Origin: Deltaproteobacteria bacterium UBA4427
GTDB lineage: Bacteria > Myxococcota_A > UBA9160 > UBA4427
Assembly (NCBI GenBank): GCA_002390675.1
Contig: DGPZ01000195.1
Coordinates: forward strand, 67,095 to 131,094
Reading direction: 5' to 3'
DNA: 64,000 nt
Shown: piece by piece, positions 1 to 64,000 of the stretch
Layout of the letters: every line of letters starts with the position of its first letter
How positions within the stretch are numbered: the first letter of the stretch is position 1
The notes under the pieces: generated by a model
The model's database searches: none
What the model was told of the DNA's origin: nothing
What the model saw: only the letters and a program-made list of their open reading frames with translations
Made by a program: the position numbers and the translations under genes

Positions 1-1162
1 CGAATCGCTCGACTTGCGCTTCGATCGCTTCGGTTCGGTCGACCGTCGATCCATGGGGAACATGGCAGTAGGCGTACCCTGTATGTTTCCCTTCCGGCGC
101 GCGCGTCGAATCAAACTGACTTTGTTGGCACAAGATGAGATAGGGTCGGTCGCTATGTTGACCGCGATACATGGCTCGTTCGGAGGCAGCGATTTCATCG
201 AGTGTGCCGCCGACATGAACTGTGGAGGCTTCGAGGCAGTTCGGATCCCGCCAAGGGATCGGGCCATCGAGTGCCCAGTCGATCTTGAAGGCCCCGGGGC
301 CGTAGCGATAACGGCCGAGTCGGCGCCGATAGCCTGCGGGAAGTGCGTCACCGGCGATCGTCGAGAGCTGTTCAGGAGACGTATCGAAGATTACGACTGG
401 GGCGTTAGGCAAAGCATCCAGACGGTCGACGCGGTTCCCTGTTTCGATCGTGCCGCCGAGGCTTTCGAAATATCGGCCGAGTGCGCGTGCGATAGATTGA
501 GAGCCGCCGCGAGCGACCGGCCAATTCTCGACGTGGGCCGTGAGTAGGAATAGCGTTCCGAGAGCCGCGGTAAGTGGCTGACTCAGAGGTAGGACTGAAT
601 GCCCACCGCACCCGCCTAATAGGGCGCGCGCTCGTTCTTCTCGGAAGATGATCTTTGCGAGTCGATTGGCCGAGAATGCGGCGCGAAGACCGAAGCGCGC
701 CATCTGAATCGGATGTTTGGGGATTCCGAGCGGCGCCATGGCGTCGGCGAGTAAACCATGCACGTCATGCATGAGTGGTTTAATGAGCCGGATATAGTTC
801 CGTTCGTCCCTGCCGAGGCCTTCCGCTGTCCGCTCAAGCGATTTGTAGAGCATGATCGCATCCCCATCATCGAGGGGATGAGCGACGGAGGCTGGGGGCA
901 GGACCCAATCGAGCCCGAATTCATCGAGCGGAAGTTGTCGATAGAACGGCGAGAGTATGCCCATAGGATGAACTGCAGAGCAGATATCGTGAACGAAGCC
1001 CGGAAGCGTGAGCTCCCCACTTCTCGTGCCTCCACCGATTTCATCAGCGGCTTCGACTATCCGAACGGATGCGCCATTTCGCGCGAGCTCGATTGCTGCG
1101 GCGAGGCCGTTGGGACCTGATCCAATGACGATCGCATCGGGTGTGTTGTCAGCCGTCGACAT
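1..1162 (-). CDS. NAD(P)/FAD-dependent oxidoreductase, phytoene-desaturase (CrtI)-like family; 3' end runs off the left window edge
   Basis: Absent from the ORF track because there is no stop in the window. Manual translation from ATG 1162..1160 gives MSTADNTPDAIVIGSGPNGLAAAIELARNGASVRIVEAADEIGGGTRSGELTLPGFVHDICSAVHPMG..., with a GxGxxG dinucleotide fold. The frame stays open to base 1. Track ORFs 14..547(+), 616..1044(-) and 758..1120(+) are other frames of this gene. Confidence 0.8.
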   Translation of the reverse strand, partial: MSTADNTPDAIVIGSGPNGLAAAIELARNGASVRIVEAADEIGGGTRSGELTLPGFVHDICSAVHPMGILSPFYRQLPLDEFGLDWVLPPASVAHPLDDGDAIMLYKSLERTAEGLGRDERNYIRLIKPLMHDVHGLLADAMAPLGIPKHPIQMARFGLRAAFSANRLAKIIFREERARALLGGCGGHSVLPLSQPLTAALGTLFLLTAHVENWPVARGGSQSIARALGRYFESLGGTIETGNRVDRLDALPNAPVVIFDTSPEQLSTIAGDALPAGYRRRLGRYRYGPGAFKIDWALDGPIPWRDPNCLEASTVHVGGTLDEIAASERAMYRGQHSDRPYLILCQQSQFDSTRAPEGKHTGYAYCHVPHGSTVDRTEAIEAQVERF

Positions 1163-1349
1163 GTTGTTCTTCCTGAATTATTTAGCGACATGTGTCGCAG
1201 GTTGATGAAGACGAGCGAGCCTTCGTAGAGCGTGGACGCGGAACCATGCCCATTCGTTGCGGCTCGAGCCAAACGATAGAACGTATCTCTGCGATGGGCG
1301 CGAAGTGATCAGGCGCTAGCATCTGCCATCCCGTTGACCGAGGTCTCGA

Positions 1350-1910
1350 TTGTCCCGAATTTCAGAATCAGATGAGCGAGCCAAAATTCCGGAGGCTGTT
1401 CTTGTTCGGCCCGTGTTTGGGGTCGGTTTAAGCCCCGGGACGTTGGCGGGCCAAATCGTGTCTGAACGCACGCTGTTCGTGTTTCTTCGCCATTTTGGAT
1501 GCATTTTCTGCCGAGAGGCGATTGCAGATATCCGGGCTGCAAAGGAGGCAGACCCCGATTATCCCGACGTACTCTTCTTCTTCCAGGGGAGTGCCACGGA
1601 GGGGCGAGCGTTTTTGCGTCGCTATTGGCCGGAAGCTCGCGCGGTCGCCGACCCGGAGCTCGAATTGTACGATGCCTTTGGTGTCGGGCGTGCCACCTTA
1701 CTCGAAGCGCTCGGCCCCCAAGTGCTTAAAGCGAATCGCAGGGCAAAGTCCAAGGGGCATTCAAGCGGACCTAGGTCCGGGGATATTTGGCGAATGCCCG
1801 GAATCTTCGCAGTAGAGAGTCTGCACATCGTCTGGTCTCACTCGCCATCTCATGCTGCGGATCACCCTGATTTTGCAGGGTTGCGCGACGTCTTCAGCCC
1901 CGCGACCTGA
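1350..1910 (+). CDS. peroxiredoxin-like (AhpC/TSA-like) thioredoxin-fold redox protein
   Basis: 186 aa. FVFLRHFGCIFCREA carries a CxxC-type motif after a beta-strand, and the length fits AhpC/TSA-like proteins. Divergent from the CrtI-like gene. Confidence 0.65.
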   Translation: MSRISESDERAKIPEAVLVRPVFGVGLSPGTLAGQIVSERTLFVFLRHFGCIFCREAIADIRAAKEADPDYPDVLFFFQGSATEGRAFLRRYWPEARAVADPELELYDAFGVGRATLLEALGPQVLKANRRAKSKGHSSGPRSGDIWRMPGIFAVESLHIVWSHSPSHAADHPDFAGLRDVFSPAT

Positions 1911-1956
1911 ACGGACCCGAAGATATCTGAGCGTGCTGATAAACCGGGCGACGTGA

Positions 1957-2376
1957 TTAGCTGACCTTCGGCGGCTCTTGGGGCAGCGCGCAAACCTTCG
2001 GCGCGCGACCGGTGAGGCGCAATCGATTATTTGCGAACCAGATGTAGGCCAGATCGAAGATCGTTCGGAACCCGGGCCAGCCAGCCGGCGCCGCGAGCCA
2101 ACCGAGTCCGACCGCTCTATATAAATGGATGAATACATCCACTCCTTCGATAATTTCTCCGCTCGGAAGCTGGCCGTGGATTCTCGCTTCGATTGCAGCT
2201 TGTTCGAGTCCGTATATAGAGGCGTCGAAGTCTGTTGCAGAGAGATCGATAAGGTCCACCCGGCCGTTTTTACGATCGAGGCGCCTAATCAGCTGGATTT
2301 CGCGGGCGCAAAGTGGGCATTCGGCGTCATAGAAGACTCGGAAATCCCAATCATTATCGCTGTACGGCATCAGCAC
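1957..2376 (-). CDS. thiol-disulfide oxidoreductase, DCC1-like family (DUF393)
   Basis: 139 aa. N-terminal FYDAECPLCAREIQLIRRLD CxxC motif and size are typical of the DCC family. Confidence 0.8.
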   Translation of the reverse strand: MLMPYSDNDWDFRVFYDAECPLCAREIQLIRRLDRKNGRVDLIDLSATDFDASIYGLEQAAIEARIHGQLPSGEIIEGVDVFIHLYRAVGLGWLAAPAGWPGFRTIFDLAYIWFANNRLRLTGRAPKVCALPQEPPKVS

Positions 2377-2383
2377 CTCCTTC

Positions 2384-3652
2384 CTAACAACAGCCGAGTT
2401 CGCGGCCCAATTCTAGTGCAGTCTTGGACTGGTGCAGGTCTTCTAGCGCACGTCGCTCGATCTGTCGGATGCGTTCTCGGCTGACCCCAATGCGATCTCC
2501 TATTTGCGCAAGCGACGCGGGTTCTTCGCCGTTAAGACCAAAACGGGCTCTAATGACCAACTTCGCACGGTCATCGAGGATGGGAAGCATTTCTTCCACT
2601 CGTCGGCCAATAGCTTCGTTGTCGAATTTTGCGTCGGGATCGGGGTCGGACTCCGCTGCAAAAGTGTCCTCGATTGTGAGGTTTTCGGTTCCGCCCACAA
2701 TACTGTGACTCGAAATTTCGGGACTTAAGCTGCGTCTAAGATCATCTCCCAGTGAGTCGTCGAGCCCCATGATTTCGATCAGATCGAATGGGGTGGGTTC
2801 CGAGGAGGATGCAGTTCGATGCAACTCTTCAAGCCGTCGGAACGCTCGTTGCTGATCCTGAACCGGACTCGGGATTCGAATCGTTCGAGAGTCGTTTGCG
2901 ACTGCTCGTACGAGTGCTTGTTCGATCCACCAGATGGCGTAGGTGGAAAACTTATATCCACGCCGGAAGTCAAACTTCTCCACGGCTCGGATCAGCCCAA
3001 CATTGCCTTCTTGGATGAGATCGATAAATGCAACGCCTCGATTTCGGAAATCCTTGGCACAGACAACGACGAGCCGAAGATTATGCTGAATGAAGAGATT
3101 CTTCGAATCTGTCAGGCGAGCGAGTGCGTCGTTCGCGTCTCGAAGATGAGGTTGGTCCTCTAGAGGCAAGCGTCCGCTGTGTCTCCGGCTGGAAACATTG
3201 AGCTCTTCCTGGATGGCGAGAAGAATCGGAAGAGAGATATCCGAAGCCAAAATCTCTTGGGCAAGCGCTTTACGCTGGCCTCCGGATTTACCTTGTCTGG
3301 CTGCCGAAAGTCGCCGTAGGAGAACTTCCACCCGTCCCATGGCTGCATCGACTCGTTCGTTGATGTTCTTCGTCGTTCCATCGCGGTGAAACTTCGAAAG
3401 GGCCCCGGTGACAAGTCCGCGAGCACGGCGGTCGTTCCAGCGCTCCATCAGTCGTTGCGCGACATCTGGAATTTGAGCGAGTGCCTCGCGCAGACTGGCT
3501 TCCGCACCTTCCATATTTACGAAGAGGCGGTTTTGCTCCTCCGTCTCAAGAACGGGAGTGTCGTAAATATCGTCGAGGTAGCTTTGGAGGATCTGCCGGT
3601 CTCTGGGCTCGAGGTGGGCGGCTTGCGCTTCCGTAGGGTTCTTGGCGAACAT
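2384..3652 (-). CDS. RNA polymerase sigma factor, sigma-70 (RpoD/RpoS-like) family
   Basis: Region 2: DLIQEGNVGLIRAVEKFDFRRGYKFSTYAIWWIEQA. Region 4: LAQIGDRIGVSRERIRQIERRALEDL. The track start is TTG 3688; ATG 3652 (MFAKNPTE) has a GGAGA about 9 nt upstream and is preferred. Confidence 0.9.
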   Translation of the reverse strand: MFAKNPTEAQAAHLEPRDRQILQSYLDDIYDTPVLETEEQNRLFVNMEGAEASLREALAQIPDVAQRLMERWNDRRARGLVTGALSKFHRDGTTKNINERVDAAMGRVEVLLRRLSAARQGKSGGQRKALAQEILASDISLPILLAIQEELNVSSRRHSGRLPLEDQPHLRDANDALARLTDSKNLFIQHNLRLVVVCAKDFRNRGVAFIDLIQEGNVGLIRAVEKFDFRRGYKFSTYAIWWIEQALVRAVANDSRTIRIPSPVQDQQRAFRRLEELHRTASSSEPTPFDLIEIMGLDDSLGDDLRRSLSPEISSHSIVGGTENLTIEDTFAAESDPDPDAKFDNEAIGRRVEEMLPILDDRAKLVIRARFGLNGEEPASLAQIGDRIGVSRERIRQIERRALEDLHQSKTALELGRELGCC

Positions 3653-3676
3653 TTTTTCTGTCTCCGTGTTATCAGC

Positions 3677-3688
3677 TTGTCTAGACAA
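3677..3688. promoter_or_regulatory. perfect 12-bp palindrome TTGTCTAGACAA in the divergent sigma / MerR-like promoter region
   Basis: Read directly from the sequence. It lies 25 nt upstream of the preferred sigma-factor ATG, inside an AT-rich island in a roughly 60% GC window. Confidence 0.45.
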
Positions 3689-3728
3689 TGATACATATAT
3701 TTCGTCCTGTAAAGATAAAATCTGTACA

Positions 3729-3750
3729 TTGTCTAGATATTGTCTAAGTG
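3729..3750. promoter_or_regulatory. two tandem 11-bp direct repeats (TTGTCTAGATA / TTGTCTAAGTG), candidate MerR/LitR/CarH-type operator
   Basis: Exact 11-bp phasing. The reverse complements TATCTAGACAA and CACTTAGACAA both fit nAnnTnnACAn. A related site, CGGTCTAGATG, sits at 3782..3792 over the regulator start codon. Confidence 0.45.
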
Positions 3751-3789
3751 AATTAGTCCCCCGGGGAATTCTCGTTTTGTCCGGTCTAG

Positions 3790-4575
3790 ATGGCCCAGGA
3801 GAACTTCACACTGATGAACGAGGCCCTAGAGTCGGCACCTCTAATATCCGCACTGGGAGGGCGATCGATGAGCGATGAGCAAGACGGACAAGAACGGTTT
3901 CCCGTCCGCCTAGCCGCTCGGCTCTCAGGGATCGCGGCAGAGAGGATTCGCTCCCGGGAGACGCGTCACCATGCTGCCGTCTCGCCCGCTCGAAGCTGCG
4001 GAGAAGGAAGGCAGTATTCAGCCGCCGATCTAAAGCGGCTCCGACTGCTCGGGAGAGCGGTTGCGTCTGGTCGTCGTATTGGAGACATCGCGACGCTGGA
4101 TGATGCAGTATTGACGGACCTGTTAAGAGAAGGAACCGAGCACGATTGGGAGGCTGGGCTGATGCCGATCTCCTCCGAGCGTATGGCCACGGGAATTATT
4201 AGGTCTCTACTCCTTGATCGACTCGACTCAATCCGGAGTTCGGATGGCGTTGGACCTCGGATCATTTTCGCAACGCCGAGTGGTGAGCGCCGCGATCCGG
4301 GGCTTCTCGTCGCGAGCCTGGTCGTAGCAAGCAAAAGATCCGAGGTGGTATTCCGGGGCGCTGAAGTTCCCGTAGAAGACTTTAATCTCGCAGTGGAAGG
4401 AAGCCGAATAAACGTGTTTGATTTGGGGATAGTGACCGAAGATTCGATCGATGTAGCGGGCTGCTTTAGGAATGTTAAGCGAAGGCTCGACAAGCGAGCT
4501 GTTTTCGGGGGCGGGATACGAGGAAACGACTACGCGTCTACCCAGCAGCCATGGGTAAAGGGAGGAACATCATGA
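3790..4575 (+). CDS. MerR-family transcriptional regulator with a C-terminal B12-binding-like (LitR/CarH-like) domain lacking the His ligand
   Basis: HTH segment: FPVRLAARLSGIAAERIRSRETRHHAAVSPARSCGEGRQYSAADLKRLRLLGRAVASGRRIGDIATL. C-terminal Rossmann-like segment: PRIIFATPSGERRDPGLLVASLVVASKRSEVVFRGAEVP, with ExRxxG where ExHxxG is expected. The N-terminal start is uncertain (MNEAL or MSDEQ are possible). Confidence 0.7.
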   Translation: MAQENFTLMNEALESAPLISALGGRSMSDEQDGQERFPVRLAARLSGIAAERIRSRETRHHAAVSPARSCGEGRQYSAADLKRLRLLGRAVASGRRIGDIATLDDAVLTDLLREGTEHDWEAGLMPISSERMATGIIRSLLLDRLDSIRSSDGVGPRIIFATPSGERRDPGLLVASLVVASKRSEVVFRGAEVPVEDFNLAVEGSRINVFDLGIVTEDSIDVAGCFRNVKRRLDKRAVFGGGIRGNDYASTQQPWVKGGTS

Positions 4576-5555
4576 GGGTCGCGGTGATTGGCGCGGGAAT
4601 AGCAGGCCTAAACGCCGCCCGACAACTCGAGGCTGCAGGGATGGAGGCCGTGCTATTCGAAAAGGCGCGCGGGGCCTCCGGGCGACTTTCAACGCGCCGT
4701 TCTGACTTCGGTGCATTCGACCACGGTGCCCAGTACTTCACGGCACGCGATGATGAATTCCGCAACCAGGTCGAAGCGTGGCTCGCCGAAGGGGTTGTGG
4801 AGAGGTGGAACGGTCGAATCGTTCGCCTCTCGGGAGGGGGAGAGTCAACTGAGGGATCGCCGATTGAGCGTTATGTTGGGAGTCCCGGTATGAGCGCGAT
4901 TGCGCGCGACCTTCGCGGTGATCTCAATATATCGCTCGGGGTGCGTATCGAATCAGTGAAGCGGGTCGGGAATCGATGGACGCTGACTGCTCACGATGGA
5001 TCTGAATTTCCTGATTTCGATTCACTTGTTATTGCCGTCCCTGCACCGCAGGCTGTCCCTTTTCTGTCTAGCGTTCCGGAGTTCGATCGCGAGGTGCGAC
5101 TCGTGAACATGGCACCTTGTCACGCGGTGATGGTTCGATTCCAGAAATCCTATGATCCAGAATTCGACGCGGCCTTCGTTGATTCTGAGTCCTTGTCTTG
5201 GGTCGCGAGGAATAGCTCGAAGCCGGGGCGAGGACCGGAGGATTGTTGGGTACTGCATTCAACCGTTGAATGGAGCGCCTCGAATCTTGACGCGGATCCA
5301 AATGACGTGACGAAATCACTGCTTTTAGCGTTCCAAGAGGCCGTCGGAAGCACGCTCCCTCCGACTGATTTTTCCGCGATGCACCGATGGCTTTTGTCCC
5401 GCTCTTTGCACCCTTTACGATCGGGTCCGCTCTGGGATGCCGACCAAAGCTTGGGAGTGTGTGGCGATTGGACCATCGGCGATCGCGTCGAAGATGGATA
5501 TATGAGCGGGTCTAGACTCGTGCGTCGAATCCTCGACGATAAGTGTGCCTCATGA
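4572..5555 (+). CDS. NAD/FAD-dependent oxidoreductase (renalase / amine-oxidase-like, photolyase-associated)
   Basis: MRVAVIGAGIAGLNAARQLEAAGMEAVLFEKARGASGR is a GxGxxG plus acidic-residue motif. AGGGAGGA RBS precedes ATG 4572. The start overlaps the regulator stop. Confidence 0.8.
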   Translation: MRVAVIGAGIAGLNAARQLEAAGMEAVLFEKARGASGRLSTRRSDFGAFDHGAQYFTARDDEFRNQVEAWLAEGVVERWNGRIVRLSGGGESTEGSPIERYVGSPGMSAIARDLRGDLNISLGVRIESVKRVGNRWTLTAHDGSEFPDFDSLVIAVPAPQAVPFLSSVPEFDREVRLVNMAPCHAVMVRFQKSYDPEFDAAFVDSESLSWVARNSSKPGRGPEDCWVLHSTVEWSASNLDADPNDVTKSLLLAFQEAVGSTLPPTDFSAMHRWLLSRSLHPLRSGPLWDADQSLGVCGDWTIGDRVEDGYMSGSRLVRRILDDKCAS

Positions 5556-6967
5556 GTCTTGTTCGCGGTCTGCATTGGTTCCGGAATGATCTCCGGCTTC
5601 GTGACAACACCACACTCTTGGCACTCGCTGATCGAGTAGATGAGTGGCTTCCCGTCTTTATTTTCGATCCCGGTTTCCTCGGCGACGACCCGGATCTGCC
5701 GAGAGTACGTTTTCTGAAGGATTGTGTTTCACGGCTCCGGGATGATTTGAGCAGCAGAGGCGTGGCTCTTTGCATTAGAGAGGGTGACCCGGCTGAAGTT
5801 CTTACGCGACTGGTCGACGAAACGCGATCTGAAATCGTATCGTTCGGCGCAGCGGATACTCCACTCGCCCGGCGCCGGGATGAAGCGGTCGGAGCTGCAA
5901 TCAAAAAGGTTGGGGCGAGCACACTCGTGATCCGAGATCACACGGTCTTCGGTCCCGAGGAGATTCGAACGAAGCAGGACGGCGTTTATTCAGTCTATAC
6001 GCCTTACAAAAACGCTTGGTGGGCCCGATGGTTCGAGGCGCCTCGTCATGCGGCTAAGCGCGTTCGTCTCCCGGCGATCGCTCTCGAGCTCAAATCCGAC
6101 AATCTGCAGATTGCTCTCTCGTCTTCAACATCTTCGACATCGAAGGTTGGGCTCCCGGCAGGAGGTGAGATAGCGGCCGCTCGTCGACTGAAATCATTCC
6201 TCACGGATAGCATTTCGGACTATGAGGTGAGTCGCGACTTCCCCGCGGTTGACGGGACTTCGAGGTTGTCTCCGTATTTGAGATTTGGCGTCATATCGCC
6301 TCGAAGATGCTTCGACGAAGCACTCGCGTTAGGTGCAGCGCAGCCAGCTGCGATGGAGGGGGTTCGGAAATGGCTCGACGAGCTTGTCTGGCGTGAGTTC
6401 TACGCGATGGTGCTGGCGAATTCGCCACGGGTACTGACACAAAATTTCCGGCGTGAATACGATCATCTGGAATGGTCCGGGAGCGATGCCGAATTCGAAG
6501 CATGGCGTTTGGGGAAGACGGGGTACCCGATCGTTGATGCGGGTATGCGGCAACTCGCGCAGACAGGCTGGATGCACAATCGCGTTCGCATGATCGTTGC
6601 GAGCTTTCTTACGAAAGATCTTCTGATCGATTGGCGGAGAGGGGCTCGGCACTTCTTCGATTCGCTGGTCGATGGAGACCCAGCCTCGAATAGCGGTGGC
6701 TGGCAGTGGGCAGCATCGACGGGGACGGATAGCCAGCCCTATTTCCGGATTTTTAATCCGACGCTTCAGGGCCAGAAATGGGACCCTGAGGGTATTTACA
6801 TTCGCCGGTTTATTCCTGAGCTTCGGGGGATTGAGACTCGCTTTATCCACGCGCCGTGGAAGGCGAAAGAGCCTCCGATCGACTACCCGAGCCCGATTGT
6901 AGATCATTCGATTCAACGCGAACGGGCGCTTGATGCATACCGTTCGGCACGTGCGAAGGGTGCATAG
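5552..6967 (+). CDS. phrB: deoxyribodipyrimidine (CPD) photolyase, class I
   Basis: WFRNDLRLRDN, SRLSPYLRFG, WREFY and TGYPIVDAGMRQLAQTGWMHNRVRMIVASFLTKDLLIDWRRGARHFFDSLVDGDPASNSGGWQWAASTG...YFRIFNP. ATGA start/stop overlap with the upstream gene. Confidence 0.95.
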   Translation: MSLVRGLHWFRNDLRLRDNTTLLALADRVDEWLPVFIFDPGFLGDDPDLPRVRFLKDCVSRLRDDLSSRGVALCIREGDPAEVLTRLVDETRSEIVSFGAADTPLARRRDEAVGAAIKKVGASTLVIRDHTVFGPEEIRTKQDGVYSVYTPYKNAWWARWFEAPRHAAKRVRLPAIALELKSDNLQIALSSSTSSTSKVGLPAGGEIAAARRLKSFLTDSISDYEVSRDFPAVDGTSRLSPYLRFGVISPRRCFDEALALGAAQPAAMEGVRKWLDELVWREFYAMVLANSPRVLTQNFRREYDHLEWSGSDAEFEAWRLGKTGYPIVDAGMRQLAQTGWMHNRVRMIVASFLTKDLLIDWRRGARHFFDSLVDGDPASNSGGWQWAASTGTDSQPYFRIFNPTLQGQKWDPEGIYIRRFIPELRGIETRFIHAPWKAKEPPIDYPSPIVDHSIQRERALDAYRSARAKGA

Positions 6968-7033
6968 TTGCAGGATCTAGTGCGCGCCCCGATTTAGCGG
7001 ACGAGTAGACCATTAATGATCTGTCAATTAGAT

Positions 7034-7483
7034 CTACGCCAATAAATCTCGTACGCGTTCGCTTCGATAGGAAAAGATCCGGTTGAGTTGAGGACGAACG
7101 ATCGGATGAACGAGCCCGCCAAATGGGGGAAGTGGCAGGGAGTAGTGGATCGAATCAGTGATTCTCGTTGTGCGCTCATCGATGGCTTGGAAACGATGCT
7201 CATGATGCCAAACCCGAAAGGGGCCGCTAATTTGACGATCGACGAAGCGTCGCCCTTCCTCCCACACCGAAATCTCGGTAAGCCACGAAAAGGGTATGCC
7301 GAAGAGGCTCAGACGATATTCGATAAGCGCCCCCGATCGCATTTCGATAGGCATAGGAGTGACGATACGGAACTTAAGTTCTGGTGGTGTGATCGCCTCA
7401 AGGTTCGATGCGTCAGCGAAGAACTCGAAAACCTCATCGAGTGGCCTTGGAAGTGTTAGGTCTGTGGATATTTGATAGGTCAT
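7034..7483 (-). CDS. SRPBCC (START/polyketide-cyclase-like) family protein
   Basis: 149 aa. The pattern LDEVFEFFADASNLEAITPP...FRVWHHEHRF matches the SRPBCC ligand-binding fold family. Confidence 0.7.
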   Translation of the reverse strand: MTYQISTDLTLPRPLDEVFEFFADASNLEAITPPELKFRIVTPMPIEMRSGALIEYRLSLFGIPFSWLTEISVWEEGRRFVDRQISGPFRVWHHEHRFQAIDERTTRITDSIHYSLPLPPFGGLVHPIVRPQLNRIFSYRSERVRDLLA

Positions 7484-7619
7484 AGTGAGTCCCGTGGGCA
7501 GAATTTATTATTTCGTCCTCTAAACCTTAGGTTTCGAGATCACCGAGGCAATCCAACGCGAAAGAATTTCCCTACCGCGCAGCTTCTCGAACGAAGTTCT
7601 CCAAGAAACGGATCTTGAT

Positions 7620-8612
7620 ATGAATGAATCGAAGCCTGTGTGGCAACGCTGGCATGATCCCACTGAGCCGATTCGGATAGGCGTTTCCGCGTGTCTGCTC
7701 GGCGCGGAAGTCCGCTTTGACGGTGGTCACAAACGGGACCGCTACTTGACGGATGTGTTGGCAGGCGATGTCGAATGGCTCCCTGTTTGTCCCGAGTTGG
7801 AAATTGGTCTGGGGATTCCTCGCCCCGTGATTCAGCTTCGAGGGGGAACTTCGGGCGACCGATTCGTGCTTCGGGAAGCTGGAACTGACCTCTCGGCGCA
7901 AATCGCCGACTACAGCCAGTCCAGGGTTTCTGAGCTCAAAGCTATGGGGCTTGATGGGTTCATTTTCAAGAAGGGCTCTCCTTCTTGCGGTTTGGCTCGG
8001 GTTCGCGTGTACCCCGATGAAGGAGAGATGCCCCTTCGATCCGGCATCGGACATTTTTCTCGTCGTGTCGTCAATGAGTTCCCTGGACTTCCAGTCGAAG
8101 AGGAGGGGAGGCTGAATGACGCGGGGCTTAGAGAGCAGTTTATTGAAGCGATCTTTTGTCACAATCGTTGGCGGGTCTTTGAACGGCGCGGGCTGACTCG
8201 CTCTGGCCTCGTCGCATTTCATGAAGCCCACAAAATGTTGATTCTGTCGCACGATGAACCCATCTACCGAAAATTAGGTCGCATCGTCGCGAGCTTCGGG
8301 CGCGAAGACGATGCGGAGATCTTTTCTCGTTATCAGGAAGGCTTCGTCGCTGCTTTTAACCGACCCACGGCCCGAAAACGACACATCAATGTGCTGGAAC
8401 ACTTGTTCGGACACTTGAAGCGGATGATAGGTCCAGCTGAGAAGAAACAGATCGGCCTTGCGATCGATGACTATCGGGCCGGACGAGTTCCTCTGGTCGT
8501 TCCTATCTCGATTCTACGCTTTCTCGTTGAATCGAAAGAAGTCGAATATGTGCAGGGGCAACTTTACTTGGAGCCGCATCCACGAGAGATGATGTTGCGA
8601 AATCACGCATAA
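7620..8612 (+). CDS. ybgA: YbgA-family protein (DUF523 + DUF1722)
   Basis: IRIGVSACLLGAEVRFDGGHKRD and FIFKKGSPSCG give the DUF523 part. The C-terminal half with LILSHDEPIYRKLGRIV...HINVLEHLFGHLK is DUF1722-like. This family is a classic photolyase neighbour. Confidence 0.85.
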   Translation: MNESKPVWQRWHDPTEPIRIGVSACLLGAEVRFDGGHKRDRYLTDVLAGDVEWLPVCPELEIGLGIPRPVIQLRGGTSGDRFVLREAGTDLSAQIADYSQSRVSELKAMGLDGFIFKKGSPSCGLARVRVYPDEGEMPLRSGIGHFSRRVVNEFPGLPVEEEGRLNDAGLREQFIEAIFCHNRWRVFERRGLTRSGLVAFHEAHKMLILSHDEPIYRKLGRIVASFGREDDAEIFSRYQEGFVAAFNRPTARKRHINVLEHLFGHLKRMIGPAEKKQIGLAIDDYRAGRVPLVVPISILRFLVESKEVEYVQGQLYLEPHPREMMLRNHA

Positions 8613-8666
8613 CACTGTCCTGCCTTCCAAGTGCAGCGGATGGCGCTGGATGACGCTCTGATTTGC

Positions 8667-9998
8667 CTACCGACTGCGACTATCGACTGGTGGTAGGGGG
8701 ACGCGAACGACTCTTGGTCGATAAAGATCTGATCGATGAGTGAGCTCTTCGAGGACCATATATTCTTCTTCTGATGATCGAGCATATAGATTACAGACAT
8801 AGGTGATGATGAGTTCACCTGTCTTCGAGTATTGAGAGTGGGCTTTGGCCGCATAGCAGAAGGTGTTAGTGGCAGTCGTGTCTAGGCCACTGGGCTGCAG
8901 CTCAGGGATTTGGAGCAGGGGGCGTGCAGTTGACCACGGTCCCTCGAGTTTATCCGACTCGCGAAAACGGATGAGTCCGTGCTCACTGGGGTCGCTCTCA
9001 GTATGGGAAGGACTCGCTTCTACGGCGATCCATCGATTGCGGCCTGAGTTCCAATGAACGCTCATTTCCGTTGCGTCCGATGGGATGACGATCGCTGCTG
9101 ATTGTGTGCGGAGGCCCTGTTTCCATGACCCGTTTACTTCGAAGGTTTCGATCCGTTCGGACAACACATTTTCAGAGTCCGACAGCGCTTCGAGTGGCAG
9201 ACGGATTAGTCCGCGCGGTGCGTGCCCGTCATCACGGTCGAAGAATGCGAATGCATAGACGTGCTCACCTAGGACCGCGAAAGCCGTGCCCGGGAAAAAC
9301 ACTGGATCTTCGGACAGCATTGAGATTCGGACACGCCAGTTCTGGGGCGAGTCATTCGGGTTTTCTATGCGTGCTAGGTCCGTTCCTATGATGCGGAACG
9401 GCAAAGAAAATGGGCCGCGCGGCTCGCTGTGTGTAACGCGGAGAAGGCCAACAAATAAGGTGCCATTGACAACGAAGCCGTCCATAGGCCAGTAGTAGGG
9501 CGGTCTCCCCGTTTTCTCGCGAGCTTCTGTTGCCCAGCTGGATTCAGGATTTGGCTGGAAGAACGCCCCTTCAGTTGCTTCGTCTTGAGATTTCCAGAAC
9601 GTTTCTAGTGACCAATCCCCGTTTGCAGCACATCGAGAGATACCAATCGAATTGTGAACGTAGGGGTATGCCCTCCGCCCCGGCTGATCCGCTCGTTCGA
9701 TGAACGTATCGCCGAATAGCCAGACGCTTCGACTGCGGCTTTTGGAGGCGGATGACTGAGGAAGAGGAACTGAGTACGCCGCATCGCCACCGTACCAGCC
9801 GTTCTGATCGGGGAAGTGAACCTGGCACGCGCGGGATCTGAGGGGCGACGAGGGAGGCGAAGAGAGAGGGTCTTTTTGGGTCGTCGTCGAATCGGTCGGC
9901 CGCGTGCTGTGCGCAAAGCATCCAGTCAATATTCCGGTGATCACCAAAAGGATCGCGGCCATAACGGGCGGGTGTTCGAGGGGTCTTGATCGGAGCAT
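8667..9998 (-). CDS. secreted lipoprotein, beta-propeller-like; tentatively DUF4185-like
   Basis: Signal plus lipobox AAILLVITGILTGC. The WLFGDTFI...HNSIGI pattern is reminiscent of DUF4185. The track start 10085 was trimmed to ATG 9998. The product call is weak. Confidence 0.6.
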   Translation of the reverse strand: MLRSRPLEHPPVMAAILLVITGILTGCFAHSTRPTDSTTTQKDPLSSPPSSPLRSRACQVHFPDQNGWYGGDAAYSVPLPQSSASKSRSRSVWLFGDTFIERADQPGRRAYPYVHNSIGISRCAANGDWSLETFWKSQDEATEGAFFQPNPESSWATEAREKTGRPPYYWPMDGFVVNGTLFVGLLRVTHSEPRGPFSLPFRIIGTDLARIENPNDSPQNWRVRISMLSEDPVFFPGTAFAVLGEHVYAFAFFDRDDGHAPRGLIRLPLEALSDSENVLSERIETFEVNGSWKQGLRTQSAAIVIPSDATEMSVHWNSGRNRWIAVEASPSHTESDPSEHGLIRFRESDKLEGPWSTARPLLQIPELQPSGLDTTATNTFCYAAKAHSQYSKTGELIITYVCNLYARSSEEEYMVLEELTHRSDLYRPRVVRVPLPPVDSRSR

Positions 9999-10274
9999 GA
10001 CGAGACCGTAGTCGCTTCTTGGAGCGACTCGCGATTTGGCTAGATACTTTGGGATGAGAAAGGGAAGGATCGCGATGGAGTGCACTTCGCATGAACCTCC
10101 TCAGATCGGCGCTCCTCGCTGCGTGCAAAAGATGCGGTGCCTATCGATGCATCCAGAAGCGTTAGGAACTTCGCTCGCCGCATTTCTCGAGGATGTCTCG
10201 AGTGTCTGGGCCAACTAGCGGGCGTGCTGGCATCGGTCGTGGACCATAACTGGGGCGGCATGGGTGAGTAGATG

Positions 10275-10982
10275 CTAGGCGCTGTGACGTTTTCCTACGT
10301 AGAGCCCGACGAGACGCGCGACGAAAATCGTCAAGTAGAGCTGACCTATGAGCGCTTCGGCCACAACAAACATTTGCGCAATGTCAGATTTTGGCGTGAT
10401 GTCCCCGTAGCCTAGGGTTGTGAGCGTGACGAAGCTAAGATAGAGCAGGCGTGTCGAGTGAAGACTTGGATCAGCCTCTGAGCGCGCAATGGCTTCTCCG
10501 GCGTCGATAAATGTGCCAGGCTGGAGCTCAGTGAGCAGGACAAAGACCATCGTAAAGCACAGGCCGAAGAGGAGATAAACACAGATTCCACCGACGATGG
10601 TGTCGTTCGAGACCTCCTCTGTCTGGATCAGACTATTCAGCATGACAAGCGTCGTGAAAGAGAGAAGGCCGAGCGCCAGGACGTCTGAGGCAACTCGCGC
10701 AGCCGAGGAATTTGTAAGCTCCGCAACGAGAATGACGGCGACCGCTGCGACGCCCACGACTCCAGCGACTGTAAAAATCCACCGCTGGTGGCTGTTCACG
10801 ACGATCGCCGAAACCAACACGAGCGTGAGCAAGATTGTGAACCGCGGAGTCGAGCCCGAGAACATTTGGCCGATTGGAAGCGCCACGAGCAGGAGAATTA
10901 GTGAGGTTAGGAGGGTGCCATGGCGTCCGAGCGCACCGGTCCCTTCGTCACGGTGGGCGATCGTTCGGAGCCAACTCATCAT
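10275..10982 (-). CDS. potassium channel family protein (ion_trans_2)
   Basis: Selectivity filter TLTTLGYGDITP, with several TM helices upstream. Confidence 0.85.
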   Translation of the reverse strand: MMSWLRTIAHRDEGTGALGRHGTLLTSLILLLVALPIGQMFSGSTPRFTILLTLVLVSAIVVNSHQRWIFTVAGVVGVAAVAVILVAELTNSSAARVASDVLALGLLSFTTLVMLNSLIQTEEVSNDTIVGGICVYLLFGLCFTMVFVLLTELQPGTFIDAGEAIARSEADPSLHSTRLLYLSFVTLTTLGYGDITPKSDIAQMFVVAEALIGQLYLTIFVARLVGLYVGKRHSA

Positions 10983-11008
10983 GTCGGTAAGATAGGGAAC
11001 CCTCGGGC

Positions 11009-12046
11009 TTAGGCTAGTTTTCGGTAGGCCGAGACGATGGGTTCGAGTTCTGTGGGCGTGGCGCCGTGCATGATGACGCCGTCACACCCGAGGTCGAGCT
11101 GGTGTCGGATCGAATCGACGCATCGATCGGGGGAGCCCGTTGCCGAGTAGGACAGCCATTCGTCGGGAATCAGCGTGGAGATATGTTCGAGTTCGCTTTG
11201 GCTCGCGGCGGTATCGATGCCGCCGCGAAAGTTAGAGACGAGTTCGTCGGCGCGGAAGCGTTCGAGGACGCTCTTGTCCCAGCCATTAGTGTCGACCAGG
11301 AGATCGCCGTAGCCTTGAAGGTATGTGGCGAGACGCCCCACGCTTTTCATGAGTTGCTTCTCTTCGGAAAGGTGGTCGCCGATCGTTGCGAAGCACGACC
11401 AGACTTTGACGTCATCGGGGTTTCGGCCAGCTTCGAGAGCCGCCCGCTTTACGGTCTTGACCGCATTCTCAGTCGTTTCGTCGCTGAAATAAGTGTGAAG
11501 CACCACTTCGTCAAAAGCACGTCCACCTAACGCGAGCGAGTTTGGGCCAAAGGCAACCAGCATCATCGGGATGTCATCGATCACGTTCGGTCCGAGATGA
11601 AGAAAGGGGAACGACCCGATCGGACCCTCGTGTCCCATGACTGCTTCGCCGGCGAGGAGTCTCCGGGTGACGCCTACGAAATCCTCCATTTGGGCCGTTG
11701 TGATCGGCGGGATGCCATAAGCCTTTTGCATGGGGACGATGCCGCGCCCGATCCCGAGAACGAACCGACCTCCCGTCAGGCCATGCATCGTCAGCGCATA
11801 GCCAGCGGTGACGATGGGATGCCGCGTGTTGTGATTCGTGGCTGCCGTGGCGATGCGAATCGAATCAGTGACCGCTCCGGCAGCACCACTCAAAGTGCAG
11901 ATCTCTTTTGAGTTGTACCGCTCGGAGAGGAAAGCGGTCCCCAGGCCCATAGCCTCGCCCTGCTGAAGCTCTTCTATCAGGTCCCGGGGCGACTTCGGTT
12001 GGCCGGCGAGGGCGTAGAATCCGAGTTCGTGATTTACATCAGGCAT
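11009..12046 (-). CDS. LLM-class (luciferase-like) flavin/F420-dependent oxidoreductase
   Basis: 345 aa. Luciferase-like TIM-barrel pattern (FLSERYNSKE, GRFVLGIGRG, FGPNSLALGGRAFDEVVLH). Confidence 0.8.
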   Translation of the reverse strand: MPDVNHELGFYALAGQPKSPRDLIEELQQGEAMGLGTAFLSERYNSKEICTLSGAAGAVTDSIRIATAATNHNTRHPIVTAGYALTMHGLTGGRFVLGIGRGIVPMQKAYGIPPITTAQMEDFVGVTRRLLAGEAVMGHEGPIGSFPFLHLGPNVIDDIPMMLVAFGPNSLALGGRAFDEVVLHTYFSDETTENAVKTVKRAALEAGRNPDDVKVWSCFATIGDHLSEEKQLMKSVGRLATYLQGYGDLLVDTNGWDKSVLERFRADELVSNFRGGIDTAASQSELEHISTLIPDEWLSYSATGSPDRCVDSIRHQLDLGCDGVIMHGATPTELEPIVSAYRKLA

Positions 12047-12331
12047 GGTGGTGCTCCGGTAGTTTGGTCGTTGGGAAAGGCGCGGAAGAGTAACGAATCC
12101 ACGAGGCTGCGCGCGAGCAAGGTTTCGGTTCAGGCGAGGACATTAGGAAGCAGGTGCTCGCTGAAAAGAGAGAAGGTCTTTTCCACCAGGGGCATAGGCC
12201 TCTGCCGTGGGCCGACGCATAGCACGATTCGCGTATCGCTTCTTTCCGCGCGATCTCGTTAAAAGAAAAATTAGAGGACTCCGAATGGGCCATACTCGAC
12301 GGGGAAACATAGGAGAATCAGGAGTCGAGCA

Positions 12332-13207
12332 ATGGGTGAATGGCAGGTGACGCGTATCGCGGGTGCGCTTGGCGCGGAGGTTCGCGGTCTTGATCTGGCT
12401 GACGTGGGTGCCGAGGCGGCGAGTCAGATCGAAGCACTTTTGATCGAGCATCACGTGCTCTTTTTCCCCGATCAACACCCGAGCGCGGAAACGCATATCA
12501 AATTCGGAGAACATTTCGGCACGCTCGAAAGCCACCCGCATCTCGAAAATCCCACGCCCGGATTGCCCGACAAACTATTCGAGCTTTCAGCGACGCATGG
12601 CGGTGTGGCGGATGAGTGGCACACGGATCTCACATATCTAGAACACCCTGCGCTGTACTCGATTTTGAATATGAAGCGGGTGCCTTCGGTGGGTGGCGAT
12701 ACGATGTGGTCGAATCTGGCTATGGCCTATGACGAACTTTCCCCGCCGATCCAGGCGTTATGCGAGGGGCTGACCGCGCTTCATGACGGAGCGGCGAATA
12801 ATGTACCCGATGAAGAGATGGTTCATCCCGTGGTACGGCTACATCCCGTCACTGGACGCCGTATTCTCTACGTTAATGAACATTTTACTCGCCGAATCGT
12901 TGAACTTTCCTATAAGGAGAGCGCACTCCTATTGGCGCATTTGACGAGTTGGGTTTCAGAGCCGCGATTTACGGTTCGCTACCGATGGGCGGAGGGCACG
13001 CTGGCGATTTGGGACAACCGGGTGACGCAGCATTTCGTGTTGAACGATTTTGATGAGGAGCGCGTGATCCAGAGAGTCACGGTGATGGGGGACCGCGTCG
13101 AAGGGGCATCCGAGCCGCGCTGGCCCGCCTTTGCCTCGGGAGGCGGGGAGACGGACATCAGCCGCCATGACGAAGTTTTGCGAGAGTGGGAAAAGAAAAA
13201 AGCCTAA
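12332..13207 (+). CDS. TauD/TfdA-family Fe(II)/2-oxoglutarate dioxygenase
   Basis: WHTDLTYLEHPALYSILNMKRVPSVGGDTMWSN, later HPVTGRRILYVN and IWDNRVTQH. This gives the HxD...H facial triad context. Confidence 0.9.
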   Translation: MGEWQVTRIAGALGAEVRGLDLADVGAEAASQIEALLIEHHVLFFPDQHPSAETHIKFGEHFGTLESHPHLENPTPGLPDKLFELSATHGGVADEWHTDLTYLEHPALYSILNMKRVPSVGGDTMWSNLAMAYDELSPPIQALCEGLTALHDGAANNVPDEEMVHPVVRLHPVTGRRILYVNEHFTRRIVELSYKESALLLAHLTSWVSEPRFTVRYRWAEGTLAIWDNRVTQHFVLNDFDEERVIQRVTVMGDRVEGASEPRWPAFASGGGETDISRHDEVLREWEKKKA

Positions 13208-13653
13208 CATGATCGCGAAAGACTATTCCTCCGCTTATAGGGCAATCGAGGCTAGGCTTTCATCGATACGAGCCTCGGTTCGTTCCCCAGCCATTCGCAG
13301 AAGACAGTAATCGAAATATTCTCGAGCCCATTCGTGATATTCGACAGGAGAAGCGTCTCGCTCTGATGCTGTGCCAAGGAATTCGAGAAATTGTCACCGA
13401 AGACGTTTTGATAGGTTGGGTTTCGGAAGCGCGACCTGCGCACGCCTTGCTCCCTAAAATAGGTGCTTCGAATCACAAAATGAAATGCTGCGTATCTTTT
13501 GTACGAGGGGCAAAGGCAAGGGGGGCAGGCGGTGATGACTGATAGTTCATTGCCCCGCCAGTGTTCGAGAAGCGGGCAAAATGTCGCTCGGAACTCGTTC
13601 TAAAATAACGGATTTGCCTTCGCGGTTCGGCTCCGTAGACTCCATCCTTCCGT

Positions 13654-14664
13654 TTGCGCATGCATCGAGTCTTTTGGAGAGAGGAGGAACATCCCGTGAA
13701 TCTCGATCGAGGAGCTCTCGAAAGCATCGCGGCGGCGGTAGGACTACTCGTCTTGGTCTATATGCTGGGCGAGCTCGTATTTCTATTTCTCCACAGGGAG
13801 AGGGAGAAGCAGGGCGGTTACGCCCTTGACCTGAGAGTCGTCCGGATGGCGCTTCTCGGGATTGGAAGCACGATCCTGGCGACGGGCATAATCGCAGCAC
13901 TCCTGCGGCCTTTGTCTGCGATGATCGCTGCTTATGCCATGAAGGATGCTGCTTTATTCCAGGTAAATACTGCTTGGTACGGATGGATCTATGGGTTGCT
14001 CGTTTATGAGTTGTTCTATTGGGTTCAGCATTTCCTCGCGCATAAAGTCCGTCTGCTCTGGTGTATCCATTCTCCGCATCACGCGCCGCGAGCAATTCAT
14101 ATGGCGATCGGGACGAATCATCATTTCCTCGAGAGCGTGCTCTACTTCCCACTATTCTTAGGCGCCCTGCCGGTCCTCTTTGGTGTCGATCCGATTGTCG
14201 CTGTGGCGGTTAACGTGATCGACAGCTGTTGGGGAAGTTTTCTGCACATTAGTGATCATTATGTGAGTAGCGGGCGCTACGGAGTGATTGGTCGGTTCAT
14301 GCAGACCCCAGCACATCACAGAGTCCATCACGCGAAGAACTCCAGGTACATGGATCGCAACTACAACTCAATCACGCTTTTCTGGGACGCGGTCTTTGGA
14401 ACGCTGGAGCCGCTTCGCGCGGATGAGCCTGTCGAGTTTGGGATCACGCGTCCCGTCGACGACGGGAGCTTCTGGGATGTGCATTTCGGAGAATTTGTTG
14501 AGCTGCTCCGCGATATGCGAAACGCATCTTCGCTCCACGAATCAATCGCCTACGCACTCCACGCGCCTGGTTGGAAGCCAGGAGACGTGTCGCGGACTGC
14601 TGTCGCGATGCGTTCGAGTTGGCTTGCGGATGAGAGGGAACGAACTGAGGCGAGAGCAGACTAA
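13654..14664 (+). CDS. fatty acid hydroxylase / sterol desaturase family membrane protein
   Basis: His boxes HFLAHKVRLLWCIHSPHHAP and HHRVHH, with multiple TM helices. Confidence 0.8.
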   Translation: MRMHRVFWREEEHPVNLDRGALESIAAAVGLLVLVYMLGELVFLFLHREREKQGGYALDLRVVRMALLGIGSTILATGIIAALLRPLSAMIAAYAMKDAALFQVNTAWYGWIYGLLVYELFYWVQHFLAHKVRLLWCIHSPHHAPRAIHMAIGTNHHFLESVLYFPLFLGALPVLFGVDPIVAVAVNVIDSCWGSFLHISDHYVSSGRYGVIGRFMQTPAHHRVHHAKNSRYMDRNYNSITLFWDAVFGTLEPLRADEPVEFGITRPVDDGSFWDVHFGEFVELLRDMRNASSLHESIAYALHAPGWKPGDVSRTAVAMRSSWLADERERTEARAD

Positions 14665-14695
14665 TCCGGTTGCGACGCGCCCGGCGTCGATTCTC

Positions 14696-15058
14696 TCAGG
14701 ATCGCTCGCGCGCAGTCTGGCACTCTATGCAGTAGAGAGACTCGGGGCGGGCGCGGAGTCTCGCGACCCCGATTTCTTCACCGCAGGCCATGCAGTCTCC
14801 GTACTCGTCTTCGCCGAATCGGTGTCGTGCAGAGCGAGCCAGCTGAAGTTGTGTTTGTTGCGCTACGCGATTTGCTTCAAGCATTTTCTGCTGCTGGATC
14901 GCATCGATTCGAGAGACGCGTCCCATAGCAGGTTGGTCGAGTTCGACGGGCCGCGCCGCGGCCGCTGTCTCCGCCAAAGACGCTTCAAGGTCTTGGATGA
15001 GGTCGCCGAGGGCAGCTGAGAGTTCGCTCCGCTCGAGATCGGATAGGGGCATGGGCAC
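14696..15058 (-). CDS. DksA/TraR-family C4 zinc-finger protein
   Basis: 120 aa. C-terminal CMACGEEIGVARLRARPESLYCIECQ. Confidence 0.85.
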   Translation of the reverse strand: MPMPLSDLERSELSAALGDLIQDLEASLAETAAAARPVELDQPAMGRVSRIDAIQQQKMLEANRVAQQTQLQLARSARHRFGEDEYGDCMACGEEIGVARLRARPESLYCIECQTARERS

Positions 15059-15974
15059 TCCAACGATTCGTGCGGGAACCGTACCGCCGCGCCGTGGCTC
15101 GCCCGGTCAGTTAAGAGTCCATACTCTAACGCTGGAAACTCCTCTGAGCCGCACTACGATCTTCTTCGCTGCTAGCTTCTCGCTTGTGGCTAGAGCGCAG
15201 TCTAAGAGATGGATTTGGGCAGCGGTCGCGTTCCTAGGGACGTGGCCCGGTATCGCATTTTCCGATTCCGCCACGGTCGCCGTCTCCAGCAACTTCGCAG
15301 CGACAGCCCGAGGACTCGTCGAAGTCTTCGAAGCGCAGAATATTCACGAGATTCGAGTGGCGACGGGCTCAAGTGGCAAGCTCTACGCGCAGATTCAAAA
15401 CGGTGCGCCCTTTGATGTTTTTCTCTCCGCGGATATGGCGCGCCCGGAACAGCTGGTGGCCGAGTCGGTGGCCTTGGGAGAAACGCTTCGGGTCTATGCC
15501 CTTGGGAGACTTCTTTTGTGGCGGCCGAAGGTGCGGGCAGCTGGCGGGCGCTCAGAGCTGGGCTCGTCCCCGGGACCCGGATGGCTGAGCAAAAACCGGT
15601 CTCGCCATGTGGCCCTCGCGAATCCGGAACTAGCACCCTACGGTCAGGCTTCTCGTGAAGTGCTTGAGGGCCTCAATCTGATGGACGAGGTCCGACCTAG
15701 AATGGTGTTCGGCGAAAATATCGGACAGACCTACGCGATGGTCGCCACGGGCAATGCGACGGTTGGATTCATAGCGAGGGCGCAGCTACCTACTTCGGAC
15801 CAGCTAGACGGAACGGTTTGGGAGATCCCGTTGGCTCTCCATTTACCGATTGAACAAGGTGTCGTCCAGCTCTCGCGCGCAAAAGAAAATGCAGCTGCGA
15901 AGGCGTTCGTCGCCTATCTAGCGAGTGACGTTGCGAAGGAATTTATTAGGAAGGCGGGGTACGAAGTCGAATGA
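15051..15974 (+). CDS. modA: molybdate ABC transporter substrate-binding protein
   Basis: SSNFAATARGLVEVFEA...ATGSSGKLYAQIQNGAPFDVFLSAD is typical of ModA. The start is uncertain: the track gives 14997, and ATG 15051 or GTG 15186 (before the WIWAAVAFLGTWPGIAFS signal) are more plausible. Confidence 0.8.
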   Translation: MGTPTIRAGTVPPRRGSPGQLRVHTLTLETPLSRTTIFFAASFSLVARAQSKRWIWAAVAFLGTWPGIAFSDSATVAVSSNFAATARGLVEVFEAQNIHEIRVATGSSGKLYAQIQNGAPFDVFLSADMARPEQLVAESVALGETLRVYALGRLLLWRPKVRAAGGRSELGSSPGPGWLSKNRSRHVALANPELAPYGQASREVLEGLNLMDEVRPRMVFGENIGQTYAMVATGNATVGFIARAQLPTSDQLDGTVWEIPLALHLPIEQGVVQLSRAKENAAAKAFVAYLASDVAKEFIRKAGYEVE

Positions 15975-16648
15975 CGATGCCTGATGCTTCCCCGATCTGG
16001 TTGACGATCAAACTCGCGAGCTTGACGACAGCGATTTTGTTCGTCGTTGGAACGCCACTGGCATGGTGGCTGGCGAGTACCAAGTCAAAACTCAGGCCTT
16101 TTGTGGAAGCCGTGACAGCCTTGCCCCTAGTACTCCCTCCGACCGTCTTGGGTTTCTATCTTTTGTTAGTTATGAGCCCTCACTCTCCCCTGGGCGCCTT
16201 TTGGGTGAAAGTCTCCGGCGAGACGCTGACCTTCTCATTTACGGGTCTGGTTTTTGCGTCGATTCTCTACTCGCTGCCGTTCATGGTGCAGCCGCTCACG
16301 AGTGCGTTCGAGGCTGTCGGAAGAGGGCCGATCGAAGCGGCGGCAAGTTTGGGGGCTTCGCCGGTCGATGCGTTCTTTCGAGTCGTGGCGCCGCTCTCCG
16401 CGCGTGGATTTGTTACGGCTGGCGTTCTGACCTTCGCCCACACCCTCGGCGAATTCGGCGTGGTGCTGATGGTTGGTGGGAATATCCCGGGCGAAACCCG
16501 CGTGCTGTCCATCGCGATCTACGACCATGTAGAAACGCTTCAATATGCGGAGGCGCACGCCTTGTCTGCTGGCCTGCTCGCCTTTTCTTTCATAGTTCTA
16601 CTACTCGTATACACCTTCGATCGAAAGGCGCGCGTACGTGTCGGATAG
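15971..16648 (+). CDS. modB: molybdate ABC transporter permease
   Basis: ABC permease EAA-like loop (EAAASLGASPVDAFFRVVAPL). ATGA overlap with modA. Confidence 0.9.
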   Translation: MTMPDASPIWLTIKLASLTTAILFVVGTPLAWWLASTKSKLRPFVEAVTALPLVLPPTVLGFYLLLVMSPHSPLGAFWVKVSGETLTFSFTGLVFASILYSLPFMVQPLTSAFEAVGRGPIEAAASLGASPVDAFFRVVAPLSARGFVTAGVLTFAHTLGEFGVVLMVGGNIPGETRVLSIAIYDHVETLQYAEAHALSAGLLAFSFIVLLLVYTFDRKARVRVG

Positions 16649-17783
16649 CGATCGCATCAAAAAGAGACAGGATGGTGAAGCGTTTGCGCTGAGTCTACGC
16701 GTCGTACTGGCCGAATTTACCCTCGAACTCGACGAAATTCTGACGCCGAGCGGTGTCACAGCAGTTTTTGGAAGAAGTGGGAGTGGGAAGACGACTCTTC
16801 TGCGCGCGATTGCTGGATTCGAGAAGCCCGTTCGAGGCCGTATCGCCTTAGGTGATCAGGTTTGGTTCGACGAGGAGGCCAAGATTTTTGAGCCCCCGAA
16901 TCGACGTTCGATTGGAATGCTCTTTCAGGACGTCCGACTCTTTCCGCACCTCGACGTACGCGCAAATCTAGACTTTGCGTGGAAGCGGCGAAATACGTGG
17001 ACGGCGAAGGCGGGAATGCAGCAGAACATCGCACGTGATGAAGTCATCGAGGCGCTCGACTTAGACATAATGCTAGGTCGAAACGTTACTTCGCTATCAG
17101 GTGGCGAGCAGCAGAGGGTCGCGCTGGCACGAACGCTGCTTACGAGCCCAGATATCCTCTTGCTTGACGAGCCTCTTGCGGCGTTGGATCGCGAGAGGAA
17201 GGCGGAGATTCTTCCCTATCTAGAAGACGTGACCCGGCGCTTTATGATTCCGACGCTCTTCGTGAGTCACGACCTTGACGAAGTGGCCCGCCTCGCGGAT
17301 CGAATGATGGTGCTTTCCGAAGGGCAGGTTCAGATGTACGGCGAGACAGCGGAGATTCTCGAACGTCTTGACCTTGAACCGATAGGGGGACGCTTTGAGG
17401 CCGGGGTGCTCGTCGAAGGAAAGGTTTTGCGCCACGACACGCGGCTTCATCTCACGACCGTCGATCTCGACGGCGATGCGCTCGCGATTCCATTGGCTGA
17501 AGATTCGTCGGTCGGAGATATATTGCGCCTGCGTGTTCGCGCGCGTGACGTGGCACTGGCGACGGAACGGCCCGCAGGACTCAGTATTCGAAACGTATTG
17601 CCGGGCGAGATCACAGACTTGATCCGCACCCCGGGAAGTGGTGAAGTCGAAGCCCGAGTGCAGCTCAGGTCCGCCCATATCCGTGCGCGCTTGACGTTGG
17701 CTGCGGTGGAAGAGCTCGGCCTCGCGCCGGGGCGACGCGTATTCGTGTTAGTGAAGAGCGTGAGTCTCGAAGGTGGTCGTTAG
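16638..17783 (+). CDS. modC: molybdenum ABC transporter ATP-binding protein with C-terminal TOBE/Mop domain
   Basis: Walker A GRSGSGKTTLL, signature LSGGEQQRVALAR, Walker B ILLLDEP, and a C-terminal TOBE-like repeat. Confidence 0.9.
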   Translation: MSDSDRIKKRQDGEAFALSLRVVLAEFTLELDEILTPSGVTAVFGRSGSGKTTLLRAIAGFEKPVRGRIALGDQVWFDEEAKIFEPPNRRSIGMLFQDVRLFPHLDVRANLDFAWKRRNTWTAKAGMQQNIARDEVIEALDLDIMLGRNVTSLSGGEQQRVALARTLLTSPDILLLDEPLAALDRERKAEILPYLEDVTRRFMIPTLFVSHDLDEVARLADRMMVLSEGQVQMYGETAEILERLDLEPIGGRFEAGVLVEGKVLRHDTRLHLTTVDLDGDALAIPLAEDSSVGDILRLRVRARDVALATERPAGLSIRNVLPGEITDLIRTPGSGEVEARVQLRSAHIRARLTLAAVEELGLAPGRRVFVLVKSVSLEGGR

Positions 17784-17829
17784 CCTTGGCATCCATTTCT
17801 CTTTTTGAAGGCAACGGGGCTAGTGCGGG

Positions 17830-18258
17830 CTACTCGCCTTTGGTTACAGCGTCGAAGGAAACGCTTTCGCCGTTCGCGAAATTAAGGGTGATCGGAACGA
17901 CGTCGCCTGCGGCGAGTTTCTCCGCGGACATCATTCGGAGGAAGAGCCCACGAGGTGCAAAGGCGACGGCGCCACCAGGCGGAATCGCCATGCCGTCGGG
18001 CATGGCCTCCGAGCCCCATTGTCCTTCGACGATCGCTGTCCGCCGGATTGAAACGGATTCAGAACGGGGGCTGCTCGCGCCGACGATCGTTCTTGTCTCT
18101 TTGCTTTTGCTTTGAATGACGAAAAAGACCGTCGGGTCTTCTCCGCCGATAGGCATGCTGACGCGACCGTTCGCTATGCGAAGATCATCAGCCGTTGCGA
18201 TAGATGCGAGGGCCGGGAAAGAAATGACGATCAGGAGAATGATCATTCGCAGGGACAT
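17830..18258 (-). CDS. PCu(A)C-like (DUF461) periplasmic protein, degenerate metal site
   Basis: Signal peptide plus PCuAC-like layout (GASSPRSESVSIRR...MPDGMAIPPGGAVAFAPRGLFLRMM...GDVVPITLNF). The protein contains no His at all. Confidence 0.55.
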   Translation of the reverse strand: MSLRMIILLIVISFPALASIATADDLRIANGRVSMPIGGEDPTVFFVIQSKSKETRTIVGASSPRSESVSIRRTAIVEGQWGSEAMPDGMAIPPGGAVAFAPRGLFLRMMSAEKLAAGDVVPITLNFANGESVSFDAVTKGE

Positions 18259-18380
18259 TCAAGGTACCTCGGGTTTGGCGAAGGCAGGTGACAGCGGATT
18301 TGATGTTCGTTCGTGATGGAACGGTTCAACGAAGCTAACGATTCAGCACAGGATGATCGGGGATAGATTGGTGACGGGCG

Positions 18381-20048
18381 TTAAAGCGTAGGCGATTCGT
18401 CTTTCGCGGGAATCAGGCGAAGAATCTGACTTCCTGAACGATGCTCGAGGAGCACGATCAGTTCCCCATTCGAGCCGACCTCTACGTCACGGAACCGGCC
18501 GAGCGCCTTGATCAGAGTCTCACGTTCGATTTCTCCTGTGGCATCGACGTCGTATCGCCATAACTCATTCTTGGCGAGGGTTGCGACGATCATATGATCT
18601 CGCCAAGCGGGGAAGGCATCGCCGCGATAGAAGACGATACTTGAGACGCCTGGGGAAGGCGTCCAATCGATGGTTGTCGGAGTGAGTTCCTCGGGATCGA
18701 ACTCGATGCCGTATTTCTTTGCATACGGAACGGGACGACCATCGTAGTCGACACCAAGACTCATTAGCGGCCACCCGTAGTTCAGCCCGGGCAGCAGTAG
18801 ATTTGCTTCGTCGCCGCCGCGTGGTCCGTGTTCGCTCGCCCAGAGCTGGCCGCTTGAGGGGTCGAAGTCGAGGCCCTGAGCGTTGCGATGTCCGAGAGTC
18901 CAGATCCCCGGCAGTGCATTTTCGACACTGACGAATGGGTTGTCCGCCGGAATGCGTCCGTCATCGTGCATGCGAATTGTCTTGCCATCGGGCCGACTTA
19001 GGTCTTGAACAAAGCGGTACTCGGCAAAGGAGCCGATGGTCATGTAGACGTATCCCGCGTCGTCGAAAGCGATGCGCGCGGAGGCGCCATTTTCGGCTCC
19101 GACTAAGTAGGTTTCCTTAGGCGCTTCCCAAATTGTTTCCTCGTCGACCCAGGTGGTCCCCTCATCAAGTCGGCCCCGTACGAGCTTCAACATGGTGACC
19201 GGAGAGGCTGTTGCGCGGCTCTCGGAGTTGCAGTTGCTGCATCGGTCTCCGAAGGAGAGATAGATCCAGCCGTTCTCTTCGTAGTTCGGATGTAAGGCGA
19301 CTTCGTGCGCCCACCCCGATCCCGTATAGGCCGTGCCGCGCAGCACGCTGTCATCCCAGAATCGAGGCGTTCCCGTGATGAGTGTGGCCGCGCTCCCATC
19401 TGCTTCGACCAAAGATACGCCGCGCATCTTTTCGGTGACGAGGAATCGTCCGTCGGGAAGGGGTGCGACCGAATAGGGTTCGACGAGGCCTGTGTAGACC
19501 GGCTCGATCAAGAACGCGTGATGCTTGGTCTCAATCGGCCCGGTGGGAATCGTCGGGGGATCGCCGACGCCTTGCCCGTCGGCGCCCCGGTCGCCTTCGC
19601 GCTTTTCGAGGAGATAGATGACGAGGCCCCGGATTTCGTGATCCGGGAGGGTGCCTTTCCAGCCTGGCATCCCCTTATCGCGGACTCCTCGTTCAAGGAT
19701 GCTGATGAGATCATCGACGCCTTCTCCATGTTCGAGCGGACGGCCGACGAGCGCCGGACCGAGCGAGGAGCCTTCCTGATTTGCGCCGTGGCAGACCCCG
19801 CATTGCGCCTTGTAGATGCCGCCCATTTCATCGGGAAGGACCCATGCGTCTCGACCGGGATCCCCTTCGTCTTCGTTAGTCGCTCCGCCGAACGTGCCCG
19901 CATGGCAAGCCAGCGTAAGAAGCGCGCAGAGGGCCAGAGCGGCGAGGAGGAAGTGTCGCGAGGGGAGGGCGCGAAACGCTCTTGAATAGGAGGTGAGCGC
20001 AGAATTGGATTCGTGGCGGGTGGGCTTGCGGGATATCATGCGGTCCAA
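18381..20048 (-). CDS. PQQ-dependent sugar dehydrogenase (soluble glucose/sorbosone dehydrogenase-like) with N-terminal cytochrome c domain
   Basis: Heme motif CGVCHG, and beta-propeller signature GHRNAQGLDFDPSSGQLWASEHGPRGGDEANLLLPGLNYGWP. Signal peptide present. Confidence 0.85.
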   Translation of the reverse strand: MDRMISRKPTRHESNSALTSYSRAFRALPSRHFLLAALALCALLTLACHAGTFGGATNEDEGDPGRDAWVLPDEMGGIYKAQCGVCHGANQEGSSLGPALVGRPLEHGEGVDDLISILERGVRDKGMPGWKGTLPDHEIRGLVIYLLEKREGDRGADGQGVGDPPTIPTGPIETKHHAFLIEPVYTGLVEPYSVAPLPDGRFLVTEKMRGVSLVEADGSAATLITGTPRFWDDSVLRGTAYTGSGWAHEVALHPNYEENGWIYLSFGDRCSNCNSESRATASPVTMLKLVRGRLDEGTTWVDEETIWEAPKETYLVGAENGASARIAFDDAGYVYMTIGSFAEYRFVQDLSRPDGKTIRMHDDGRIPADNPFVSVENALPGIWTLGHRNAQGLDFDPSSGQLWASEHGPRGGDEANLLLPGLNYGWPLMSLGVDYDGRPVPYAKKYGIEFDPEELTPTTIDWTPSPGVSSIVFYRGDAFPAWRDHMIVATLAKNELWRYDVDATGEIERETLIKALGRFRDVEVGSNGELIVLLEHRSGSQILRLIPAKDESPTL

Positions 20049-20377
20049 TCTCCGATGTGTTCAAAAAGGAGTGTGATCGGGAGAGGGGAAAGCTCAAGGG
20101 TGTCGCTATGAGTCCGCTCGCCGGAGGTCTGGTTGATTCGATCTCGCATGGCTTCGAGGTCATCGCATTCAATTTGATAGATGGCGAGGAATCGGCGTCC
20201 ATCGATCGAATCGAGTCCCGGAATCAGAGTGTGGGGCGAAGCATCCCAGCGAGAGGCAGACACAATGCCTTCGAGGGAAAGGAGCTCCTGAACGTGCTGC
20301 GCGTACCAAGCGTTGAATTCGTCTACGCGTGCTTCATCCGTCGCATTCGCGGCGACTAACATTATGGCTCGAGGCAT
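20036..20377 (-). CDS. small dimeric alpha/beta-barrel-like (EthD/DUF4286-like) protein
   Basis: 113 aa. Contains DEFNAWYAQHV. Overlaps the dehydrogenase start by 13 nt, suggesting an operon. Family call is tentative. Confidence 0.5.
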   Translation of the reverse strand: MPRAIMLVAANATDEARVDEFNAWYAQHVQELLSLEGIVSASRWDASPHTLIPGLDSIDGRRFLAIYQIECDDLEAMRDRINQTSGERTHSDTLELSPLPITLLFEHIGDWTA

Positions 20378-20390
20378 CGAGACTCCTTTT

Positions 20391-21197
20391 TTAGTTGGGC
20401 CTGAGGGTCGGGTCGCCGGGAATGGGGCCTTTGATCTTCATGCCGGCGGTGATTCCACCATCCAAATTGAAGTCGGCACCGGTGTAGAAGGCGCTGTCGT
20501 CCGACGCGAGAAATGAAATGGTCGCGGCGACATCTTCCACCCGGCCACGACGACCGATGGGCGGGGGATCGTGCTTGTCTTGTGCGGCGCGCATCGCGGC
20601 GATGTCGATCCCTGGCAAGAGGGGTTCGACCATCTCGTTGCTCCCGGCGGCGGGATTCACGCAGTTGACGCGAATGCCGTACCGGCCAAGCTCGAGAGCA
20701 GCCACTTTCGTGAGTCCTCGGACCGCGAATTTACTTGCGCAGTAGGCCGACGTTCCGCCCGCGGCATGATGTGCGTCGATAGAAGCGATATTGATGATAG
20801 ACCCGCCGCCCGCTTCCCTAAGTGGCGCGATGGCGGACCGAATGCCGAGAAAGGTGCCTAGTTCGTTCACACGCGAGACGCGCAGATAGTCCTCGACGGA
20901 TGTGTGCTCGATTGGGGCGATATGAAGGATGGCTGCGTTGTTTACGAGGGTCGTAAGCGGACCGAAAGTAGACCTCGCTACGTCGATCGCGCTTATCCAA
21001 TCGACTTCGCTAGTGATGTCGCAGCGGACATAACGGGCGCGCTCGCCGAGATCCTTCGCAACGGCCTCGCCGAGCTCATCGAGGATATCCACTAGGATCA
21101 CAGAGGATCCGTCTTCGACGAGTCGCCGCGCAATCGCTTCGCCGGTGCCGCGGGATGCACCCGTGACGATGGCAACATTTCCCGATAGTCGAGTCAT
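20391..21197 (-). CDS. SDR-family oxidoreductase
   Basis: TGASRGTGEA (TGxxxGxG), NNAA, and YCASKFAVRGLTK (YxxxK). Confidence 0.9.
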   Translation of the reverse strand: MTRLSGNVAIVTGASRGTGEAIARRLVEDGSSVILVDILDELGEAVAKDLGERARYVRCDITSEVDWISAIDVARSTFGPLTTLVNNAAILHIAPIEHTSVEDYLRVSRVNELGTFLGIRSAIAPLREAGGGSIINIASIDAHHAAGGTSAYCASKFAVRGLTKVAALELGRYGIRVNCVNPAAGSNEMVEPLLPGIDIAAMRAAQDKHDPPPIGRRGRVEDVAATISFLASDDSAFYTGADFNLDGGITAGMKIKGPIPGDPTLRPN

Positions 21198-21382
21198 CGA
21201 TCACTCCTAGCGAGTCCCTTTGGAGGGCGCTCTTTGACTTTTCCTATCCGAGCATGACGCAATCGAAAGCTTCCCGCTTGGCCTGCATTTATCGGCTTCT
21301 GATACGGCGCGGCGCGCGAGGTGGGGCGGTTTTGGTGATGCGTTATGGTTGCGATCTAGATTCTGGGGGGATCGTTTTACGC

Positions 21383-22540
21383 ATGCAGGTTTTGAACCCA
21401 TTCCGCGCGCGAACAGCTCGAAACGGTTCGCCGTCACGCGGCCTCGCTGCGGCCATGCTCGTTTTCCTGTTGAGCATCAGCCTCGGCTGCTGGGGCCGAC
21501 TAGGACCCTCCACGGTTTCTTTGACGCGCACGGACTACAACGTGGCGGCGCAGGAGACGAGTGCACAGGAGCTGCTTCTGAACTTGGTTCGCCTTCGGTA
21601 TCGCGATACGCCGTACTTCCTTCAGATCGCTTCGCTCTCGACCAACATGCGGTGGCGCACCGGCATCGGCGGCGAAGGCAGCTTCCTCACGCGAGGAGCG
21701 GATTTTGGAGGCGTTAGTGCGGGCCTCAGTATCGAAGAGTCGCCGACGGTCACGTATACGCCGCTCGTGGGCGATCGCTTTGTGAGTCAGCTCCTCGAGC
21801 CCGTCGAGCCTGAAATCCTGGTTCTGCTTTCTCACGCAGGCTGGTCGATGGACCGTTTTCTGCGTCTCTTTGTGCAAGAGGTGGGAGGGGTTCCCAACGC
21901 GCCGACCGCTTCGGGGCCGACGCCGCGCGAAGAACCTGTATTCGAAGATTTCCAACGCGTGGCCGAGCTCTTTCGGACCCTGCAATCGGAGCGTCAGGTT
22001 TCCCTTGTGCGCGGCTCTCTACGTGGGCGATCCGCGACGACCGTCGTCCATTCTGCCGACGGAGTTCTGTTGCGCTTCACACAGGATGCTCTCGAAACCG
22101 AGGCATACCGCGAGCTGCGTGAGCGACTGGGACTGGAGCAAGGCCGACTGCTCTTCCAGCTCGTAACAGGAATCGGAGCGCGAGCTCCGGAGCGGATCAA
22201 TGTTGTTTTGCGCTCGGTGTTGTCCGCCATGTTCTACGCGTCGCACGGGATCTCGGTCCCCGAGGAAGACCTTGCAGCGGGCCGCGTGACCACGACCATC
22301 GCCAAGGACGGCGGCGTGTTCGATTGGAGTGAGGTCACGGGGTCGCTTCTCCGCGTGACTTCCAACGAGCTTGAATTCCCGGCCTACGCGAAGGTGGTGT
22401 ACCGCGGCCACGTGTTTTCGATCGACGATGGCGACCTCAATTCAAAGTCGACGTTTTCGATGTTAAACCTGGTGCTGGCTCTTCAAGCCGGGGAGCTTCC
22501 GGCGGGTGGGCCGATCTTAACCCTGCCCGTGTCTCAATGA
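21383..22540 (+). CDS. hypothetical lipoprotein
   Basis: Signal/lipobox AAMLVFLLSISLGC after ATG 21383 (the track start 21254 is probably too early). No recognisable domain. Confidence 0.6.
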   Translation: MQVLNPFRARTARNGSPSRGLAAAMLVFLLSISLGCWGRLGPSTVSLTRTDYNVAAQETSAQELLLNLVRLRYRDTPYFLQIASLSTNMRWRTGIGGEGSFLTRGADFGGVSAGLSIEESPTVTYTPLVGDRFVSQLLEPVEPEILVLLSHAGWSMDRFLRLFVQEVGGVPNAPTASGPTPREEPVFEDFQRVAELFRTLQSERQVSLVRGSLRGRSATTVVHSADGVLLRFTQDALETEAYRELRERLGLEQGRLLFQLVTGIGARAPERINVVLRSVLSAMFYASHGISVPEEDLAAGRVTTTIAKDGGVFDWSEVTGSLLRVTSNELEFPAYAKVVYRGHVFSIDDGDLNSKSTFSMLNLVLALQAGELPAGGPILTLPVSQ

Positions 22541-22637
22541 AGTAGGCTTGTGGCTGACACCGCGCCTCGCTGGCGAATGGCATAGCGCAAGGCGTATCTT
22601 CGCGGATTGCTGAATTCGGCGGGTAGGAACCAGAACG

Positions 22638-24383
22638 TTAGTTCGGGACGCGAATGCGTTCGACGAGATTTCGCACCTCTTGTGAGGGCGGCGGTGTGAG
22701 TGCGCTCACGCCGAGAGCGACCACGAAGTTGAGCCCTGCGCCAACCGTTCCGATTCCTTCGGGCGAAATGCCGAAGAGCCAGTTGTCCGCGACGTTGGCG
22801 GCCATGCTTTCGAAGAATATGCCCTTGAACCAGACTATGTAGCCGAGGGTGAAGAGCAGGCCGGTCAGCATGCCGGCGATCGCGCCGTATTTGTTGACGC
22901 GCAGCGAGAAAATTCCGAGTAGCGTGACCGGGAAGAGGGAAGCCGCGGCCAGTCCGAAAGCCAATGCGACGACTTCCGCGACGAAGCCGGGTGGGTTGTA
23001 GCCAAGGTACCCGGCGCAAAGGATGGCGAAGGCTGCACTCATGCGACCCGCCATGAGCTCGTTCTTCTCGCTGATTTCGCGAGCGAAGATGCCTTTGAGA
23101 AGGTCGTGAGAGACGGCGGCGGAGATGACCAAGAGAAGTCCCGCTGCGGTCGACAATGCAGCTGCGATGCCGCCGGCAGCCACGAGTGCAATTACCCAAT
23201 TCGGGAGTCCGGCAATCTCCGGATTAGCGAGCACAATGATGTCGCGGTCGACGGAGAGTTCGTTGCCCGCCCATCCGTATTCGTCGGCAGTTTTTGTGAA
23301 CGCCGAATTGGCATCGTTGTAGTACTGGATTCGCCCGTCGCCGTTCTTGTCCTCGAACTGCAACAGACCCGTGTCTTCCCAGGTTCGAAACCAGTCCGGT
23401 CGTTCGCCGTAGGCGAGATTACCTTCGGCGGATCCGACTGGACCGGGTTGAATTGTGTTCGTTAGGTTGAGCCTTGCGAGCGCGCCGACCGCGGGAGCAG
23501 TTGTGTAGAGCAGCGCGATAAAGAGCAGCGCCCATCCCGCGGACATCCGCGCGTCGCGAACTTTCGGAACGGTAAAGAAGCGGACGATCACATGCGGGAG
23601 CCCTGCGGTTCCGATCATCAAGGCCATCGTAATAAAGAAGATGTCGATACGACTCTTTGTGCCTGCAGTGTAGGGAGAAAAGCCGAGTGCAGTCACAACC
23701 TGGTCGAGACGCATTAGGAGCGGAATGCCGTCCGTTCCTTCGACTGTGCTCGCCATGGCGAGTTGAGGAATGGGAACGCCTGTAACCTGTAAGGAGATGA
23801 ACACCGCAGGGACCGTATAAGCGAAGATAAGTACGCAGTATTGCGCGACCTGTGTGTACGTGATGCCTTTCATGCCGCCTAATACTGCATAGACGAAGAC
23901 GATCGCCATGCCTATTACCAGGCCGGTCGTAATATCAACGTTCAGGAACCTAGAAAAGACGATGCCTACACCACGCATCTGTCCTGCGACATAGGTAAAG
24001 GAGATGAGAATTAGGCAGACCACTGCCACTATGCGGGCGGCCTGCGACTCATACCGGTCGCCAATGAACTCGGGGACCGTGAATTTCCCAAACTTTCGAA
24101 GGTAGGGTGCAAGGAGCAGAGCAAGTAGGACGTAGCCGCCGGTCCAGCCCATCAGGTAGACGGATCCGTCGTACCCAAGGAACGCAATCAAGCCCGCCAT
24201 CGAGATAAACGAGGCAGCGGACATCCAATCTGCGGCAGTAGCTAGGCCGTTCGCGATAGGATGAACGCCTCCGCCGGCGACATAGAACTCGCCCGTGCTG
24301 CTGGCGCGAGTGGCGACTGCGATTCCGATGTAGAGGGCGAAGGAGGCGCCGACGACGATGTAGGTGAGCGTCTGAAGTTCCAC
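22638..24383 (-). CDS. sodium:solute symporter family transporter (cation/acetate symporter-like)
   Basis: 581 aa with about 13-14 TM helices and SSF-type glycine-rich helices. Immediately downstream of its DUF4212 small subunit. Confidence 0.85.
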   Translation of the reverse strand: MELQTLTYIVVGASFALYIGIAVATRASSTGEFYVAGGGVHPIANGLATAADWMSAASFISMAGLIAFLGYDGSVYLMGWTGGYVLLALLLAPYLRKFGKFTVPEFIGDRYESQAARIVAVVCLILISFTYVAGQMRGVGIVFSRFLNVDITTGLVIGMAIVFVYAVLGGMKGITYTQVAQYCVLIFAYTVPAVFISLQVTGVPIPQLAMASTVEGTDGIPLLMRLDQVVTALGFSPYTAGTKSRIDIFFITMALMIGTAGLPHVIVRFFTVPKVRDARMSAGWALLFIALLYTTAPAVGALARLNLTNTIQPGPVGSAEGNLAYGERPDWFRTWEDTGLLQFEDKNGDGRIQYYNDANSAFTKTADEYGWAGNELSVDRDIIVLANPEIAGLPNWVIALVAAGGIAAALSTAAGLLLVISAAVSHDLLKGIFAREISEKNELMAGRMSAAFAILCAGYLGYNPPGFVAEVVALAFGLAAASLFPVTLLGIFSLRVNKYGAIAGMLTGLLFTLGYIVWFKGIFFESMAANVADNWLFGISPEGIGTVGAGLNFVVALGVSALTPPPSQEVRNLVERIRVPN

Positions 24384-24387
24384 GTAT

Positions 24388-24648
24388 TTACTCCCGCGCC
24401 TGTTCTTCGTTCACGCCGTGTTTACGGTCGAGTGCGGCCATACGGCGGGCATAGAAGAAGATCAGCGCGACAAATACGTAGATCGAGCCTTGTTGTGCGA
24501 AGAAAAAACCGAGCTGAAATCCACCGATCTGGATTTGGTTCAGCCAATCGAGGCCTATGATTCCGAAGCCGAAGGAGACGAGAAACCAGATCGCCAAACA
24601 AAAAGCGACGAGACGCAAATTGTCCTGCCAGTATGTGCGTTTGGACAT
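24388..24648 (-). CDS. DUF4212 small membrane protein (putative solute symporter small subunit)
   Basis: 86 aa with 2 TM helices. FWQDNLRLV...GFQLGFFFAQQGSIYVFVALIFFY is typical of DUF4212. There is a 4-nt gap to the symporter gene. Confidence 0.8.
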   Translation of the reverse strand: MSKRTYWQDNLRLVAFCLAIWFLVSFGFGIIGLDWLNQIQIGGFQLGFFFAQQGSIYVFVALIFFYARRMAALDRKHGVNEEQARE

Positions 24649-24793
24649 TGGCGAGTGCTCTCCTGATGAGGATTTCGGGAGGGAGTCCAGCGGATTACAG
24701 GCACGGAAGCAACCCTCGTGGCGTCTGCGGATTGGATTCGAAGGACTACACTCGAGTCTCCCTCGCTTCGAGAAATATACGGAGATTCGATCG

Positions 24794-25990
24794 ATGTCTG
24801 AGCTGCTCTCGTTTAATCCTTTCGCCTACGAGATGCATGAGGATCCCTATCCGACCTACGCGCGACTTCGCGAAGAAGCACCCTGCTACCACAATAAAGA
24901 GATGGGCTTCTGGGCTCTGTCGCGTTTCGACGACGTTCTTGAGGGGTACCGAGATTGGGAGAACTTCACTTCGACTCGCGGAATCGCTTTGGAGGAGGTT
25001 GGGCGCGGGAGCGCGCCGTCTATGATCGGGATGGATCCGCCGCGGCAAACGAAACTCCGCAAGCTCATCGTTAGTGCCTTCAATCCGAAGCGTGTCGGGG
25101 CACTTGAGCCGAGAGTGCGCGCGCTCACGACTGGCTTCCTTGACCAACTAGTCGAGGAAGGTGAATGCGATTTAATCGAGCGGTTCGCGGCACTCCTTCC
25201 CTCGGATGTGATTTCAACTTTGCTAGGCGTGCCGCAGGAAGATCACAGTTCACTTCGAATTTGGACCGAGACCATGATGCACCGCGAAGACGGCGTGTCG
25301 GCGATTCCGCCTGCCGCGAACGAAGCCTCGGGGAATCTTCTCCGCTACTTCGCAGGCCTTATCAAGGCGAAGCGAAAGCAACCGGCGGAGGATCTGGTCT
25401 CAGCACTCACCGGAGCGGAACTCGACGGGCGACGACTCGAGGACAGCGAGATCCTGGGCTTTTGTTTCCTGTTGATCTCCGGCGGGAACGAGACAACTGA
25501 AAAGCTGATTGCGAACACCATTCACCAGCTGTCGAGACATCCCGATCAGCGCTCGGAGATCATCTCGGACCCAAGCAAGATTCCCGGGGCGATCGAAGAG
25601 TCCCTTCGTTTTCGGAGCCCGACGCAATATATGGTTCGCGCAACGACCCGTGACGTCGAGCGGCACGGTTTGACGATTCCAGAAGGAGATCGCGTCTTAC
25701 TTTCAATTGGCGCTGCGAATCATGATCCCAGGCGTTTCGAGGACCCAGGCCGCTTCGATATCAATCGTGTGATGAGTCAGCACCTAGCCTTCGGTTTCGG
25801 CGTTCACTTTTGTTTGGGTGCTCGTCTCGCGCGGTTGGAAGCACGGGTCGCGATGGAAGAGATTCACAAGCGACTTCCGGACTACGAAGTTGATGAGTCA
25901 GGCGTGAGTGTTGTGCACGCGGGGAATGTCGCCGGGCTCGCCACGCTGCCTATCCGGTTCACCCCGAGCGGCCCGGTTGGCGAAGGTTGA
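24794..25990 (+). CDS. cytochrome P450
   Basis: Heme loop FGFGVHFCLGARLARLE, I-helix LLISGGNETT, and ExxR (EESLRF). The start was trimmed from 24557 to ATG 24794 (MSELLSFNPF). Confidence 0.9.
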   Translation: MSELLSFNPFAYEMHEDPYPTYARLREEAPCYHNKEMGFWALSRFDDVLEGYRDWENFTSTRGIALEEVGRGSAPSMIGMDPPRQTKLRKLIVSAFNPKRVGALEPRVRALTTGFLDQLVEEGECDLIERFAALLPSDVISTLLGVPQEDHSSLRIWTETMMHREDGVSAIPPAANEASGNLLRYFAGLIKAKRKQPAEDLVSALTGAELDGRRLEDSEILGFCFLLISGGNETTEKLIANTIHQLSRHPDQRSEIISDPSKIPGAIEESLRFRSPTQYMVRATTRDVERHGLTIPEGDRVLLSIGAANHDPRRFEDPGRFDINRVMSQHLAFGFGVHFCLGARLARLEARVAMEEIHKRLPDYEVDESGVSVVHAGNVAGLATLPIRFTPSGPVGEG

Positions 25991-26922
25991 GAAGTTTCGC
26001 GACTAACTCGATCTCTCCGGTCATGCACATGCTGCTTTCGCTGCGAGGGGATCCCGCTTTATAGACGAGCGCTGTCTCGACGATGTGGGTAGATGGGGAA
26101 GTCGCCATCGTGATGCCCAAACCCGACGCGATGATCGCTTTCAAACTCGCTCGTGGGCGTGCAGGTTCGCTCATGGCAATTCCACTCGGTGACTTGCTCG
26201 CCCATTTATTGCGGCGGATTCCGCTGAGGCAATGGAGGGGCCGGCTAAGCAGGCAAGGAGGAGGCCGAGCAACCGAAAAGAATGCAGGCGGATGATTGGA
26301 CTGCGACATACCCTCCTTTCGCTTTTCGTCGGCGATTTCGGACACGCGGTTCGAGTATCATTATTCCCTCCGGGGCTCCGCCGCAGGCTCCCTCGACTTC
26401 TAAACTATGGCGTCCTGACTACGTTTTTGAAGCCTTCTCATCCCGAGCGATTTGCCCCGGGGGATTCCGGTTCTTAAATTTATAAGCAAACAGCCGATAA
26501 TTTTCCCCCACGGACCGGGCTGTTCGTAGTAGGGTGATTGTGATCTGGGAAGGTCGCGCGCCGGGGCAGCAGCTTCGAGCGCACGGGAGGATATCGGCAA
26601 GGCAGGGCTCGTTCGAGCCAAATCATCCAAATCAAGTTTGAGAATCGCGGAGCGTTGGGAAGCGCTCTAGTCGCTGCAGTATTTCAGATTCGCAGCTGAG
26701 TCTGAATCGGTGCCAGCAAACACGAATTTCGAACACGGACTGCAAGATGCCTTGTGCATAGTTCGTTCTTGGATTGACGCCTTTTCCCTCTACCAGATCA
26801 GACAGTTGGCACGAATCGAGTGGACCACAAGTAGTGGTGACTCGGGAGTGCTGCGCCTCGCAATAGCGGTGGCGACGCTCGGCATTTTCGCTGTGGCACT
26901 ACTGAAGTAGAGGTAGATTAAA

Positions 26923-27630
26923 ATGATTCGATTCACCAAGGCCCTCGCGCTGGCCGCGACCCTCTTGGCCATACCGTCAATGGCATCCGCCCTAGGGATT
27001 GAACTGGTCGGCACAAATGGAAGTGGCGGTAGTGCTACTCTGGCCCCCGGCGGTACGATCACGTTCGACCTTCGCATGACCTTCACCGGAACGGAGCCCC
27101 AGATCTTCGGCCTCTCCGCCGACGTTACGGGTATGGACTTGGCGGACGCGACCGGCGTGCGCGACTTTGGCCTTCAACTTGCGGGCGGTACTTCCGTCAG
27201 TGAATCTCTTGGAACCGACCCGGCACCCGGAATTGTCCCCGTGCAAGGGGCGATCCAAAACAACAATGGTACGTCTCCAGTTGAACGATACAGCATTAAC
27301 CATCTCAGTCCGCAGGCCTATACAGTCAACATGTTCGACGGCATAACGGCCAGCGGCGCGGATGGCGACGGCTCCACCGACTACGGTATCGGTGGGACCT
27401 ACGTAACGGGTGGCGACATCCACTTTCAGGTCACGCTCCAAAACGTAGGTAACGGCTCCGCCGCTTCATCCCTCGCGAACCTGCAGTTCTCGCTTCTCGC
27501 TTTGGACTTCCAGGGCGGCACGATCGCCGCAACTGGTGACACCTTCGCGCTGACGGTCATCCCGGAGCCGGGCACCGCCCTGCTCATGGGTCTCGGTCTC
27601 GCTGGCCTGGCCACGGTTCGCCGACGCTAG
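26923..27630 (+). CDS. PEP-CTERM sorting-domain secreted protein
   Basis: N-terminal signal peptide. C terminus VIPEPGTALLMGLGLAGLATVRRR is a PEP motif plus TM plus basic tail. Confidence 0.85.
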   Translation: MIRFTKALALAATLLAIPSMASALGIELVGTNGSGGSATLAPGGTITFDLRMTFTGTEPQIFGLSADVTGMDLADATGVRDFGLQLAGGTSVSESLGTDPAPGIVPVQGAIQNNNGTSPVERYSINHLSPQAYTVNMFDGITASGADGDGSTDYGIGGTYVTGGDIHFQVTLQNVGNGSAASSLANLQFSLLALDFQGGTIAATGDTFALTVIPEPGTALLMGLGLAGLATVRRR

Positions 27631-27712
27631 ACCTGACTGGCACGGCAGACGGGCACGGGATCCATTTCGGCTTCTGTAACTGTAATAGAGCCCGAGCCCG
27701 TCAAAAAACGAA

Positions 27713-27742
27713 GGGCCGCTTTCTCGCAAGAGAAAGCGGCCC
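27713..27742. terminator. bidirectional intrinsic terminator hairpin
   Basis: GGGCCGCTTTCTC-GCAA-GAGAAAGCGGCCC forms a 13-bp perfect stem. It is followed by TTTCGCGTTT on the + strand and TTCGTTTTTT on the - strand. It lies between the convergent PEP-CTERM and UGSC genes. Confidence 0.75.
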
Positions 27743-27835
27743 TTTCGCGTTTGGGGCTTCGGGCAGTCCGGGGCGCTGCCACGGGAGTTCCGGGGCTGCT
27801 CAGGAATTTTGGTTTTGGGCGGGGGCGAGGGCGAA

Positions 27836-28363
27836 CTAACGCAGCTGTTCGAGGATCGCGTCCAATGCCGCGTCTGCCCATGAATCCAGGGTTGCGCCGG
27901 GTGTGCCGCCGATCGGGTGCGGGACGATGATTCGGCGCGCATCAGGAAAGAGTAGCTCCCTCGCCATCTGATCTGCGAGATCGCGAAAGGCTTCGCTCGC
28001 GACGACGACGGTGGCTACGCCTCGGGCTTCAAGGGATTTGGTGTCGTGGAGACTCCACGACGTGCAGCTCCCTCAATCCGCGGTACCCGTAAGGACGACC
28101 TCGACTTCTTTGGCGAGGCGATCGATTAGCTCGGTCTCACAGGGCGTGGCGGCGGTCTGCTTGCGGAAGCAGCCAACGTAAATTCCATCCGTCTTCTTGG
28201 CGAGCTCTACGCCCATCCTGCCTAATAGGTGATCCGCGCCTGCCTTCCCGTTGTCGAGGACGCCAATACGAAGACCTACGAGCTCTTTGATAGAGGTTCG
28301 CGGCGTGCATTCGAGGAGTGCGTCCGTATGTCCCTCGGGAGAGTAGATCAAGGTTGACGACAT
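27836..28363 (-). CDS. UGSC-motif selenoprotein candidate (175 aa, Sec at codon 97 encoded by in-frame TGA 28075..28073)
   Basis: Track ORF 28073..28489 stops at a TGA. Codon-by-codon translation shows the frame stays open 78 more codons to TAG 27838..27836. The context is VVLTGTAD-U-GSCTSWSLHD. A stem-loop lies 11 nt downstream, and a paralog at 49978..50541 has the TGA at the same aligned position. ATG 28363 (MSSTLIYSPEGH) is the preferred start. Confidence 0.8.
28043..28061 (-). promoter_or_regulatory. SECIS-like stem-loop downstream of UGA (locus 1)
   Basis: The mRNA reads UGA-GGGAGCUGCAC-GUCGUGGA-GUC-UCCACGAC: an 8-bp stem and a GU-containing apical loop, starting 11 nt after the UGA. 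Confidence 0.55.
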
Positions 28364-28431
28364 GCTTTGGTCTCTTTCTTCGCCCACGCGCCGGGTGCCG
28401 ATGCCCGGGACGGGGAGGATGTAGCGCCCTG

Positions 28432-29553
28432 TTAGGGCTCTAGGGGCAGAGTGGCGCTTTCGGTCATGCCCCAGCTCGGCATTACGCAAGAGTGTTTTCC
28501 AGCACCGCCTACAACCATCACTTTGATGAGGTCGCGATCGCGCATGATCGGCTTCATGCCGTCATCCGGGAGCGCATCTTCCCATTCAGCGTATTGAGTG
28601 ACTTCGAAGGCGCGCCGGAATCGCGACATGGGAAGCCGCGCGTGTTCGAAGAGAAAATCCTGCACGTCTTTTCGTGAAAAGCCGCCGGCTGCGATTGCCT
28701 CGGCGTGCTCGGGGCCGAGAAAGACGAACCATTCGGCACTCGAGACCGGAGCATTATTCGAGCCAAGGGTCAGCATCGTGCTCGCGATTTGCTCGAGCGT
28801 ATGAATCGGCGAGCGAACATCGTGATCCTGGACGTTATGCGGATTCTCACCGCAAGCGACGGTGACAGCGCTCGGCGCTCGAAGGCCAAGGCTTTCCGGA
28901 TAGCTTTCCCAGGGGCTCTCGGCGCAATTCTCGGCGGCGCAGTAGCTGTATTTCGAGGGCTGTCCTTGAGTGGCGGCATCGCCGGCTCCTGGGCGCGCGC
29001 CCGCGATGTTCATGAGGACGAGTCTAAGCGCTCGGCCGACGGAGGCATTCGCGCGACAGCCGGGGCCGAAGGCGCCTAGCCCGGCATTGAAGCCGAGCTC
29101 GTCCGTCGCGGCGCCATGAACCAGGATGAGCGGAGCCACCGGATGAGTCGTCGCGTTGATGCCGCGAAGATTGATTTCCGGGAAGGCGAGTCCGCGGACG
29201 GCGGTCGTGAGAACTGGGAGCATGTTGGGGCGACAGCCAGCCATTACGGCGTTGACTGCGAGGAGTCGTCGCGTGACGAGTCCGCCGCGGGGCGGCAGGA
29301 CTGCGACGACTGCATCAGGATCAATCTGCCGGGGCAGTTTTTCGAGGAAGGCTTCGACCCGAGCCTCGGTCGGAGGCACGAGGGGAAGGCCGTCCCCCCA
29401 GCCCCGTGTGTCGGCGAGATCCATCCACGCCTCGAAATCACCTTCGGGAATTTTAACGTCCGGCGAGACCCGCGCCGATTCGAAGGATTCGAGAGTCGCA
29501 CCCGGGAGGGCGCAAACGTCGTCCTCACATTCGATTTCGACCGAATCGGCCAT
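28432..29553 (-). CDS. uncharacterised conserved protein, partner of the UGSC gene (paralog of 50588..51589)
   Basis: 373 aa from ATG 29553 (AAGGAGA RBS; the track start is 29580). Shares the blocks WGDGLPLVPPT, AVMAGCRP and GPGCRANASVGRALRLV with the 333-aa protein at 50588..51589. I could not assign a domain. Confidence 0.8.
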   Translation of the reverse strand: MADSVEIECEDDVCALPGATLESFESARVSPDVKIPEGDFEAWMDLADTRGWGDGLPLVPPTEARVEAFLEKLPRQIDPDAVVAVLPPRGGLVTRRLLAVNAVMAGCRPNMLPVLTTAVRGLAFPEINLRGINATTHPVAPLILVHGAATDELGFNAGLGAFGPGCRANASVGRALRLVLMNIAGARPGAGDAATQGQPSKYSYCAAENCAESPWESYPESLGLRAPSAVTVACGENPHNVQDHDVRSPIHTLEQIASTMLTLGSNNAPVSSAEWFVFLGPEHAEAIAAGGFSRKDVQDFLFEHARLPMSRFRRAFEVTQYAEWEDALPDDGMKPIMRDRDLIKVMVVGGAGKHSCVMPSWGMTESATLPLEP

Positions 29554-29585
29554 GCCATCTCCTTGGTCGACTATGTGCATGCGGA

Positions 29586-29605
29586 CCGACGTGCATGCAC
29601 GTCGG
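29586..29605. promoter_or_regulatory. perfect 20-bp palindrome CCGACGTGCATGCACGTCGG upstream of the UGSC-partner gene
   Basis: Read directly from the sequence. It lies 33-52 nt upstream of ATG 29553. An extra GTGCATGC copy sits at 29574..29581. Confidence 0.5.
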
Positions 29606-29677
29606 CGCGACTGCCTAACATTTTACAACTGTGCGTCCTCAGTTGAGGCATCGCCCCTAGAAAAGAGGAGAGAAATC

Positions 29678-30883
29678 TCAGTCGAGTGTGCGGAACGCGT
29701 TCGTGTGGGTGTCCTTCGGAAACTCGTCGGGCGCGAGCGGCACGCTCAGTTCGTCCCAAGTCGGTCCGCACTTGTCCGAGATTGGCTTGAGGGCTTCGAG
29801 ATCGAAGTCATAGAGCTTGGCGGCATTTAGCCCGAGCATCGCTCGCGTATCGTCCTCGCCGCAGGTGTTGAACGTGTGCCGCAACGCCAAGCGCGTATCG
29901 GGGTAGGTGCCTTCGTAGTGGGGATAATCGCTGCCCCAGAGAATACGCTCTGTGCCGATCACGTCGCGATCCTTGAGCTCCGGCGGGGACGCCGAACTCG
30001 CGCCGTAGTAGCAGTTCTGCTTTGCGTAGAAGCTCGGCGGCTCGGGCGTCGTGACACCCTCAGCGAATTGGAACTCGCCGACCGCGCCTGAAGAGATGCG
30101 CTTCCAGGCCATGTCGAGGCGCTGCAGGGTTTCCGGTACCCAGGCGCACCCGGACTCGGTGATGATGTACTTGAGCTTCGGGAAGCGGTGGAAGACGCCG
30201 GACAGAAGTAACTGGCTATAGCTTCGGGTTGAGAAGAAGCCGGTTTCGATCAGCCGAATCGGAAGGGAGACGGGAAGGCGTCCGTAGTCTGGGGAGCCTG
30301 TGCCGCCGTGGTGATTCACGACGAGGCCCGTCTCTTCGAGAAGCGCCCACATAGGGTCGTAGTCCGGGTGATAGAGCGGCTTGATGTAGCCCGTGCAGTC
30401 GTCGGGAACGTGCGGGAGCAGGACACCGCCGCGCAAGTTGTTCTTGGCGATCCACTCGATGTCTTTAATCGCTTCGTCGATGTCGTTCAGATAGACGAGG
30501 CCGATGCCGGCGCGCTGGGCTGGAAATTCGCCGCACCATTCGCTGAGCCATCTGTTATGCGCGCGAATACCTTCGAGGCGCATCAAATAGTCTTCGGGGC
30601 GAGGGTTGCCGCAGATGAGCACGCTCGAGCGGAAGAAGGGCGGAACAGTATTCGGAAAGACGATCTCGCCGACGACGCCTTCTGTCTGCATGTCGCTCAT
30701 GCGCTCGGCATCGTCCCAGTTCTTGTGCTTCTTGGATCCGATGTGCTTCTTCTGCGGGTTCTTGTACGAACCTCGCCACTCGTCGAAGAGCGCCTGGTGT
30801 TTGGTGTCGAGGTATTCGCGGTAGCCCGCGACGGAGTTGCCGGCGTGGGTGTCGGAGGAAATGACGATGATCGGATCGCTCAT
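29678..30883 (-). CDS. amidohydrolase-2 family metal-dependent hydrolase/decarboxylase
   Basis: MSDPIIVISSDTHAG provides the HxH-type metal motif region, followed by WGSDYPHYEG. The start was trimmed from 31060 to ATG 30883. Confidence 0.85.
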   Translation of the reverse strand: MSDPIIVISSDTHAGNSVAGYREYLDTKHQALFDEWRGSYKNPQKKHIGSKKHKNWDDAERMSDMQTEGVVGEIVFPNTVPPFFRSSVLICGNPRPEDYLMRLEGIRAHNRWLSEWCGEFPAQRAGIGLVYLNDIDEAIKDIEWIAKNNLRGGVLLPHVPDDCTGYIKPLYHPDYDPMWALLEETGLVVNHHGGTGSPDYGRLPVSLPIRLIETGFFSTRSYSQLLLSGVFHRFPKLKYIITESGCAWVPETLQRLDMAWKRISSGAVGEFQFAEGVTTPEPPSFYAKQNCYYGASSASPPELKDRDVIGTERILWGSDYPHYEGTYPDTRLALRHTFNTCGEDDTRAMLGLNAAKLYDFDLEALKPISDKCGPTWDELSVPLAPDEFPKDTHTNAFRTLD

Positions 30884-31198
30884 GAAATGCCTTTCGTTTC
30901 GTATGGAGGCGCTTGCGGGTGAGTTCGAAGAGTTCCTTCGAATGATGGCGGGTGCTCTCGGATGCACCCGACACACCGGCGTTTGGGATGGCCCTGCCGG
31001 GGCTGATCCGCAATCGGCTCGGCCGATTGTGTCAAATTCAGAGCATTTAGTCAGCTCCAATCATGTCATTCGCAGGAGAGAAAAATGCGCCATTTGGAGT
31101 CCTTCGCGAAGCGATTCTCTAGGCTGGCGCGATCGCTCTGGGCCAGCGAACCTACGCTCCAGCTGACCCTCTTCTCAATCCCAAAAGGACCCGACAAA

Positions 31199-31645
31199 AT
31201 GGCCACTTTCGCCGAAGTACCTTGGATCGCAAAGCACATCGAGCTCTATCGCACAGACCCGGAGAAGGCGCATATGTGGGATTCGGCGGAGGCCGGGGGC
31301 GAGGGAATGCTGCCCACGCTTCTGATCACGACGACTGGACGAAAGAGTGGCGAGCCAAGGTCGATTCCATTGATCTACAAAGCGATCGACGGCAATTACG
31401 TGATCATCGCCTCGAAGGGGGGCATGCCGAACCACCCGATCTGGTTCCTAAACCTCGAAGCGAATCCCGCTTGCGAATTGATGGTTGGGGCGAAGCCCGT
31501 CTCTGCTCGTGCGCGGATCGCCGAGGGCGACGAGCGCGAACGACTTTGGGCAGAACTCCAAGAAATCTATCCGCCCTACGCGGCTTACAAGGTGAGCGCG
31601 GGGGATCGGGTGATTCCCGTCGTGGTCCTCGAGCCTGTCGAATAG
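31199..31645 (+). CDS. nitroreductase-family deazaflavin-dependent oxidoreductase (DUF385-like)
   Basis: 148 aa. TTGRKSGEPRSIPLIY...ASKGGMPNHPIWFLNLEANP is typical of the DUF385/PNPOx-like split barrel. The start was trimmed to ATG 31199. Confidence 0.75.
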   Translation: MATFAEVPWIAKHIELYRTDPEKAHMWDSAEAGGEGMLPTLLITTTGRKSGEPRSIPLIYKAIDGNYVIIASKGGMPNHPIWFLNLEANPACELMVGAKPVSARARIAEGDERERLWAELQEIYPPYAAYKVSAGDRVIPVVVLEPVE

Positions 31646-31699
31646 CAGCCTAACAGGTACGCGGTTGCCGAGCACCACGCTCGTACCGTCCCTTTACTG

Positions 31700-32626
31700 C
31701 TAAGAGAACGCGTCGGACGCGGCTGTGAGTCCGAGAAATGCAACCGTGTCTTCGATTGCATTTCCGGCATCGCAGCCCGCGACGCGCCTGAAATTTCGTG
31801 CGCCTTCGGACGGAGGACATGCGTCGCGCGCGTGCTGGACGCCGAGGTTGTCCCATATAACCAAGTCGCCCACTTCCCATTGGTGGACGTATTCGTTCTC
31901 AGGGACATACAAATATTCGTCGAAGATTCTCGTGAGCATCGCCCGACTTTTCGGATCGCCGCGCTCTTCGTCCGAGAGTTCCATGATGCGTTCTGTCTGT
32001 TGCAGCGTACACACAAGAGTCTTGTAGTCGCGGCGCTTCGGGTGTGAGCGAACCATTGGCCAGATGTGGCTTTGCGTTGGCGCCGCCGGATCCGTTCGGC
32101 CTTCGAAGGCCGGGCGAGCGTCGGGTTTCATGGCGGCCAGATCATGGGCGCAAAAGATCGTGTAGGCCTCGATCTGGGCCCTGAGTGCCCGCGGCATTAT
32201 TTTGAGAGGCCGCGCGTTGTCATAGAAACGCGTCGTCGTTCCATTCTGTGGGACGTCGACAGCGAAGAGCGAAATCACGTCTGCCGGAAAGGGCGTGTAG
32301 GTGTAGTCCATATGCGGCGTGAGAGGGCCCTCGCGGTAGCCCTCGGTCATGCTGTCGACCCCGTGGCCATCTTGATTAGACACGAAGGAATGCTGATCCC
32401 CGGGGAGGCGCTCTTCGATCACCTTCGCAAAACCCTCGACGAATGCGACCTGGGCTTCCGTGGTGAGTGCATTTTGATCCCCGAAGACGAGGATCGGATG
32501 TTGTTGCCACGCAGCCTCGATCTGTGTGTCGACTTGCTTCTCGAGGCTGCCCGCCAGCTCTGAGGCCAGATCAATGCCATGTATTCGAGCGGCGATGCCG
32601 TTCGTGAGGGGCTCTATCTCGATCAT
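31700..32626 (-). CDS. TauD/TfdA-family Fe(II)/2-oxoglutarate dioxygenase
   Basis: 308 aa. HMDYTYTPFPADVISLFAVDVPQNGTTTRF and IWDNLGVQHAR. Confidence 0.8.
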   Translation of the reverse strand: MIEIEPLTNGIAARIHGIDLASELAGSLEKQVDTQIEAAWQQHPILVFGDQNALTTEAQVAFVEGFAKVIEERLPGDQHSFVSNQDGHGVDSMTEGYREGPLTPHMDYTYTPFPADVISLFAVDVPQNGTTTRFYDNARPLKIMPRALRAQIEAYTIFCAHDLAAMKPDARPAFEGRTDPAAPTQSHIWPMVRSHPKRRDYKTLVCTLQQTERIMELSDEERGDPKSRAMLTRIFDEYLYVPENEYVHQWEVGDLVIWDNLGVQHARDACPPSEGARNFRRVAGCDAGNAIEDTVAFLGLTAASDAFS

Positions 32627-32651
32627 TCCGTTTCCCTCTCACTCGACCCTG

Positions 32652-33989
32652 TTAGGCAGGTCCGCCAGTTATTTCGCTGGGCTCGATTCCTAAGTAGTGC
32701 TCGAGATTTCTGTGAGTATTCACGACACGCGCTTCTTCGCAGGACAAGCTGATATGTGTGAGGCCCGGCTGGTTTACGCCGCGCTGCGCATTTTTAAGAA
32801 TATCGACGTCCTGGTTGAGCACGAAGCCAAAGCCAGCTTGATCCGCAGGCATATCGAGATCGAAGGGTCTCGCCCTCGGAACATCTTTGATCTCTCTCTC
32901 GAAACTCATCCCGATCAACTCCGAAGTGTCAGCGGTCGCGCCGGGGCGTGCGGATAACACTTGGAGTAGGTCTGCGGAGATGAGGACCGTGAGGTTCGGG
33001 AAGATGTTGTATTGATGGAGGAGCAACATCTCATGATTGCTAAAGCCCGAGAGATCGATTCCCTTCTCATCCTTTTGGTAGGCGCGAATTCGTTCGCCGA
33101 TCACGTCGACCATGGTCTCGCCTTCGGCGGGCATAGGCGCCGGGCAACTTTCCGTAATCCCCATTCTCTCACCCTGGGTGACGATGAACGAGTCCCAGAT
33201 CAGTTGATTGTCACTCTTAATGAGACGTGGGCTGGCAACGCCGTAGAGCTGTCGAGAGACGCCGGTACGGCCCCATATTTCCTGCCCGGAGTTGATGTCA
33301 TCAATCGATCCGAGCATTTCGCGATGCAAGGTCTGGACGTGGTAGGTCTCAGAAAAACTGTCGGCGACGAGTTTCCAATTGGCCGGCATCTCAGTTCGAA
33401 TCTTTGCATAACAACGAAAGTCATCGACTTTGAGAGCCTTTGCATCTTGCGGAACCACCTCTAGGAACTCGGAGAGGGTCATCGCTTCGGGATCGAGGTT
33501 CACGAAAACGATCGGTCCCCAGGTGTCGACTTGGACGGGGGTGAGGCCGAGCTCGGATTTGTCGACGTTCTCGCCAAGGCCCTTATGTGAGGGCATCCCT
33601 GTGAGCTGACCCCGTAAATCGTACATCCAGCCGTGATAGGGACATCGGAGATGTTTGAGTCCCTGAGCCGACCCGCTGCAGAGAGCGATTCCGCGGTGTT
33701 TGCAGGCGTTTTGGAACGCGCGTAGCTCTCCGTCGCGGCCCCGGACGACGAGCACTGAGTAGCGGCCTATCCGCACTTCGTAGAGATCGCCGGGCGCAGC
33801 GACATGGTCGATACTGCACGCGACGATCCACGCTTTCTGCCACACATGCTCGTGTTCGCGTTCGGCGAAGGCTTCGCTGCGATAGCGGTCCGCGGGAATT
33901 CGAAAGGGGGTTCCCTGTGAATTTCCGACTGAGCTAATTGCGGTTCCGAGAAGATCTTCCCGGGTACCACCGACATCGGCCAGGCTCAT
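32652..33989 (-). CDS. aromatic ring-hydroxylating (Rieske 2Fe-2S) oxygenase, alpha subunit
   Basis: Rieske motif CKHRGIALC...CPYHGW. The C-terminal catalytic domain carries SETYHVQTLH. Confidence 0.9.
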   Translation of the reverse strand: MSLADVGGTREDLLGTAISSVGNSQGTPFRIPADRYRSEAFAEREHEHVWQKAWIVACSIDHVAAPGDLYEVRIGRYSVLVVRGRDGELRAFQNACKHRGIALCSGSAQGLKHLRCPYHGWMYDLRGQLTGMPSHKGLGENVDKSELGLTPVQVDTWGPIVFVNLDPEAMTLSEFLEVVPQDAKALKVDDFRCYAKIRTEMPANWKLVADSFSETYHVQTLHREMLGSIDDINSGQEIWGRTGVSRQLYGVASPRLIKSDNQLIWDSFIVTQGERMGITESCPAPMPAEGETMVDVIGERIRAYQKDEKGIDLSGFSNHEMLLLHQYNIFPNLTVLISADLLQVLSARPGATADTSELIGMSFEREIKDVPRARPFDLDMPADQAGFGFVLNQDVDILKNAQRGVNQPGLTHISLSCEEARVVNTHRNLEHYLGIEPSEITGGPA

Positions 33990-34052
33990 GGCATTTCCTT
34001 TGCTGCTTGGGGCTGGATTTTGTTAGGGGGTCGCGTGTGGGCGAGCCCAGCC

Positions 34053-34799
34053 TTAGGTCGTGACGTTGCCGCCATTCAGCTGCAGCGTTTGGCCAGTCAT
34101 CCACTTGGCTTCATCTGAGGCGAGGTAGACGACAAGGGCCGCGATGTCTTCGGGTTGTCCGAGTGCACCGACGGGAACTGTCTTCGCCATATGGGCCGTG
34201 ATTTCGGGCTCGGAATGATTGTCGATGAGGCCGATCGCAATCGTATTCGCAGTGACGCCCGTCTTTGCGACTTCCATCGCAAGATGGCGCATGAAGGCGA
34301 TGCCGCCGCCCTTGCCTGCGCCATAGGCGGAGATGCCAAGAGGAATGCCAACTGTTCCAGCACCGGAGGAAATCGTTATGATTCGCCCCTTGCCGCGGTT
34401 GCACATCCCGTCGACAACGGCATGCACGCAGTTCATCACGCCGTAGGTGTTAAGGTCGATGAAGGGGCGCCAGTCTGCGGGCTTTGTGTCACGAAATTGT
34501 GTCACGCCCATGTCGGGCGGCACGCCTGCGTTATTGACTAAAATATCGAGTGGGCCGAGGGTCGCTTCGGCACGGGCGATTCCTGCGACAGTCGCTTCAT
34601 AATCACAGACATCGAAAGCGGCTGTGACGGCTTTGCCGCCGGCCGCCTCGATTGCGGCGACGGTTTCTGCTGCACGCTCCTCGCGAAGATCATTGATTGC
34701 CACACTCGCACCGAGATCTGCGAGTGCGCGAGCGATTCCTGCTCCAACGCCTTGGCCGGCGCCCGTAATCAGGGCCGATCGGCCCGTGAGATCGAACAT
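34053..34799 (-). CDS. SDR-family oxidoreductase (FabG-like)
   Basis: TGAGQGVGAG, NNAG, and YGAGKGGGIAFMRHLA. Confidence 0.9.
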   Translation of the reverse strand: MFDLTGRSALITGAGQGVGAGIARALADLGASVAINDLREERAAETVAAIEAAGGKAVTAAFDVCDYEATVAGIARAEATLGPLDILVNNAGVPPDMGVTQFRDTKPADWRPFIDLNTYGVMNCVHAVVDGMCNRGKGRIITISSGAGTVGIPLGISAYGAGKGGGIAFMRHLAMEVAKTGVTANTIAIGLIDNHSEPEITAHMAKTVPVGALGQPEDIAALVVYLASDEAKWMTGQTLQLNGGNVTT

Positions 34800-34940
34800 G
34801 TCATGCCTCCTAGTCTAGAGTCTAAACGCTAACCAATTGCTCGGGCGTCCGCGTCGGCCACGGCAGAGTCCGTTGGGCGATCGCGAACACTCATTTCGAC
34901 TCGCGTTTGCGCAATGCGGGTGAGGTAAGGAACGGAAACG

Positions 34941-35804
34941 ATGCGAATCGGAATCTCGCTACCCGTACGAGAGCTTGCGAATGACCTCGGGGCGATCCGA
35001 GAATTTGCGGAGGCCGCGGACGACCTGGGGCTCGCGCATCTCCGCGTGCCGGATCTCGTGATGCGGCCAAAGAGTGGCCATTTGCATGAGCCGATGACGT
35101 TGCTTTCTTGGGTTGCGGGATTCACGAAACAGATCGAGCTTGTTCCTTCAGTGATTGTCCTGCCATCGCGTCAGACGCCACTCTTTGCGAAGCAGGCGGC
35201 GGAGCTCGACTTGCTCTCCGGTGGGCGTGTTCGAATCGGTGTAGGGGTCGGAGGGAGTCGTGAGGAATATCAGGTCCAGGGCCACGACTATCATCAGCGA
35301 GGCGCACGATGTGATGAACAGATCGACCTCTTACGGGCGCTTTGGACGGAAGAGGCGCCGATATTCGAAGGCCGCTTCGATTCCGTCTCGGGTTTCGGTC
35401 TCGATCCGCTCCCGATCCAGCGCCCCATTCCGATTTGGGTCGGCGGGGGCTCGGGCTTCATGAAGGAGCGCTCGAAGGACGCTTTGCTGCGTCGAATAGG
35501 GGAACGCTCGGATGGATGGTTCGCGGTTGTTCCGATTGAATCGACCTTCGCGATGCGAGAAAAAATTGAAGGCTATGCCCGCGCTATTAATCGCGATCCC
35601 GACGTCATTGGGATGGAAGGCGGCTGCGGCATGGCTGGGAAGTCGACGAAAGAGTGGTTGGGGCGGCTGCGCGATTGGGAATCTGCCGGCGCCTCCCATC
35701 TTTGTCTGCGCACCCTGGGCGGGGCGCTTTCCGCTCGCGAACAGCTCGATCTGATGCAGGACGCACATAGGACACTGGGTCTCGAAGGGATTCGCTGCAC
35801 CTGA
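34941..35804 (+). CDS. LLM-class F420/flavin-dependent oxidoreductase
   Basis: 287 aa. Luciferase-like pattern (RVRIGVGVGGSREEY, PIWVGGGS). Confidence 0.8.
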   Translation: MRIGISLPVRELANDLGAIREFAEAADDLGLAHLRVPDLVMRPKSGHLHEPMTLLSWVAGFTKQIELVPSVIVLPSRQTPLFAKQAAELDLLSGGRVRIGVGVGGSREEYQVQGHDYHQRGARCDEQIDLLRALWTEEAPIFEGRFDSVSGFGLDPLPIQRPIPIWVGGGSGFMKERSKDALLRRIGERSDGWFAVVPIESTFAMREKIEGYARAINRDPDVIGMEGGCGMAGKSTKEWLGRLRDWESAGASHLCLRTLGGALSAREQLDLMQDAHRTLGLEGIRCT

Positions 35805-35860
35805 GGGCGAACTTCTGGAGATGGATCCTGCGCGCGCGCGGGTGTATACCTGAAGAACTC

Positions 35861-35885
35861 GGCCGCACGATTTTCTAGTGCGGCC
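35861..35885 (+). terminator. stem-loop between the LLM and SDR genes (possible terminator/attenuator)
   Basis: GGCCGCAC-(9 nt)-GTGCGGCC forms an 8-bp stem. It is followed by TCTCT and then the RBS AGGAGG of the next gene. The U-tract is weak. Confidence 0.35.
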
Positions 35886-35904
35886 TCTCTAGGAGGACGG
35901 ATGA

Positions 35905-36756
35905 ATGGGTCGATGTGAAGGCAAGGTGGCTCTAGTTACGGGCGCGAGCCGCGGAATTGGAAAAGCAATCGCACAGCGGTTGGTTTCAGAAGGGGCTTCG
36001 GTCATCGTAAACGCTTCGCGAATGGGCGCGCACGGGCCACTGCCCGGAACGCTTGAAGCAGTCGCTGCAGATATTCAGGCGGCAGGGGGCGGGGCCGCAG
36101 CGATCGCATGTGATCTCGCAGACCCGGTGGCGCGTGAAGGGTTAGTTGAGCGCGCGAGCGAATTTTTCGGACCGATCGACATCCTCGTGAATAACGCCGC
36201 CTCAGGGATCATGAAACTCCCGAGTCAAACGACGAACGCCGACCGCTCCTTCATGTTCGAGCTGAATGTGAATGCCCCGGTCGACCTGGCACAGCAATGC
36301 ATTCCCGCCATGAAAGAAAACGGCGGGGGGTGGATTCTGAATATCGGCAGCGCGACGTCGTCGCAGCCTGAAATCCCGTACCGCGATTCGAAGATGTCTG
36401 CCTGGGTCATCGGCGCGTACGGTGCGACGAAAGCTGCGCTCGATCGCTACACGGAAGCCCTGGCGCACGAAGTCCAGGAGCACGAAATCTTCGTGAATTG
36501 CATGATGCCCACTTCAATCGTACTCACGAGCGGCGCCGACTATGTGAGAGATATCGCACGCAAAAACCCCGATTGGGTCGAGCCGGTCGAGATGATGGCG
36601 GAGGGAGCGCTGGAACTCTGTAGCGGTCGCCACGTGGGACGCGTGATCGCGAGTCGCGACATCGTTCATTATGCGGCTCGCAAAGTTCATAGCCTCGACG
36701 GCAAGGAAGTGCTGGGAGACGCGTTCTTGGCTGCGGATGTCGAATCGACTGCGTGA
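35905..36756 (+). CDS. SDR-family oxidoreductase
   Basis: TGASRGIGKA, NNAA, and YGATKAALDRY. Confidence 0.85.
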   Translation: MGRCEGKVALVTGASRGIGKAIAQRLVSEGASVIVNASRMGAHGPLPGTLEAVAADIQAAGGGAAAIACDLADPVAREGLVERASEFFGPIDILVNNAASGIMKLPSQTTNADRSFMFELNVNAPVDLAQQCIPAMKENGGGWILNIGSATSSQPEIPYRDSKMSAWVIGAYGATKAALDRYTEALAHEVQEHEIFVNCMMPTSIVLTSGADYVRDIARKNPDWVEPVEMMAEGALELCSGRHVGRVIASRDIVHYAARKVHSLDGKEVLGDAFLAADVESTA

Positions 36757-36761
36757 GTGCG

Positions 36762-36816
36762 GAATCGTGAGTACTGAATCGTGGTATCGAGTTGTGAGTA
36801 CTGAGTCGTGAGTACG
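36762..36816. repeat. four tandem 13-14-nt repeats GA(A/G)T(C/T)GTGAGTAC(T/G), plus a degenerate copy at 36742..36761
   Basis: Units in order: GAATCGTGAGTACT, GAATCGTGGTATC, GAGTTGTGAGTACT, GAGTCGTGAGTACG. The array spans the SDR stop to the GTG start (36808) of the sulfotransferase gene. Confidence 0.7.
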
Positions 36817-37413
36817 GGATCAGCGAGCGAGCCGGCCTTCGTGACGGTTGTTTCGGGACTGCCGCGTTCCGGGACGTCGATGATGATGCAGATGATCGCG
36901 GCTTCGGGGGTGCCGATTCTCACGGACGACGCGCGCGCGCCGGACCGAAGTAATCCGCGAGGCTACTTCGAGCACGAAGCGGTGAAGCGTCTTGCGCGGG
37001 AGAGCGGTTTCGTAAGCAGCGCGAGTGGCATGGCGCTCAAGGTTGTCTCGCCCCTGCTTCCGAGGCTGCCCTCCGGGCCGCATTACCGCATTGTCTTGAT
37101 GAAACGAGACCTGGATGAGGTGCTGCGTTCGCAGGCGCGGATGATGGGGGGCACCGCCGCGAACTCCCCTGCCGAGCGCAAAGGAGAGGACGGTATTCTC
37201 CGAGCGGCATTCACGAAGTCGGTTGCACAGGCACGCGCTTGGATTGAAAACGATCCGAATACGCTCGGTCTCGAAATCGAGCACGGCGAAGCTCTGTGCG
37301 AGCCCCTTCAAGTCGCTCGTCGCGTCGCCGAATTTCTCGGAAGATCCAGTGAGACCGACGCGCTCGCAGGCATGGCCGCGGCTGTCGATACTTCGCTGTA
37401 CCGAACTCGTTAG
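36808..37413 (+). CDS. sulfotransferase-family protein
   Basis: PAPS 5'-phosphosulfate loop VSGLPRSGTSMMMQM. 201 aa. GTG start lies inside the last tandem repeat, so the start is uncertain. Confidence 0.65.
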   Translation: MSTGSASEPAFVTVVSGLPRSGTSMMMQMIAASGVPILTDDARAPDRSNPRGYFEHEAVKRLARESGFVSSASGMALKVVSPLLPRLPSGPHYRIVLMKRDLDEVLRSQARMMGGTAANSPAERKGEDGILRAAFTKSVAQARAWIENDPNTLGLEIEHGEALCEPLQVARRVAEFLGRSSETDALAGMAAAVDTSLYRTR

Positions 37414-37425
37414 GCGAAGTCTAGG

Positions 37426-38037
37426 CTAGACCGATGCGGCCTTTTGAAAGGCGGGACGTGCGGCGAGCCGGTCGAGATAGGCATCGCACCTCGGTGTGTC
37501 CGGTCCGACAAAGCCAAGATAGCGTCCGATATTCAGGCCAAAGGCGAGCATGATGTCGGCGGCGCTAAATTGACTGCCGAGAATATACGGTTCGTCTCCG
37601 AGCGCGCGCTCTACGACGCTGACCAGGGCCGGAGCGATTTCTTTCCCTCGATCCACTAGGGCCGGGATCCGCATTTCTTCGGGCATAGGTCCGCCGTGTG
37701 CTGCGACTTCGCCCATGATGATTGTCAGCGGGTTCTCGCCGTAGGCCATCCACTGGGAGGCTCGTGCTCCCTGCTTCGTCTCACGCGGGGGGATGAGTTC
37801 AGAGTCGCCGTGTTTGCCGACGAGATATTCGAAGATCGCATGGGTCTCCCATAGAATGAAACCGTCGTCGTCGATCGCCGGAACTTTCCCGAGCGGGTGA
37901 ATTTGTAGGTAGTCCTTCGTCTTCATCTCGGGCGTGAACATCGCGAGATGCGAAAGCGTGTAATCGAGACGGAGCTCTTCGCAGAGCCAAACCACGCGCA
38001 TGGAGCGCGACTGTTTCGAATGGTAAATCGTGAGCAT
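37426..38037 (-). CDS. glutathione S-transferase
   Basis: 203 aa. N-terminal thioredoxin-like part (IYHSKQSRSMRVVWLCEEL, PLGKVPAIDDDGFILWETHAI) and a C-terminal GST helix bundle. Confidence 0.9.
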   Translation of the reverse strand: MLTIYHSKQSRSMRVVWLCEELRLDYTLSHLAMFTPEMKTKDYLQIHPLGKVPAIDDDGFILWETHAIFEYLVGKHGDSELIPPRETKQGARASQWMAYGENPLTIIMGEVAAHGGPMPEEMRIPALVDRGKEIAPALVSVVERALGDEPYILGSQFSAADIMLAFGLNIGRYLGFVGPDTPRCDAYLDRLAARPAFQKAASV

Positions 38038-38088
38038 CGGGACAGTCTAGCGCCGAGCGGTGCGAGGTCGATCGCCGCGCGAAGACGG

Positions 38089-38119
38089 CCCTTACGGCTG
38101 CGCTTCGCTGCCGTAAGGG
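38089..38119 (-). terminator. strong hairpin downstream of the alcohol dehydrogenase gene (possible terminator, no clear U-tract)
   Basis: CCCTTACGGC...GCCGTAAGGG gives 10 bp, plus 3 further inner bp. Confidence 0.35.
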
Positions 38120-38159
38120 ACGAGAGTCTTCGCAATTGCGCTTTGGCGATCGCCGGCGA

Positions 38160-39242
38160 TCAGTCGAAGACGATGACCGAGCGAGCCACCTCGCCCGCTT
38201 TCATCGCATCGAAGGCCGGATTGATTTCCTCGAGCGGAATGCGCTTGGAAATCATTTCGTCGAGCCGCAAGCGACCGTCGAGGTAGTAGTCGACGTATTG
38301 AGGCATGTCGCGTCGGAACGCGTTCGAGCCCATGAACGATCCAAGGATGCGCTTTTCTTGCAGCGTGATGTCGGCTGCGCTGAACTCTACAGTCTCGGTG
38401 ACTGCTAGGACGCCGACGAGGACCGCGGCGCCCCCCTTGGCGGCCATCCCAACCGCTTGCTGGATCGTCGGCTTAAGCCCAATGCATTCGAACGCGTAGT
38501 CGACTCCGCCGCCCGTTAGTTCCTGGATTTGCGCGACGGGATCTCCATTCGATGCGTTAATGACGTCGGTGGCACCGAGCTCTCGGGCGAGCTCGAGCTT
38601 CCAGTCCATCGTATCAACTGCGATGATCCGACTGGCACCCGCGATTCGACATCCCTGAAGCGTCGAAAGGCCAACGCCGCCACAGCCTATGACGGCACAG
38701 ACCGCGCCGGGCTCTACCTTGGCCGTTCGAAGCGCCGCGCCGATGCCGGTTGTCACACCACAGCCGATCAGCGATGCGCGATCCAGCGGCATATCGTCGC
38801 GAATTTTCACGAGCGAGCGCTCATGCGTAAGCATTTGCTCTGCGAAGGAAGATAGTGCGAACTGCATGATCGGGCCGCCATCTTTGGTGAGTCGAGAACT
38901 TCCGTCGAGGCGTGCCAGCATTTCGGGAGGCATGCAGAGATGCGGCCGTCCTGTTAGGCAGTAGTTGCATTTGCCGCACCATGCATTCAAACAGCCGATC
39001 ACATGATCACCGGGCTTGAAATCAGTCACCTCGGATCCAACGGCTTCGACGATGCCAGCGGGCTCGTGGCCTAGCACACAGGGCGTCGGCATCGGAATGC
39101 CGCCTTCGATCACGTGAAGGTCGCTGTGACAGATGCCGGAGGCGGCGGTCCGGGTCAGTACTTCGTAGGGCCCAGGTTTGTCGATTTGGATCTCTTCGAT
39201 TTCGAGCGGGGCGTTGTATTCGCGAAGTACGGCTGCCTTCAT
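38160..39242 (-). CDS. zinc-dependent alcohol dehydrogenase (MDR family)
   Basis: MKAAVLREYNAPLEIEE, GICHSDLH, GHEPAGIVEAVG, the structural Zn cysteines CGKCNYCLTG, and GCGGVGLS. The start was trimmed from 39434 to ATG 39242. Confidence 0.9.
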   Translation of the reverse strand: MKAAVLREYNAPLEIEEIQIDKPGPYEVLTRTAASGICHSDLHVIEGGIPMPTPCVLGHEPAGIVEAVGSEVTDFKPGDHVIGCLNAWCGKCNYCLTGRPHLCMPPEMLARLDGSSRLTKDGGPIMQFALSSFAEQMLTHERSLVKIRDDMPLDRASLIGCGVTTGIGAALRTAKVEPGAVCAVIGCGGVGLSTLQGCRIAGASRIIAVDTMDWKLELARELGATDVINASNGDPVAQIQELTGGGVDYAFECIGLKPTIQQAVGMAAKGGAAVLVGVLAVTETVEFSAADITLQEKRILGSFMGSNAFRRDMPQYVDYYLDGRLRLDEMISKRIPLEEINPAFDAMKAGEVARSVIVFD

Positions 39243-39439
39243 GTGTCTGGATCTCCAGGATAGGGGCGGGTTGAATAAGTGGTGGGCGGCAAACGCCCAA
39301 TCGGCGTGAAGTTGAGCCTTTGATTCTAGCCCCGCCGACGCGCGGGGCGAGGCGCAAAAAGTTCGAAAAATATGCCCGTCTCTAAAGGGCAATTCGGTTG
39401 CTACGGTCGTCCGGGACGCATGAATAGGGAGCACCAGCG

Positions 39440-40231
39440 ATGAAAGATGTCCCGATCGAAATTGGAAGCATGTTGCTGACTTTGGTCGACCCCGAGCCCG
39501 GGCACGAGGTTGCGTATAACCGTTGGTACGAGCGCGACCACTTCTATGCCGGCTGCATGGTTGGGCCGTGGCTCTTTTCGGGGGGACGTTTTGTCGCGAC
39601 GCGAGCGCTCAAATCGCTTCGGCGCTCCGATGGTCGCGGGGAAGTCGCGAAGCCTATTGATGCGGGGTCTTATGTTGCAATCTATTGGGTGCATGCGGGC
39701 AAGGATCGCGAGCATTGGGAATGGGCTGGGGATCAGGTTCATTGGCTCTACGAAAAGGGCCGCGGGTTCTCGGAGCGGCGCCACGTGCATACGGTGCTCT
39801 TCGATTATCTGACAACCGCGTATCGCGATGCCGACCCGGTGCCGATTCAGCTCGCACTTGATCATGGTTATGCGGGGGTGGCGATGATTGCGACAGATCG
39901 AGCGGCCGGCGTGAGCGAAGACGATTTCTCGGCCTGGACGGAAACGTGCGACGTCCTGGCGGGAAGTGCGATGGCCAATATCTCTACATGGCGCGCGCAG
40001 CCGCGCGACGAAATTACCGCGAATGCACCGATGGATTTGGGAACTGGAACCGGAGGTCCGGAGCGCACCATGCAGCTCGCGTTTCTCGAAGGGGATGTCC
40101 AGTCGGCGTGGTCGGACGTATCGCGTTATGCGGAGGCGATCGACGCGTCGGGTCTCGGTCGGGTCTGCTTCGTCGGTCCCTTTCATAAGACCGTCGTCGG
40201 TACGGACAAATACGCGGATCAGCTCTGGTAG
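39440..40231 (+). CDS. hypothetical protein (tandem EthD/dimeric alpha-beta-barrel-like)
   Basis: 263 aa. VAYNRWYERDHFYAG resembles the NxWYxxH motif of 20036..20377. Coding-like composition. The antisense 378-aa track ORF is rejected. Confidence 0.65.
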   Translation: MKDVPIEIGSMLLTLVDPEPGHEVAYNRWYERDHFYAGCMVGPWLFSGGRFVATRALKSLRRSDGRGEVAKPIDAGSYVAIYWVHAGKDREHWEWAGDQVHWLYEKGRGFSERRHVHTVLFDYLTTAYRDADPVPIQLALDHGYAGVAMIATDRAAGVSEDDFSAWTETCDVLAGSAMANISTWRAQPRDEITANAPMDLGTGTGGPERTMQLAFLEGDVQSAWSDVSRYAEAIDASGLGRVCFVGPFHKTVVGTDKYADQLW

Positions 40232-40233
40232 AG

Positions 40234-40827
40234 CTAGGACTTCCGCAGTGACGCCAGCCAGGCCGCTAGATCCGCGGGAGAGAGATTGCGTGCCGCGCCG
40301 CTCGAGACTTCGAGAGTGCGACGTGAAAGGCGGGTCCACCGCGTAATCGGTTCTGTGCAGTTCATAGGCGCAAAGATCGACCAGTGCGCAATTTTCTCGA
40401 TTTGGAGTGCGTCGAGCAGAGAGCGATGTTGGTCGAAGCGGCCGACATTGATTGTCAGGTGCGGCAGCGCTTCGAGTGTTTCGGAAAGAGGTGACGCTTG
40501 TTTCATGCCGTGGAGCTTTCGGCAGTCGCTGCACCATGAGGCTGAGAACTCCACAAGGGCGAGTCCACGTTCGCTTGCTTCTGCCCTGGTGCAGAGGTTC
40601 TGGAGCTCGTTGGCGAGCTCTGCGTCCGAACGAAGCGGAACGCCGTACGGCTGCCGGACGGATTTAGATGTGGCTGTGCTGGCTTCGGTATTTTGTTCGA
40701 CGCATCCAAGCGAGAAAGCGAACGCGCTCGTCAAGAAAAAGACCACGAAGCGGCGGACGCTCGGACGTCGCCTCCCTGGTATCTCGGGTGGGCGCTTTGC
40801 GGCGCAGAAGCGATACGAGAGGGTCAT
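40234..40827 (-). CDS. thioredoxin-fold lipoprotein (WCxxC)
   Basis: Lipobox FAFSLGC, and redox motif FSASWCSDCRKL. Confidence 0.75.
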   Translation of the reverse strand: MTLSYRFCAAKRPPEIPGRRRPSVRRFVVFFLTSAFAFSLGCVEQNTEASTATSKSVRQPYGVPLRSDAELANELQNLCTRAEASERGLALVEFSASWCSDCRKLHGMKQASPLSETLEALPHLTINVGRFDQHRSLLDALQIEKIAHWSIFAPMNCTEPITRWTRLSRRTLEVSSGAARNLSPADLAAWLASLRKS

Positions 40828-40950
40828 AGGGGCTCCGGCGTTTTCGATTGATCCATCGATGCGAGGGATGACGTGAGAGTCTAGGCTTGCTGGCTCGTGA
40901 GTGCTGCTAGCGGTATTTAGAGCCCGAGAACAAGAGAGGTTGACTTAGAC

Positions 40951-42030
40951 ATGACATCGAGTGCAAACGCTACGGGTTCATCTCGTCCGCTCCGAATCGT
41001 GCAGTGGGCAACGGGCAGCATAGGTCGTTATGCGATTGGTGCGATCGCCGAGGATCCCGCCCTCGAGCTGGCAGGCGTTTGGGTTCATAGTGCCACGAAG
41101 CATGGGATCGATGCAGGGACGCTCGCGGGAATCGAGAAGCTAGGCGTGGCTGCGACGACGGACGTAAATGAAATCCTTGAGTGCGACGCGGATTGCGTGC
41201 TCTATGCGCCGCTGCTTTCCGACGTTGATGAGATGTGCCGGATTCTTGAGTCGGGAAAAAATGTAGTGACGCCGACGGGATTCTCTTTCGTGAAGGACCC
41301 CTCGCTCGCAGCACGGATTGATGCGGCCTGCAAAAAAGGCGGTAGCTCTTTCCACGGAAGTGGAATTCATCCGGGTTTTGCCGGAGATCGATTGCCCCTC
41401 GTGGTGAGCGCCCTGTGTCGGCGAATCGATAAGGTGACCGTGACCGAAGTCTGCGATCTTTCGCAGGGCAGCGAGAGCCCTGAGATGGTGATGGATCAGC
41501 TCGGATTTGGGATGTCTGCCGAAGATGCGTCCGCGTCGCCGCCGGCGCTCATGGAAGTCATGAGCACGATCTTCAACGAATCGATGGACATGATCGCGGC
41601 GGGTCTCGGTTTCGAACTCGACGGCTACGAGCATCATCACGAATTCGCACTCGCGACGCGTGATGTCGAGATCCACGCGGGTACGATCAAGAAAGATCAC
41701 GTAGCTGGACAGCATTTCGAGTACATCGGAAAGGTCGGCGATCACCGCGTCATCGAATTTCAGACCTACTGGAAGATGACTCGTGACATCGATCAGGACT
41801 GGCCCTACGATGCGCCGCTCGAATACACTGTCGAGGTCGAAGGTGACCCGTCGGTACGCTGCACTTTGTCCCCGATCGGCTCGGATACGTCAGAGCCGGG
41901 GCTTGTGTGGACCGCAATGAATTGCATCAATGCGCTGCGCCCGGTTTGCATGGCGGAACCCGGCATTCGAACCTCCCTCGATCTCCCGATCGTGCGTGCA
42001 GAGGGTCGATTTCCGACCGCGTCTCACTGA
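40951..42030 (+). CDS. NAD(P)-binding dihydrodipicolinate-reductase-like / amine dehydrogenase family protein
   Basis: LRIVQWATGSIGRYAIGAIAEDPALELAGVWVHS is a Rossmann N terminus typical of the DapB-N-like family. 359 aa. Confidence 0.7.
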   Translation: MTSSANATGSSRPLRIVQWATGSIGRYAIGAIAEDPALELAGVWVHSATKHGIDAGTLAGIEKLGVAATTDVNEILECDADCVLYAPLLSDVDEMCRILESGKNVVTPTGFSFVKDPSLAARIDAACKKGGSSFHGSGIHPGFAGDRLPLVVSALCRRIDKVTVTEVCDLSQGSESPEMVMDQLGFGMSAEDASASPPALMEVMSTIFNESMDMIAAGLGFELDGYEHHHEFALATRDVEIHAGTIKKDHVAGQHFEYIGKVGDHRVIEFQTYWKMTRDIDQDWPYDAPLEYTVEVEGDPSVRCTLSPIGSDTSEPGLVWTAMNCINALRPVCMAEPGIRTSLDLPIVRAEGRFPTASH

Positions 42031-42117
42031 TCGCTGCCAGTCTCTCTCTTTAGCTCTACCCGATTGCTCCTTCTGACCGACCGCTCCCCTCTACCTCATC
42101 GATTAAGGAAAAACGAA

Positions 42118-42399
42118 ATGCTTAAGGTCAACGAATATTTCGACGGCAACGTCAAGTCGATCGGCTTCCAAGGTGCGGATCTCGCTTCCTCGGTCGGTGT
42201 TATGGCGCCGGGAGAATACGAATTCGGAACGAGCCAGAAGGAAGTGGTGACGGTCGTCGCAGGCGAGCTTGTAGTTTGCTTGCCGGGCGAATCCGAGTTC
42301 CGAGCGTACGGCGCAGGGGCCAGCTTTGAAGTGGAGGCCAATCAGAGCTTTCAGCTTCGAGTCGCGACGGCGACCGCCTATCTCTGCACCTACGAGTAG
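42118..42399 (+). CDS. ppnP: pyrimidine/purine nucleoside phosphorylase PpnP (DUF1255 cupin)
   Basis: [17 protein letters not shown]...[20 protein letters not shown]. 93 aa. AAGGAA RBS. The track TTG start 42064 is rejected. Confidence 0.85.
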
Positions 42400-42634
42400 T
42401 CGTTCCGCCTAGCGCCTAACTGGGATGAAGCTCTGCGGGAAGTGCATCGAATCCGTAAAGCGTGTTGTTGTTTGAAATGATGGGCTTGCCGGGAATTCCA
42501 TCGCCTCGAATTTTCCGCGACCGATGACGCTATAGACGCATTCCTCTGCTTGTTCGCGGATCCTATCGCGCAGGCTCTCGAGGGCGCGGGGGCGCATGGG
42601 GGCCTGGGTAGCCGGGGTCCTTTAAGTCCCGCGA

Positions 42635-43486
42635 TCAGATGCGCTTCGCCCATTCGCGGCGAATAAAATCGTGGCCCTCGCGCGCAAGCGTCTCTTCGTC
42701 TTCGAACATCTGACGCCAAATCTTGGTCGCAGCAGCCAGGGAGGGCAGGGTGCCGCCAAAAGCTTCGATGGTTAGCCATCCGTCGTAGCCGCTCTGGACG
42801 AGGGCGTCGAAGGTGCTGTCCCAGGCAACCTGGCCACGCCCGGGGGTACTTCGATCATTCTCTGAAATGTGTACGTGTGTGATCGCGTCCGCATGGGTGC
42901 GGATTGCGTGGGGTGAATCTTTTTCTTCGATGTGGGCGTGGAACGTGTCATAGTGGATTCCGACGTTAGGCCGGTCCAACTCCTTCACGTACCTGGCAGT
43001 GTCTTCGGTTGAATTGAGCAGGTAGATCTCGAATCGATTGAGGAATTCGAAACTCAGCTTAATGTTCGCGCGGGCAGCGTAATCGGCGACACCGCCTATC
43101 ACCGAGAGGCTGCGTTCCCATTCAGCTTCGGTTGCGCCGGCGCCACTGAATTGCCCGATTGCGGCGTAGAGTGGTCCGCCAAGGAGAGAGGATCCGACGG
43201 CTTCGCAGCTGTCCACGACGCGCTCGAGTCGCTCGCTCGCAGCTTTCCGGATGGAGGCGTCTGGAGAAATGGGGTCGTTCTCGGGATTGCAGATGGTGAT
43301 CGCAGTTCGCTCGAGTCCAAGGTCGTCTAGTCGTGCGCCGAGCTGCGCGAATTTCTCTGGATCCGGATTAAAGATCGGCAACTCGATGCCATCGAAGCCC
43401 ATATCCTTCAAACGGGCGTAGAGCGGTAGGTGGGCCTCATCGGCCGGGTCATCGGTCCAGAGGAAAAGATTCATTCCGACCTTCAT
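42635..43486 (-). CDS. sugar phosphate isomerase/epimerase (xylose-isomerase-like TIM barrel)
   Basis: MKVGMNLFLWTD...GFDGIELP...HVHISENDRSTPGRG. GGAG RBS precedes ATG 43486. Confidence 0.85.
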   Translation of the reverse strand: MKVGMNLFLWTDDPADEAHLPLYARLKDMGFDGIELPIFNPDPEKFAQLGARLDDLGLERTAITICNPENDPISPDASIRKAASERLERVVDSCEAVGSSLLGGPLYAAIGQFSGAGATEAEWERSLSVIGGVADYAARANIKLSFEFLNRFEIYLLNSTEDTARYVKELDRPNVGIHYDTFHAHIEEKDSPHAIRTHADAITHVHISENDRSTPGRGQVAWDSTFDALVQSGYDGWLTIEAFGGTLPSLAAATKIWRQMFEDEETLAREGHDFIRREWAKRI

Positions 43487-43543
43487 AGGAGCTCCTGTGT
43501 GCTGGGGTTCGCTTGCTCTCGGATGAGACTCTACACTTCCTCG

Positions 43544-43822
43544 ATGCGGATCAGTTTTTATGCGACGCTCCGAAAAATCGTCGGACAGAAACATGTCGAG
43601 ATCGATTTACCAGAAACGTGCACGCTTGAGCAGATTCTCGAGGCTGTGGTCGCCGCCTATCCAGACCTGCGAGAAGAGGTCCTCGACGAGGATGGAAAGC
43701 TCGACCGCTACATCCATCTTTTCGTGGATGGGCGTAGTTCGAAGTTTCTTCCGGATGGAATCGCGACCAAAGTCGACGCATCCCGCACGATCGAGTTCTT
43801 CCCCGCTGTCGCGGGTGGTTAG
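43544..43822 (+). CDS. MoaD/ThiS-family ubiquitin-like sulfur-carrier protein
   Basis: 92 aa, ending ...IEFFPAVAGG-stop (C-terminal GG). Convergent with the AOR gene. Confidence 0.8.
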   Translation: MRISFYATLRKIVGQKHVEIDLPETCTLEQILEAVVAAYPDLREEVLDEDGKLDRYIHLFVDGRSSKFLPDGIATKVDASRTIEFFPAVAGG

Positions 43823-43837
43823 GGCATTGCGACGAGC

Positions 43838-45652
43838 TTAGGGAATTTGAAGCTCATCGAGTTTCGCCTGGGGAACGACGCCGTTCTTCCAGCCGCGGAC
43901 GTCGTAGTATTCGACAAGCATCTGGTCGAGTTCAGAAACATGGCCCTTGGAGCCGGAGAGCGTTGAAGCTTCCTCGGTGAAGCGCTTTGGCAAGGTGTCG
44001 CTGCCTTCGCCGAAGCCAGCCAAGTTGTTGTAGTAGCGCTCGAGATTGTAGACGCGCTCCCCCGCCTGCATGACGTCTTCGGCGGTGCACTCAATCCCCA
44101 TGGCGCCGCTCCACTGAGCAGCATACTCGTCCGCGCCCTGCGCGAATGCGCTGAACTTGCAGAGGTCTAGGCTGTCGGAGAAGGCTGCGAGGTCCTGGAA
44201 AATCATGACTAGTTCGCCTTTGCCTCTCCATTCAAGCGGGTCCGCTTCGATGCCAACCACTCCGAGTTCCGCTGCTGCGACATACGCGCGCAGATGGCAG
44301 GCGCCGCGATTACTCGTCGCATAACCCAGTCCCATACCCTTGAGTCCCCGGGGGTCATAGGCCGCAACCGCTTGGCCCTTGCAGGCCATCGCCGCTTCGG
44401 GACGTCCGAAATTCTGAGCCGTGATGACGGCCCCGTCTGCGAGCTTGTCCCCGATGCCTTCTCGGAGCGCGAGCTTTTCAGTCAGCGCCACCATGGCCGC
44501 ATCGTCGCCCCAATCGAGCGATTCCCCGTTAGTTAGGCCTTTTTCGGTGCACTCCATGAAGACGGAATAGACATTGCCGAGTTCGATCGGGTCGAGGCCG
44601 TAGTCGTTGCACTGATCGATCAGCTTCGCGACCGAGCGAATATCATCGACGTCGCAATTCGAGCCCAGCGCCCAGGCCGGCTCGTATTCGACACTTTCCA
44701 TCTTTAGGCCTTTCCACGGGCCGTCTTTGATCTCGACTTCCTTCTTACAGGCGACGGGGCAGGCGTGACACGTCGGGTTTCCTACAAGGATATTTTCCTC
44801 GACGTATTCGCCGGAGAGGGACTCTGCGCGCTCGCCGAAGGAAGTGAGCTGGCTATTCCGGACGCCTAACGCGCCGATACTATTAGTGACGTTCATGAGC
44901 ACATTCGTGCCGTAGACCGAAAGCCCTCCTTTTTTGGGGCTCGTGATATTTTTCTCGTCGCGGATTGTGTTGAGTGCCAATTTTCGAGCGGCTTGCCAGG
45001 CATCCTTGTCCGGGACATCGCTCTTCTTGTTGGCTGCGCGAACGATGATCGCCTTGAGGTTCTTGCTACCACCGACGGCACCGGTGCCGCCGCGACCAAA
45101 GGCTCGATCATCTTCGTTGACCCAAGCGGCGAAGCGGGAGAGATTTTCGCCGGCCTGGCCGATGGCGTTGATGGAGAGATTCTTTTTTCCGTAGCGTTCC
45201 TGATAGAAGGCAACAGTTTCATGGATGCCCATGCCCCAGGTGTCACTGGCATCACGAATCGAAATTTCGCCGTCTTCGATGAACACATAGACGGGTGCAT
45301 CGGCTCGACCTTCAAAAATAAGGCCATCGAATCCAGCCCAGCGGACCCGTGCCGCGCTCCAGCCACCCTGATGGCTATCCGTCACCGTATTCGTGAGCGG
45401 ACTCTTGGTGACCGCGGCCCATCGGCCACTCATGCTCATCTCGCTTCCGGAGAGCGGGCCGTTCATGAAGCAGAGGATATTTTCCGGGGAGAGCGGCTCG
45501 ACGTTGGGGCCGTTCTCAAGGACATAACGTACACCGAGCCCGCGTGCGCCGATATATTTCTCAACCCACTCGGGCGGGGCGGGACGATTCTCGACGGTTC
45601 CCTCGGAGAGATTGATATGAGCGATGTCGCGTCCAAAGGTCCTGGCGTCCAT
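43838..45652 (-). CDS. aldehyde:ferredoxin oxidoreductase family (tungsto/molybdopterin) enzyme
   Basis: 604 aa from ATG 45652 (AGGAGA RBS). N-terminal AOR domain IAHINLSEGTVENRP...GARGLG, and 4Fe-4S ligands CHACPVAC. Confidence 0.9.
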   Translation of the reverse strand: MDARTFGRDIAHINLSEGTVENRPAPPEWVEKYIGARGLGVRYVLENGPNVEPLSPENILCFMNGPLSGSEMSMSGRWAAVTKSPLTNTVTDSHQGGWSAARVRWAGFDGLIFEGRADAPVYVFIEDGEISIRDASDTWGMGIHETVAFYQERYGKKNLSINAIGQAGENLSRFAAWVNEDDRAFGRGGTGAVGGSKNLKAIIVRAANKKSDVPDKDAWQAARKLALNTIRDEKNITSPKKGGLSVYGTNVLMNVTNSIGALGVRNSQLTSFGERAESLSGEYVEENILVGNPTCHACPVACKKEVEIKDGPWKGLKMESVEYEPAWALGSNCDVDDIRSVAKLIDQCNDYGLDPIELGNVYSVFMECTEKGLTNGESLDWGDDAAMVALTEKLALREGIGDKLADGAVITAQNFGRPEAAMACKGQAVAAYDPRGLKGMGLGYATSNRGACHLRAYVAAAELGVVGIEADPLEWRGKGELVMIFQDLAAFSDSLDLCKFSAFAQGADEYAAQWSGAMGIECTAEDVMQAGERVYNLERYYNNLAGFGEGSDTLPKRFTEEASTLSGSKGHVSELDQMLVEYYDVRGWKNGVVPQAKLDELQIP

Positions 45653-45769
45653 GATTCGATGATCTCCTAATGGGATTGACTGAAAAGCGAAACAGGATCC
45701 CGCCAAAGGGCTCCGGTCCTCTATTCTAGACCGATCGAGTGGCATTCCGGAAGTCAATCCGCAGGGAGT

Positions 45770-46141
45770 TTGGGTGTGGGCAGCAGAGATCTGAGAGATG
45801 GACCTGAGGCAGCGTTCGCAGCCTATCTCAAGCGCCATGCATCCAACGATCTGGAGGGCGTCCTTGAGTTATTCTCAGCCTCCGCCGTGGTCGAAGATCC
45901 CGTGGGCACGCCGGCCTGGACGGGTCTTGCGGCAATCCGGTCCTTCTATTCGGGGACTTATCTCCGGAACGGGACTATGCGGGTCGATCCAGTAGGCCCA
46001 GCGCTCGTCGGCGGCTTTGAGTTAGTGGCACACGTGCGTGCTGCGTTGGACGCGCCGGGGAGTCCTCCGGCGATGGACGTAATTTATGTCATTCGTTTTG
46101 CTGCGGATGGGAAAATCGAAAGTCTCCGGGCCTGGTATTAA
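45770..46141 (+). CDS. SnoaL / ketosteroid-isomerase-like (NTF2 fold) protein
   Basis: 123 aa. The pattern AAFAAYLKRHASNDLEGVLELFSASAVVEDPVG fits this fold. Confidence 0.65.
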   Translation: MGVGSRDLRDGPEAAFAAYLKRHASNDLEGVLELFSASAVVEDPVGTPAWTGLAAIRSFYSGTYLRNGTMRVDPVGPALVGGFELVAHVRAALDAPGSPPAMDVIYVIRFAADGKIESLRAWY

Positions 46142-46213
46142 GCTACTCCGGGGCAGGCGATTGCGGGATCAGGCCGGCTTTTCCGCGTCTATAGAGTCGG
46201 CGAAGGAATGCGA

Positions 46214-46288
46214 ATGGAGAGGTTGGGAATCGTTGTAGCTGTCGTTGGCGGCTTCTTCATTGGATTGCCACTACTCATTTCGCTTTAG
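46214..46288 (+). CDS. possible 24-aa hydrophobic micropeptide
   Basis: MERLGIVVAVVGGFFIGLPLLISL, with GAAGGAA 6-7 nt upstream. There is no other support. Confidence 0.2.
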   Translation: MERLGIVVAVVGGFFIGLPLLISL

Positions 46289-46506
46289 GCGCGAATGATA
46301 AATCCCGACGTGGCGCAGGACGTGTACGCGAATCCGACGGGAGAGCCCGCGGCGAAAGTTAGGTTATTGACCCTGCCGAGCGCTCGGAGGATCCCTTTCG
46401 CCCCAATGCCGTTCCTGGATTCGGAACGTTGATCGATTTCCTGCTCGATCCGGAAGATCGTCCGGGCTTCGTTCGATAGGCGCCTCATGAGTGGCCTAAT
46501 AGATAG

Positions 46507-47556
46507 TCAGATCTCTCTTGCGCGGGCTGTTGCCTGCTTGAGCATTCCGTCGATTCGCTGGCGAACGATGTCGCCCTGGCCTCCGCCCGCAAGTCCTCCG
46601 CCCGCACCTGCCCGAAGCCGCGCGGCGACGCCTTCGAGGAGACACGCCATCTTCCACCAGCTGAACGTTTCGTAGTAGGCGAGGGCCGAAAGATCGAAGC
46701 CTGACCGTTCCGTGTAGAGCGCGATCGCATCTTCTCGTCGGGGGAAGGCGGGATGGCGAGTCGGGGAGGGCGATCCGAAATCGTGTTCTTCGTCGGGATT
46801 CGTCCAGTAGAGGACGGACCATACGAAGTCGGCGACGGGATCTCCTAAGGTGCAAAGTTCCCAGTCGAGCACGGCGATGATTCGCTGGTCGGGTCCGAGG
46901 ACCGTATTGTCGAAGCGGTAGTCGCCGTGGACCAGGCCGCATGCTTGTTGCGCGGGTACGGATTTCAAGAGCTGTTCGTGGAGTTCGTAGATTTGCGGTG
47001 TTCCCGCTTGGCCTTCAGGAATCGACGCTTCGAATTGCCTGAGCCAGCGCGCGAGTTGCCGCTCTACATAGGCTTCCTTGCGGCCAAGGTCGCCTAGTCC
47101 CACCGCATCTACGTCGAGCTTTGCCATAGCGACCTGAACATCGATCAAGGATTCGGCTGCGCGTCGACACTGCGACTCGTCGAGTCCCTTTGCTTCCTCG
47201 GGGCCGCGTAAGATGAGTCCGTCCGCAAAGCCCATCACGTAGAATTCGGCCCCATTGACCGCATCGTCGTCGCAGAAGGCAACCGCTTTGGGTACGGGAA
47301 TGCCGCATTCTGGATGCGCGGCGAGCGCCGAGATGATTTTCCATTCGCGACTCATCTCGTGGGCGGTCGCAATCCGCGCTCGTTCAGGCGGTCGCCGTAG
47401 CGCCCATCGCGTGCCGTCTTCCCGCGTCACGATATAGGTGAGATTAGAGCCGCCGGCGGCGACTAACTCGAAGGTGAGTGGACCTTGAGCTTCAGGAATA
47501 TTTGTGTGGAGCCAGTCTGTGACGGAAGGGGCATCGAGACCTCTGAGTTCGGTCAT
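46507..47556 (-). CDS. phosphotransferase (APH / choline-kinase-like) family protein
   Basis: GGSNLTYIV nucleotide loop and catalytic LVHGDYRFDNTVL. The start was trimmed from 47793 to ATG 47556. Confidence 0.85.
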   Translation of the reverse strand: MTELRGLDAPSVTDWLHTNIPEAQGPLTFELVAAGGSNLTYIVTREDGTRWALRRPPERARIATAHEMSREWKIISALAAHPECGIPVPKAVAFCDDDAVNGAEFYVMGFADGLILRGPEEAKGLDESQCRRAAESLIDVQVAMAKLDVDAVGLGDLGRKEAYVERQLARWLRQFEASIPEGQAGTPQIYELHEQLLKSVPAQQACGLVHGDYRFDNTVLGPDQRIIAVLDWELCTLGDPVADFVWSVLYWTNPDEEHDFGSPSPTRHPAFPRREDAIALYTERSGFDLSALAYYETFSWWKMACLLEGVAARLRAGAGGGLAGGGQGDIVRQRIDGMLKQATARAREI

Positions 47557-47638
47557 GTCTTGTCTTTCGTGGTAGCCATTATTTTGTGGATTAGATTGGC
47601 GATGTGGCGTTACGGCGTCGTAGGTCGAGGCGCGGTTC

Positions 47639-48559
47639 TTAGAACCCGCTTGTCGGTTCGTCGGGGTTAAGCGCGGCTCCGAGTGCCGCGTTGTAGATCT
47701 GGAAGGAGAGACCCGCTGTACGTGGATCAAGGGGGGGGGCGCCATGATAGGCGCCCGGGCAGTTGTAGAGCTCGACAGGGATGCCCGCGGCAAGCAGCTT
47801 TAAGCCGTACTCGATCCCTTCGTCTCGAAGCGGATCGAGACCGTTCGTCTGGATGAAGGCCGGGGGGAGATCCTCAAAGTTTTCCGCCCTCGCCGGGGCT
47901 GCATAGGGCGAAGTTGAGGACCGATCGTAGTCCTCTCCGAGATAGTGAAGCCACATCCCTACCGCGGCCACGGAATTGAAGCCCGGCGTGTCCGCACCGG
48001 ATTGGGCCATGGAAGGCGTCTCCATGCGGTCGTCGGTCACCGGGATAAGAAGCGCTTGGTAGGCGATTTTGGGGCCCCCGCGATCGCGCACCATCATGGC
48101 GAGTGCGGCGGTGAGGGCACCTCCGGCACTGCCCCCGGTGACGACCAGGCGGTTTAGGTCGATGCCTAGTTCATCCGCGTTCTTCCCGACCCATTGCAGA
48201 GCGGCATAACAATCGTCCGGTGCCGCGGGGAAGGGATGTTCTGGTGCCAATCGATAGTCGACGGAAACGACGACGCAGCCATGGCCCAGAGCCCAGTTGG
48301 CTTCCATGCCAGCAAAGGACTCGGGGTGCATGATGCAGAACGCGCCGCCGTGAATGTGGAACAGGATCGGTAGTCGTCCTTCTAGGGCGCGAGGTCGATA
48401 GACTACGACGCGGACGTCGGGCTCGCCCGTAGGGCCGGGGACGAAACGTTCGCCGATCTCGAGCTCGGAGTGGTGCCTATCCGTTAGCTCGAGGCCAGGC
48501 ATAGGCTCTTCGGGCAAGTTGCGGTCGGGAATCGGGAGCAGTTCATGGGCGCGGGACAT
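47639..48559 (-). CDS. alpha/beta hydrolase, hormone-sensitive-lipase-like esterase
   Basis: Oxyanion HGGAF and nucleophile elbow GGSAGG. Confidence 0.9.
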   Translation of the reverse strand: MSRAHELLPIPDRNLPEEPMPGLELTDRHHSELEIGERFVPGPTGEPDVRVVVYRPRALEGRLPILFHIHGGAFCIMHPESFAGMEANWALGHGCVVVSVDYRLAPEHPFPAAPDDCYAALQWVGKNADELGIDLNRLVVTGGSAGGALTAALAMMVRDRGGPKIAYQALLIPVTDDRMETPSMAQSGADTPGFNSVAAVGMWLHYLGEDYDRSSTSPYAAPARAENFEDLPPAFIQTNGLDPLRDEGIEYGLKLLAAGIPVELYNCPGAYHGAPPLDPRTAGLSFQIYNAALGAALNPDEPTSGF

Positions 48560-48879
48560 GTTTGTACCTCCGGCTCGATCCTATCACGCTTACGCGATCT
48601 TCTTCCGGGAGAGATCGAGAGAGTTGCCAGCAATTATAATCATCTCTTTGAATAACCGACGCTCTTCTACGTGGTTGTCTTGATGATTGCTGTGCTCGGC
48701 GAAGCTGATTCGCTCTTTGTTACCTGCGCATCGGCATTCACGCCTTTACGGATCACTCATTCCTGTGTGCAAGCGACCGGCGATATCGTGATGGTGTGCT
48801 TTTCACTATTGTTTGCGAGCTGGCTTGCGCTCGCGACCATGGTTGTGCGCGCGCGTGCGAGCCTTCTAGCTCGATGCGC

Positions 48880-49677
48880 CTAACGGCACGAGTACCCGCC
48901 GTCGACCGGAAGCGTGTGTCCCGTGATGAAGGACGCGGCATCGCTCGATAGGAATACCGCTGCCGTTGCGATTTCATCCGCTTGGCCGAGACGGCCCATC
49001 GGATGGAGCTGCTCGTATTCGTGCTGGACCTGCAGATCCTCGCGCAACAATGAGGTCATAGGCGTTTCGATATAGCCGGGGGCGACGGCGTTTACGCGAA
49101 CGCCAAGCTTGGCGTACGAAATCGCGAACTGAGCTGTCATGCCGACGACAGCATGCTTTGACGCGATATAAGCGATGCCCCCGCCTTCGGTCATAGAAGC
49201 GGGGCCCCCTTCGGAATGGTCGGAAAGAGGTGAGACGAGGCCTTGCAGGCCGGCGATCGAGGCGGTGTTGACGATCGCGCCTCCGCCACGCTCCGCCAAG
49301 AGAGTCGCTCCGTGCTTGAGGCCGTAGTAGACGCCGTTCTGGTTGACTTCGATGGTCTGTTGATAGTCGTCGCCGCCGACGCCCGCATTATTGAAGAGGA
49401 TGTCGAACCCACCGAGGGCGTCGATGGTTTGTATGAGGCTTTTTTCGACCGCGCTTTCGTCGGTCACGTCGAGTCCTAGGGAAGCGGCGTTCCCGCCGTC
49501 GGCAAGGATCGACTCGCTTGTTTGTTTCGCGCCGTCGGCGTCGATGTCCGCGCACATGACGCGGGCTCCGGCTTCGGCATAACGGCGCGCGGCCGCACGG
49601 CCAATACCGGAGGCCGCTCCTGTGACGAGGGCGACGCGGTCGGTGAGATCTATGGTCGGAGATGGGATTGGCATCAT
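48880..49677 (-). CDS. SDR-family oxidoreductase
   Basis: TGAASGIGRA, NNAG, and YIASKHAVVGMT. The start overlaps the NifU-like gene's stop by 4 nt. Confidence 0.9.
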   Translation of the reverse strand: MMPIPSPTIDLTDRVALVTGAASGIGRAAARRYAEAGARVMCADIDADGAKQTSESILADGGNAASLGLDVTDESAVEKSLIQTIDALGGFDILFNNAGVGGDDYQQTIEVNQNGVYYGLKHGATLLAERGGGAIVNTASIAGLQGLVSPLSDHSEGGPASMTEGGGIAYIASKHAVVGMTAQFAISYAKLGVRVNAVAPGYIETPMTSLLREDLQVQHEYEQLHPMGRLGQADEIATAAVFLSSDAASFITGHTLPVDGGYSCR

Positions 49678-49919
49678 GATTCCTTTTCAGTTTCGACTTC
49701 GACGCGCAATACGTCGTCGCTCAGTCCTTTGAGCATGTCATGCATCATGGCGCCGAGTGCTTCCGGCTCCATCACGCACTCCGCGCATTCTTCGTTCACT
49801 CCAGGTCGATAGCTCACGCGCAGCACACCGCCGTCGAATTCGCAGAGACGAACCTGTCCGCCATCGGGTTTAACGATCTCGTTGAATTGCTCGACAACTT
49901 GTTGCACGGCTTCTGACAT
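49674..49919 (-). CDS. NifU-like (C-terminal-domain type) CxxC protein
   Basis: 81 aa. The layout ...PDGGQVRLCEFDGGVLRVSYRPGVNEECAECVMEPEALGAMMHDML resembles the Nfu/NifU C-domain with its CxxC. Confidence 0.65.
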   Translation of the reverse strand: MSEAVQQVVEQFNEIVKPDGGQVRLCEFDGGVLRVSYRPGVNEECAECVMEPEALGAMMHDMLKGLSDDVLRVEVETEKES

Positions 49920-49977
49920 GGCTCTTCCTATATTTTATTTCGAGCTCGGAGCAATGGTAGACGGAGTTTCTGGAGGT

Positions 49978-50541
49978 TCAGCTCGTCAGACGGGCACGCA
50001 CTTTGGGAGCAACCTCTCGTGCCAGATCGCGAATTTCATCTTGATTCCAGATGGCTGTCGGAATGGCCGGGTAGTCGATCAGGATGAACTCAAAATCAGG
50101 CACTCCCGATAGTCGAGCCATCGCTTGGGCAGAGCCCTCGACGGCTTTGTGGATGATGGCGGCGGTCGGAATACCCGCCCACTCGAGCTCGATCGCGTCG
50201 CGCAAACTGCGCGCAGAGCAGCTGCCTCAACCCCCGAAGCCGGCGATTGCCAGCGAGGTCTCCGAGGTGAGCCGAGCCCAATCCGGTCCCTCTGGCGCGA
50301 CGGAGACACTCGGCTTCAGCACACGCACCGCGGCGAGGGTGTCGTCTGCGCTCGTGAGCTCCCCGTACACGGCGTCGAGGAAGGACTTGGATTCACCGAG
50401 TCCATTGGCCACGAGGCCGAGTACATGCCCCGAAAGCGAAGCGACGCGGGCGGGAAGCGCCCGGTCGTCTTTGCGCTCGAGGGGGCCGCTCGTAGGATCG
50501 AGGGCGATCAGTGTTTTTTCGTCCATGGCTAATTCCTTCAT
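49978..50541 (-). CDS. UGSC-motif selenoprotein candidate, second copy (in-frame TGA 50229..50227)
   Basis: Track ORFs 50227..50541 and 49978..50205 are the same frame separated only by a TGA. Joined, they read ...SLAIAGFGG-U-GSCSARSLRDAIELEW... A stem-loop lies 13 nt after the UGA. ATG 50526 (AAGGAA RBS) may be the true start. Confidence 0.8.
50199..50213 (-). promoter_or_regulatory. SECIS-like stem-loop downstream of UGA (locus 2)
   Basis: The mRNA reads UGA-GGCAGCUGCUCUG-CGCGCA-GUU-UGCGCG: a 6-bp GC-rich stem and a GU-containing triloop. Confidence 0.5.
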
Positions 50542-50587
50542 GAAGTTGACGGAAATATTGGCTTTCCGGCGACGGCTAATGTGCGTA

Positions 50588-51589
50588 TTAGTTCGGTACG
50601 TCGATCGCTTCTGTTATGGCGACAGCGAGGTGTGGCAACAAGACCCAAGTCTGAGCCATGCCGTCGCCGCCGGCCGCAGCAATCAGAATTCCGTCCTTGC
50701 GCGGGATCCCGACGATTCGTCCAGTCGGCCCCGGGTCTTCTGCGAACCGGGGGAAGAGGTAGTCGCGCATGTCTTCTTTTGACCAACCGGCACGGTCGAA
50801 ATAGCGGCGATGTTCTGGGCCGACGACGAGCATCACGTTGGCGTCGTCGCCGACGAAGTCGTCCCCTGCAATTCCGTTCTGCCTAAGAGTGTGGAGCATC
50901 GAATCGAGCAGGGCTTCCGGGGTGCGGGAGGTGAAGTCGATCGTCGAGGTCACGGTCATGACGGAGTGAACAGTGACTGTGCTCTGAGCAAGTTGATAGC
51001 CACGTTCGACGTGGAGAGGCGTCCAGTCGCTCTCTTCTTCGTTCTCACCAAAACAGAAGCTGAAGCGATGGGGACTCGAAAAACTTGCGCGGTCCAGTAC
51101 ACCGGGGATGGCGCGACACACGTTGCGAATCACGAGGCGGAGTGCGCGTCCGATTGTGGCGTTGGCGCGGAAGCCCGGGCCCATGCATCCAGCACCGCAT
51201 TCGATGCCAATTCTCGTTCTAATGGGGCCATTGACTAACACGGTCTGTACTGCACCGGACAGCGTGCCGGTCGTGCTATGGCAGTTACCCTTCTCGTGGA
51301 GGTGCGCGCGAAGGGCGGCCACGACGACGGGGAAAAATTCGGGGCGGCAACCCGCCATCACTGCATTAATGGCGGCGTGTTCAGCCGTGACCCGAACTTC
51401 GCGGGTTGGGACTTCACCCAGGAGGAGATCTGGGGCCAGGCCCGCTTCCGCGAGGAAGGCTTCGACGCGATCCGGCGTAGGGGCGACGATCGGGAGACCG
51501 TCGGTCCAACCCTGTGCGTGGTACTGCTCTTGGAGATCTTCTTCGCTGCGGTAGCTATGGCTGGGTGCAGCGAGTGTGGTTGATGACAT
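50588..51589 (-). CDS. uncharacterised conserved protein, partner of the UGSC gene (paralog of 28432..29553)
   Basis: 333 aa with a GGAGGG RBS. Carries the blocks WTDGLPIVAPT, AVMAGCRP and GPGFRANATIGRALRLV, shared with the locus-1 partner. Confidence 0.8.
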   Translation of the reverse strand: MSSTTLAAPSHSYRSEEDLQEQYHAQGWTDGLPIVAPTPDRVEAFLAEAGLAPDLLLGEVPTREVRVTAEHAAINAVMAGCRPEFFPVVVAALRAHLHEKGNCHSTTGTLSGAVQTVLVNGPIRTRIGIECGAGCMGPGFRANATIGRALRLVIRNVCRAIPGVLDRASFSSPHRFSFCFGENEEESDWTPLHVERGYQLAQSTVTVHSVMTVTSTIDFTSRTPEALLDSMLHTLRQNGIAGDDFVGDDANVMLVVGPEHRRYFDRAGWSKEDMRDYLFPRFAEDPGPTGRIVGIPRKDGILIAAAGGDGMAQTWVLLPHLAVAITEAIDVPN

Positions 51590-51678
51590 AGGCCCTCCAT
51601 GAATGACCTTTCCACAAAATGGCGAAGCTGACCAGCGCTACCGGATTGGGAGTCGCGGTATGACTTCAGAGGATACCC

Positions 51679-53130
51679 GTGCGACGATTCGGTACTAAGA
51701 CCGTATCCCGCGGTGCCGGAGCCCTAGTGATCTCATTAAGTGCGTTTACGAGCCGATTTCTGTTTTTGATGGCTTTCGGATCGCTTCTGTTTATTTTCGG
51801 AGGCTGCGCAATGCTCGCTCAGTCGGGCGACGAGGATGAGATGTTGAAGGGGGCCGCAGCCGATGAAGTGGACCCCGCGATCTACACAGCGATCAATGAC
51901 CCAAACGATCCCTACGGCTATAAATACGCTGAATTCAGGGAGCGCCGCGAACGCGACATGGCGGATCCTGATTCGCCGCGGCCCCTTCCGCGCTACGGCG
52001 CGCGTCATCAAACGACGGGGACGCCATGGGGCGATTTGGAAAATCTGTTCCCAATCGATTGGGACGGGCTTCGAGAGTCGACACCGAAGCGTGTCGAGCA
52101 GCTTAAAGGCGCGATGCGCTTGCGGGTGGCCTTCGATCATCCCGATCTCAAAATCAGTCAGCTGGTGCTTGGACCAGAGGCCGTCCTGCCGGGGCATGCC
52201 GATGGCGCCCCGGGTGCGTATATCGTGATCTCGGGGCGCGGAGAGATTCGTGTCGGGAGCGAAAACGCTCGCGTGACGACGGGATCTACAGTGAAGCTCG
52301 AGCCTTATGTCGTGCGAAGTTTGAAAGCCTCGGCGGAGGAACCTCTTCGTTTGTTGTGGATCCGTTGGGCTCCGGGAGGCGACCAGTCGTATGTTGATGC
52401 TGGCTACTACCTAACAGGCGCGAATCAGCATATTCAGCCCGAGCAGGCGAAATTCGAAGACGGCTATCTTTTCTGGGGCGGAGTGGATGAGGCCTATGGT
52501 CCCGTCGAAACTGCTGTGAACCCCACGCCTTCGGGAGCGGTTCCGGTATACGCTGATGCGGCGGTCGGTCTTCGCGCAGCGAAAGCGACCTTCAATGCGA
52601 ATGAGCCGCTCTATCCCGGCGTTTCCGTGTTTGCGCACGACAGCAAAATTTCTTGGCTTTCGGCCGAGACTCTTAAGAAGGGCGGATTCTTTTTCTCGGA
52701 TGATCTTGGCTCGCTCTTGGACGTCGCGGAGCAGATGATTCAGATCGCGCGTCACAAGGCGATTTTTCGAGCAAGCCGGCCCGATGGGCGTTGGGATTTT
52801 AACTTCTCTGAATCTGCGTGGGGCGCGCGGTCGACCTATGTCGAACATAGTCACGTGATTCCCGAATTCTACTATGTGTTAAGCGGCCCCGTAATCTACG
52901 GAGTCGATGGCGAACGGTATGAGAGCATGCCTGGCGATATCCTTTTCAATAATAGCTACTCGCCGCATCTCGCCCAGGGGATCGTTGAGGGCCTCGTCTT
53001 TCGTTCCTTCTCGTCGACCTTCGCGCCGAATGGCGACCGAAGTGTCTTTGAACGCCCCTATTTCATGATCGAGCCTCTGACCGATCAAGCTGCGGGATCG
53101 GTGCTTCCCGACGGCATCGAGTTCCACTGA
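51679..53130 (+). CDS. bicupin lipoprotein
   Basis: Lipobox LLFIFGGC. Two cupin-like cores: LPGHADGAPGAYIVISGRGEIRVG and HSHVIPEFYYVLSGPVIYGVDGERYESMPGDILF. Confidence 0.7.
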   Translation: MRRFGTKTVSRGAGALVISLSAFTSRFLFLMAFGSLLFIFGGCAMLAQSGDEDEMLKGAAADEVDPAIYTAINDPNDPYGYKYAEFRERRERDMADPDSPRPLPRYGARHQTTGTPWGDLENLFPIDWDGLRESTPKRVEQLKGAMRLRVAFDHPDLKISQLVLGPEAVLPGHADGAPGAYIVISGRGEIRVGSENARVTTGSTVKLEPYVVRSLKASAEEPLRLLWIRWAPGGDQSYVDAGYYLTGANQHIQPEQAKFEDGYLFWGGVDEAYGPVETAVNPTPSGAVPVYADAAVGLRAAKATFNANEPLYPGVSVFAHDSKISWLSAETLKKGGFFFSDDLGSLLDVAEQMIQIARHKAIFRASRPDGRWDFNFSESAWGARSTYVEHSHVIPEFYYVLSGPVIYGVDGERYESMPGDILFNNSYSPHLAQGIVEGLVFRSFSSTFAPNGDRSVFERPYFMIEPLTDQAAGSVLPDGIEFH

Positions 53131-53166
53131 TACGTAGACTCATTCGCGAAAAGGCCAGATCTCTCG

Positions 53167-54066
53167 ATGAACCGCTTACCGACCACAGTAGATGGACTCC
53201 GGAAAGTACTTGCGGGCTTCGCAACCCGTGAGGGCATGCTCGCGGGGCTTTCGTTTCGGCCGCGGCCGACGGACGTGTTCATAGCTACCTTCGCGAAAAG
53301 CGGAACGACGCTCTTGCAGCAGATCGTGCATGGGCTGCGCACGGGGGGCGATATGGACTTCGAAGACATCTCGGAAGTCGTTCCTTGGATTGAGATGGCC
53401 GTCGATACAGGGATCGATGCGACGGCTTCACAGCGCGCCGAGCCGCGTGCCTTCAAGACCCATCTCGACTGGGGTGCTTTGCCGAAGGGAGGCCGCGCGA
53501 TTTGGGTTGTCCGAGATCCTGAATCCGTGATCGTCTCGCATTACCACTTCTTTTCGGGCTGGTTTTTCGAACCCGGCAGTATTGGGTTTGAAGAGTTCGC
53601 GCTGGACTTCGTTCTGTCCCGCGATGGCCGACATCAGTATTGGGATCACCTCGTCTCGTGGTGGGCGCACAAGGACGATCCCGAGGTGCTGCCACTTTGC
53701 TATGAGACGGTGGTCGAGGATCTTGCTGTTGCGGTTCAACAAGTGAGCGATTTCTTGGATCTTGCTTGCGATGAACAGAGAATCGAACTTGCGACGCGCC
53801 AAGCTGAGCTCGATTTTATGAAGGGGTACCCGACGCTCTGGGAGGATGTTCTTCTTAGGAGGCACCGTAACTCCGCGATGAACCTGCCAGAGGGTGCAGG
53901 CAGCACGAAGGTTCGCGAGGGAAAAACCTTGGGGCCCCGGGCCGAGATGACGCCAGCGGTTCGAGAGGCGTGGACGTCGCGATGGAACGAAATCGTGACT
54001 CCGGCCACGGGATGCGAGGACTACCCGGCTCTTCGGCGGGCGATGAAAAGCTCTACTGAGAGCTAG
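53167..54066 (+). CDS. sulfotransferase-domain protein
   Basis: PAPS loop ATFAKSGTTLLQQIV, followed by KTHL and the RDP...VS region. Confidence 0.85.
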   Translation: MNRLPTTVDGLRKVLAGFATREGMLAGLSFRPRPTDVFIATFAKSGTTLLQQIVHGLRTGGDMDFEDISEVVPWIEMAVDTGIDATASQRAEPRAFKTHLDWGALPKGGRAIWVVRDPESVIVSHYHFFSGWFFEPGSIGFEEFALDFVLSRDGRHQYWDHLVSWWAHKDDPEVLPLCYETVVEDLAVAVQQVSDFLDLACDEQRIELATRQAELDFMKGYPTLWEDVLLRRHRNSAMNLPEGAGSTKVREGKTLGPRAEMTPAVREAWTSRWNEIVTPATGCEDYPALRRAMKSSTES

Positions 54067-54102
54067 TCGAAGCGTCTATGCTCACGCTTTCCCTGAGCCG
54101 GA

Positions 54103-55371
54103 GTGTTCTTGTCCCCGAATTCGAATGATGACCCAAATCCCTCCGAGACGGAGGTGTCCGCAAGTGGGACGGCGCAAGCAATAGCGACCTTTCGGTTGCC
54201 GCATTACGGGATGCTCTGGTCCTCGAACCTAATCCAGTTCATTTGTTTCCACGTGCTCTTCTTGGCGATGCAGTGGTTGGTGACCTCGCTAACCGATCTG
54301 CGCATAGCGGTGGGCTTCTTAGCGTTCGTGCAAGGCGGAACAATCGCGCTCGCATCGCCCTTTGCAGGCGTGATCGTCGATCGCCATCCAAAGCGGAACC
54401 TAATGATCTTTGGCCGACTAGGTGTCGCCGTGGTTGCAATATCCATGGGACTTCTGTCCTACGGCGGTTTGATCGAATACTGGCATCTGCTGGTGATGGC
54501 GATCGTTGGGGGCACCTTAGCGGCGCTCTTAGGCCCGGCGGCGCAGACCTATGTCGTGGACGTTGTGGGCCGCAAACGAACCGATCACGCAATTTCGCTG
54601 AACGCGATCGGAGGCTCCGTCGGGACGATAGGCGGCGCCGCGCTTGCAGGGCTTTTGATCAAGGAACTTGGTGTCGTGTCGACGTATTTCGCGGCCGCGG
54701 CCGGCGTCGTTCTGGCGGGACTATTGCTGCTTACGATCCCCATTCCGGGGCATGCCGAACGGAAGGAGCGCACCTCGCTGCGATCAGATCTGGTTGAGGG
54801 CCTCGCATATGTTAGGGCACGCCCGCATCTGCTATTGGCGCTCGCGGCTTGTGCGATGGCGCTCTTCAATGGAGCGATCAGCCCGATGCGGGTGATCTAT
54901 GCTCGGCATGTCTTTGGGGCGGGTGCGGATGCGTTCGGCATGATGTCCGTGTTTCACGGAGGCGGCACCATGCTCGCGGCTCTTTTCCTGACGCTGCGGC
55001 CGCCGAGTCGAAATTTCGGCGTGCTGATCACAGGGACTATGCTGCTCTACGCGCTCGGCGTCCTGATGTATTCCTTCGCGTTCTCGTTCGAATACATCCT
55101 GGCAGTCGAGTTCTGGCTCGGCATTTCCGGGCAGGCGTGGCATATATGCGCACTGATCGGGTTCCAGCTCGCGGTCCCCGAGGAAATGCGGGGCCGCGTA
55201 TTGAGTATGGTGTTCACCCTCGCTCAGCTTGGCTTTGTGGGGGGATTCATAGTAGGTGGCCTGGCTGACCAGCTCGGCGATCAGGTTGCAGTTGGCGTAT
55301 TTGGAGCGATTCCAACGATCCTGCTCTCCTGCATGCTGGTCTTTGGATGGAAGAGCTTGCGCAAGATGTGA
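54103..55371 (+). CDS. MFS transporter
   Basis: About 12 TM helices, with a D-R-x-x-K-R-like loop (VDRHPKRNL) between TM2 and TM3. Confidence 0.85.
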   Translation: MFLSPNSNDDPNPSETEVSASGTAQAIATFRLPHYGMLWSSNLIQFICFHVLFLAMQWLVTSLTDLRIAVGFLAFVQGGTIALASPFAGVIVDRHPKRNLMIFGRLGVAVVAISMGLLSYGGLIEYWHLLVMAIVGGTLAALLGPAAQTYVVDVVGRKRTDHAISLNAIGGSVGTIGGAALAGLLIKELGVVSTYFAAAAGVVLAGLLLLTIPIPGHAERKERTSLRSDLVEGLAYVRARPHLLLALAACAMALFNGAISPMRVIYARHVFGAGADAFGMMSVFHGGGTMLAALFLTLRPPSRNFGVLITGTMLLYALGVLMYSFAFSFEYILAVEFWLGISGQAWHICALIGFQLAVPEEMRGRVLSMVFTLAQLGFVGGFIVGGLADQLGDQVAVGVFGAIPTILLSCMLVFGWKSLRKM

Positions 55372-55402
55372 TTGAGTTTGAGCCGGATGAAATCGCGAGT
55401 TG

Positions 55403-56281
55403 TTAGTCCGAATCCTTGATTGCTGAGGCATCTCCTAGAGTCACGCGGGTGCCGTCGGTTTTTTCGACCCAGACATCACAATGGACACGGGTCTCGGTGC
55501 CTTCGGGAGTTTCGTCCCGCACGCGGGCATGGGCCGTCACGGTTTCATCGACCCAAAGAACGTTGGTGAGCTTGACGGACATTCGCCCACCCGCGAGCCA
55601 GCCCATTCCGAAGTGATCCTGCATGACTTGGGAGATAAAGCAGGTTGACATCATGCCTTGGACTACGATGGTCGGGAAGCCAAGCTTCTTCGCCTCTTCC
55701 CGGTCCGTGTGATAGTTCTTGGCCGGTCCCGAGAACATCCAACAGCGTCGATCGTCGATGACTTTCTCGACGGAGCCTAGGTCGGGACCTTCGGTGGTAG
55801 GGAAGGGCGGTCGAGTGGGCTTCTTGGCGGCACTCTTTTCGTCGACAACGAATCCGCCGACCTCCTGATCATCCTTCGGAGGAAGGAAGGACTGAAATGT
55901 GCGGCCGCGCACGAGCAGCTTTCCCTCTTCGCCGGGTTCGTCGCTCATGAGGTCGGTCTCGTTAACGACCCAGTCGCGACCGCGGCGTGAATAACGGTCG
56001 ATGATCGTGGATCGTGTCCGGACGCGAGAGCCTATGGGGATCGGTGCGAACATCGACCAGTCCTGTTGGCCGTGGAGGTTTCCGAACAGATTCGCGAGAT
56101 ACCAGTCGCCGACAAACTCGTAGCATTCAGAATGATGAAGCAGAGGCGGCGCATAACGCTCATGAAGCGGATGTTCGTCACCGAGAGCACTTTGATAAAA
56201 AGCGACAGTCTCTTTGTCGATGGTGTAGATGTTCGAGCCGCAGTGTTTGCCAACGAGTGCCGGTTCGCCTTTGATGTTCAT
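55403..56281 (-). CDS. MaoC-family (double hot-dog) dehydratase
   Basis: 292 aa. N-terminal hot-dog with DEHPLH, and C-terminal FPTIVVQGMMSTCFISQVM. Confidence 0.8.
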   Translation of the reverse strand: MNIKGEPALVGKHCGSNIYTIDKETVAFYQSALGDEHPLHERYAPPLLHHSECYEFVGDWYLANLFGNLHGQQDWSMFAPIPIGSRVRTRSTIIDRYSRRGRDWVVNETDLMSDEPGEEGKLLVRGRTFQSFLPPKDDQEVGGFVVDEKSAAKKPTRPPFPTTEGPDLGSVEKVIDDRRCWMFSGPAKNYHTDREEAKKLGFPTIVVQGMMSTCFISQVMQDHFGMGWLAGGRMSVKLTNVLWVDETVTAHARVRDETPEGTETRVHCDVWVEKTDGTRVTLGDASAIKDSD

Positions 56282-56319
56282 GGAGGTCCCTCGCGTTCTG
56301 GAATGGTCGGGTTTACGGA

Positions 56320-57378
56320 CTAGCGAAGATGGCTGAAGAGTTCGCCCCGCACCTTTGGGTTGCTGAGCTTCCAGATTGCGCCGTCGATGAAGTAGTGATG
56401 AATCGCGACGCAGGCGATAAATCCCCGAAACAGCAGGCGTGCCGTATCGTTCGAATACCAGCCTTCACCAAGGGCCATCGCCGCGAGTGGCGGTCCGTGA
56501 AGAAAGATCCCGCCGGCGAGAGCGATCCCAGCGAAGGTGAGCGCTACATGGCGACGAATCTGCGAGGGCGAGCGCGGTTCATCCGATGACGCCGAATATC
56601 GATTCGCTTCGATCCGCAGAGGGAACGCTAGGTATTGCAGCGCGTGCGAGATCTGCACCCAGAGAAATCCGCCCGGGACGAAATACCAGAACGGATACCA
56701 GATATAGAGTGCGAGCCAGGGGAAGATGATGCGAGGGGACAAGCTCTGCCCTCGTCGTGCGGCGGAGACAAAGGCCCAGCCCCCCGCGAAGAGGCTGAGT
56801 ATTGCCATGCCGACAATCCCTTGGAAAACGACCCCGTAGGCGGCGATATAGCGGGCGGGCTCGATCCACTCTGCGGGTGGAAGCCGACCGGATAGCGAGA
56901 AGAGCACGTGCAGAGCGAGCAGGATCCGCATTCCGCCGCGGATCGCGTAACGCTCGTTTTGGGTGAACTTGACGCCAAGGATCCGACCGAAGGCGGAGAC
57001 CATGCCCCAGGCTTGACCTGTGTAGTGCCAGGCCAGATAGACGGAGCTCGCGAAGACGAGATTCTGGATGATTTCGTTGCGGGCGAAACCTACTGCGGCG
57101 ATTGCGAGAATACCTAGGAGCGCGACCGGGACAAAGATTGCGGACCAGCGATTGAGCAACACCTCTTCGCGAGAGACGTAGAGGAGTCGGTAGGATGCCA
57201 TGAAATGGGTCGAATTGATGAGCACCATCAACACGATCCAGTCGCCATCCACAAACTCGAGGGACCCGCCCCAAGCTGCCCACCAAAGCAGAAGTAATCC
57301 CATCGCGAAGGTCGATAGGCCGCCGGTAATGACCAGGTCGAGAGTGGGTGTCGTGATCGAGGGCGAGCGTACTTGCAT
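56320..57378 (-). CDS. polytopic membrane protein of unknown function with four His motifs
   Basis: About 9 TM helices. His-containing motifs NSTHFMASY, LAWHYTGQAWG, QISHALQYLAFP and AIHHYFIDGAIWKL. No family recognised. Confidence 0.7.
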   Translation of the reverse strand: MQVRSPSITTPTLDLVITGGLSTFAMGLLLLWWAAWGGSLEFVDGDWIVLMVLINSTHFMASYRLLYVSREEVLLNRWSAIFVPVALLGILAIAAVGFARNEIIQNLVFASSVYLAWHYTGQAWGMVSAFGRILGVKFTQNERYAIRGGMRILLALHVLFSLSGRLPPAEWIEPARYIAAYGVVFQGIVGMAILSLFAGGWAFVSAARRGQSLSPRIIFPWLALYIWYPFWYFVPGGFLWVQISHALQYLAFPLRIEANRYSASSDEPRSPSQIRRHVALTFAGIALAGGIFLHGPPLAAMALGEGWYSNDTARLLFRGFIACVAIHHYFIDGAIWKLSNPKVRGELFSHLR

Positions 57379-57523
57379 AGTGGAGCACCAGTCTAGCGAA
57401 CTTGGCTCCGCGCCCAGGCTGGGCCTACTTCTTCTGCGCTTCGACCTTCTTTCGATACTAAGTGGCTCGTTCCCGCCAGAAATGACAGAGCTCGCAAACG
57501 GTCACAATGTCGATCGGAGGCTG

Positions 57524-60500
57524 CTATTTCGCGAGCTCGCGAATCTTGATGTTCCGAAACCAAACGGGGTCGCCGTGGTCTTGCAACACGATGTGGCCGG
57601 ACCGGGCGCGCCCGAATCCTTCCGTGCCATCGAATTTGCTCGCGGCTATGGCTTCGTCCCAGGCTGGGCTGCCGCGTACGATGTCGGCGAGGAGGACGTC
57701 ATTCAGCCAATGCTGGAGGCGTTCGCCTTCGACTCGGATACGCGCGGTATTCCATTCACCTACTGGACGCGCCGCAGCCTGTGCGAAGGATTGCAGATCG
57801 TAGAGATCGCCCGCGCGATGCAAATCGATCTGACCATCGGGATGTGCGGCGTCATCCAAGACCTGCATCTCGACTGCGTAATCCCAGGAGAGCGAACTTT
57901 CTTCGTTGGGGACCAGGTAGAAGATGCCGCTATTGCCGCCGGCAGAGATGCGCCAATCGATCGCGAGTTCGAAGTCGCTGAATTTTTCGCGGGTCATGAG
58001 GTCGATCGCGCCCGGCGTAAAGGGATTGATGTGATTCCAGATAAGACCCGCGAACGAAACATCCCGCGTGAAGTGAAACGCTTCGTCGTCGATCTCCCAA
58101 TACGGGGTCGCATCGTCCTTGGCGCCGTAAATTTTCCACCCTTCGAAGTTCTCACCATCAAATAACAGGCGCCAACCCATTTTCCGCTCCTCGTCGCTGA
58201 GCTGGTTGGCAGTCGCAGGCAGTTCGTCATTCAGGTCCGAGGAGACATCGTTAGGCGGAATGGCGTTGACGGTGTACCAGGCCTCACGAACCCAGAGCGT
58301 CTCTCCCGATTCGGACCGAATGGACTCGGGGAGTCGTAGGTAGACGATGCGATCCGTTTTCAGGTCGGGCACAACGAGGCGGAGCTGCTTCCGATCTTCG
58401 GAAAGCCGCACATGCGTAATTGAGAGGTCTCGGAGATCGTATTTGGGCCCGCCATAGATCTGGGACGGGATGTAGAACCAATCGCGCAAGACGATGTCCG
58501 AAGCCGCGAGTTCGCCCTCCTTTGCGAGAGGCCTCGTGAATTCGATCTCAAAACCATCCGACTGGATCGACATACGTAGGGGCTCGAAGGCTTTGTCTTG
58601 ACCCATGTCGACGATTTCGATCCCGAAATGGCGTTTATCCGATTCGCCCCAATTGCCATGGCTACCGACCTGGCCGACGACGAATCCGTCGCCCTCGGGC
58701 TTCGCGAGCAGACGATTGACCGGGCCTAAGAGTCCAGCAGAAAAGTGGAATGCGGCTCCTTGCATAGTGTCGTCGATTCGTTCGAGAGCGGCGCGCTTAA
58801 GGCCACCGTTGTAGATGTCGCCGAAGATGACCTGTCCCGCGTAGGGGCCTCGGGTGAGGAAGAGGGGCTCGGTCGGGGAGTTGCCGATTTCACTTTGAGG
58901 GAGCCAGAGTGCTGGGGGTGAAACTTCTTCGTCGGAGATCTCGACGCCGGGCCCGCGCCATCCGTAGTGCCGGCCCTTTTCCACATGAATGAGCTTGCTC
59001 GAGGGTAGCCAGTCGCCTTGATTATCTGTTGCGAAGAGTTCCCCGTCCGGCGAGAAGCCGAGGCCATTGGGTGTGCGAAAGCCCGATGCGAGATACTCGA
59101 TTGCTTTAGGTTGATTCTCATCTTCGTCGAGCGCCACGCGAAAAACGCGACCCCGCGCCGAGGTCTGTTCGCGGCAGCTCTTGCCTCCGTTCAGGACACA
59201 GGCCGAAAGGGAGCCGTAGAGTGCTCCGTCCCGGGCTTCTAGGCCAAAGCCAAATTCGTGAAAGTTGGACGTGACGGGCCAATCGTTCGCGACGGTCCGG
59301 TACTCATCGATCCAATCGTCTCCGTTGTGATCGAGGAGGCGAGTCACCTCGTGCTTTTGCATGACGTAGATGCCGTCGTCGACGACCGCGAGCCCGAGCG
59401 GCTCGTGGAGACCTTCTGCTATTCGAACGATGCTCGGGGACGCTTTCGGATCTGCCCAGCCGTCGATGGCGAAGACCGCGCCGTCGGGATCCCAAGTCGA
59501 CACGCCGAGGCGCCCGTCCGGAAGCCAGGCGAGCCCGCCCACCAGAGGAGTGAAGTCGGGGGATTTGATTTCGTGGGACCGGAGGCTCGGGTGTAGTGAT
59601 TCCGGAGGAGCCAATGAGTCTCCGCGGAAGCTCCAAGTCGCCTCGGCGCCATCGGTCTCTGCGGGGCTCGTGGGGGCATCTGCCGGAGGTGTGTCGAGGA
59701 TGCTCCTCGCGAGAGTCGCGGCCACTTCGAGTGAAATGTCAGGATGGGCCGGCATCTCTGCTCCGCCCCAGCGACCTTTGCTGCCTTCGCGAATGCGTAT
59801 GGCGAGCATCTTCGTTGCGATGTCTCGATTGGACCCGGTTTCGCGGAGAGCAACTTCGCTCCAAGCCGGACCGACGATCCGCTCTCGAGTGCTGTGACAG
59901 GTGCTGCAGTCGTAGTCGGCGAAGAGAGAGGCGGCGGCAGTGAGCTGATCGGGCGGCGCTAAGTCGACCATCGCGCCGGCGAAGTCCCTACGGATCGACG
60001 CGTTCTTGATCTTAGGCGGGAAGACATAGAGATCTTCTCGCTTCGTTAGGCCCATTGTCGTGGCAGGGGTGAGAATTATGTTATTCAGGATGAGCGCAAC
60101 GGGAGGCCCATCTGTAATTTCGAATCGCCGGGTTAGCGTGGCGCCCGGGAGTTTGACTGCAATTTCTCGTTCCGGCCATTCTGTGATCGTTCGTTTCGGC
60201 CCGTTGGGAGCGAATACGTCGAAGCGAATCCAAAGCGCATCGCCGTCGGGCGAGAACCCGTGCCCTCGCCACTGAATCTCCGCGGGCTTCCATTCTCCTT
60301 CTTGCTGGATGCGCCAGGCGGTTTCCAAAGGGGCACGCAGGTAGGCGCTTCCGCGACTTGTCGGCTCCCGACCATGGCGGGCATCGTAGACCGGGCCTGT
60401 GTAGTCAATGTCACCATTCCAGAATTGATGGATCGATGCAGTCTCTGTGCTGTAGGCGAGCCATAGCTCGGGGGCGAGCGCGGCCGCGAGGATTCTGGGG

Positions 60501-60772
60501 CGACCGTCTAGACTGCTTCGGATCACCCACGGAGAGTTCCCCCGGCCAAGATGCGGACGGCGATCGAAGCCGGCGCGATCGATGACCGCAGAGGGGAAGA
60601 CCTGATTCTTCACAAGGACCAAAAATTCTAAGGTTGGATACTGTTCGATCTGTGCTCGGAAGTCTTCGGGTTGCTGCGCGAGCCAGAGTCGAAATCCAGC
60701 GAATGTGAGGAGGGGGAATGTGATCAGGAAGATCGCGCAAATAACGACCAGGCGTTGAATGACGGTCTTCAA
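57524..60772 (-). CDS. 1082-aa membrane-anchored multidomain protein: cytochrome c + PQQ/SGL-type beta-propeller + DUF1080 (3-keto-disaccharide hydrolase-like) domain
   Basis: N-terminal TM helix and heme motif CSTCHS. The propeller region carries GLAVVDDGIYV...NGLGFSPDGELFATDNQGDW. The C-terminal DUF1080 pattern is GWRLLFDGENFEGWK...GNSGIFYLV...GHIVLQDHGDPVWFRNIKIREL. Confidence 0.85.
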   Translation of the reverse strand: MKTVIQRLVVICAIFLITFPLLTFAGFRLWLAQQPEDFRAQIEQYPTLEFLVLVKNQVFPSAVIDRAGFDRRPHLGRGNSPWVIRSSLDGRPRILAAALAPELWLAYSTETASIHQFWNGDIDYTGPVYDARHGREPTSRGSAYLRAPLETAWRIQQEGEWKPAEIQWRGHGFSPDGDALWIRFDVFAPNGPKRTITEWPEREIAVKLPGATLTRRFEITDGPPVALILNNIILTPATTMGLTKREDLYVFPPKIKNASIRRDFAGAMVDLAPPDQLTAAASLFADYDCSTCHSTRERIVGPAWSEVALRETGSNRDIATKMLAIRIREGSKGRWGGAEMPAHPDISLEVAATLARSILDTPPADAPTSPAETDGAEATWSFRGDSLAPPESLHPSLRSHEIKSPDFTPLVGGLAWLPDGRLGVSTWDPDGAVFAIDGWADPKASPSIVRIAEGLHEPLGLAVVDDGIYVMQKHEVTRLLDHNGDDWIDEYRTVANDWPVTSNFHEFGFGLEARDGALYGSLSACVLNGGKSCREQTSARGRVFRVALDEDENQPKAIEYLASGFRTPNGLGFSPDGELFATDNQGDWLPSSKLIHVEKGRHYGWRGPGVEISDEEVSPPALWLPQSEIGNSPTEPLFLTRGPYAGQVIFGDIYNGGLKRAALERIDDTMQGAAFHFSAGLLGPVNRLLAKPEGDGFVVGQVGSHGNWGESDKRHFGIEIVDMGQDKAFEPLRMSIQSDGFEIEFTRPLAKEGELAASDIVLRDWFYIPSQIYGGPKYDLRDLSITHVRLSEDRKQLRLVVPDLKTDRIVYLRLPESIRSESGETLWVREAWYTVNAIPPNDVSSDLNDELPATANQLSDEERKMGWRLLFDGENFEGWKIYGAKDDATPYWEIDDEAFHFTRDVSFAGLIWNHINPFTPGAIDLMTREKFSDFELAIDWRISAGGNSGIFYLVPNEESSLSWDYAVEMQVLDDAAHPDGQIDLHRAGDLYDLQSFAQAAARPVGEWNTARIRVEGERLQHWLNDVLLADIVRGSPAWDEAIAASKFDGTEGFGRARSGHIVLQDHGDPVWFRNIKIRELAK

Positions 60773-60835
60773 GGTTGGATCCTGAGGAGAGGTGTGTTGC
60801 TTAACTGATTCGCTGAAGCATGTCGCGCGGTTTGG

Positions 60836-61735
60836 CTAGAGGGCTTCGGCACGGGCATAAGATGGATCCTCTAGTCGATTGGGGTCAAAAAACGGTACTT
60901 CCCCGTCGATCGTGCATCGACGGATGACCCGGCGAAGCGGATAGTGATCCGATACGCCGCGATGGAGCGTTGTCCGCTCATCCCAAATGGCGAGCTGGCT
61001 GAGGCCCCATCGCCAGCGCACCTGAAAACGTGGTTCGGCGACATGAGCATCCAGGAAGTCGAGGAGCGCATCGCTTTCGCTCTTCGGGAGACCCGCGATA
61101 CATCGCATAACGCCGCGGTCGGTGACAAAGAGGCTTCGTCTTCCACTTTCGGGATGGGTGCGTACGAGCGGATGGGTCTGCTCGGGATAGGCTTCTCTAA
61201 TGCGCTCGCCTAGCTCGGGGATGCCACTCTTGCGGGTGGCGATCTCGACGAAATCTCCGTGGCATGAATGGATACATTCAAGGCCACTTAGCAACTCCTG
61301 CATAGAGGGCGAAAGCGCTTCGTAGGCCAAGCTTGTCGATGACCACATCGTATCGCCGCCGTAGGCCGGTGCTTCGAGGCAGCTCAGGAATGCCGCACTC
61401 GGGGGGCGCGGAAGCCAAGAGACGTCGGTATGCCACAGATCGACTTCTGGCGGATTGTCCGCGTCATCGACGATGACCTGAAGGCCGGGTTCGGCGGAGC
61501 CGAAGAGCGCCTCGATTGGATAGAGCGAGATTTCACCGAAGCCGCGGGCCAAGTTCAGTTGGCCTTCGGCATCAAAGCTCTGCTTTTGAAAGAAGAGCAC
61601 TTCGTTCGCAGCAAGCGCGTGTCGCAATTCCTCGAGGGCACCCGGGGCCAGCGGCTTCCCTACGTCGATTCCTGAGATCTCCGCGCCAACGGCGCTGATA
61701 CGTCGGGCCGAAAAATGGTTGTACGACGTCGACAT
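60836..61735 (-). CDS. TauD/TfdA-family Fe(II)/2-oxoglutarate dioxygenase
   Basis: WHTDVSWLPRPPSAAFLSCLEAPAYGGDTMWSS, HPESGRRSLFV and IWDERTTLHR. Confidence 0.85.
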   Translation of the reverse strand: MSTSYNHFSARRISAVGAEISGIDVGKPLAPGALEELRHALAANEVLFFQKQSFDAEGQLNLARGFGEISLYPIEALFGSAEPGLQVIVDDADNPPEVDLWHTDVSWLPRPPSAAFLSCLEAPAYGGDTMWSSTSLAYEALSPSMQELLSGLECIHSCHGDFVEIATRKSGIPELGERIREAYPEQTHPLVRTHPESGRRSLFVTDRGVMRCIAGLPKSESDALLDFLDAHVAEPRFQVRWRWGLSQLAIWDERTTLHRGVSDHYPLRRVIRRCTIDGEVPFFDPNRLEDPSYARAEAL

Positions 61736-61799
61736 AGCTTGTCTCCCGTCTAGGTTAATAATCTCGGCCTAACGCAAATACGTCGCCTGGCGAGTCTTC

Positions 61800-62696
61800 T
61801 CAGGAGAGTCCGAGTTTTTGGTCCAGCTTCAGAACGCGAATCGCATTCTCGCGCAGGAACTTCGGCCACACGGTGTCCTTGAAGGGATTGAATTCACGCA
61901 TCTCCGTGAACTGTCGCTCGAGAGAAATGCCGGCAGGGAAATAGCCGCAGTACAGAATCTTCTCGGCGCCGCGAGTATTCGCATACTTCACAATATCCTC
62001 GGGATAGTGCTTCGGTGCGAAGGCGCTCGTGCAGTAATGCAGCCCAGGCCACTTCAGCATGAGCTTCATGGCAAGCTTTTCCCAAGGCTCGCAGCCGTGG
62101 CGCGTGACGAGCGTGAGTTCCGGGAAGTCGTAACAAACACGGTCGAGATGCTCGACGTGCTGGGGGTAGCTCGGCATGCGCGGGCCGACGATGCCCGCGT
62201 TCATGAAGAGTGGGATATCCTCTTCGACGCAGGTTGCATAGACCGGGTACATCTTCGGATCGTTGATCGGGACCTGCGGGAATTGTCCGCACGGGAAGCA
62301 GCCGACGGCGACGATGTCATGTTCGGCTTTGGCTTCTTTGATCGAGCGCACAGAACCGATCACGTCGTTCGTGTTCTTAAGCTCCATGGTCAGCATGAAA
62401 CGATCCGGGTACCGGCGCTTCGCTTCGATGCCGTCTTCGCTCATGCCGCACATACCGACTTGAACGCCCCATTTGTCCATCTCGTGAAGGGTCCATTCGA
62501 TCGGGTCGATGTCCGGGGAGACCACGTCGGGCACGTTCTTGAACATGTACTCCGCGGGGAATTCCATCTCTTCGAGCGAAGCTTGATCCTTGTAGAGCGG
62601 CCGCATGAACTGATAGGCGGCTTTTTTCTTTTCGACGTCCGTGTACGGAAAGCCGATGCCGAGGTCGATGATGCCGATGTCGTCTGGGAAGCCCAT
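61800..62696 (-). CDS. amidohydrolase-2 family protein
   Basis: 298 aa from ATG 62696 (GGAGG RBS; the track start is 62882). TIM-barrel hydrolase pattern with ...VTRHGCEPW... and YCGYFP. Confidence 0.8.
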   Translation of the reverse strand: MGFPDDIGIIDLGIGFPYTDVEKKKAAYQFMRPLYKDQASLEEMEFPAEYMFKNVPDVVSPDIDPIEWTLHEMDKWGVQVGMCGMSEDGIEAKRRYPDRFMLTMELKNTNDVIGSVRSIKEAKAEHDIVAVGCFPCGQFPQVPINDPKMYPVYATCVEEDIPLFMNAGIVGPRMPSYPQHVEHLDRVCYDFPELTLVTRHGCEPWEKLAMKLMLKWPGLHYCTSAFAPKHYPEDIVKYANTRGAEKILYCGYFPAGISLERQFTEMREFNPFKDTVWPKFLRENAIRVLKLDQKLGLS

Positions 62697-63295
62697 GGCC
62701 GCCTCCAACTCGCCGACGCGTTTTTGCGCGTCGGGAAAAAGTGGAGGTGTGATTGTGTCGCGTTTTTGGCCGTTTGGGCAGGTGTCTATTCTCGGTTCCT
62801 GAAGATTACGTGAATAGTCCTGGCGCGCGGAGAGTGGGGCATGCAGGAGCGATGTTGTGGCTCCGTGCTGAAGTCGAACCACGAACGCGGAGTGGCAAAT
62901 CGGTTCCGCCGAATGGGAGCGATCTGGAGGGCGATCAGCCCCGTGAGGTGTTGCCCTAGAGCGGGGGACGCCTGGAATCCGAGATCAGGATGCCCATGAG
63001 GACGACGATCGCCAGGAGTAAAAGAAACGTCACGAGAGTGTGAATATGAGTGACAAATGCCCAGCTTCAGCTGGATTTTCTCTACCCGGATCGGGATTCG
63101 AGTCACCACGATCCCGGCCATGATTAGCCCGACTCAAAGCCGGCCTTCGGGAAGCCAGCCTGTCAGATCGCCACGAAAAACGGACTCGATCGCGAGGAAG
63201 CCAAGCTAACCCGTATGAATTTCAGCGGATTCCAGCATATGGGTGTGACTTCCATGGCATCCACCAGGGATTCGGCGTCGGCCAGGGTCTCGATG

Positions 63296-64000
63296 TCAGG
63301 TACCGACTTCGCGATCGGTCAGGATCGGGTCGGGAGTCATCTGCAAGGGATCGCATAAGGTGACACCGGCTTCTTTAAAACTGACTAGCTTTTGCCGGTC
63401 TTCGTCCCAGAGTGCGAGGGTTGCTGTCGATATGCTCTCGCGGAGGGATAAGACGTATGCCGGTTTGCGGAGTTCGGGGGTCTCGGCGTGGCACGTAGGC
63501 AGCCGATAGTTTGGGACCTTCGGATTGAGGTGATGAATATGGTGGTAGCCGATATTCGCGCAGCACCAATGAAGGAAGGGGCCGATATCGTAGAAGGAAC
63601 TGCCTTCGAGCGCGGCGTCCTGGTATCGCCATCCCGACTGCCGCTCAAAATACGTCCCCTCGTACTGATGTTGCACGTAGAAGAGCCAGACGGCGCCGGC
63701 CGCGGATAGCCAGACGACGGGGACATAGACCTGCAGGAACGCGCTCCATCCGAAAGCCGCGATCAAGCCGCCGTAGTAGAGCAGAATTCCTAAATTCGTA
63801 CCAAGCACCGACCGCCAGCCCGAAAGGGTCTTGGATTGATGACCAAAGGGATATCGCTGGAGAAAAACGAAGTGCACAGGGGCGGCGACGAAGAAAAGAA
63901 AGAAGGGGTTTCGATATATGCGATACCCGATGCGCTGGCCGACGGACGCGGTGCGAAACTCTTCGACCGTCATCATTTGGACATCGCCGTCCCCGCGCTT
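63296..64000 (-). CDS. fatty acid desaturase (membrane di-iron); 5' end beyond the right window edge
   Basis: C-terminal His box HHIHHLNPKVPNYRL. The frame stays open upstream of the track Met (…KRGDGDVQMMTVEEF) to base 64000. Confidence 0.85.
   Translation of the reverse strand, partial: KRGDGDVQMMTVEEFRTASVGQRIGYRIYRNPFFLFFVAAPVHFVFLQRYPFGHQSKTLSGWRSVLGTNLGILLYYGGLIAAFGWSAFLQVYVPVVWLSAAGAVWLFYVQHQYEGTYFERQSGWRYQDAALEGSSFYDIGPFLHWCCANIGYHHIHHLNPKVPNYRLPTCHAETPELRKPAYVLSLRESISTATLALWDEDRQKLVSFKEAGVTLCDPLQMTPDPILTDREVGT

Follow-up and report, generated by a model that had tools for sequence, protein, structure and literature searches.

A conserved inverted-repeat box linked to CarH genes: a candidate operator of a sigma factor and a photolyase operon beside a decayed CarH-like regulator

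CarH is a model B12 photoreceptor and an optogenetic tool. The flexibility with which it reads DNA is an active topic (PMC9304148). Operators of the class I CarH/LitR proteins (Thermus thermophilus, Bacillus megaterium, Myxococcales) lie at the promoter of carH itself, consist of three to five tandem 11-bp units that fit the experimentally defined consensus nAnnTnnACAn, tolerate pseudorepeats and embed a -35 hexamer in one of the units (PMC8156234; PMC9304148); their targets are carotenoid genes, and photolyase is not mentioned in PMC9304148. The class II LitR operator of Pseudomonas (PplR1/PmlR2) reads T(G/A)TACA-N12-TGTA(C/T)A, with inverted half-sites over the -35, and the regulon includes a photolyase; the four-helix bundle is retained in class II proteins, one of which was shown to work with a LOV partner (PMC9758184). 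In Streptomyces, the light response employs a CarH-family regulator, LitR, together with a dedicated sigma factor of the ECF type, LitS (PMC11519972). Finally, Myxococcus xanthus possesses two CarH-family paralogues, CarA and CarH, which share one operator type containing palindromes, and CarA is reported to be a functional, B12-independent repressor, two dimers of which occupy the operator (PMC9304148). A literature search found no paper describing the module reported below in Myxococcota.

The locus analysed here belongs to a 64-kb stretch of DNA (the window) from the Myxococcota metagenome-assembled genome G000 (4.86 Mb), in which a sigma-factor gene and a regulator-oxidoreductase-photolyase operon diverge from a common intergenic region (3653-3867). 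A first-pass annotation of the window had proposed a divergent promoter serving both, with a CarH operator formed by two tandem 11-mers and recognized by the product of the adjacent gene. The proposal of a CarH/LitR-type operator region in a divergent promoter is supported, as the arrangement and the box described below are conserved in the genus and the order and tied to CarH genes; on the whole, that interpretation is right in kind and wrong in details. The features of the region are as follows:

2384..3652, minus strand: gene of a sigma-70-family factor (422 aa) with Pfam regions 2 and 4, RpoD-like, not ECF
3677..3688, both strands: TTGTCTAGACAA, half-sites TGTCTA and TAGACA that overlap each other and cover the predicted -10 and start site of the promoter of the sigma gene
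3685..3690, minus strand: CATTGT, predicted -10 of the sigma promoter, 17 bp from TTTACA; columns A(C/T)AATG conserved in the alignment
3707..3717, minus strand: left 11-bp unit TATCTTTACAG, fitting nAnnTnnACAn and containing TTTACA, the predicted -35 of the sigma gene
3708..3728, both strands: putative core operator, a 9-3-9 near-palindrome TGTAAAGAT-AAA-ATCTGTACA, conserved in the syntenic loci and linked to CarH
3719..3729, plus strand: right 11-bp unit AATCTGTACAT, fitting nAnnTnnACAn, its TGTACA being the predicted -35 of operon promoter P1
3729..3739, minus strand: first tandem 11-mer, TATCTAGACAA on this strand, a lineage-specific extra unit that fits the consensus
3740..3750, minus strand: second tandem 11-mer, CACTTAGACAA on this strand, an extra unit with partial conservation, three 11-bp steps (33 bp) away from the left core unit
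3758..3766, both strands: CCCCCGGGG, a G+C palindrome conserved in the clade, just downstream of the P1 -10 region
3805..3832, plus strand: predicted sigma-70-like promoter P2, TTCACA-N16-TAGAGT, the only match of the promoter scan, serving the operon
3868..4575, plus strand: degenerate CarH-like gene (235 aa), with a GGGAGGG Shine-Dalgarno sequence before ATG 3868
4572..6967, plus strand: genes of an FAD amine-oxidase-like protein (ATG 4572) and a CPD photolyase (probable start ATG 5552); an ATGA overlap links each of them to the gene before it

Seven independent syntenic loci were obtained through homologue searches and contig look-ups, which makes eight with the window (a search for related loci among the genome contigs returned only G017, the nearest relative of G000). 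Their common layout is the sigma gene on the minus strand, then the regulator, the amine oxidase and the photolyase, followed by an SRPBCC and a YbgA-like gene. The comparison set comprised the seven loci and about 25 related genomes of the uncultured Myxococcota order to which G000 belongs. In the alignment of the seven loci, 18 of the 21 columns of the palindrome at 3708-3728 are invariant (clade background 55%), and so is the CAT that marks the start codon of the sigma gene. The core is built of the 11-mers TATCTTTACAG and AATCTGTACAT, inverted and separated by 1 bp; in relatives, the left unit reads TTGACA or TTTACA facing the sigma gene. The conserved core of the putative operator region is therefore this 21-bp palindrome and not the tandem 11-mers: the elements stressed by the first-pass annotation are the ones that are not conserved, and from the core it had reported only the TGTACA palindrome, which is the sole TGTACA in the 64-kb window and occupies 3723-3728 rather than 3724-3729.

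With the class I operators, the window region shares the 11-bp units (the consensus nAnnTnnACAn applied in the first-pass annotation does coincide with the published CarH unit; PMC8156234, PMC9304148), a -35 hexamer, here a predicted one, held by one unit, the presence of a pseudorepeat, and the association of the site with the promoter of carH itself. On the minus strand, positions 3707-3750 read DR-DR-pseudorepeat-DR, where the third fitting unit (3717..3707) is the next but one in the same 11-bp register, an arrangement that resembles the "three DRs and one pseudorepeat" of B. megaterium. However, class I operators are made of tandem units, whereas the core in the window consists of two inverted units that would serve two divergent promoters, and this 1-bp-spaced pair differs from the tandem repeats of the solved Thermus CarH-DNA complex. 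The targets differ as well, since predicted binding in the window would affect a sigma factor and a photolyase operon rather than carotenoid genes. The Pseudomonas class II system is similar in having inverted TGTACA-type half-sites over the -35 (predicted in the window) and a photolyase in its regulon (PMC9758184), but the spacing conserved throughout the order is N9, with outward-facing halves, as opposed to N12. The TGTACA and the second tandem 11-mer do form a TGTACA-N12-TGTCTA arrangement, which has a single mismatch to the class II LitR consensus and is kept in 7 of the 8 orthologous loci; the whole genome contains no exact match to T(G/A)TACA-N12-TGTA(C/T)A. The LitR-LitS pair is comparable in that a CarH-family regulator is accompanied by a sigma factor, but LitS is an ECF sigma factor (PMC11519972), while the factor encoded in the window matches RpoD/RpoS-type models over residues 170-411, and one of its orthologues also has region 3.

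About 22 of 28 related genomes carry the box (consensus TTTGTMAAGAWAAWATCTRTACAAA) in front of their CarH homologues, and across the genus it lies between the orthologous sigma gene and carH-amine oxidase-photolyase. A position weight matrix trained exclusively on other genomes and then run on G000 reported three strong sites (scores 36, 28.5 and 26; next best 15.6), namely the one in the window and two that lie 160 bp upstream and 550 bp downstream of a second carH gene on contig C122, so that all of them are at CarH-family loci. A degenerate version of the pattern yielded 10 sites in five genomes, 9 of them within 0.6 kb of a CarH-family gene, and no match in the control. Across the order, the box pattern occurs in 73 of 193 genomes, compared with one control match. 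Among 30 box sites sampled from other genera, 14 have carH within 1.5 kb, while others adjoin genes for photolyase, sigma factors of the window type, Fe/Mn superoxide dismutase, fasciclin, a DNA-damage oxygenase, an ABC1 kinase, a wax-ester synthase, AhpC-like proteins and a small membrane protein that is encoded next to the box on C122 as well. In a set of 41 genomes (related genomes not being independent of one another), the box was present in 23 of the 30 with a CarH homologue and in none of the 11 without one; an exact match is absent from the remaining 7 genomes that have a CarH homologue.

The intergenic region contains many more half-sites than the core alone. In 5000 dinucleotide-preserving shuffles of 3653-3867, the 8 observed occurrences of TnnACA (1.53 expected) were never reached; nAnnTnnACAn was observed 5 times against 0.42 expected (P=0.0002) and TAGACAA 4 times against 0.04, and all four matches of TTGTCTA in the 64 kb searched fall into one 70-bp stretch. 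Read on the opposite strand, TTGTCTA becomes TAGACAA and hence a TnnACA half-site, and the box that precedes the intact carH, on C122 of G000 and likewise in G017, has TCTAGACAA as its right half. The GTCTAGA-type sites highlighted in the first-pass annotation are therefore true half-site copies and not a separate motif; they are extra half-sites, mostly specific to the lineage of the window. The palindrome TTGTCTAGACAA is present at 3677-3688 exactly as it had been given, but only 5 of its 12 columns are invariant; its left half is kept in 4 of the 8 loci and the whole palindrome in the window only. The tandem 11-mers TTGTCTAGATA (3729-3739) and TTGTCTAAGTG (3740-3750) also exist as described, and the 11-mers directly flanking them indeed do not fit the consensus. 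In the first of them, 3 of 11 columns are invariant and TnnACA is kept only in the sister locus L037, while in the second 7 of 11 columns are invariant and TnnACA is kept in 7 of the 8 loci. The sole conserved part of the GTCTAGA-type sites is TATTGTC (3738-3744), which is invariant within the clade. Orthologues keep only the two outer units of the minus-strand array, and genus-wide only the inverted pair persists. An adjacent pair of 11-mers that both fit nAnnTnnACAn is unique in the 4.86-Mb genome; however, about 2-3 such pairs would be expected by chance according to our estimate, and what is noteworthy about the pair is its location, not its genome-wide rarity.

Several other elements were considered. 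CGGTCTAGATG is located at 3782-3792 as reported, but it does not overlap the start codon of the regulator, and as an operator unit it has to be dismissed, because the TGT/ACA core is absent, 6 of its 11 columns are invariant (clade background 55%), and orthologues read CAATCTCGATG, CGGTCTTGATG and CAGACTCGAGG. The copies of GTCTAGAC at 5510 and 60506 lie inside coding sequence without TGT/ACA and were rejected as operator sites in favor of chance. A 16-nt motif said to be common to 3698-3713 and 7509-7524 was discarded too: its first copy is kept in the window and L037 only, and the copy at 7509 has TCTAAA, which is not a CarH half-site. At the position of CCCCCGGGG, other members of the genus have CCC-N2-5-GGG(G). 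A scan of 3600-3950 against Rfam returned no match, hence the conserved leader is not a known RNA.

The promoter scan of the window scored both the predicted sigma promoter and P1 below threshold. P1 would combine the -35 TGTACA with a poor -10 (AGTGAA or GTGAAT) in the window, while in relatives T(G/A/T)TACA is followed, after 17-18 bp, by TATAAT-like hexamers just before carH. P2 is predicted to be the best sigma-70-like promoter of the operon: its hexamers are invariant in all eight loci (the spacer differs in L036, the most distant one), and 28 of the 32 columns of the block 3801-3832 do not vary. The 11-mer at 3801-3811 (GAACTTCACAC) holds the P2 -35 and also fits nAnnTnnACAn. A genome-wide search with the P2 motif, aimed at the regulon of the sigma factor, returned only the copy in the window. 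We considered whether the conserved block 3790-3835 could be coding, either as an N-terminal extension of the regulator, as implied by the earlier choice of ATG 3790 as its start, or as an upstream ORF. The upstream ATG of G017 is out of frame and runs into TGA, one nucleotide is deleted in L037, and the ATG is missing from L040, which speaks against both possibilities; the regulator almost certainly, or at the least very probably, starts at ATG 3868, and the conservation of 3801-3832 looks like that of a promoter-like TTCACA-N16-TAGAGT element rather than of a protein-coding sequence.

The product of the adjacent gene, which had been taken for just such a MerR protein with a B12-binding domain as would be needed, proved to be severely reduced. 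The 235-aa form is the one on record and is found on 37 contigs. It exhibits 82% identity to the 316-aa orthologue from G017 over the aligned part, but lacks 54 residues of the four-helix bundle (three helices) as well as 28 from the C-terminal end of the Rossmann domain. In the alignment of 59 homologues, the His of the Wx9EH motif is present in 53, the axial His of ExHxxG in 56 and the Trp of the helix-turn-helix in 53; the window protein reads Wx9ER and ERRDPG and has Arg in place of the Trp, and Arg at the axial His and at the Trp is found in this protein and its sister from L037 alone, the latter also having Arg at the His of Wx9EH. The Pfam search identified no B12-binding domain, and the MerR_1 score is 21.5 bits (cut-off 21.6) compared with 46-49 in intact relatives. 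Other in-frame deletions have removed the helix-turn-helix in L038 and most of the B12 domain in L040. The dN/dS of the regulator within the clade is about 0.5-0.8, against 0.09-0.15 for the sigma gene, 0.17-0.25 for the oxidase and 0.06-0.23 for the photolyase. We conclude that the adjacent gene is a decayed copy, which has lost the residues and helices for adenosylcobalamin binding, probably the DNA binding as well, and is probably no longer light-sensing. All four deletions keep the reading frame. The codons of the invariant C-terminus of the regulator (…VKGGTS) include GGGAGG and lead into the ATGA in which the regulator stops and the oxidase gene starts; the oxidase and photolyase genes meet in an ATGA, too. 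We infer that the frame survives because its last codons carry the ribosome site and the start of the next gene, i.e. for translational coupling and not for regulator function. M. xanthus CarA offers a partial parallel, with two CarH-family paralogues per genome, one operator type and one paralogue that is not B12-dependent (PMC9304148), but CarA is reported to be functional, whereas several modules of the window protein are truncated, its evolution is under relaxed constraint, and other in-frame deletions occur in its relatives. The class II LitR proteins differ as well, in keeping the four-helix bundle, most of which the window protein has lost.

A second CarH, this time intact, is encoded in both G000 and G017. 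The G000 copy (C122:457-1359) contains WVNKRMGIASEH and GEPHELG, i.e. both the Wx9EH and the ExHxxG motifs, and matches the Pfam families MerR_1 (49.3 bits) and B12-binding_2 (28.8 bits) above the cut-off, with B12-binding at 26.8 bits (E=5e-6), below the cut-off of 32.1. Its own promoter bears the same box as the window, and this protein is the most likely candidate to work the window operator, in trans.

Explanations that do without CarH have to be weighed against this evidence. The half-sites might be A+T-rich words clustered by chance, given that the intergenic region has 32-45% G+C inside a genome of 59%, and CGGTCTAGATG and the copies of GTCTAGAC mentioned above do resemble chance; yet shuffles that retained the local dinucleotide content never reached the observed counts and the core is kept across genomes, which leaves this explanation with hardly any credibility. 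It is less far-fetched, although still unlikely, that the palindrome is no more than a pair of -35 hexamers, placed back to back around an A+T-rich UP-like spacer and involving no repressor, the extra sites being neutral. In relatives, the half-sites TTGACA/TTTACA and TRTACA do lie at the proper distance from -10-like hexamers, but promoters alone would not account for the fixed N9 spacing, for the conserved flanking AGA/TCT, for boxes at sites without a divergent gene pair (C122:1909 and position 18208 of contig C63 in G017), or for the confinement of the box to CarH-linked or photoprotection genes, its absence from genomes without CarH and the single control match for 193 genomes. We consider it very unlikely that the box is read by another factor, for instance by the divergent sigma factor in an autoregulatory manner or by an unrelated repressor found together with carH: the half-sites correspond to the unit that CarH recognizes, sigma factors do not read palindromes, and boxes also exist at carH loci without a sigma gene (C122; L063-L067, L071 and L073), even though most of the genus has a sigma gene beside the box and genes for sigma factors of the window type adjoin boxes elsewhere in the order.

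The version originally proposed, in which the adjacent MerR/B12-like protein is itself the AdoCbl-dependent photoreceptor and binds the tandem 11-mers as its own operator, has in its favor that positional orthologues of the gene in the genus are intact carH genes, that the orthologues P0006, P0007 and P0012 keep Wx9EH and GERHDLG, and that the 11-mers fit the consensus. We nevertheless find it improbable in view of the Arg residues at all three diagnostic positions, the 54 and 28 missing residues, the lack of a B12-binding Pfam match combined with the weak MerR_1 score, the dN/dS of 0.5-0.77 and the poor conservation of the first tandem 11-mer.

Our preferred reading, which we regard as likely from the comparative sequence evidence, is that 3677-3750 is a binding region of a CarH/LitR-type repressor over two back-to-back promoters, where the CarH from C122 would act in trans and be released by light. 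Its ancestral core would be the pair of inverted CarH units at 3708-3728, whose TnnACA cores double as the predicted -35 hexamers, TTTACA on the minus strand for the sigma promoter and TGTACA on the plus strand for P1, so that a CarH oligomer sitting there would keep both promoters shut in the dark. According to this model, AdoCbl-CarH (most likely the C122 protein) would bind the inverted pair in darkness and occlude both -35 regions, and upon illumination its release would allow expression of the sigma factor and of the oxidoreductase-photolyase operon; the sigma factor may then drive other promoters, possibly including P2. The additional units at 3729-3750, which share the 11-bp register of the left core unit, could extend the contact over the P1 spacer and -10 region, and the mutually overlapping half-sites at 3677-3688 could extend it over the -10 and start site of the sigma promoter. 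In the lineage of the window, the extra half-sites probably tighten repression; however, most of the sites listed in the first-pass annotation are not conserved and may thus be neutral. As a counterpoint, P2, the best operon promoter, is positioned 80 bp downstream of the core with a single unit only, so the operon may escape direct occlusion.

A more far-reaching proposal is put forward tentatively, as possible rather than probable. The palindromic CarH box, in which 1 bp separates two inverted 11-bp units, would be a feature of an uncultured Myxococcota order and imply a binding geometry unlike that of the solved tandem-repeat complex, and it would control a photodamage regulon with a non-ECF sigma factor at its head. 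In the clade of the window, the operator would have outlived its local regulator, of which at least four independent in-frame deletions would have left hardly anything but a translated leader that is kept for ATGA-coupled translation of the oxidoreductase and photolyase, with a paralogous CarH taking over in trans.

The order-wide palindromic box with its fixed 1-bp gap offers a defined sequence for testing how CarH reads inverted units. The genes that it marks (sigma factor, photolyase, superoxide dismutase, fasciclin and others) suggest that in marine, uncultured Myxococcota CarH control may reach beyond carotenoids and include DNA repair and a sigma cascade. With its decayed regulator, the locus provides a clear case of a cis-element kept after the loss of its regulator, and a caution that domain-level annotation alone is insufficient to infer B12 photosensing.

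The regulator gene, a degenerate CarH-like gene (window 3868-4575, forward strand), has suffered in-frame deletions in several lineages (the window and the related loci L037, L038 and L040); at least four of these arose independently, and they have hit the HTH, the bundle, the B12 core and the C-terminus. Its dN/dS is 0.5-0.77, compared with 0.06-0.25 for the neighbour genes. The following elements were found around it:

3758-3766, palindrome CCC-N0-5-GGG(G), also in loci L003-L023, just 3' of the -10 predicted for the upstream carH promoter
3801-3832, predicted sigma-70-like promoter TTCACA-N16-TAGAGT, conserved
4572-4575, ATGA stop/start overlap of the regulator and the FAD amine-oxidase-like gene (oxidase)
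5552-5555, ATGA stop/start overlap of the oxidase and photolyase genes

The G+C palindrome is shared by the window's clade and further members of the genus. The predicted promoter lies 36 nt upstream of the true regulator start, and both of its hexamers are invariant in the 8 loci compared; the motif occurs only once in the genome and therefore gives no hint of a regulon for the sigma factor. Because of the ATGA overlaps, the oxidase starts at ATG 4572 (MRVAVIGAG) rather than at 4551; for the photolyase, ATG 5552 is the probable start rather than GTG 5543.

The 16-nt match reported by the first-pass annotation between 3698-3713 and 7509-7524 is real (15/16 identical). The copy at 3698 is retained in the window and L037 only, while L034 retains most, and L038 part, of the one at 7509. 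With the reading TCTAAA, this 7509 copy is no CarH half-site. The SRPBCC/ybgA spacer carries a conserved block of its own, ACCTTAGGTTTCGAGATCACCGAGGCAATCCAACGCGAAAG. Two further GTCTAGAC palindromes (5510-5517 and 60506-60513) lie within coding sequence, without TGT/ACA flanks, and look like chance occurrences, even though the word GTCTAGA occurs more often in the window than expected (11 observed, 4.4 expected).

The same genome encodes an intact CarH on another contig, C122, where the region 290-2350 contains:

297-317, box (predicted CarH operator)
457-1359, intact carH
1773, degenerate box copy, AAATCTGTACA-N12-TGTCCA
1909-1929, box on the other side of carH

The downstream box precedes genes for a 78-aa membrane protein and an alpha/beta hydrolase; the membrane protein has a homologue beside a box in L057, which belongs to another family.

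Some genomes of the order contain at least four boxes. In its other genera (L052-L081), the genes adjoining them include those for Fe/Mn superoxide dismutase, fasciclin-domain proteins, the PF09859 DNA-damage oxygenase, ABC1 kinase, wax-ester synthase/DGAT, a PAPS-reductase-domain protein and AhpC-TSA_2 proteins.

What the first reader, a model, noticed from the sequence alone, without database searches (positions are those of the whole stretch)
27836..28363. In-frame TGA in a U-G-S-C motif: probable selenoprotein truncated by standard ORF calling (locus 1)
The track ORF 28073..28489 stops at TGA 28075..28073. I translated every downstream codon, and the same frame stays open for 78 more codons to TAG 27838..27836. 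The product reads ...EVEVVLTGTAD-[TGA]-GSCTSWSLHDTKSLEARGVATVVVASEAF...PHPIGGTPGATLDSWADAALDAILEQLR. A beta-strand followed by UxxC and a helix is the classic context of a redox-active Sec/Cys pair. The strong bidirectional terminator follows the TAG, not the TGA. A paralog 22 kb away carries a TGA at the same aligned column (GFGG-U-GSC), which argues strongly against a random nonsense mutation. I recall 'UGSC family (seleno)protein' as an existing family label with no assigned function, but I cannot verify that here.
Basis: partly seen in the sequence, partly recalled or inferred. Interest (0 to 1): 0.85.

Follow-up and report, generated by a model that had tools for sequence, protein, structure and literature searches.

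The report
UGSC selenoprotein with an obligate partner
The in-frame TGA is a real selenocysteine codon in a member of the already-described but functionally unknown "UGSC" selenoprotein family, and this gene almost always sits next to, or is fused to, a large unnamed partner gene that offers a way to study its function.

Summary
A minus-strand gene (ATG 28363 to TAG 27836, 175 codons) carries an in-frame TGA at 28075..28073. ORF callers cut it there, and all 57 public copies of this ORF are truncated.

It belongs to a known family: Pfam PF24696 and NCBIfam NF041046, "UGSC family (seleno)protein", reported since 2007-2008 with no function assigned.

Evidence that the TGA encodes selenocysteine (Sec):
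- All 7 orthologous contigs keep the TGA.
- The 78 codons after it are under purifying selection (29 synonymous vs 4 nonsynonymous codon differences).
- All 114 full-length homologues have Cys at that column.
- A SECIS (Sec-insertion) hairpin with loop G23-U24 is present in 51 of 51 Sec forms and 0 of 57 Cys forms, and it shows compensatory base changes.

- Each UGSC gene lies beside a roughly 350-aa protein that has no Pfam, NCBIfam or PDB match. This holds for 157 of 163 UGSC genes. Fusions in both orders exist. The partner family has about 6,800 clusters at 50% identity.
- The predicted fold is flavodoxin-like, not thioredoxin-like. There is weak sequence similarity to the Sec region of glycine-reductase selenoprotein B.
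- Some loci carry trxB/trxA or a NifU-like CxxC protein; locus 2 has the latter.

Inferred mechanism: a thiol-recycled, two-subunit reductase. Its substrate is unknown. The Sec-insertion machinery could not be checked for this genome.

The parts
27836..28363 (-). UGSC1: full selenoprotein gene, 175 codons plus TAG stop, Sec at codon 97 and resolving Cys at codon 100
   Evidence: Translation. PF24696 E=4e-39. NF041046 scores 125 bits. Orthologues read through the TGA. Purifying selection acts after the TGA.
28073..28075 (-). UGA codon read as selenocysteine (U97)
   Evidence: The codon is TGA in 7 of 7 orthologous contigs. Cys occupies this column in 114 of 114 full-length homologues.
28043..28061 (-). 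Core SECIS hairpin, GUCGUGGA-GUC-UCCACGAC. It spans positions 15-33 counted from the U of UGA. Loop G23/U24 lie at 28053/28052.
   Evidence: Fold of -21.9 kcal/mol, z=-2.6. Across 18 diverse Sec forms, 96.5% of cells are paired and 4 of 8 pairs show compensatory changes; 0 of 500 shuffles reach this. GU loop in 51/51 Sec forms against 0/57 Cys forms.
27711..27744 (-). Intrinsic terminator after the true stop. It is shared with the convergent PEP-CTERM gene.
   Evidence: 15-bp stem with 9 GC pairs and a T-run.
28432..29553 (-). Partner 1: a 373-aa protein of an unnamed family, 68 nt upstream of UGSC1 on the same strand (alternative start at 29580)
   Evidence: No Pfam, NCBIfam or PDB sequence match. 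It is 35% identical to partner 2. A partner is adjacent to UGSC in 157 of 163 cases. AF2 model pLDDT 83.
29678..31060 (-). Amidohydro_2 gene. The Amidohydro_2-partner-UGSC order is conserved in close relatives and recurs in some distant loci.
   Evidence: Synteny in L001-L007 and L168. tblastn hits in about 14 other loci. Natrinema carries an amidohydrolase beside the pair.
49978..50541 (-). UGSC2: paralogous selenoprotein gene, Sec in GFGG-U-GSC, stop TGA 49980..49978
   Evidence: PF24696 E=5.5e-38. NF041046 scores 86 bits, below its cutoff of 125.
50227..50229 (-). UGA/Sec codon of UGSC2
50199..50213 (-). SECIS hairpin of UGSC2 (CGCGC-AGUUU-GCGCG), with G23/U24 at 50207/50206
   Evidence: Centroid fold. 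It lies in register with locus 1, and pairs 19-29 and 21-27 are changed on both sides relative to locus 1. The global MFE is not significant.
50588..51589 (-). Partner 2: a 333-aa paralogue of partner 1, 46 nt upstream of UGSC2
   Evidence: BLASTP E=5e-48, 35% identity to partner 1. No family hit.
49674..49919 (-). 81-aa NifU-like CxxC protein (…NEECAECVMEPE…) directly after UGSC2. Its stop overlaps the start of the SDR gene.
   Evidence: The same domain is fused to the C-terminus of Cys-type UGSC proteins. Pfam NifU gives only E=0.03. A local HMM finds the domain in 36 of 178 loci.
48880..49677 (-). Short-chain dehydrogenase (SDR), last gene of the locus-2 string
   Evidence: SDR genes also flank the pair in Variovorax, Halalkalicoccus and Paracoccus.

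Best explanation
Both loci encode true selenoproteins of the UGSC family.

Shown:
- The ribosome reads UGA 28075..28073 (and 50229..50227) as selenocysteine. A SECIS hairpin starting 14 nt after the U of UGA presents G23-U24 in its loop, as in the E. coli fdhF element.
- Translation then continues for 78 (82) more codons and yields a 175-aa (187-aa) protein.
- That protein is predicted to adopt a five-stranded flavodoxin-like alpha/beta fold.
- Sec97 sits at the end of strand 3, and Cys100 sits in the first turn of the following helix.
- The gene is the second half of a conserved module. A roughly 350-aa protein of an unnamed family, with near-invariant Cys107, Cys205, Asp54, Glu208, Arg174 and His283, is encoded immediately beside it or fused to it.

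Inferred, at about 45% likelihood:
- The two proteins form one enzyme. It works like the substrate-specific 'protein B' of glycine/sarcosine/betaine/D-proline reductases.
- The partner would bind and activate a small organic-acid substrate.
- Sec97 would attack the substrate and reduce it, and Cys100 would resolve the adduct into a Se-S bond.
- That bond would be re-reduced by thioredoxin and thioredoxin reductase, or by a dedicated NifU-like CxxC protein such as the 81-aa ORF at 49674..49919.
- The substrate is unknown.
For: Identity and recoding:
- Family HMM hits.
- Cys at the column in 114/114 full-length homologues.
- TGA and the open frame conserved in 7 orthologous contigs.
- 29 synonymous against 4 nonsynonymous codon differences after the TGA.
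- 90 TGA forms against 66 Cys forms among 163 UGSC genes fetched. The ratio is 34:4 when loci were fetched through the partner gene, which does not bias the codon.
- SECIS helix 96.5% paired, 4 of 8 pairs with compensatory changes, 0/500 shuffles reaching this.
- 51/51 Sec forms have all or nearly all 8 pairs and encode the serine at positions 22-24 as AGU. In 57 Cys forms the mean is 4.75 of 8 pairs and the serine is never AGU.
- TGA is otherwise a normal stop in the window.

Module:
- The partner is adjacent on the same strand in 79/80 genome loci, in about 70/80 partner-seeded metagenome loci and in 157/163 UGSC genes overall.
- Among 150 partner-family representatives there are 42 UGSC-partner fusions, 4 partner-UGSC fusions and 3 partner-NifU-like fusions.
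- Both window loci carry the pair.

Mechanism:
- 36 of 44 UGSC members hit GrdB, and 18-26 hit GrdF, GrdH or the general selenoprotein-B model. The best E-value is 1.7e-5, and no other family recurs.
- For the window protein, residues 63-152 match positions 313-397 of the 435-position GrdH profile. The Sec lies within that stretch.
- Operons trxB-trxA-partner-UGSC in Arthrobacter and partner-UGSC-trxB in Roseovarius, and trxB close by in Variovorax. trxB is adjacent in 7 of 178 loci.
- The NifU-like CxxC domain is fused or adjacent in 36 loci.
- Neighbours include TRAP/TTT carboxylate transporters, CoA-transferases, SDRs and LysR regulators.
- From my own knowledge, classical grd operons also carry trxB-trxA.
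Against: - No selA, selB, selD or tRNA-Sec lies in the window. The rest of the genome could not be searched.
- The locus-2 hairpin is not significant by global folding energy.
- Similarity to selenoprotein B is weak and far below the curated cutoffs (14.5 bits against 300). Pfam's GRDB model does not recur among the 44 members.
- The partner shows no detectable similarity to GrdE/PrdA or to any known family.
- The partner's structural matches are poor, with TM about 0.25 to class I fumarate hydratase and cyanuric acid hydrolase.
- No GrdA, GrdC or GrdD was seen among the neighbours scanned.
- trxB and the NifU-like gene are absent from most loci, including locus 1.
- Some fused UGSC domains have lost both redox residues, so redox chemistry is not universal in the wider family.
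- No physical interaction, selenium incorporation or activity has been measured.
Confidence: 0.8

Rival explanations
1. The partner-UGSC pair is an iron-sulfur or other metal-dependent enzyme. The partner would resemble Fe-S hydro-lyases. The U/C-x-x-C motif and the partner's two cysteines would ligate a cluster or metal, and the NifU-like protein would deliver the cluster. It would not be a thiol/selenol redox-cycling reductase.
For: The only PDB fold matches of the partner with E below 0.01 are class I (Fe-S) fumarate hydratases and Toblerone-fold hydrolases. A NifU/Nfu-like CxxC domain recurs as a fusion or neighbour. An aconitase-X gene lies near the fused form in Sporomusa.
Against: The fold matches have TM about 0.25 and RMSD above 12 A, so they are not a real global match. 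Only two cysteines are near-invariant in the partner. The NifU assignment is itself weak, E=0.03. Dedicated trxB/trxA genes fit disulfide exchange better. Sec is not known to me as a routine Fe-S ligand.
Confidence: 0.12
2. UGSC is a stand-alone thioredoxin-like antioxidant or thiol-disulfide oxidoreductase, as selenoproteome surveys have assumed. The neighbouring gene would be functionally unrelated.
For: The UxxC motif sits at a helix N-terminus. [quoted passage not shown]
Against: The AF2 model (pLDDT 92) is a five-stranded parallel flavodoxin-like fold. The top PDB matches are flavodoxin, WrbA and flavodiiron domains, not thioredoxins. Adjacency in 157 of 163 genes and 49 fusion proteins among 150 representatives argue against an unrelated neighbour. 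Gene contexts are catabolic, not stress-related.
Confidence: 0.05
3. The TGA is decoded by something other than Sec (near-cognate Trp/Cys read-through), or it simply terminates. In the latter case the gene is a pseudogene or makes a 96-aa fragment.
For: The Sec machinery has not been seen for this genome. Every public annotation stops at the TGA.
Against: The TGA is conserved across orthologues that differ at about 36% of codons. The downstream frame is under purifying selection. The hairpin and the AGU serine codon are specific to TGA forms. The 96-aa fragment would end in the middle of the fold. In Paracoccus ferrooxidans a TGA-form UGSC lies 3.3 kb from selB.
Confidence: 0.03

Closest known systems
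UGSC family (seleno)protein (NCBIfam NF041046; Pfam PF24696; 'UGSC-containing protein' of Zhang & Gladyshev 2007/2008)
   Same: Full-length HMM match, the U-G-S-C motif, a size of about 175-180 aa, Sec forms outnumbering Cys forms, and occurrence in aquatic bacteria. Both window genes are members by Pfam.
   Different: Nothing essential differs; this is the family. The papers I could read give no function, no partner gene and no domain assignment, and they guess a Trx-like fold. Here the fold is predicted to be flavodoxin-like, and an obligate partner is documented. Locus 2 scores below the NCBIfam equivalog cutoff (86 bits against 125).
Selenoprotein B of glycine/sarcosine/betaine/D-proline reductases (GrdB, GrdF, GrdH, PrdB)
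   Same: A UxxC Sec motif. Weak but recurrent profile similarity over the Sec-bearing region (36 of 44 members, best E=1.7e-5). A second, larger subunit is encoded alongside. trxB-trxA sit in the same operon in some loci.
   Different: Scores lie far below the family cutoffs. UGSC is only the roughly 150-aa Sec-bearing region as a separate protein. The partner is unrelated in sequence to the pyruvoyl proenzymes GrdE/PrdA. No GrdA/GrdC/GrdD were found. Hosts include aerobic Myxococcota, Acidimicrobiia, Alphaproteobacteria and haloarchaea rather than amino-acid-fermenting anaerobes.
E. coli fdhF-type bacterial SECIS element
   Same: A hairpin immediately 3' of UGA inside the coding sequence, with G23 and U24 (counted from the U of UGA) in the apical loop. 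The fdhF numbering is from my own knowledge.
   Different: The stem sequence is specific to the family and is built from the codons for T-S-W-S-x-H-D. The predicted apical loop is 3-5 nt. No bulged U17 is evident. There is no Rfam model for it.

Membership tests
UGSC family (seleno)protein (PF24696 / NF041046) | Profile HMM score at or above the curated cutoff | tested here: met
   Locus 1: Pfam 134.8 bits (cutoff 25) and NCBIfam 125 bits (cutoff 125, borderline). Locus 2: Pfam 131.2 bits, which passes, and NCBIfam 86.4 bits, which is below its cutoff.
UGSC family (seleno)protein (PF24696 / NF041046) | U/C-G-S-C motif at the conserved column | tested here: met
   TAD-U-GSC at locus 1 and GGG-U-GSC at locus 2. 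Homologues carry G[SAT]AD-C-GSCT.
Bacterial selenoprotein (SelB/SECIS-dependent UGA recoding) | In-frame UGA conserved in orthologues, with a coding signal downstream | tested here: met
   7 of 7 orthologous contigs keep the TGA. 29 synonymous against 4 nonsynonymous codon differences after it.
Bacterial selenoprotein (SelB/SECIS-dependent UGA recoding) | Cys-containing homologues at the Sec column | tested here: met
   114 of 114 full-length homologues. 66 Cys forms among the fetched loci.
Bacterial selenoprotein (SelB/SECIS-dependent UGA recoding) | SECIS hairpin 3' of the UGA with a conserved G(U) in the apical loop | tested here: met
   Helix at positions 15-22/26-33, with covariation. The G23U24 loop is invariant in 51 Sec forms and absent in 57 Cys forms.
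Bacterial selenoprotein (SelB/SECIS-dependent UGA recoding) | selA, selB, selD and tRNA-Sec present in the same genome | not testable with these tools
   None is in the window. Indirect support only: selB lies 3.3 kb from a TGA-form UGSC in Paracoccus ferrooxidans.
Bacterial selenoprotein (SelB/SECIS-dependent UGA recoding) | Selenium physically present in the protein | not testable with these tools
   This needs 75Se labelling or mass spectrometry.
Glycine/betaine/sarcosine/D-proline reductase selenoprotein B (GrdB/GrdF/GrdH/PrdB) | Profile score at or above the curated cutoff | tested here: not met
   PrdB 14.5 bits against 300, and GrdH 11.2 bits against 775. Only weak recurrent hits were seen. 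Pfam GRDB does not recur.
Glycine/betaine/sarcosine/D-proline reductase selenoprotein B (GrdB/GrdF/GrdH/PrdB) | Paired with a pyruvoyl proenzyme subunit (GrdE/PrdA, Pfam Gly_reductase) | tested here: not met
   The partner has no Pfam or NCBIfam hit, even at E up to 5-10.
Glycine/betaine/sarcosine/D-proline reductase selenoprotein B (GrdB/GrdF/GrdH/PrdB) | Thioredoxin system encoded in the operon | tested here: inconclusive
   Present in Arthrobacter, Roseovarius and Variovorax and in 4 metagenome loci, 7 of 178 in all. Absent at both window loci.
Thioredoxin-fold oxidoreductases | Thioredoxin fold | tested here: not met
   The AF2 model of a 48%-identical Cys homologue (pLDDT 92) has five parallel beta-alpha units. 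Foldseek top hits are flavodoxin, WrbA and flavodiiron domains, with TM 0.45-0.51.

The most novel reading that the evidence does not exclude
UGSC and its unnamed partner together form a widespread, uncharacterised selenium- or thiol-dependent two-subunit reductase of aerobic heterotrophs. Hosts include marine Myxococcota, Acidimicrobiia, Roseobacters, Paracoccus and haloarchaea. The enzyme would be mechanistically analogous to 'protein B' of the clostridial glycine and proline reductases. It would be built on a partner fold with no solved relative, and it would act on a still-unknown organic-acid substrate. [quoted passage not shown]
Probability: 0.4. Interest if true: 0.7.

Novelty: new member of a known kind. 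Interest (0 to 1): 0.4.

Why it matters
The gene itself adds nothing new. It is a mis-annotated member of a selenoprotein family known since 2007-2008.

The context is what makes it useful. UGSC was the fifth most abundant selenoprotein family in the Global Ocean Sampling data, with 255 Sec forms against 21 Cys forms. A 2026 review still lists it among uncharacterised selenoproteins.

Three findings make its function testable:
- It is almost never encoded without a specific, unnamed partner of about 350 aa, and it is often fused to that partner.
- Some operons add trxB/trxA or a NifU-like CxxC protein.
- Cys-type versions exist in culturable strains (Arthrobacter, Roseovarius, Variovorax, Paracoccus, haloarchaea).

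This turns an open question into co-expression, pull-down and knockout experiments.

On the practical side, every public copy of this ORF that I examined is truncated at the TGA. In Paracoccus ferrooxidans the gene is split into two 'hypothetical proteins'. The AGU-versus-AGC serine codon and the hairpin give a simple rule for correcting such annotations.

Tried and rejected
- **Rfam and tRNA scans of the window** found nothing. There is no Rfam model for this SECIS and no tRNA-Sec.
- **PDB sequence searches** with both proteins and both profiles returned only chance-level hits.
- **Testing the partner as the missing N-terminal part of GrdB, or as a GrdE/PrdA-like proenzyme:** no Pfam or NCBIfam signal for any of 34 members at E up to 1-5. 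The idea is not supported, but sequence methods cannot exclude it.
- **Foldseek of the partner model against the PDB:** the best hits (class I fumarate hydratase, cyanuric acid hydrolase) have TM about 0.25. I do not treat this as homology.
- **Pfam GRDB as independent support for the selenoprotein-B link:** it does not recur among the 44 UGSC members. That model may not cover the post-Sec region, which is my conjecture. The link rests on NCBIfam alone.
- **Figure S1A of the 2008 paper (UGSC/'Unknown_1' fusion)** is held only as an image. I could not tell whether 'Unknown_1' is the partner or the NifU-like domain.
- **P0196 (473 aa)** looked like a partner fusion. It is a MarR-like N-terminal extension or a start-site miscall.
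A 48%-identical Cys homologue was modelled instead.
- **A crude scan for other in-frame-TGA genes in the window** gave only off-frame artefacts apart from UGSC2. Its thresholds also missed locus 1, so it was not sensitive enough to exclude other selenoprotein genes.
- **Neighbourhood survey for a universal third gene:** none exists. Amidohydro_2, CoA-transferase, SDR, trxB and the NifU-like gene are each found in a minority of loci.
Full report
**1. The observation**

On the minus strand, the mechanically listed ORF 28073..28489 ends at TGA 28075..28073. The same frame runs on for 78 codons to TAG 27838..27836.

From the first ATG (28363) the conceptual product is 175 aa with the TGA at codon 97...EVEVVLTGTAD-U-GSCTSWSLHDTKSLEARG....

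A 15-bp-stem intrinsic terminator (27744..27711) follows the TAG. No terminator follows the TGA.

A second gene 22 kb away has TGA 50229..50227 in GFGG-U-GSC, followed by 82 more open codons. It is 28% identical to the first (E=1e-12).

**2. The TGA encodes an amino acid**

- The closest database homologues are 96- or 138-aa ORFs that end exactly at this column. I fetched their contigs (L001-L007; 63-96% protein identity). All seven carry TGA there and read on in frame for 78-80 codons with a conserved product.
- After the TGA, window versus L007 shows 29 synonymous and 4 nonsynonymous codon differences. Differences by codon position are 4/3/31. This is the same pattern as before the TGA.
- All 114 full-length homologues returned by the protein search have Cys at the aligned column, in the motif G[SAT]AD-C-GSCT.
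- TGA ends 15 of 45 other predicted genes in the window, so there is no genome-wide reassignment.

**3. The SECIS element**

At locus 1 the RNA directly after the UGA folds into GUCGUGGA-GUC-UCCACGAC. This spans positions 15-33 counted from the U of UGA, with -21.9 kcal/mol and z=-2.6. G23 and U24 lie in the apical loop. From my own knowledge, these are the same positions as the SelB-contacting bases of E. coli fdhF.

Locus 2 has a shorter hairpin in the same register (CGCGC-AGUUU-GCGCG). It is not significant by global energy.

Across 18 diverse TGA forms the 8-bp helix is 96.5% paired. Four pairs carry changes on both sides, and 0 of 500 column shuffles reach the observed values. Sliding the 3' partner by 1-3 columns drops pairing to 19-49%.

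The best control is internal. Among unique sequences from all fetched loci, 51 of 51 TGA forms have G23U24 and a mean of 7.92 of 8 pairs. The 57 Cys forms have a mean of 4.75 of 8 pairs and never have GU at those positions. Their serine codon is AGC, UCG or UCC instead of AGU, even where the peptide TSWSVHD is the same. The hairpin therefore tracks the UGA, not the protein sequence.

**4. What it is**

Pfam PF24696 'UGSC family' (E=4e-39) and NCBIfam NF041046 'UGSC family (seleno)protein' (125 bits, at its cutoff) match locus 1 over its full length. Locus 2 passes Pfam but not the NCBIfam equivalog cutoff.

The family is in the literature:
- It was described as a selenoprotein of unknown function in Hyphomonas neptunium and in metagenomes (PMC1976440).
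- It was the fifth most abundant selenoprotein family in the GOS data, with 255 Sec and 21 Cys forms. It was said to have 'likely' a Trx-like fold and to occur fused to a domain called 'Unknown_1' (PMC2398784).
- A 2026 review still lists it among uncharacterised selenoproteins (PMC13188914).

So the finding is a correct rediscovery, and the gene is a new, mis-annotated member. All 57 members of its 90%-identity cluster are truncated ORFs. The cluster of the adjacent partner protein includes a member that NCBI names as from a Myxococcota MAG.

**5.

Directly upstream of each window UGSC gene, on the same strand, lies an ORF of 333-373 aa: 28432..29553 and 50588..51589. Neither has a Pfam or NCBIfam hit. 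The two are 35% identical to each other (E=5e-48).

*Adjacency.*
- In 80 genome loci found through UGSC (Acidimicrobiia, other Actinomycetota, Myxococcota, cultured Yinghuangia and Streptodolium), the partner lies immediately upstream in 79.
- In 80 metagenome loci found through the partner, UGSC lies adjacent on the same strand in about 70. It is downstream in the close clade and upstream in a more distant one. This seeding does not bias the Sec/Cys codon. Most of the remaining loci are cut by contig ends, and L111 is a real exception.
- Overall, 157 of 163 UGSC genes have the partner beside them. By codon they are 90 TGA, 66 Cys and 7 undetermined.

*Family size and fusions.* An exhaustive profile search finds 6,840 partner-family clusters (at 50% identity) at E<=1e-3. 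The best 150 include:
- 42 UGSC-partner fusions, many of them N-terminally cut at the Sec codon;
- 4 partner-UGSC fusions that end exactly at the Sec column;
- 3 partner-NifU-like fusions;
- 7 tandem partner duplications.

*Annotation and structure.*
- PGAP names the partner 'hypothetical protein'.
- Its AF2 model is confident (pLDDT 83, pTM 0.85) but has no real match in the PDB (best TM about 0.25).
- Over 164 sequences, Cys107 (158), Cys205 (156), Asp54, Glu208 (164 of 164), Arg174, Glu282 and His283 are near-invariant.

**6. Fold and distant relatives of UGSC**

A 48%-identical Cys homologue models with pLDDT 92 as five parallel beta-alpha units. The Sec/Cys residue sits between strand 3 and helix 3, and the second Cys sits in the first helical turn. 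Foldseek's best PDB matches are flavodoxin, WrbA and flavodiiron flavodoxin-like domains (TM 0.45-0.51), not thioredoxins.

When 44 members are scanned individually against NCBIfam:
- 36 hit glycine reductase selenoprotein B (best E=1.7e-5);
- 26 hit GrdF, 20 hit the general selenoprotein-B model, 18 hit GrdH and 4 hit PrdB;
- no other family recurs.

For the window protein, residues 63-152 align to positions 313-397 of the 435-position GrdH profile. That stretch brackets the Sec. From my own knowledge, the Sec of GrdB lies near residue 350.

This similarity is remote and far below the cutoffs, and Pfam's GRDB model does not recur. UGSC is therefore not a member of that family, but it probably shares its Sec-bearing domain.

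**7. Accessory redox genes and context**

At locus 2 an 81-aa ORF (49919..49674) follows UGSC2. It carries ...DGGQVRL...NEECAECVMEPE.... The same domain is fused to the C-terminus of Cys-type UGSC proteins (P0060, P0109, P0112 and Arthrobacter WP_054009256).

The domain resembles NifU only weakly (E=0.03, full model length). A local HMM finds it in 36 of 178 loci. It is near or fused in 30 of 66 Cys forms but only 6 of 90 Sec forms.

Annotated plasmids show these arrangements:
- trxB-trxA-partner-UGSC in Arthrobacter;
- partner-UGSC-trxB in Roseovarius;
- trxB two genes upstream of the pair in Variovorax.

trxB directly flanks the pair in four metagenome loci, which makes 7 of 178 loci overall.

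In Paracoccus ferrooxidans a TGA-form UGSC is annotated as two hypothetical proteins beside the partner, and selB lies 3.3 kb away.

Other neighbours vary:
- LysR regulators, TRAP/TTT transporters, CaiB-type CoA-transferases and SDRs;
- Amidohydro_2, which is conserved next to the pair in the window's close relatives and present in Natrinema.

The window itself is a catabolic island. It holds TauD genes, a Rieske oxygenase, a P450, luciferase-like monooxygenases and SDRs.

**8. Mechanism**

Shown: SECIS-dependent UGA recoding signals, family membership, the two-gene module and its fusions, and the predicted fold.

Inferred: the partner and UGSC form one enzyme, and Sec97/Cys100 cycle between a selenol/thiol state and a Se-S state. 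The oxidised pair would be re-reduced by thioredoxin or by a CxxC carrier. The chemistry would be analogous to protein B of glycine or proline reductase, with nucleophilic Sec attack on a bound substrate followed by resolution by the neighbouring Cys.

I put this mechanism at about 45%. The identity as a true UGSC selenoprotein within a two-protein unit I put at about 0.8-0.9.

A metal or Fe-S role is the main rival, at about 12%. A stand-alone Trx-like antioxidant, a pseudogene and non-Sec read-through are all unlikely, for the reasons given above.

Some fused family members have lost both redox residues. This suggests that the partner carries the core catalytic site and that the UGSC domain is a redox or structural module.

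**9. Verdict**

As a selenoprotein it is already known, so this is a new member of a known kind.

Its residual interest lies in three things:
- the near-universal pairing with an unnamed partner, which I did not find described in the literature I could search;
- the correction of the assumed fold;
- the accessory thioredoxin and CxxC genes.

Together these make the function of an abundant environmental selenoprotein experimentally approachable.

Not tested: the Sec machinery of this genome, selenium incorporation, any physical interaction between the two proteins, and the substrate.

Noticed in passing
window 49674..49919 (-): An unannotated 81-aa ORF with a CxxC motif (NEECAECVMEPE) lies between UGSC2 and the SDR gene. 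The same domain is fused to Cys-type UGSC proteins and to some partner proteins elsewhere. Its similarity to Pfam NifU is only weak (E=0.03).
   Followed up: yes
window 28432..29553 (-) and 50588..51589 (-): Two paralogous genes (35% identical) belong to a large family with no Pfam or NCBIfam model and no solved structure. The family has about 6,840 clusters at 50% identity. PGAP calls its members 'hypothetical protein'.
   Followed up: yes
L008-L170 (all fetched UGSC loci): The serine codon at positions 22-24 after the Sec/Cys codon is AGU in 51/51 TGA forms. It is AGC, UCG or UCC in 57/57 Cys forms. This gives a one-codon diagnostic for separating Sec from Cys members.
   Followed up: yes
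P0279, P0318, P0322, P0344, P0387 (UGSC-partner fusion proteins): Several natural fusions have lost both the Sec/Cys and the resolving Cys (for example ADIGAAMSW and AEIGGSLF). Part of the wider family therefore cannot use this redox pair.
   Followed up: partly
P0274, P0287, P0294, P0370, P0397, P0409: Proteins of about 710-740 aa consist of two or three tandem copies of the partner domain.
   Followed up: no
L170 5181..8543 (Actinomycetes chromosome OY970233.1): Two partner/UGSC cassettes lie back to back and are divergently transcribed. One has the order UGSC-partner and the other partner-UGSC. Multiple cassettes per genome appear common, as in this window.
   Followed up: no
L175 4360..4929 (Paracoccus ferrooxidans pFER4, CP038202.1): A TGA-form UGSC gene is annotated as two separate hypothetical proteins. 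selB lies 3.3 kb downstream, and DsrE, TusA and cysteine desulfurase genes lie upstream.
   Followed up: partly
L172 and L177 (Natrinema zhouii, Halalkalicoccus jeotgali plasmids): The UGSC-partner pair, in Cys form, also occurs in haloarchaea, next to CoA-transferase, amidohydrolase and Rieske genes. A phosphosulfolactate-synthase-like gene lies near the pair in both Natrinema and Arthrobacter.
   Followed up: partly
window 43838..45838 (-) and 14288..17783 (+): A tungsten-type aldehyde:ferredoxin oxidoreductase (AFOR) lies in the same window as an ABC importer with a molybdate/tungstate-type binding protein and a TOBE-domain ATPase.
   Followed up: no
window 26923..27630 (+): A PEP-CTERM-anchored protein converges on UGSC1 and shares its terminator region. 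This neighbour is conserved in the orthologous contigs (L002, L006, L007, L168).
   Followed up: no
window 57524..60772 (-), 56320..57378 (-), 21254..22540 (+): A 1082-aa protein has only weak matches to PVC-type haem-binding CxxCH and PQQ-dehydrogenase models. Two ORFs of 352 and 428 aa have no Pfam hit.
   Followed up: no
window 10275..13207 and 29678..36756: Dense catabolic gene content: two TauD-family dioxygenases, a Rieske oxygenase, a P450, two luciferase-like monooxygenases, an F420H2-quinone-reductase-like protein and several SDRs. A second Amidohydro_2 gene lies at 61800..62882.
   Followed up: no

Follow-up and report, generated by a model that had tools for sequence, protein, structure and literature searches.

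SelB-mediated recoding of UGA codons as selenocysteine (Sec), directed by SECIS elements in the mRNA, is a textbook mechanism. A close reference point for the hairpins described here is the minimal SECIS of Escherichia coli fdhF, which consists of a 17-nt upper stem-loop spanning nt 15-31 (Liu et al., 1998; PMC8659212). This stem-loop begins 11 nt past the UGA and exposes in its loop G23 and U24, which are contacted by SelB, and the E. coli SelB also requires a bulged U17 in the 5' strand of the stem (PMC8659212). More generally, the bacterial SECIS consensus comprises a loop of 3-9 nt and an upper stem of 4-16 bp (bSECISearch, Zhang and Gladyshev, 2005; PMC13188914), with a G as first or second loop base and G or U as the usual next base, a distance of 16-37 nt between the UGA and the loop, and an energy of -7.5 kcal/mol or lower (PMC13188914).

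Among the proteins decoded in this manner, the UGSC-containing protein has been recognised as a major aquatic selenoprotein family since 2007-2008 (PMC2398784, PMC13188914). Zhang and Gladyshev reported in 2008 that the family is abundant in aquatic samples, and the selenoprotein candidates of their study had strong SECIS elements (PMC2398784). In the literature searched, no publication was found that describes the UGSC SECIS in terms of structure or covariation.

The window considered here, i.e., the whole stretch of 64,000 nucleotides that was analysed, belongs to contig C42 of a 4.86-Mb, 208-contig Myxococcota MAG assembly, the close relatives of which are labelled Myxococcota or Deltaproteobacteria MAGs. 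Comparison of sequences indicates that two hairpins in this window are very probably genuine bacterial SECIS elements, located inside the coding regions of two paralogous UGSC selenoprotein genes. The case is well supported but ordinary, adding new members to an established family that uses a familiar mechanism, and it leaves our knowledge of selenocysteine insertion unchanged. What is modestly new is the quantitative contrast in codon use between Sec and Cys forms, the conservation of the nucleotide sequence across phyla, and the coexistence of two architectures.

The two UGSC genes and the hairpins that follow their UGA codons

The features of both loci are collected in Table 1. With the UGA read as U, gene 1 yields a translation of 175 residues with the motif D-U-G-S-C, and gene 2 one of 189 residues with the motif G-U-G-S-C. 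Both match the Pfam UGSC family PF24696 far above its cut-off of 25 bits, gene 1 with 134.8 bits over residues 8-174 and gene 2 with 131 bits over residues 14-186, and in each case the UGA lies inside the match. As in the UGSC family described earlier (PMC2398784), the U-G-S-C motif is present, the domain match runs through the UGA, Sec forms occur alongside Cys forms, and the genes are found in uncultured bacteria assembled from environmental metagenomes. Unlike the earlier members, these new ones stem from a Myxococcota MAG, and they differ in their fit to the NCBIfam model NF041046, 'UGSC family (seleno)protein': gene 1 scores 125 bits, exactly the 125-bit equivalog cut-off, and gene 2 falls under it (86.3 vs 125 bits). 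Standard gene calling truncates two genes in the window, and four in the genome, which should be annotated as full-length selenoproteins.

Table 1. Features of the two UGSC loci, with positions numbered along the window
Feature	Position	Strand	Details
UGSC-family predicted selenoprotein gene 1	27836..28363	(-)	ATG 28363-28361; in-frame UGA 28075-28073; TAG 27838-27836; 175 codons
Predicted Sec-coding UGA, gene 1	28073..28075	(-)	U of U-G-S-C; the column holds a Cys codon in Cys-form homologues
Probable SECIS hairpin 1	28043..28061	(-)	After UGA and 11-nt spacer GGGAGCUGCAC: 8-bp stem GUCGUGGA (28061-28054)/UCCACGAC (28050-28043), loop GUC (28053-28051)
Intrinsic-terminator-like hairpin and T-run	27703..27744	(-)	15 bp, 9 G-C pairs; ~92 nt past the TAG of gene 1
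UGSC-family predicted selenoprotein gene 2	49970..50541	(-)	ATG 50541; in-frame UGA 50229-50227; terminal TGA 49972-49970; 189 codons
Predicted Sec-coding UGA, gene 2	50227..50229	(-)	
Probable SECIS hairpin 2	50199..50213	(-)	After UGA and 13-nt spacer GGCAGCUGCUCUG: 6-bp stem CGCGCA (50213-50208)/UGCGCG (50204-50199), loop GUU (50207-50205)

Given its position, the terminator-like hairpin downstream of gene 1 likely marks a transcript end beyond the full read-through frame, not at the UGA. Convergent with gene 1, positions 26923-27630 of the plus strand encode a 235-aa protein that carries a PEP-CTERM-like sorting signal (IPEPGTALLMGLGLAGLATVRRR) at its end.

The preliminary description had given the sequences and coordinates of both UGA-hairpin pairs, which were all confirmed, on the minus strand, and it had placed the hairpins 11-13 nt past the UGA with GU in the apical loop. 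This placement is correct, and the two loops were found in addition to share the G23/U24 register. In a codon alignment, the loops of hairpin 1, hairpin 2 and the hairpin of a third paralogue, on contig C132, all occupy nt 23-25 counted from the U of the UGA. The loop thus starts 19 nt past the UGA at both loci (11 + 8 nt at locus 1, 13 + 6 nt at locus 2), and the spacers of 11 and 13 nt result from stem length alone, since locus 2 is without the two outermost pairs.

Comparison with fdhF, the sequence of which was verified for the alignment, reveals a similar layout. The stem of locus 1 starts at nt 15, i.e., 11 nt past the UGA as in fdhF, and that of locus 2 at nt 17, and the apical loops of both loci display G23 and U24. 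On the 3' side, the arm of locus 2 opens with U26 G27 C28, as does that of fdhF, and the arm of locus 1 with U26 C27 C28. In contrast with fdhF, there is no bulged U17 at either locus or in any subfamily consensus, the helix being uninterrupted over 6-8 bp, and the loop is a 3-nt GUN rather than the 4-nt GGUC. The cognate SelB differs from that of E. coli, as the host is a Myxococcota. With respect to the bacterial consensus, both hairpins fall within the ranges for loop and stem size, loop G, distance and energy, and nothing contradicts the model, the UGSC hairpins standing at the short, simple end of the range (triloop, no bulge, no conserved lower helix). The resemblance to SECIS elements that had been proposed from the spacing and the GU loop extends to both the E. 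coli minimal element and the bacterial consensus (PMC8659212, PMC13188914).

The folding energies tell less. Hairpin 1 amounts to -12.6 kcal/mol on its own, is part of the MFE structure (z = -2.75 for 61 nt), and has a pair probability of ~0.99. Hairpin 2 amounts to -9.1 kcal/mol on its own, and the preliminary description, which anticipated both hairpins in the MFE folds, was right only in part at this locus: hairpin 2 appears in the 41-, 45- and 80-nt MFE folds and is absent from the 61-nt fold, with a pair probability of 0.39-0.9 depending on the folding window. Locus 2 gains no stability over shuffled sequence (z = +1.6 to +1.8), nor is its MFE better than those of synonymous recodings (P = 0.52). 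Measured against dinucleotide shuffles and synonymous recodings, folding energy is significant at locus 1 only, and register-specific geometry was therefore used as the test statistic; folding energy alone is weak evidence for the hairpins.

Geometry is more discriminating. When the same peptides were recoded with the UGSC family's own codon usage, at least 6 bp in register together with a GU loop arose in ~1% of the synonymous recodings of either peptide. A scan of both strands of the 4.86-Mb genome detected the hairpin geometry at 38 TGA sites, only four of which have an open frame extending 40 codons or more to either side, namely three UGSC genes and one junk frame. The extra in-frame match, on contig C85, was rejected because its frame is Arg-rich and non-coding.

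Covariation and synonymous constraint among the homologues

The core sample consisted of 118 TGA-bearing and 14 Cys-codon homologues, with DNA from 60 related genomes. A further 80 homologues of the C132 type came from MAGs of Myxococcota and Acidimicrobiia, and 39 TGA and 40 Cys forms were added from Acidimicrobiia; a phylum-wide search of 250 genomes gave no new Cys forms, which were furnished by the Acidimicrobiia sample. More than 200 homologues have one TGA at exactly the same column, with the frame open downstream, and although such counts represent related sequences rather than independent trials, the pattern recurs in two phyla and several subfamilies.

The alignment of the hairpin region is gap-free. 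In the 118 TGA forms, 89.9% of cells are paired, compared with 80.5% after shuffling (a proportion as high as the real one arose in none of 500 shuffles) and 16-56% when the register is slid, and the covariation score is 0.254 vs 0.090, but these counts are inflated by shared ancestry, few independent events standing behind many cells. Changes on both sides affect three pairs of the alignment: 33-45 (G-C, A-U or C-G), 34-44 (U-A, C-G, G-U, U-G or A-U) and 36-42 (C-G or G-C). The compensatory changes that the preliminary description proposed to look for in orthologues are thus present, and the hairpin is kept at the same offset in TGA-bearing orthologues and paralogues. When run on the 118 sequences without a supplied structure, RNAalifold returned exactly the GU-loop hairpin and nothing else, and it recovered this hairpin when the four GU-loop subfamilies were treated one by one. 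In the same 118 sequences it detected no conserved lower helix including the UGA, such as the one in the complete E. coli element; where lower pairings do occur, at locus 1 and in the locus 2-like group, they are lineage-specific.

The manner in which the hairpin is maintained depends on the subfamily. In 28 locus 2-like orthologues, which come from two phyla, nt 18 and nt 30 form a G-C pair in 11 cases, A-U in 8 and C-G in 9, and they are never unpaired. Both are third codon positions, within Ala GCN and Arg CGN respectively, so that all changes, on both sides, are synonymous. Hairpin 1, for its part, is identical in 15/15 locus 1-like orthologues, the flanks of which vary freely at synonymous sites. 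A similar picture emerges from 42 C132-like genes, in which minor codons are absent (0%) from positions +4 to +11, except for His (7%), and mostly reach 12-60% in the flanking codons, and the same pattern is found in the locus 1-like genes. In the larger set of C132-type homologues (L150-L229; ~61-80% protein identity to the query), the hairpin GUCGUGCA-GUG-UGCACGAC is nucleotide-identical in 74 of the 80 sequences, across Myxococcota and Acidimicrobiia, and one homologue has a double synonymous compensatory change, GUCAUGCA/UGCAUGAC. Such identity across phyla would reflect either a very strict constraint imposed by SelB or movement of the gene between phyla.

Pairing also bears on the protein. 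As nt 19 stands opposite nt 29 in the stem, the residue at +6 changes together with that at +9, W or C being matched by H, R by R, and G or S by L. Similarly, through the pair nt 21-27, the synonymous form of the Leu/Val codon at +8 follows the last base of codon +6: it is C-ending when Trp (UGG) precedes and G-ending when codon +6 has C as its last base.

Selenocysteine machinery and competing explanations

The UGA of the UGSC genes aligns with Cys in homologues, and the genome possesses selA, selB, selC and selD. The selA match scores 510 bits, and the selB match, with 269.8 bits, is above cut-off and includes the SECIS-binding winged-helix domains SelB-wing_2 and SelB-wing_3; the tRNA-SeC has the anticodon TCA. 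The gene for SelB lies directly downstream of serS on the same strand, with the listed frames overlapping (L001, G000:C88:39903-43682). The two may be linked, since SerS, the seryl-tRNA synthetase, charges tRNA-Sec. The selD match (257.8 bits) is located in a 786-codon open frame that has no in-frame stop (L231, G000:C6:31176-35087). Its product is not a Sec-containing SelD and may be a fusion protein, for example of the Ndh-SelD type; Ndh-SelD fusions have reportedly been encountered in ocean metagenomes. As potential clients of this machinery, the genome harbors four UGSC paralogues with one in-frame TGA in each, and targeted searches for other Sec client genes found none, the 15 molybdopterin-domain matches all being without an in-frame stop.

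From these elements, SelB binding and Sec insertion can be inferred at both genes. As the ribosome arrives at the in-frame UGA, the hairpin located 11-13 nt downstream would still be folded at the mRNA entrance, its small apical loop displaying G23 and U24. SelB, carrying Sec-tRNA(Sec) and GTP, would bind the loop and the stem through its C-terminal winged-helix domains, and a tRNA with the anticodon UCA would thereby be delivered to the A site. The UGA would then be read as selenocysteine, and translation would run for 78-85 further codons to the true stop.

A conserved structure does not by itself name the factor that reads it, and the hairpins might play another role at the RNA level, such as slowing the ribosome, protecting the mRNA, or promoting read-through of the UGA independently of SelB. 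The absence of the E. coli U17 bulge would fit with such a role, as would the lack of an Rfam SECIS match: a scan with Rfam 15 gave 0 matches at gathering score in the window and no SECIS family at E<=10 for the four paralogous loci, a result that is uninformative inasmuch as Rfam appears to be without a model for the UGSC SECIS. A role of this kind is improbable, however, given that the constraint is present only with a TGA codon (see below), that G and U occupy exactly the positions contacted by SelB in E. coli, and that the genome has a complete Sec pathway, SelB winged-helix domains included, for which the targeted searches revealed no other obvious client genes.

It is even less likely that the hairpins, rather than being SECIS elements, are a by-product of coding constraint, whereby a conserved peptide (T-S-x-S-x-H/R-D), encoded in a GC-rich genome by self-complementary codons, would generate a functionless RNA structure. 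The peptide that follows U-G-S-C is indeed conserved, GC-rich coding sequence is about equally stable under synonymous recoding, and some Cys forms with the same peptide retain 7-8 stem pairs, by chance or ancestry. Nevertheless, Sec and Cys forms behave very differently. Of 221 distinct TGA homologues from two phyla, 196 have at least 6 bp with a GU loop in register; of 54 Cys-codon homologues, none does. The GU of the loop is supplied by the Ser codon at +7, which is AGT in 198/198 Sec forms vs 1/37 Cys forms, and AGT represents 7% of the Ser codons elsewhere in UGSC genes. The peptide GSCTSWSVHD is encoded by one single 21-nt string in 19 Sec genes, whereas 19 Cys genes with the identical peptide use 10 synonymous versions. 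Thus, the synonymous sites are frozen in Sec forms and vary freely in Cys forms with the same peptide, a contrast by which the by-product explanation is already largely refuted. Preservation of pairing by double synonymous compensatory changes and the small proportion of recodings that reproduce the geometry also speak against it. On these comparative grounds, covariation, frozen synonymous sites and the use of the rare AGT codon show the hairpins to be under selection at the RNA level, and the Sec/Cys comparison shows this selection to be tied to the TGA rather than to a Cys codon. More broadly, the codon comparison between matched Sec and Cys forms provides an unusually clean computational demonstration of RNA-level selection on a hairpin within a coding region.

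Finally, that the UGAs are true stops, with split or truncated genes and with hairpins serving as terminators or attenuators, is scarcely credible: standard ORF calling does end at the TGA, and a stem-loop does follow that codon, but the Pfam domain runs ~80 residues beyond the UGA in both genes, the homologues keep an open frame beyond their single shared TGA, no T-run is found behind the hairpins, and a separate strong terminator lies past the full-length frame of locus 1.

A longer stem-loop in the fourth paralogue

The GU-loop hairpin is not the sole solution in the family, as ~11% of the TGA forms, comprising a C44-like group and two Acidimicrobiia sequences, are without it. The two UGAs of the window had been described as followed by the same architecture, and this is true of three of the genome's four UGSC paralogues; the exception is the paralogue on contig C44 (G000:C44 ~56454; L020:1657-1734, minus strand), which has a longer stem-loop. 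Neither this gene nor its 14 orthologues have a GU-loop hairpin, and these C44-like genes (L020 and L120-L135) have Thr ACG in place of Ser AGT. Their stem-loop consists of a 16-bp interrupted stem that starts 6 nt past the UGA, with a GCG, GCA or ACA loop 30 nt from the UGA. Pairing is observed in 97.5% of cells, compared with 35-58% in slid registers, and three pairs are compensated. With the C44-like stem-loop, two SECIS-like architectures coexist in one family and even in a single genome.

Both types of stem-loop occur in the C44-like subfamily. The Acidimicrobiia Sec forms with the sequence GLGN-U-GSC (L305, L309, L311 and L312) belong to this subfamily by blastp, with 50-54% identity, and they carry the standard G23/U24 hairpin, which suggests that the SECIS architecture has been switched within the subfamily. 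The two other sequences without the GU-loop hairpin, L293 and L294, are Acidimicrobiia TGA forms of the type VGATAD-U-GACTSWLMRD, and no pairing was found for them in the standard register.

Taken together with the conservation described above, these observations raise the tentative possibility, for which the case falls somewhat short of even, that the UGSC hairpin constitutes a distinct SECIS class missing from Rfam. This class would be defined by a bulge-free helix of 6-8 bp and a GUN triloop locked at G23/U24; it would be frozen across Myxococcota and Acidimicrobiia and would dictate which residues can be combined at +6 and +9, and it would have been replaced, in one subfamily and in this genome, by the 16-bp stem-loop with its loop 30 nt from the UGA. 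If so, a single SelB would accept two architectures. The alignment could in any event seed a covariance model for the UGSC SECIS, absent from Rfam, in what is among the most abundant aquatic selenoprotein families.

One further pairing was noted in the C44-like genes. Columns 6-10 and 16-20 of alignment A3 could form a 5-bp hairpin, CCUCG-GGAAU-UGAGG, that would sequester the UGA itself. It is present in 15/15 sequences with no covariation, and may thus merely reflect the conserved G-L-G-N-U-G peptide.
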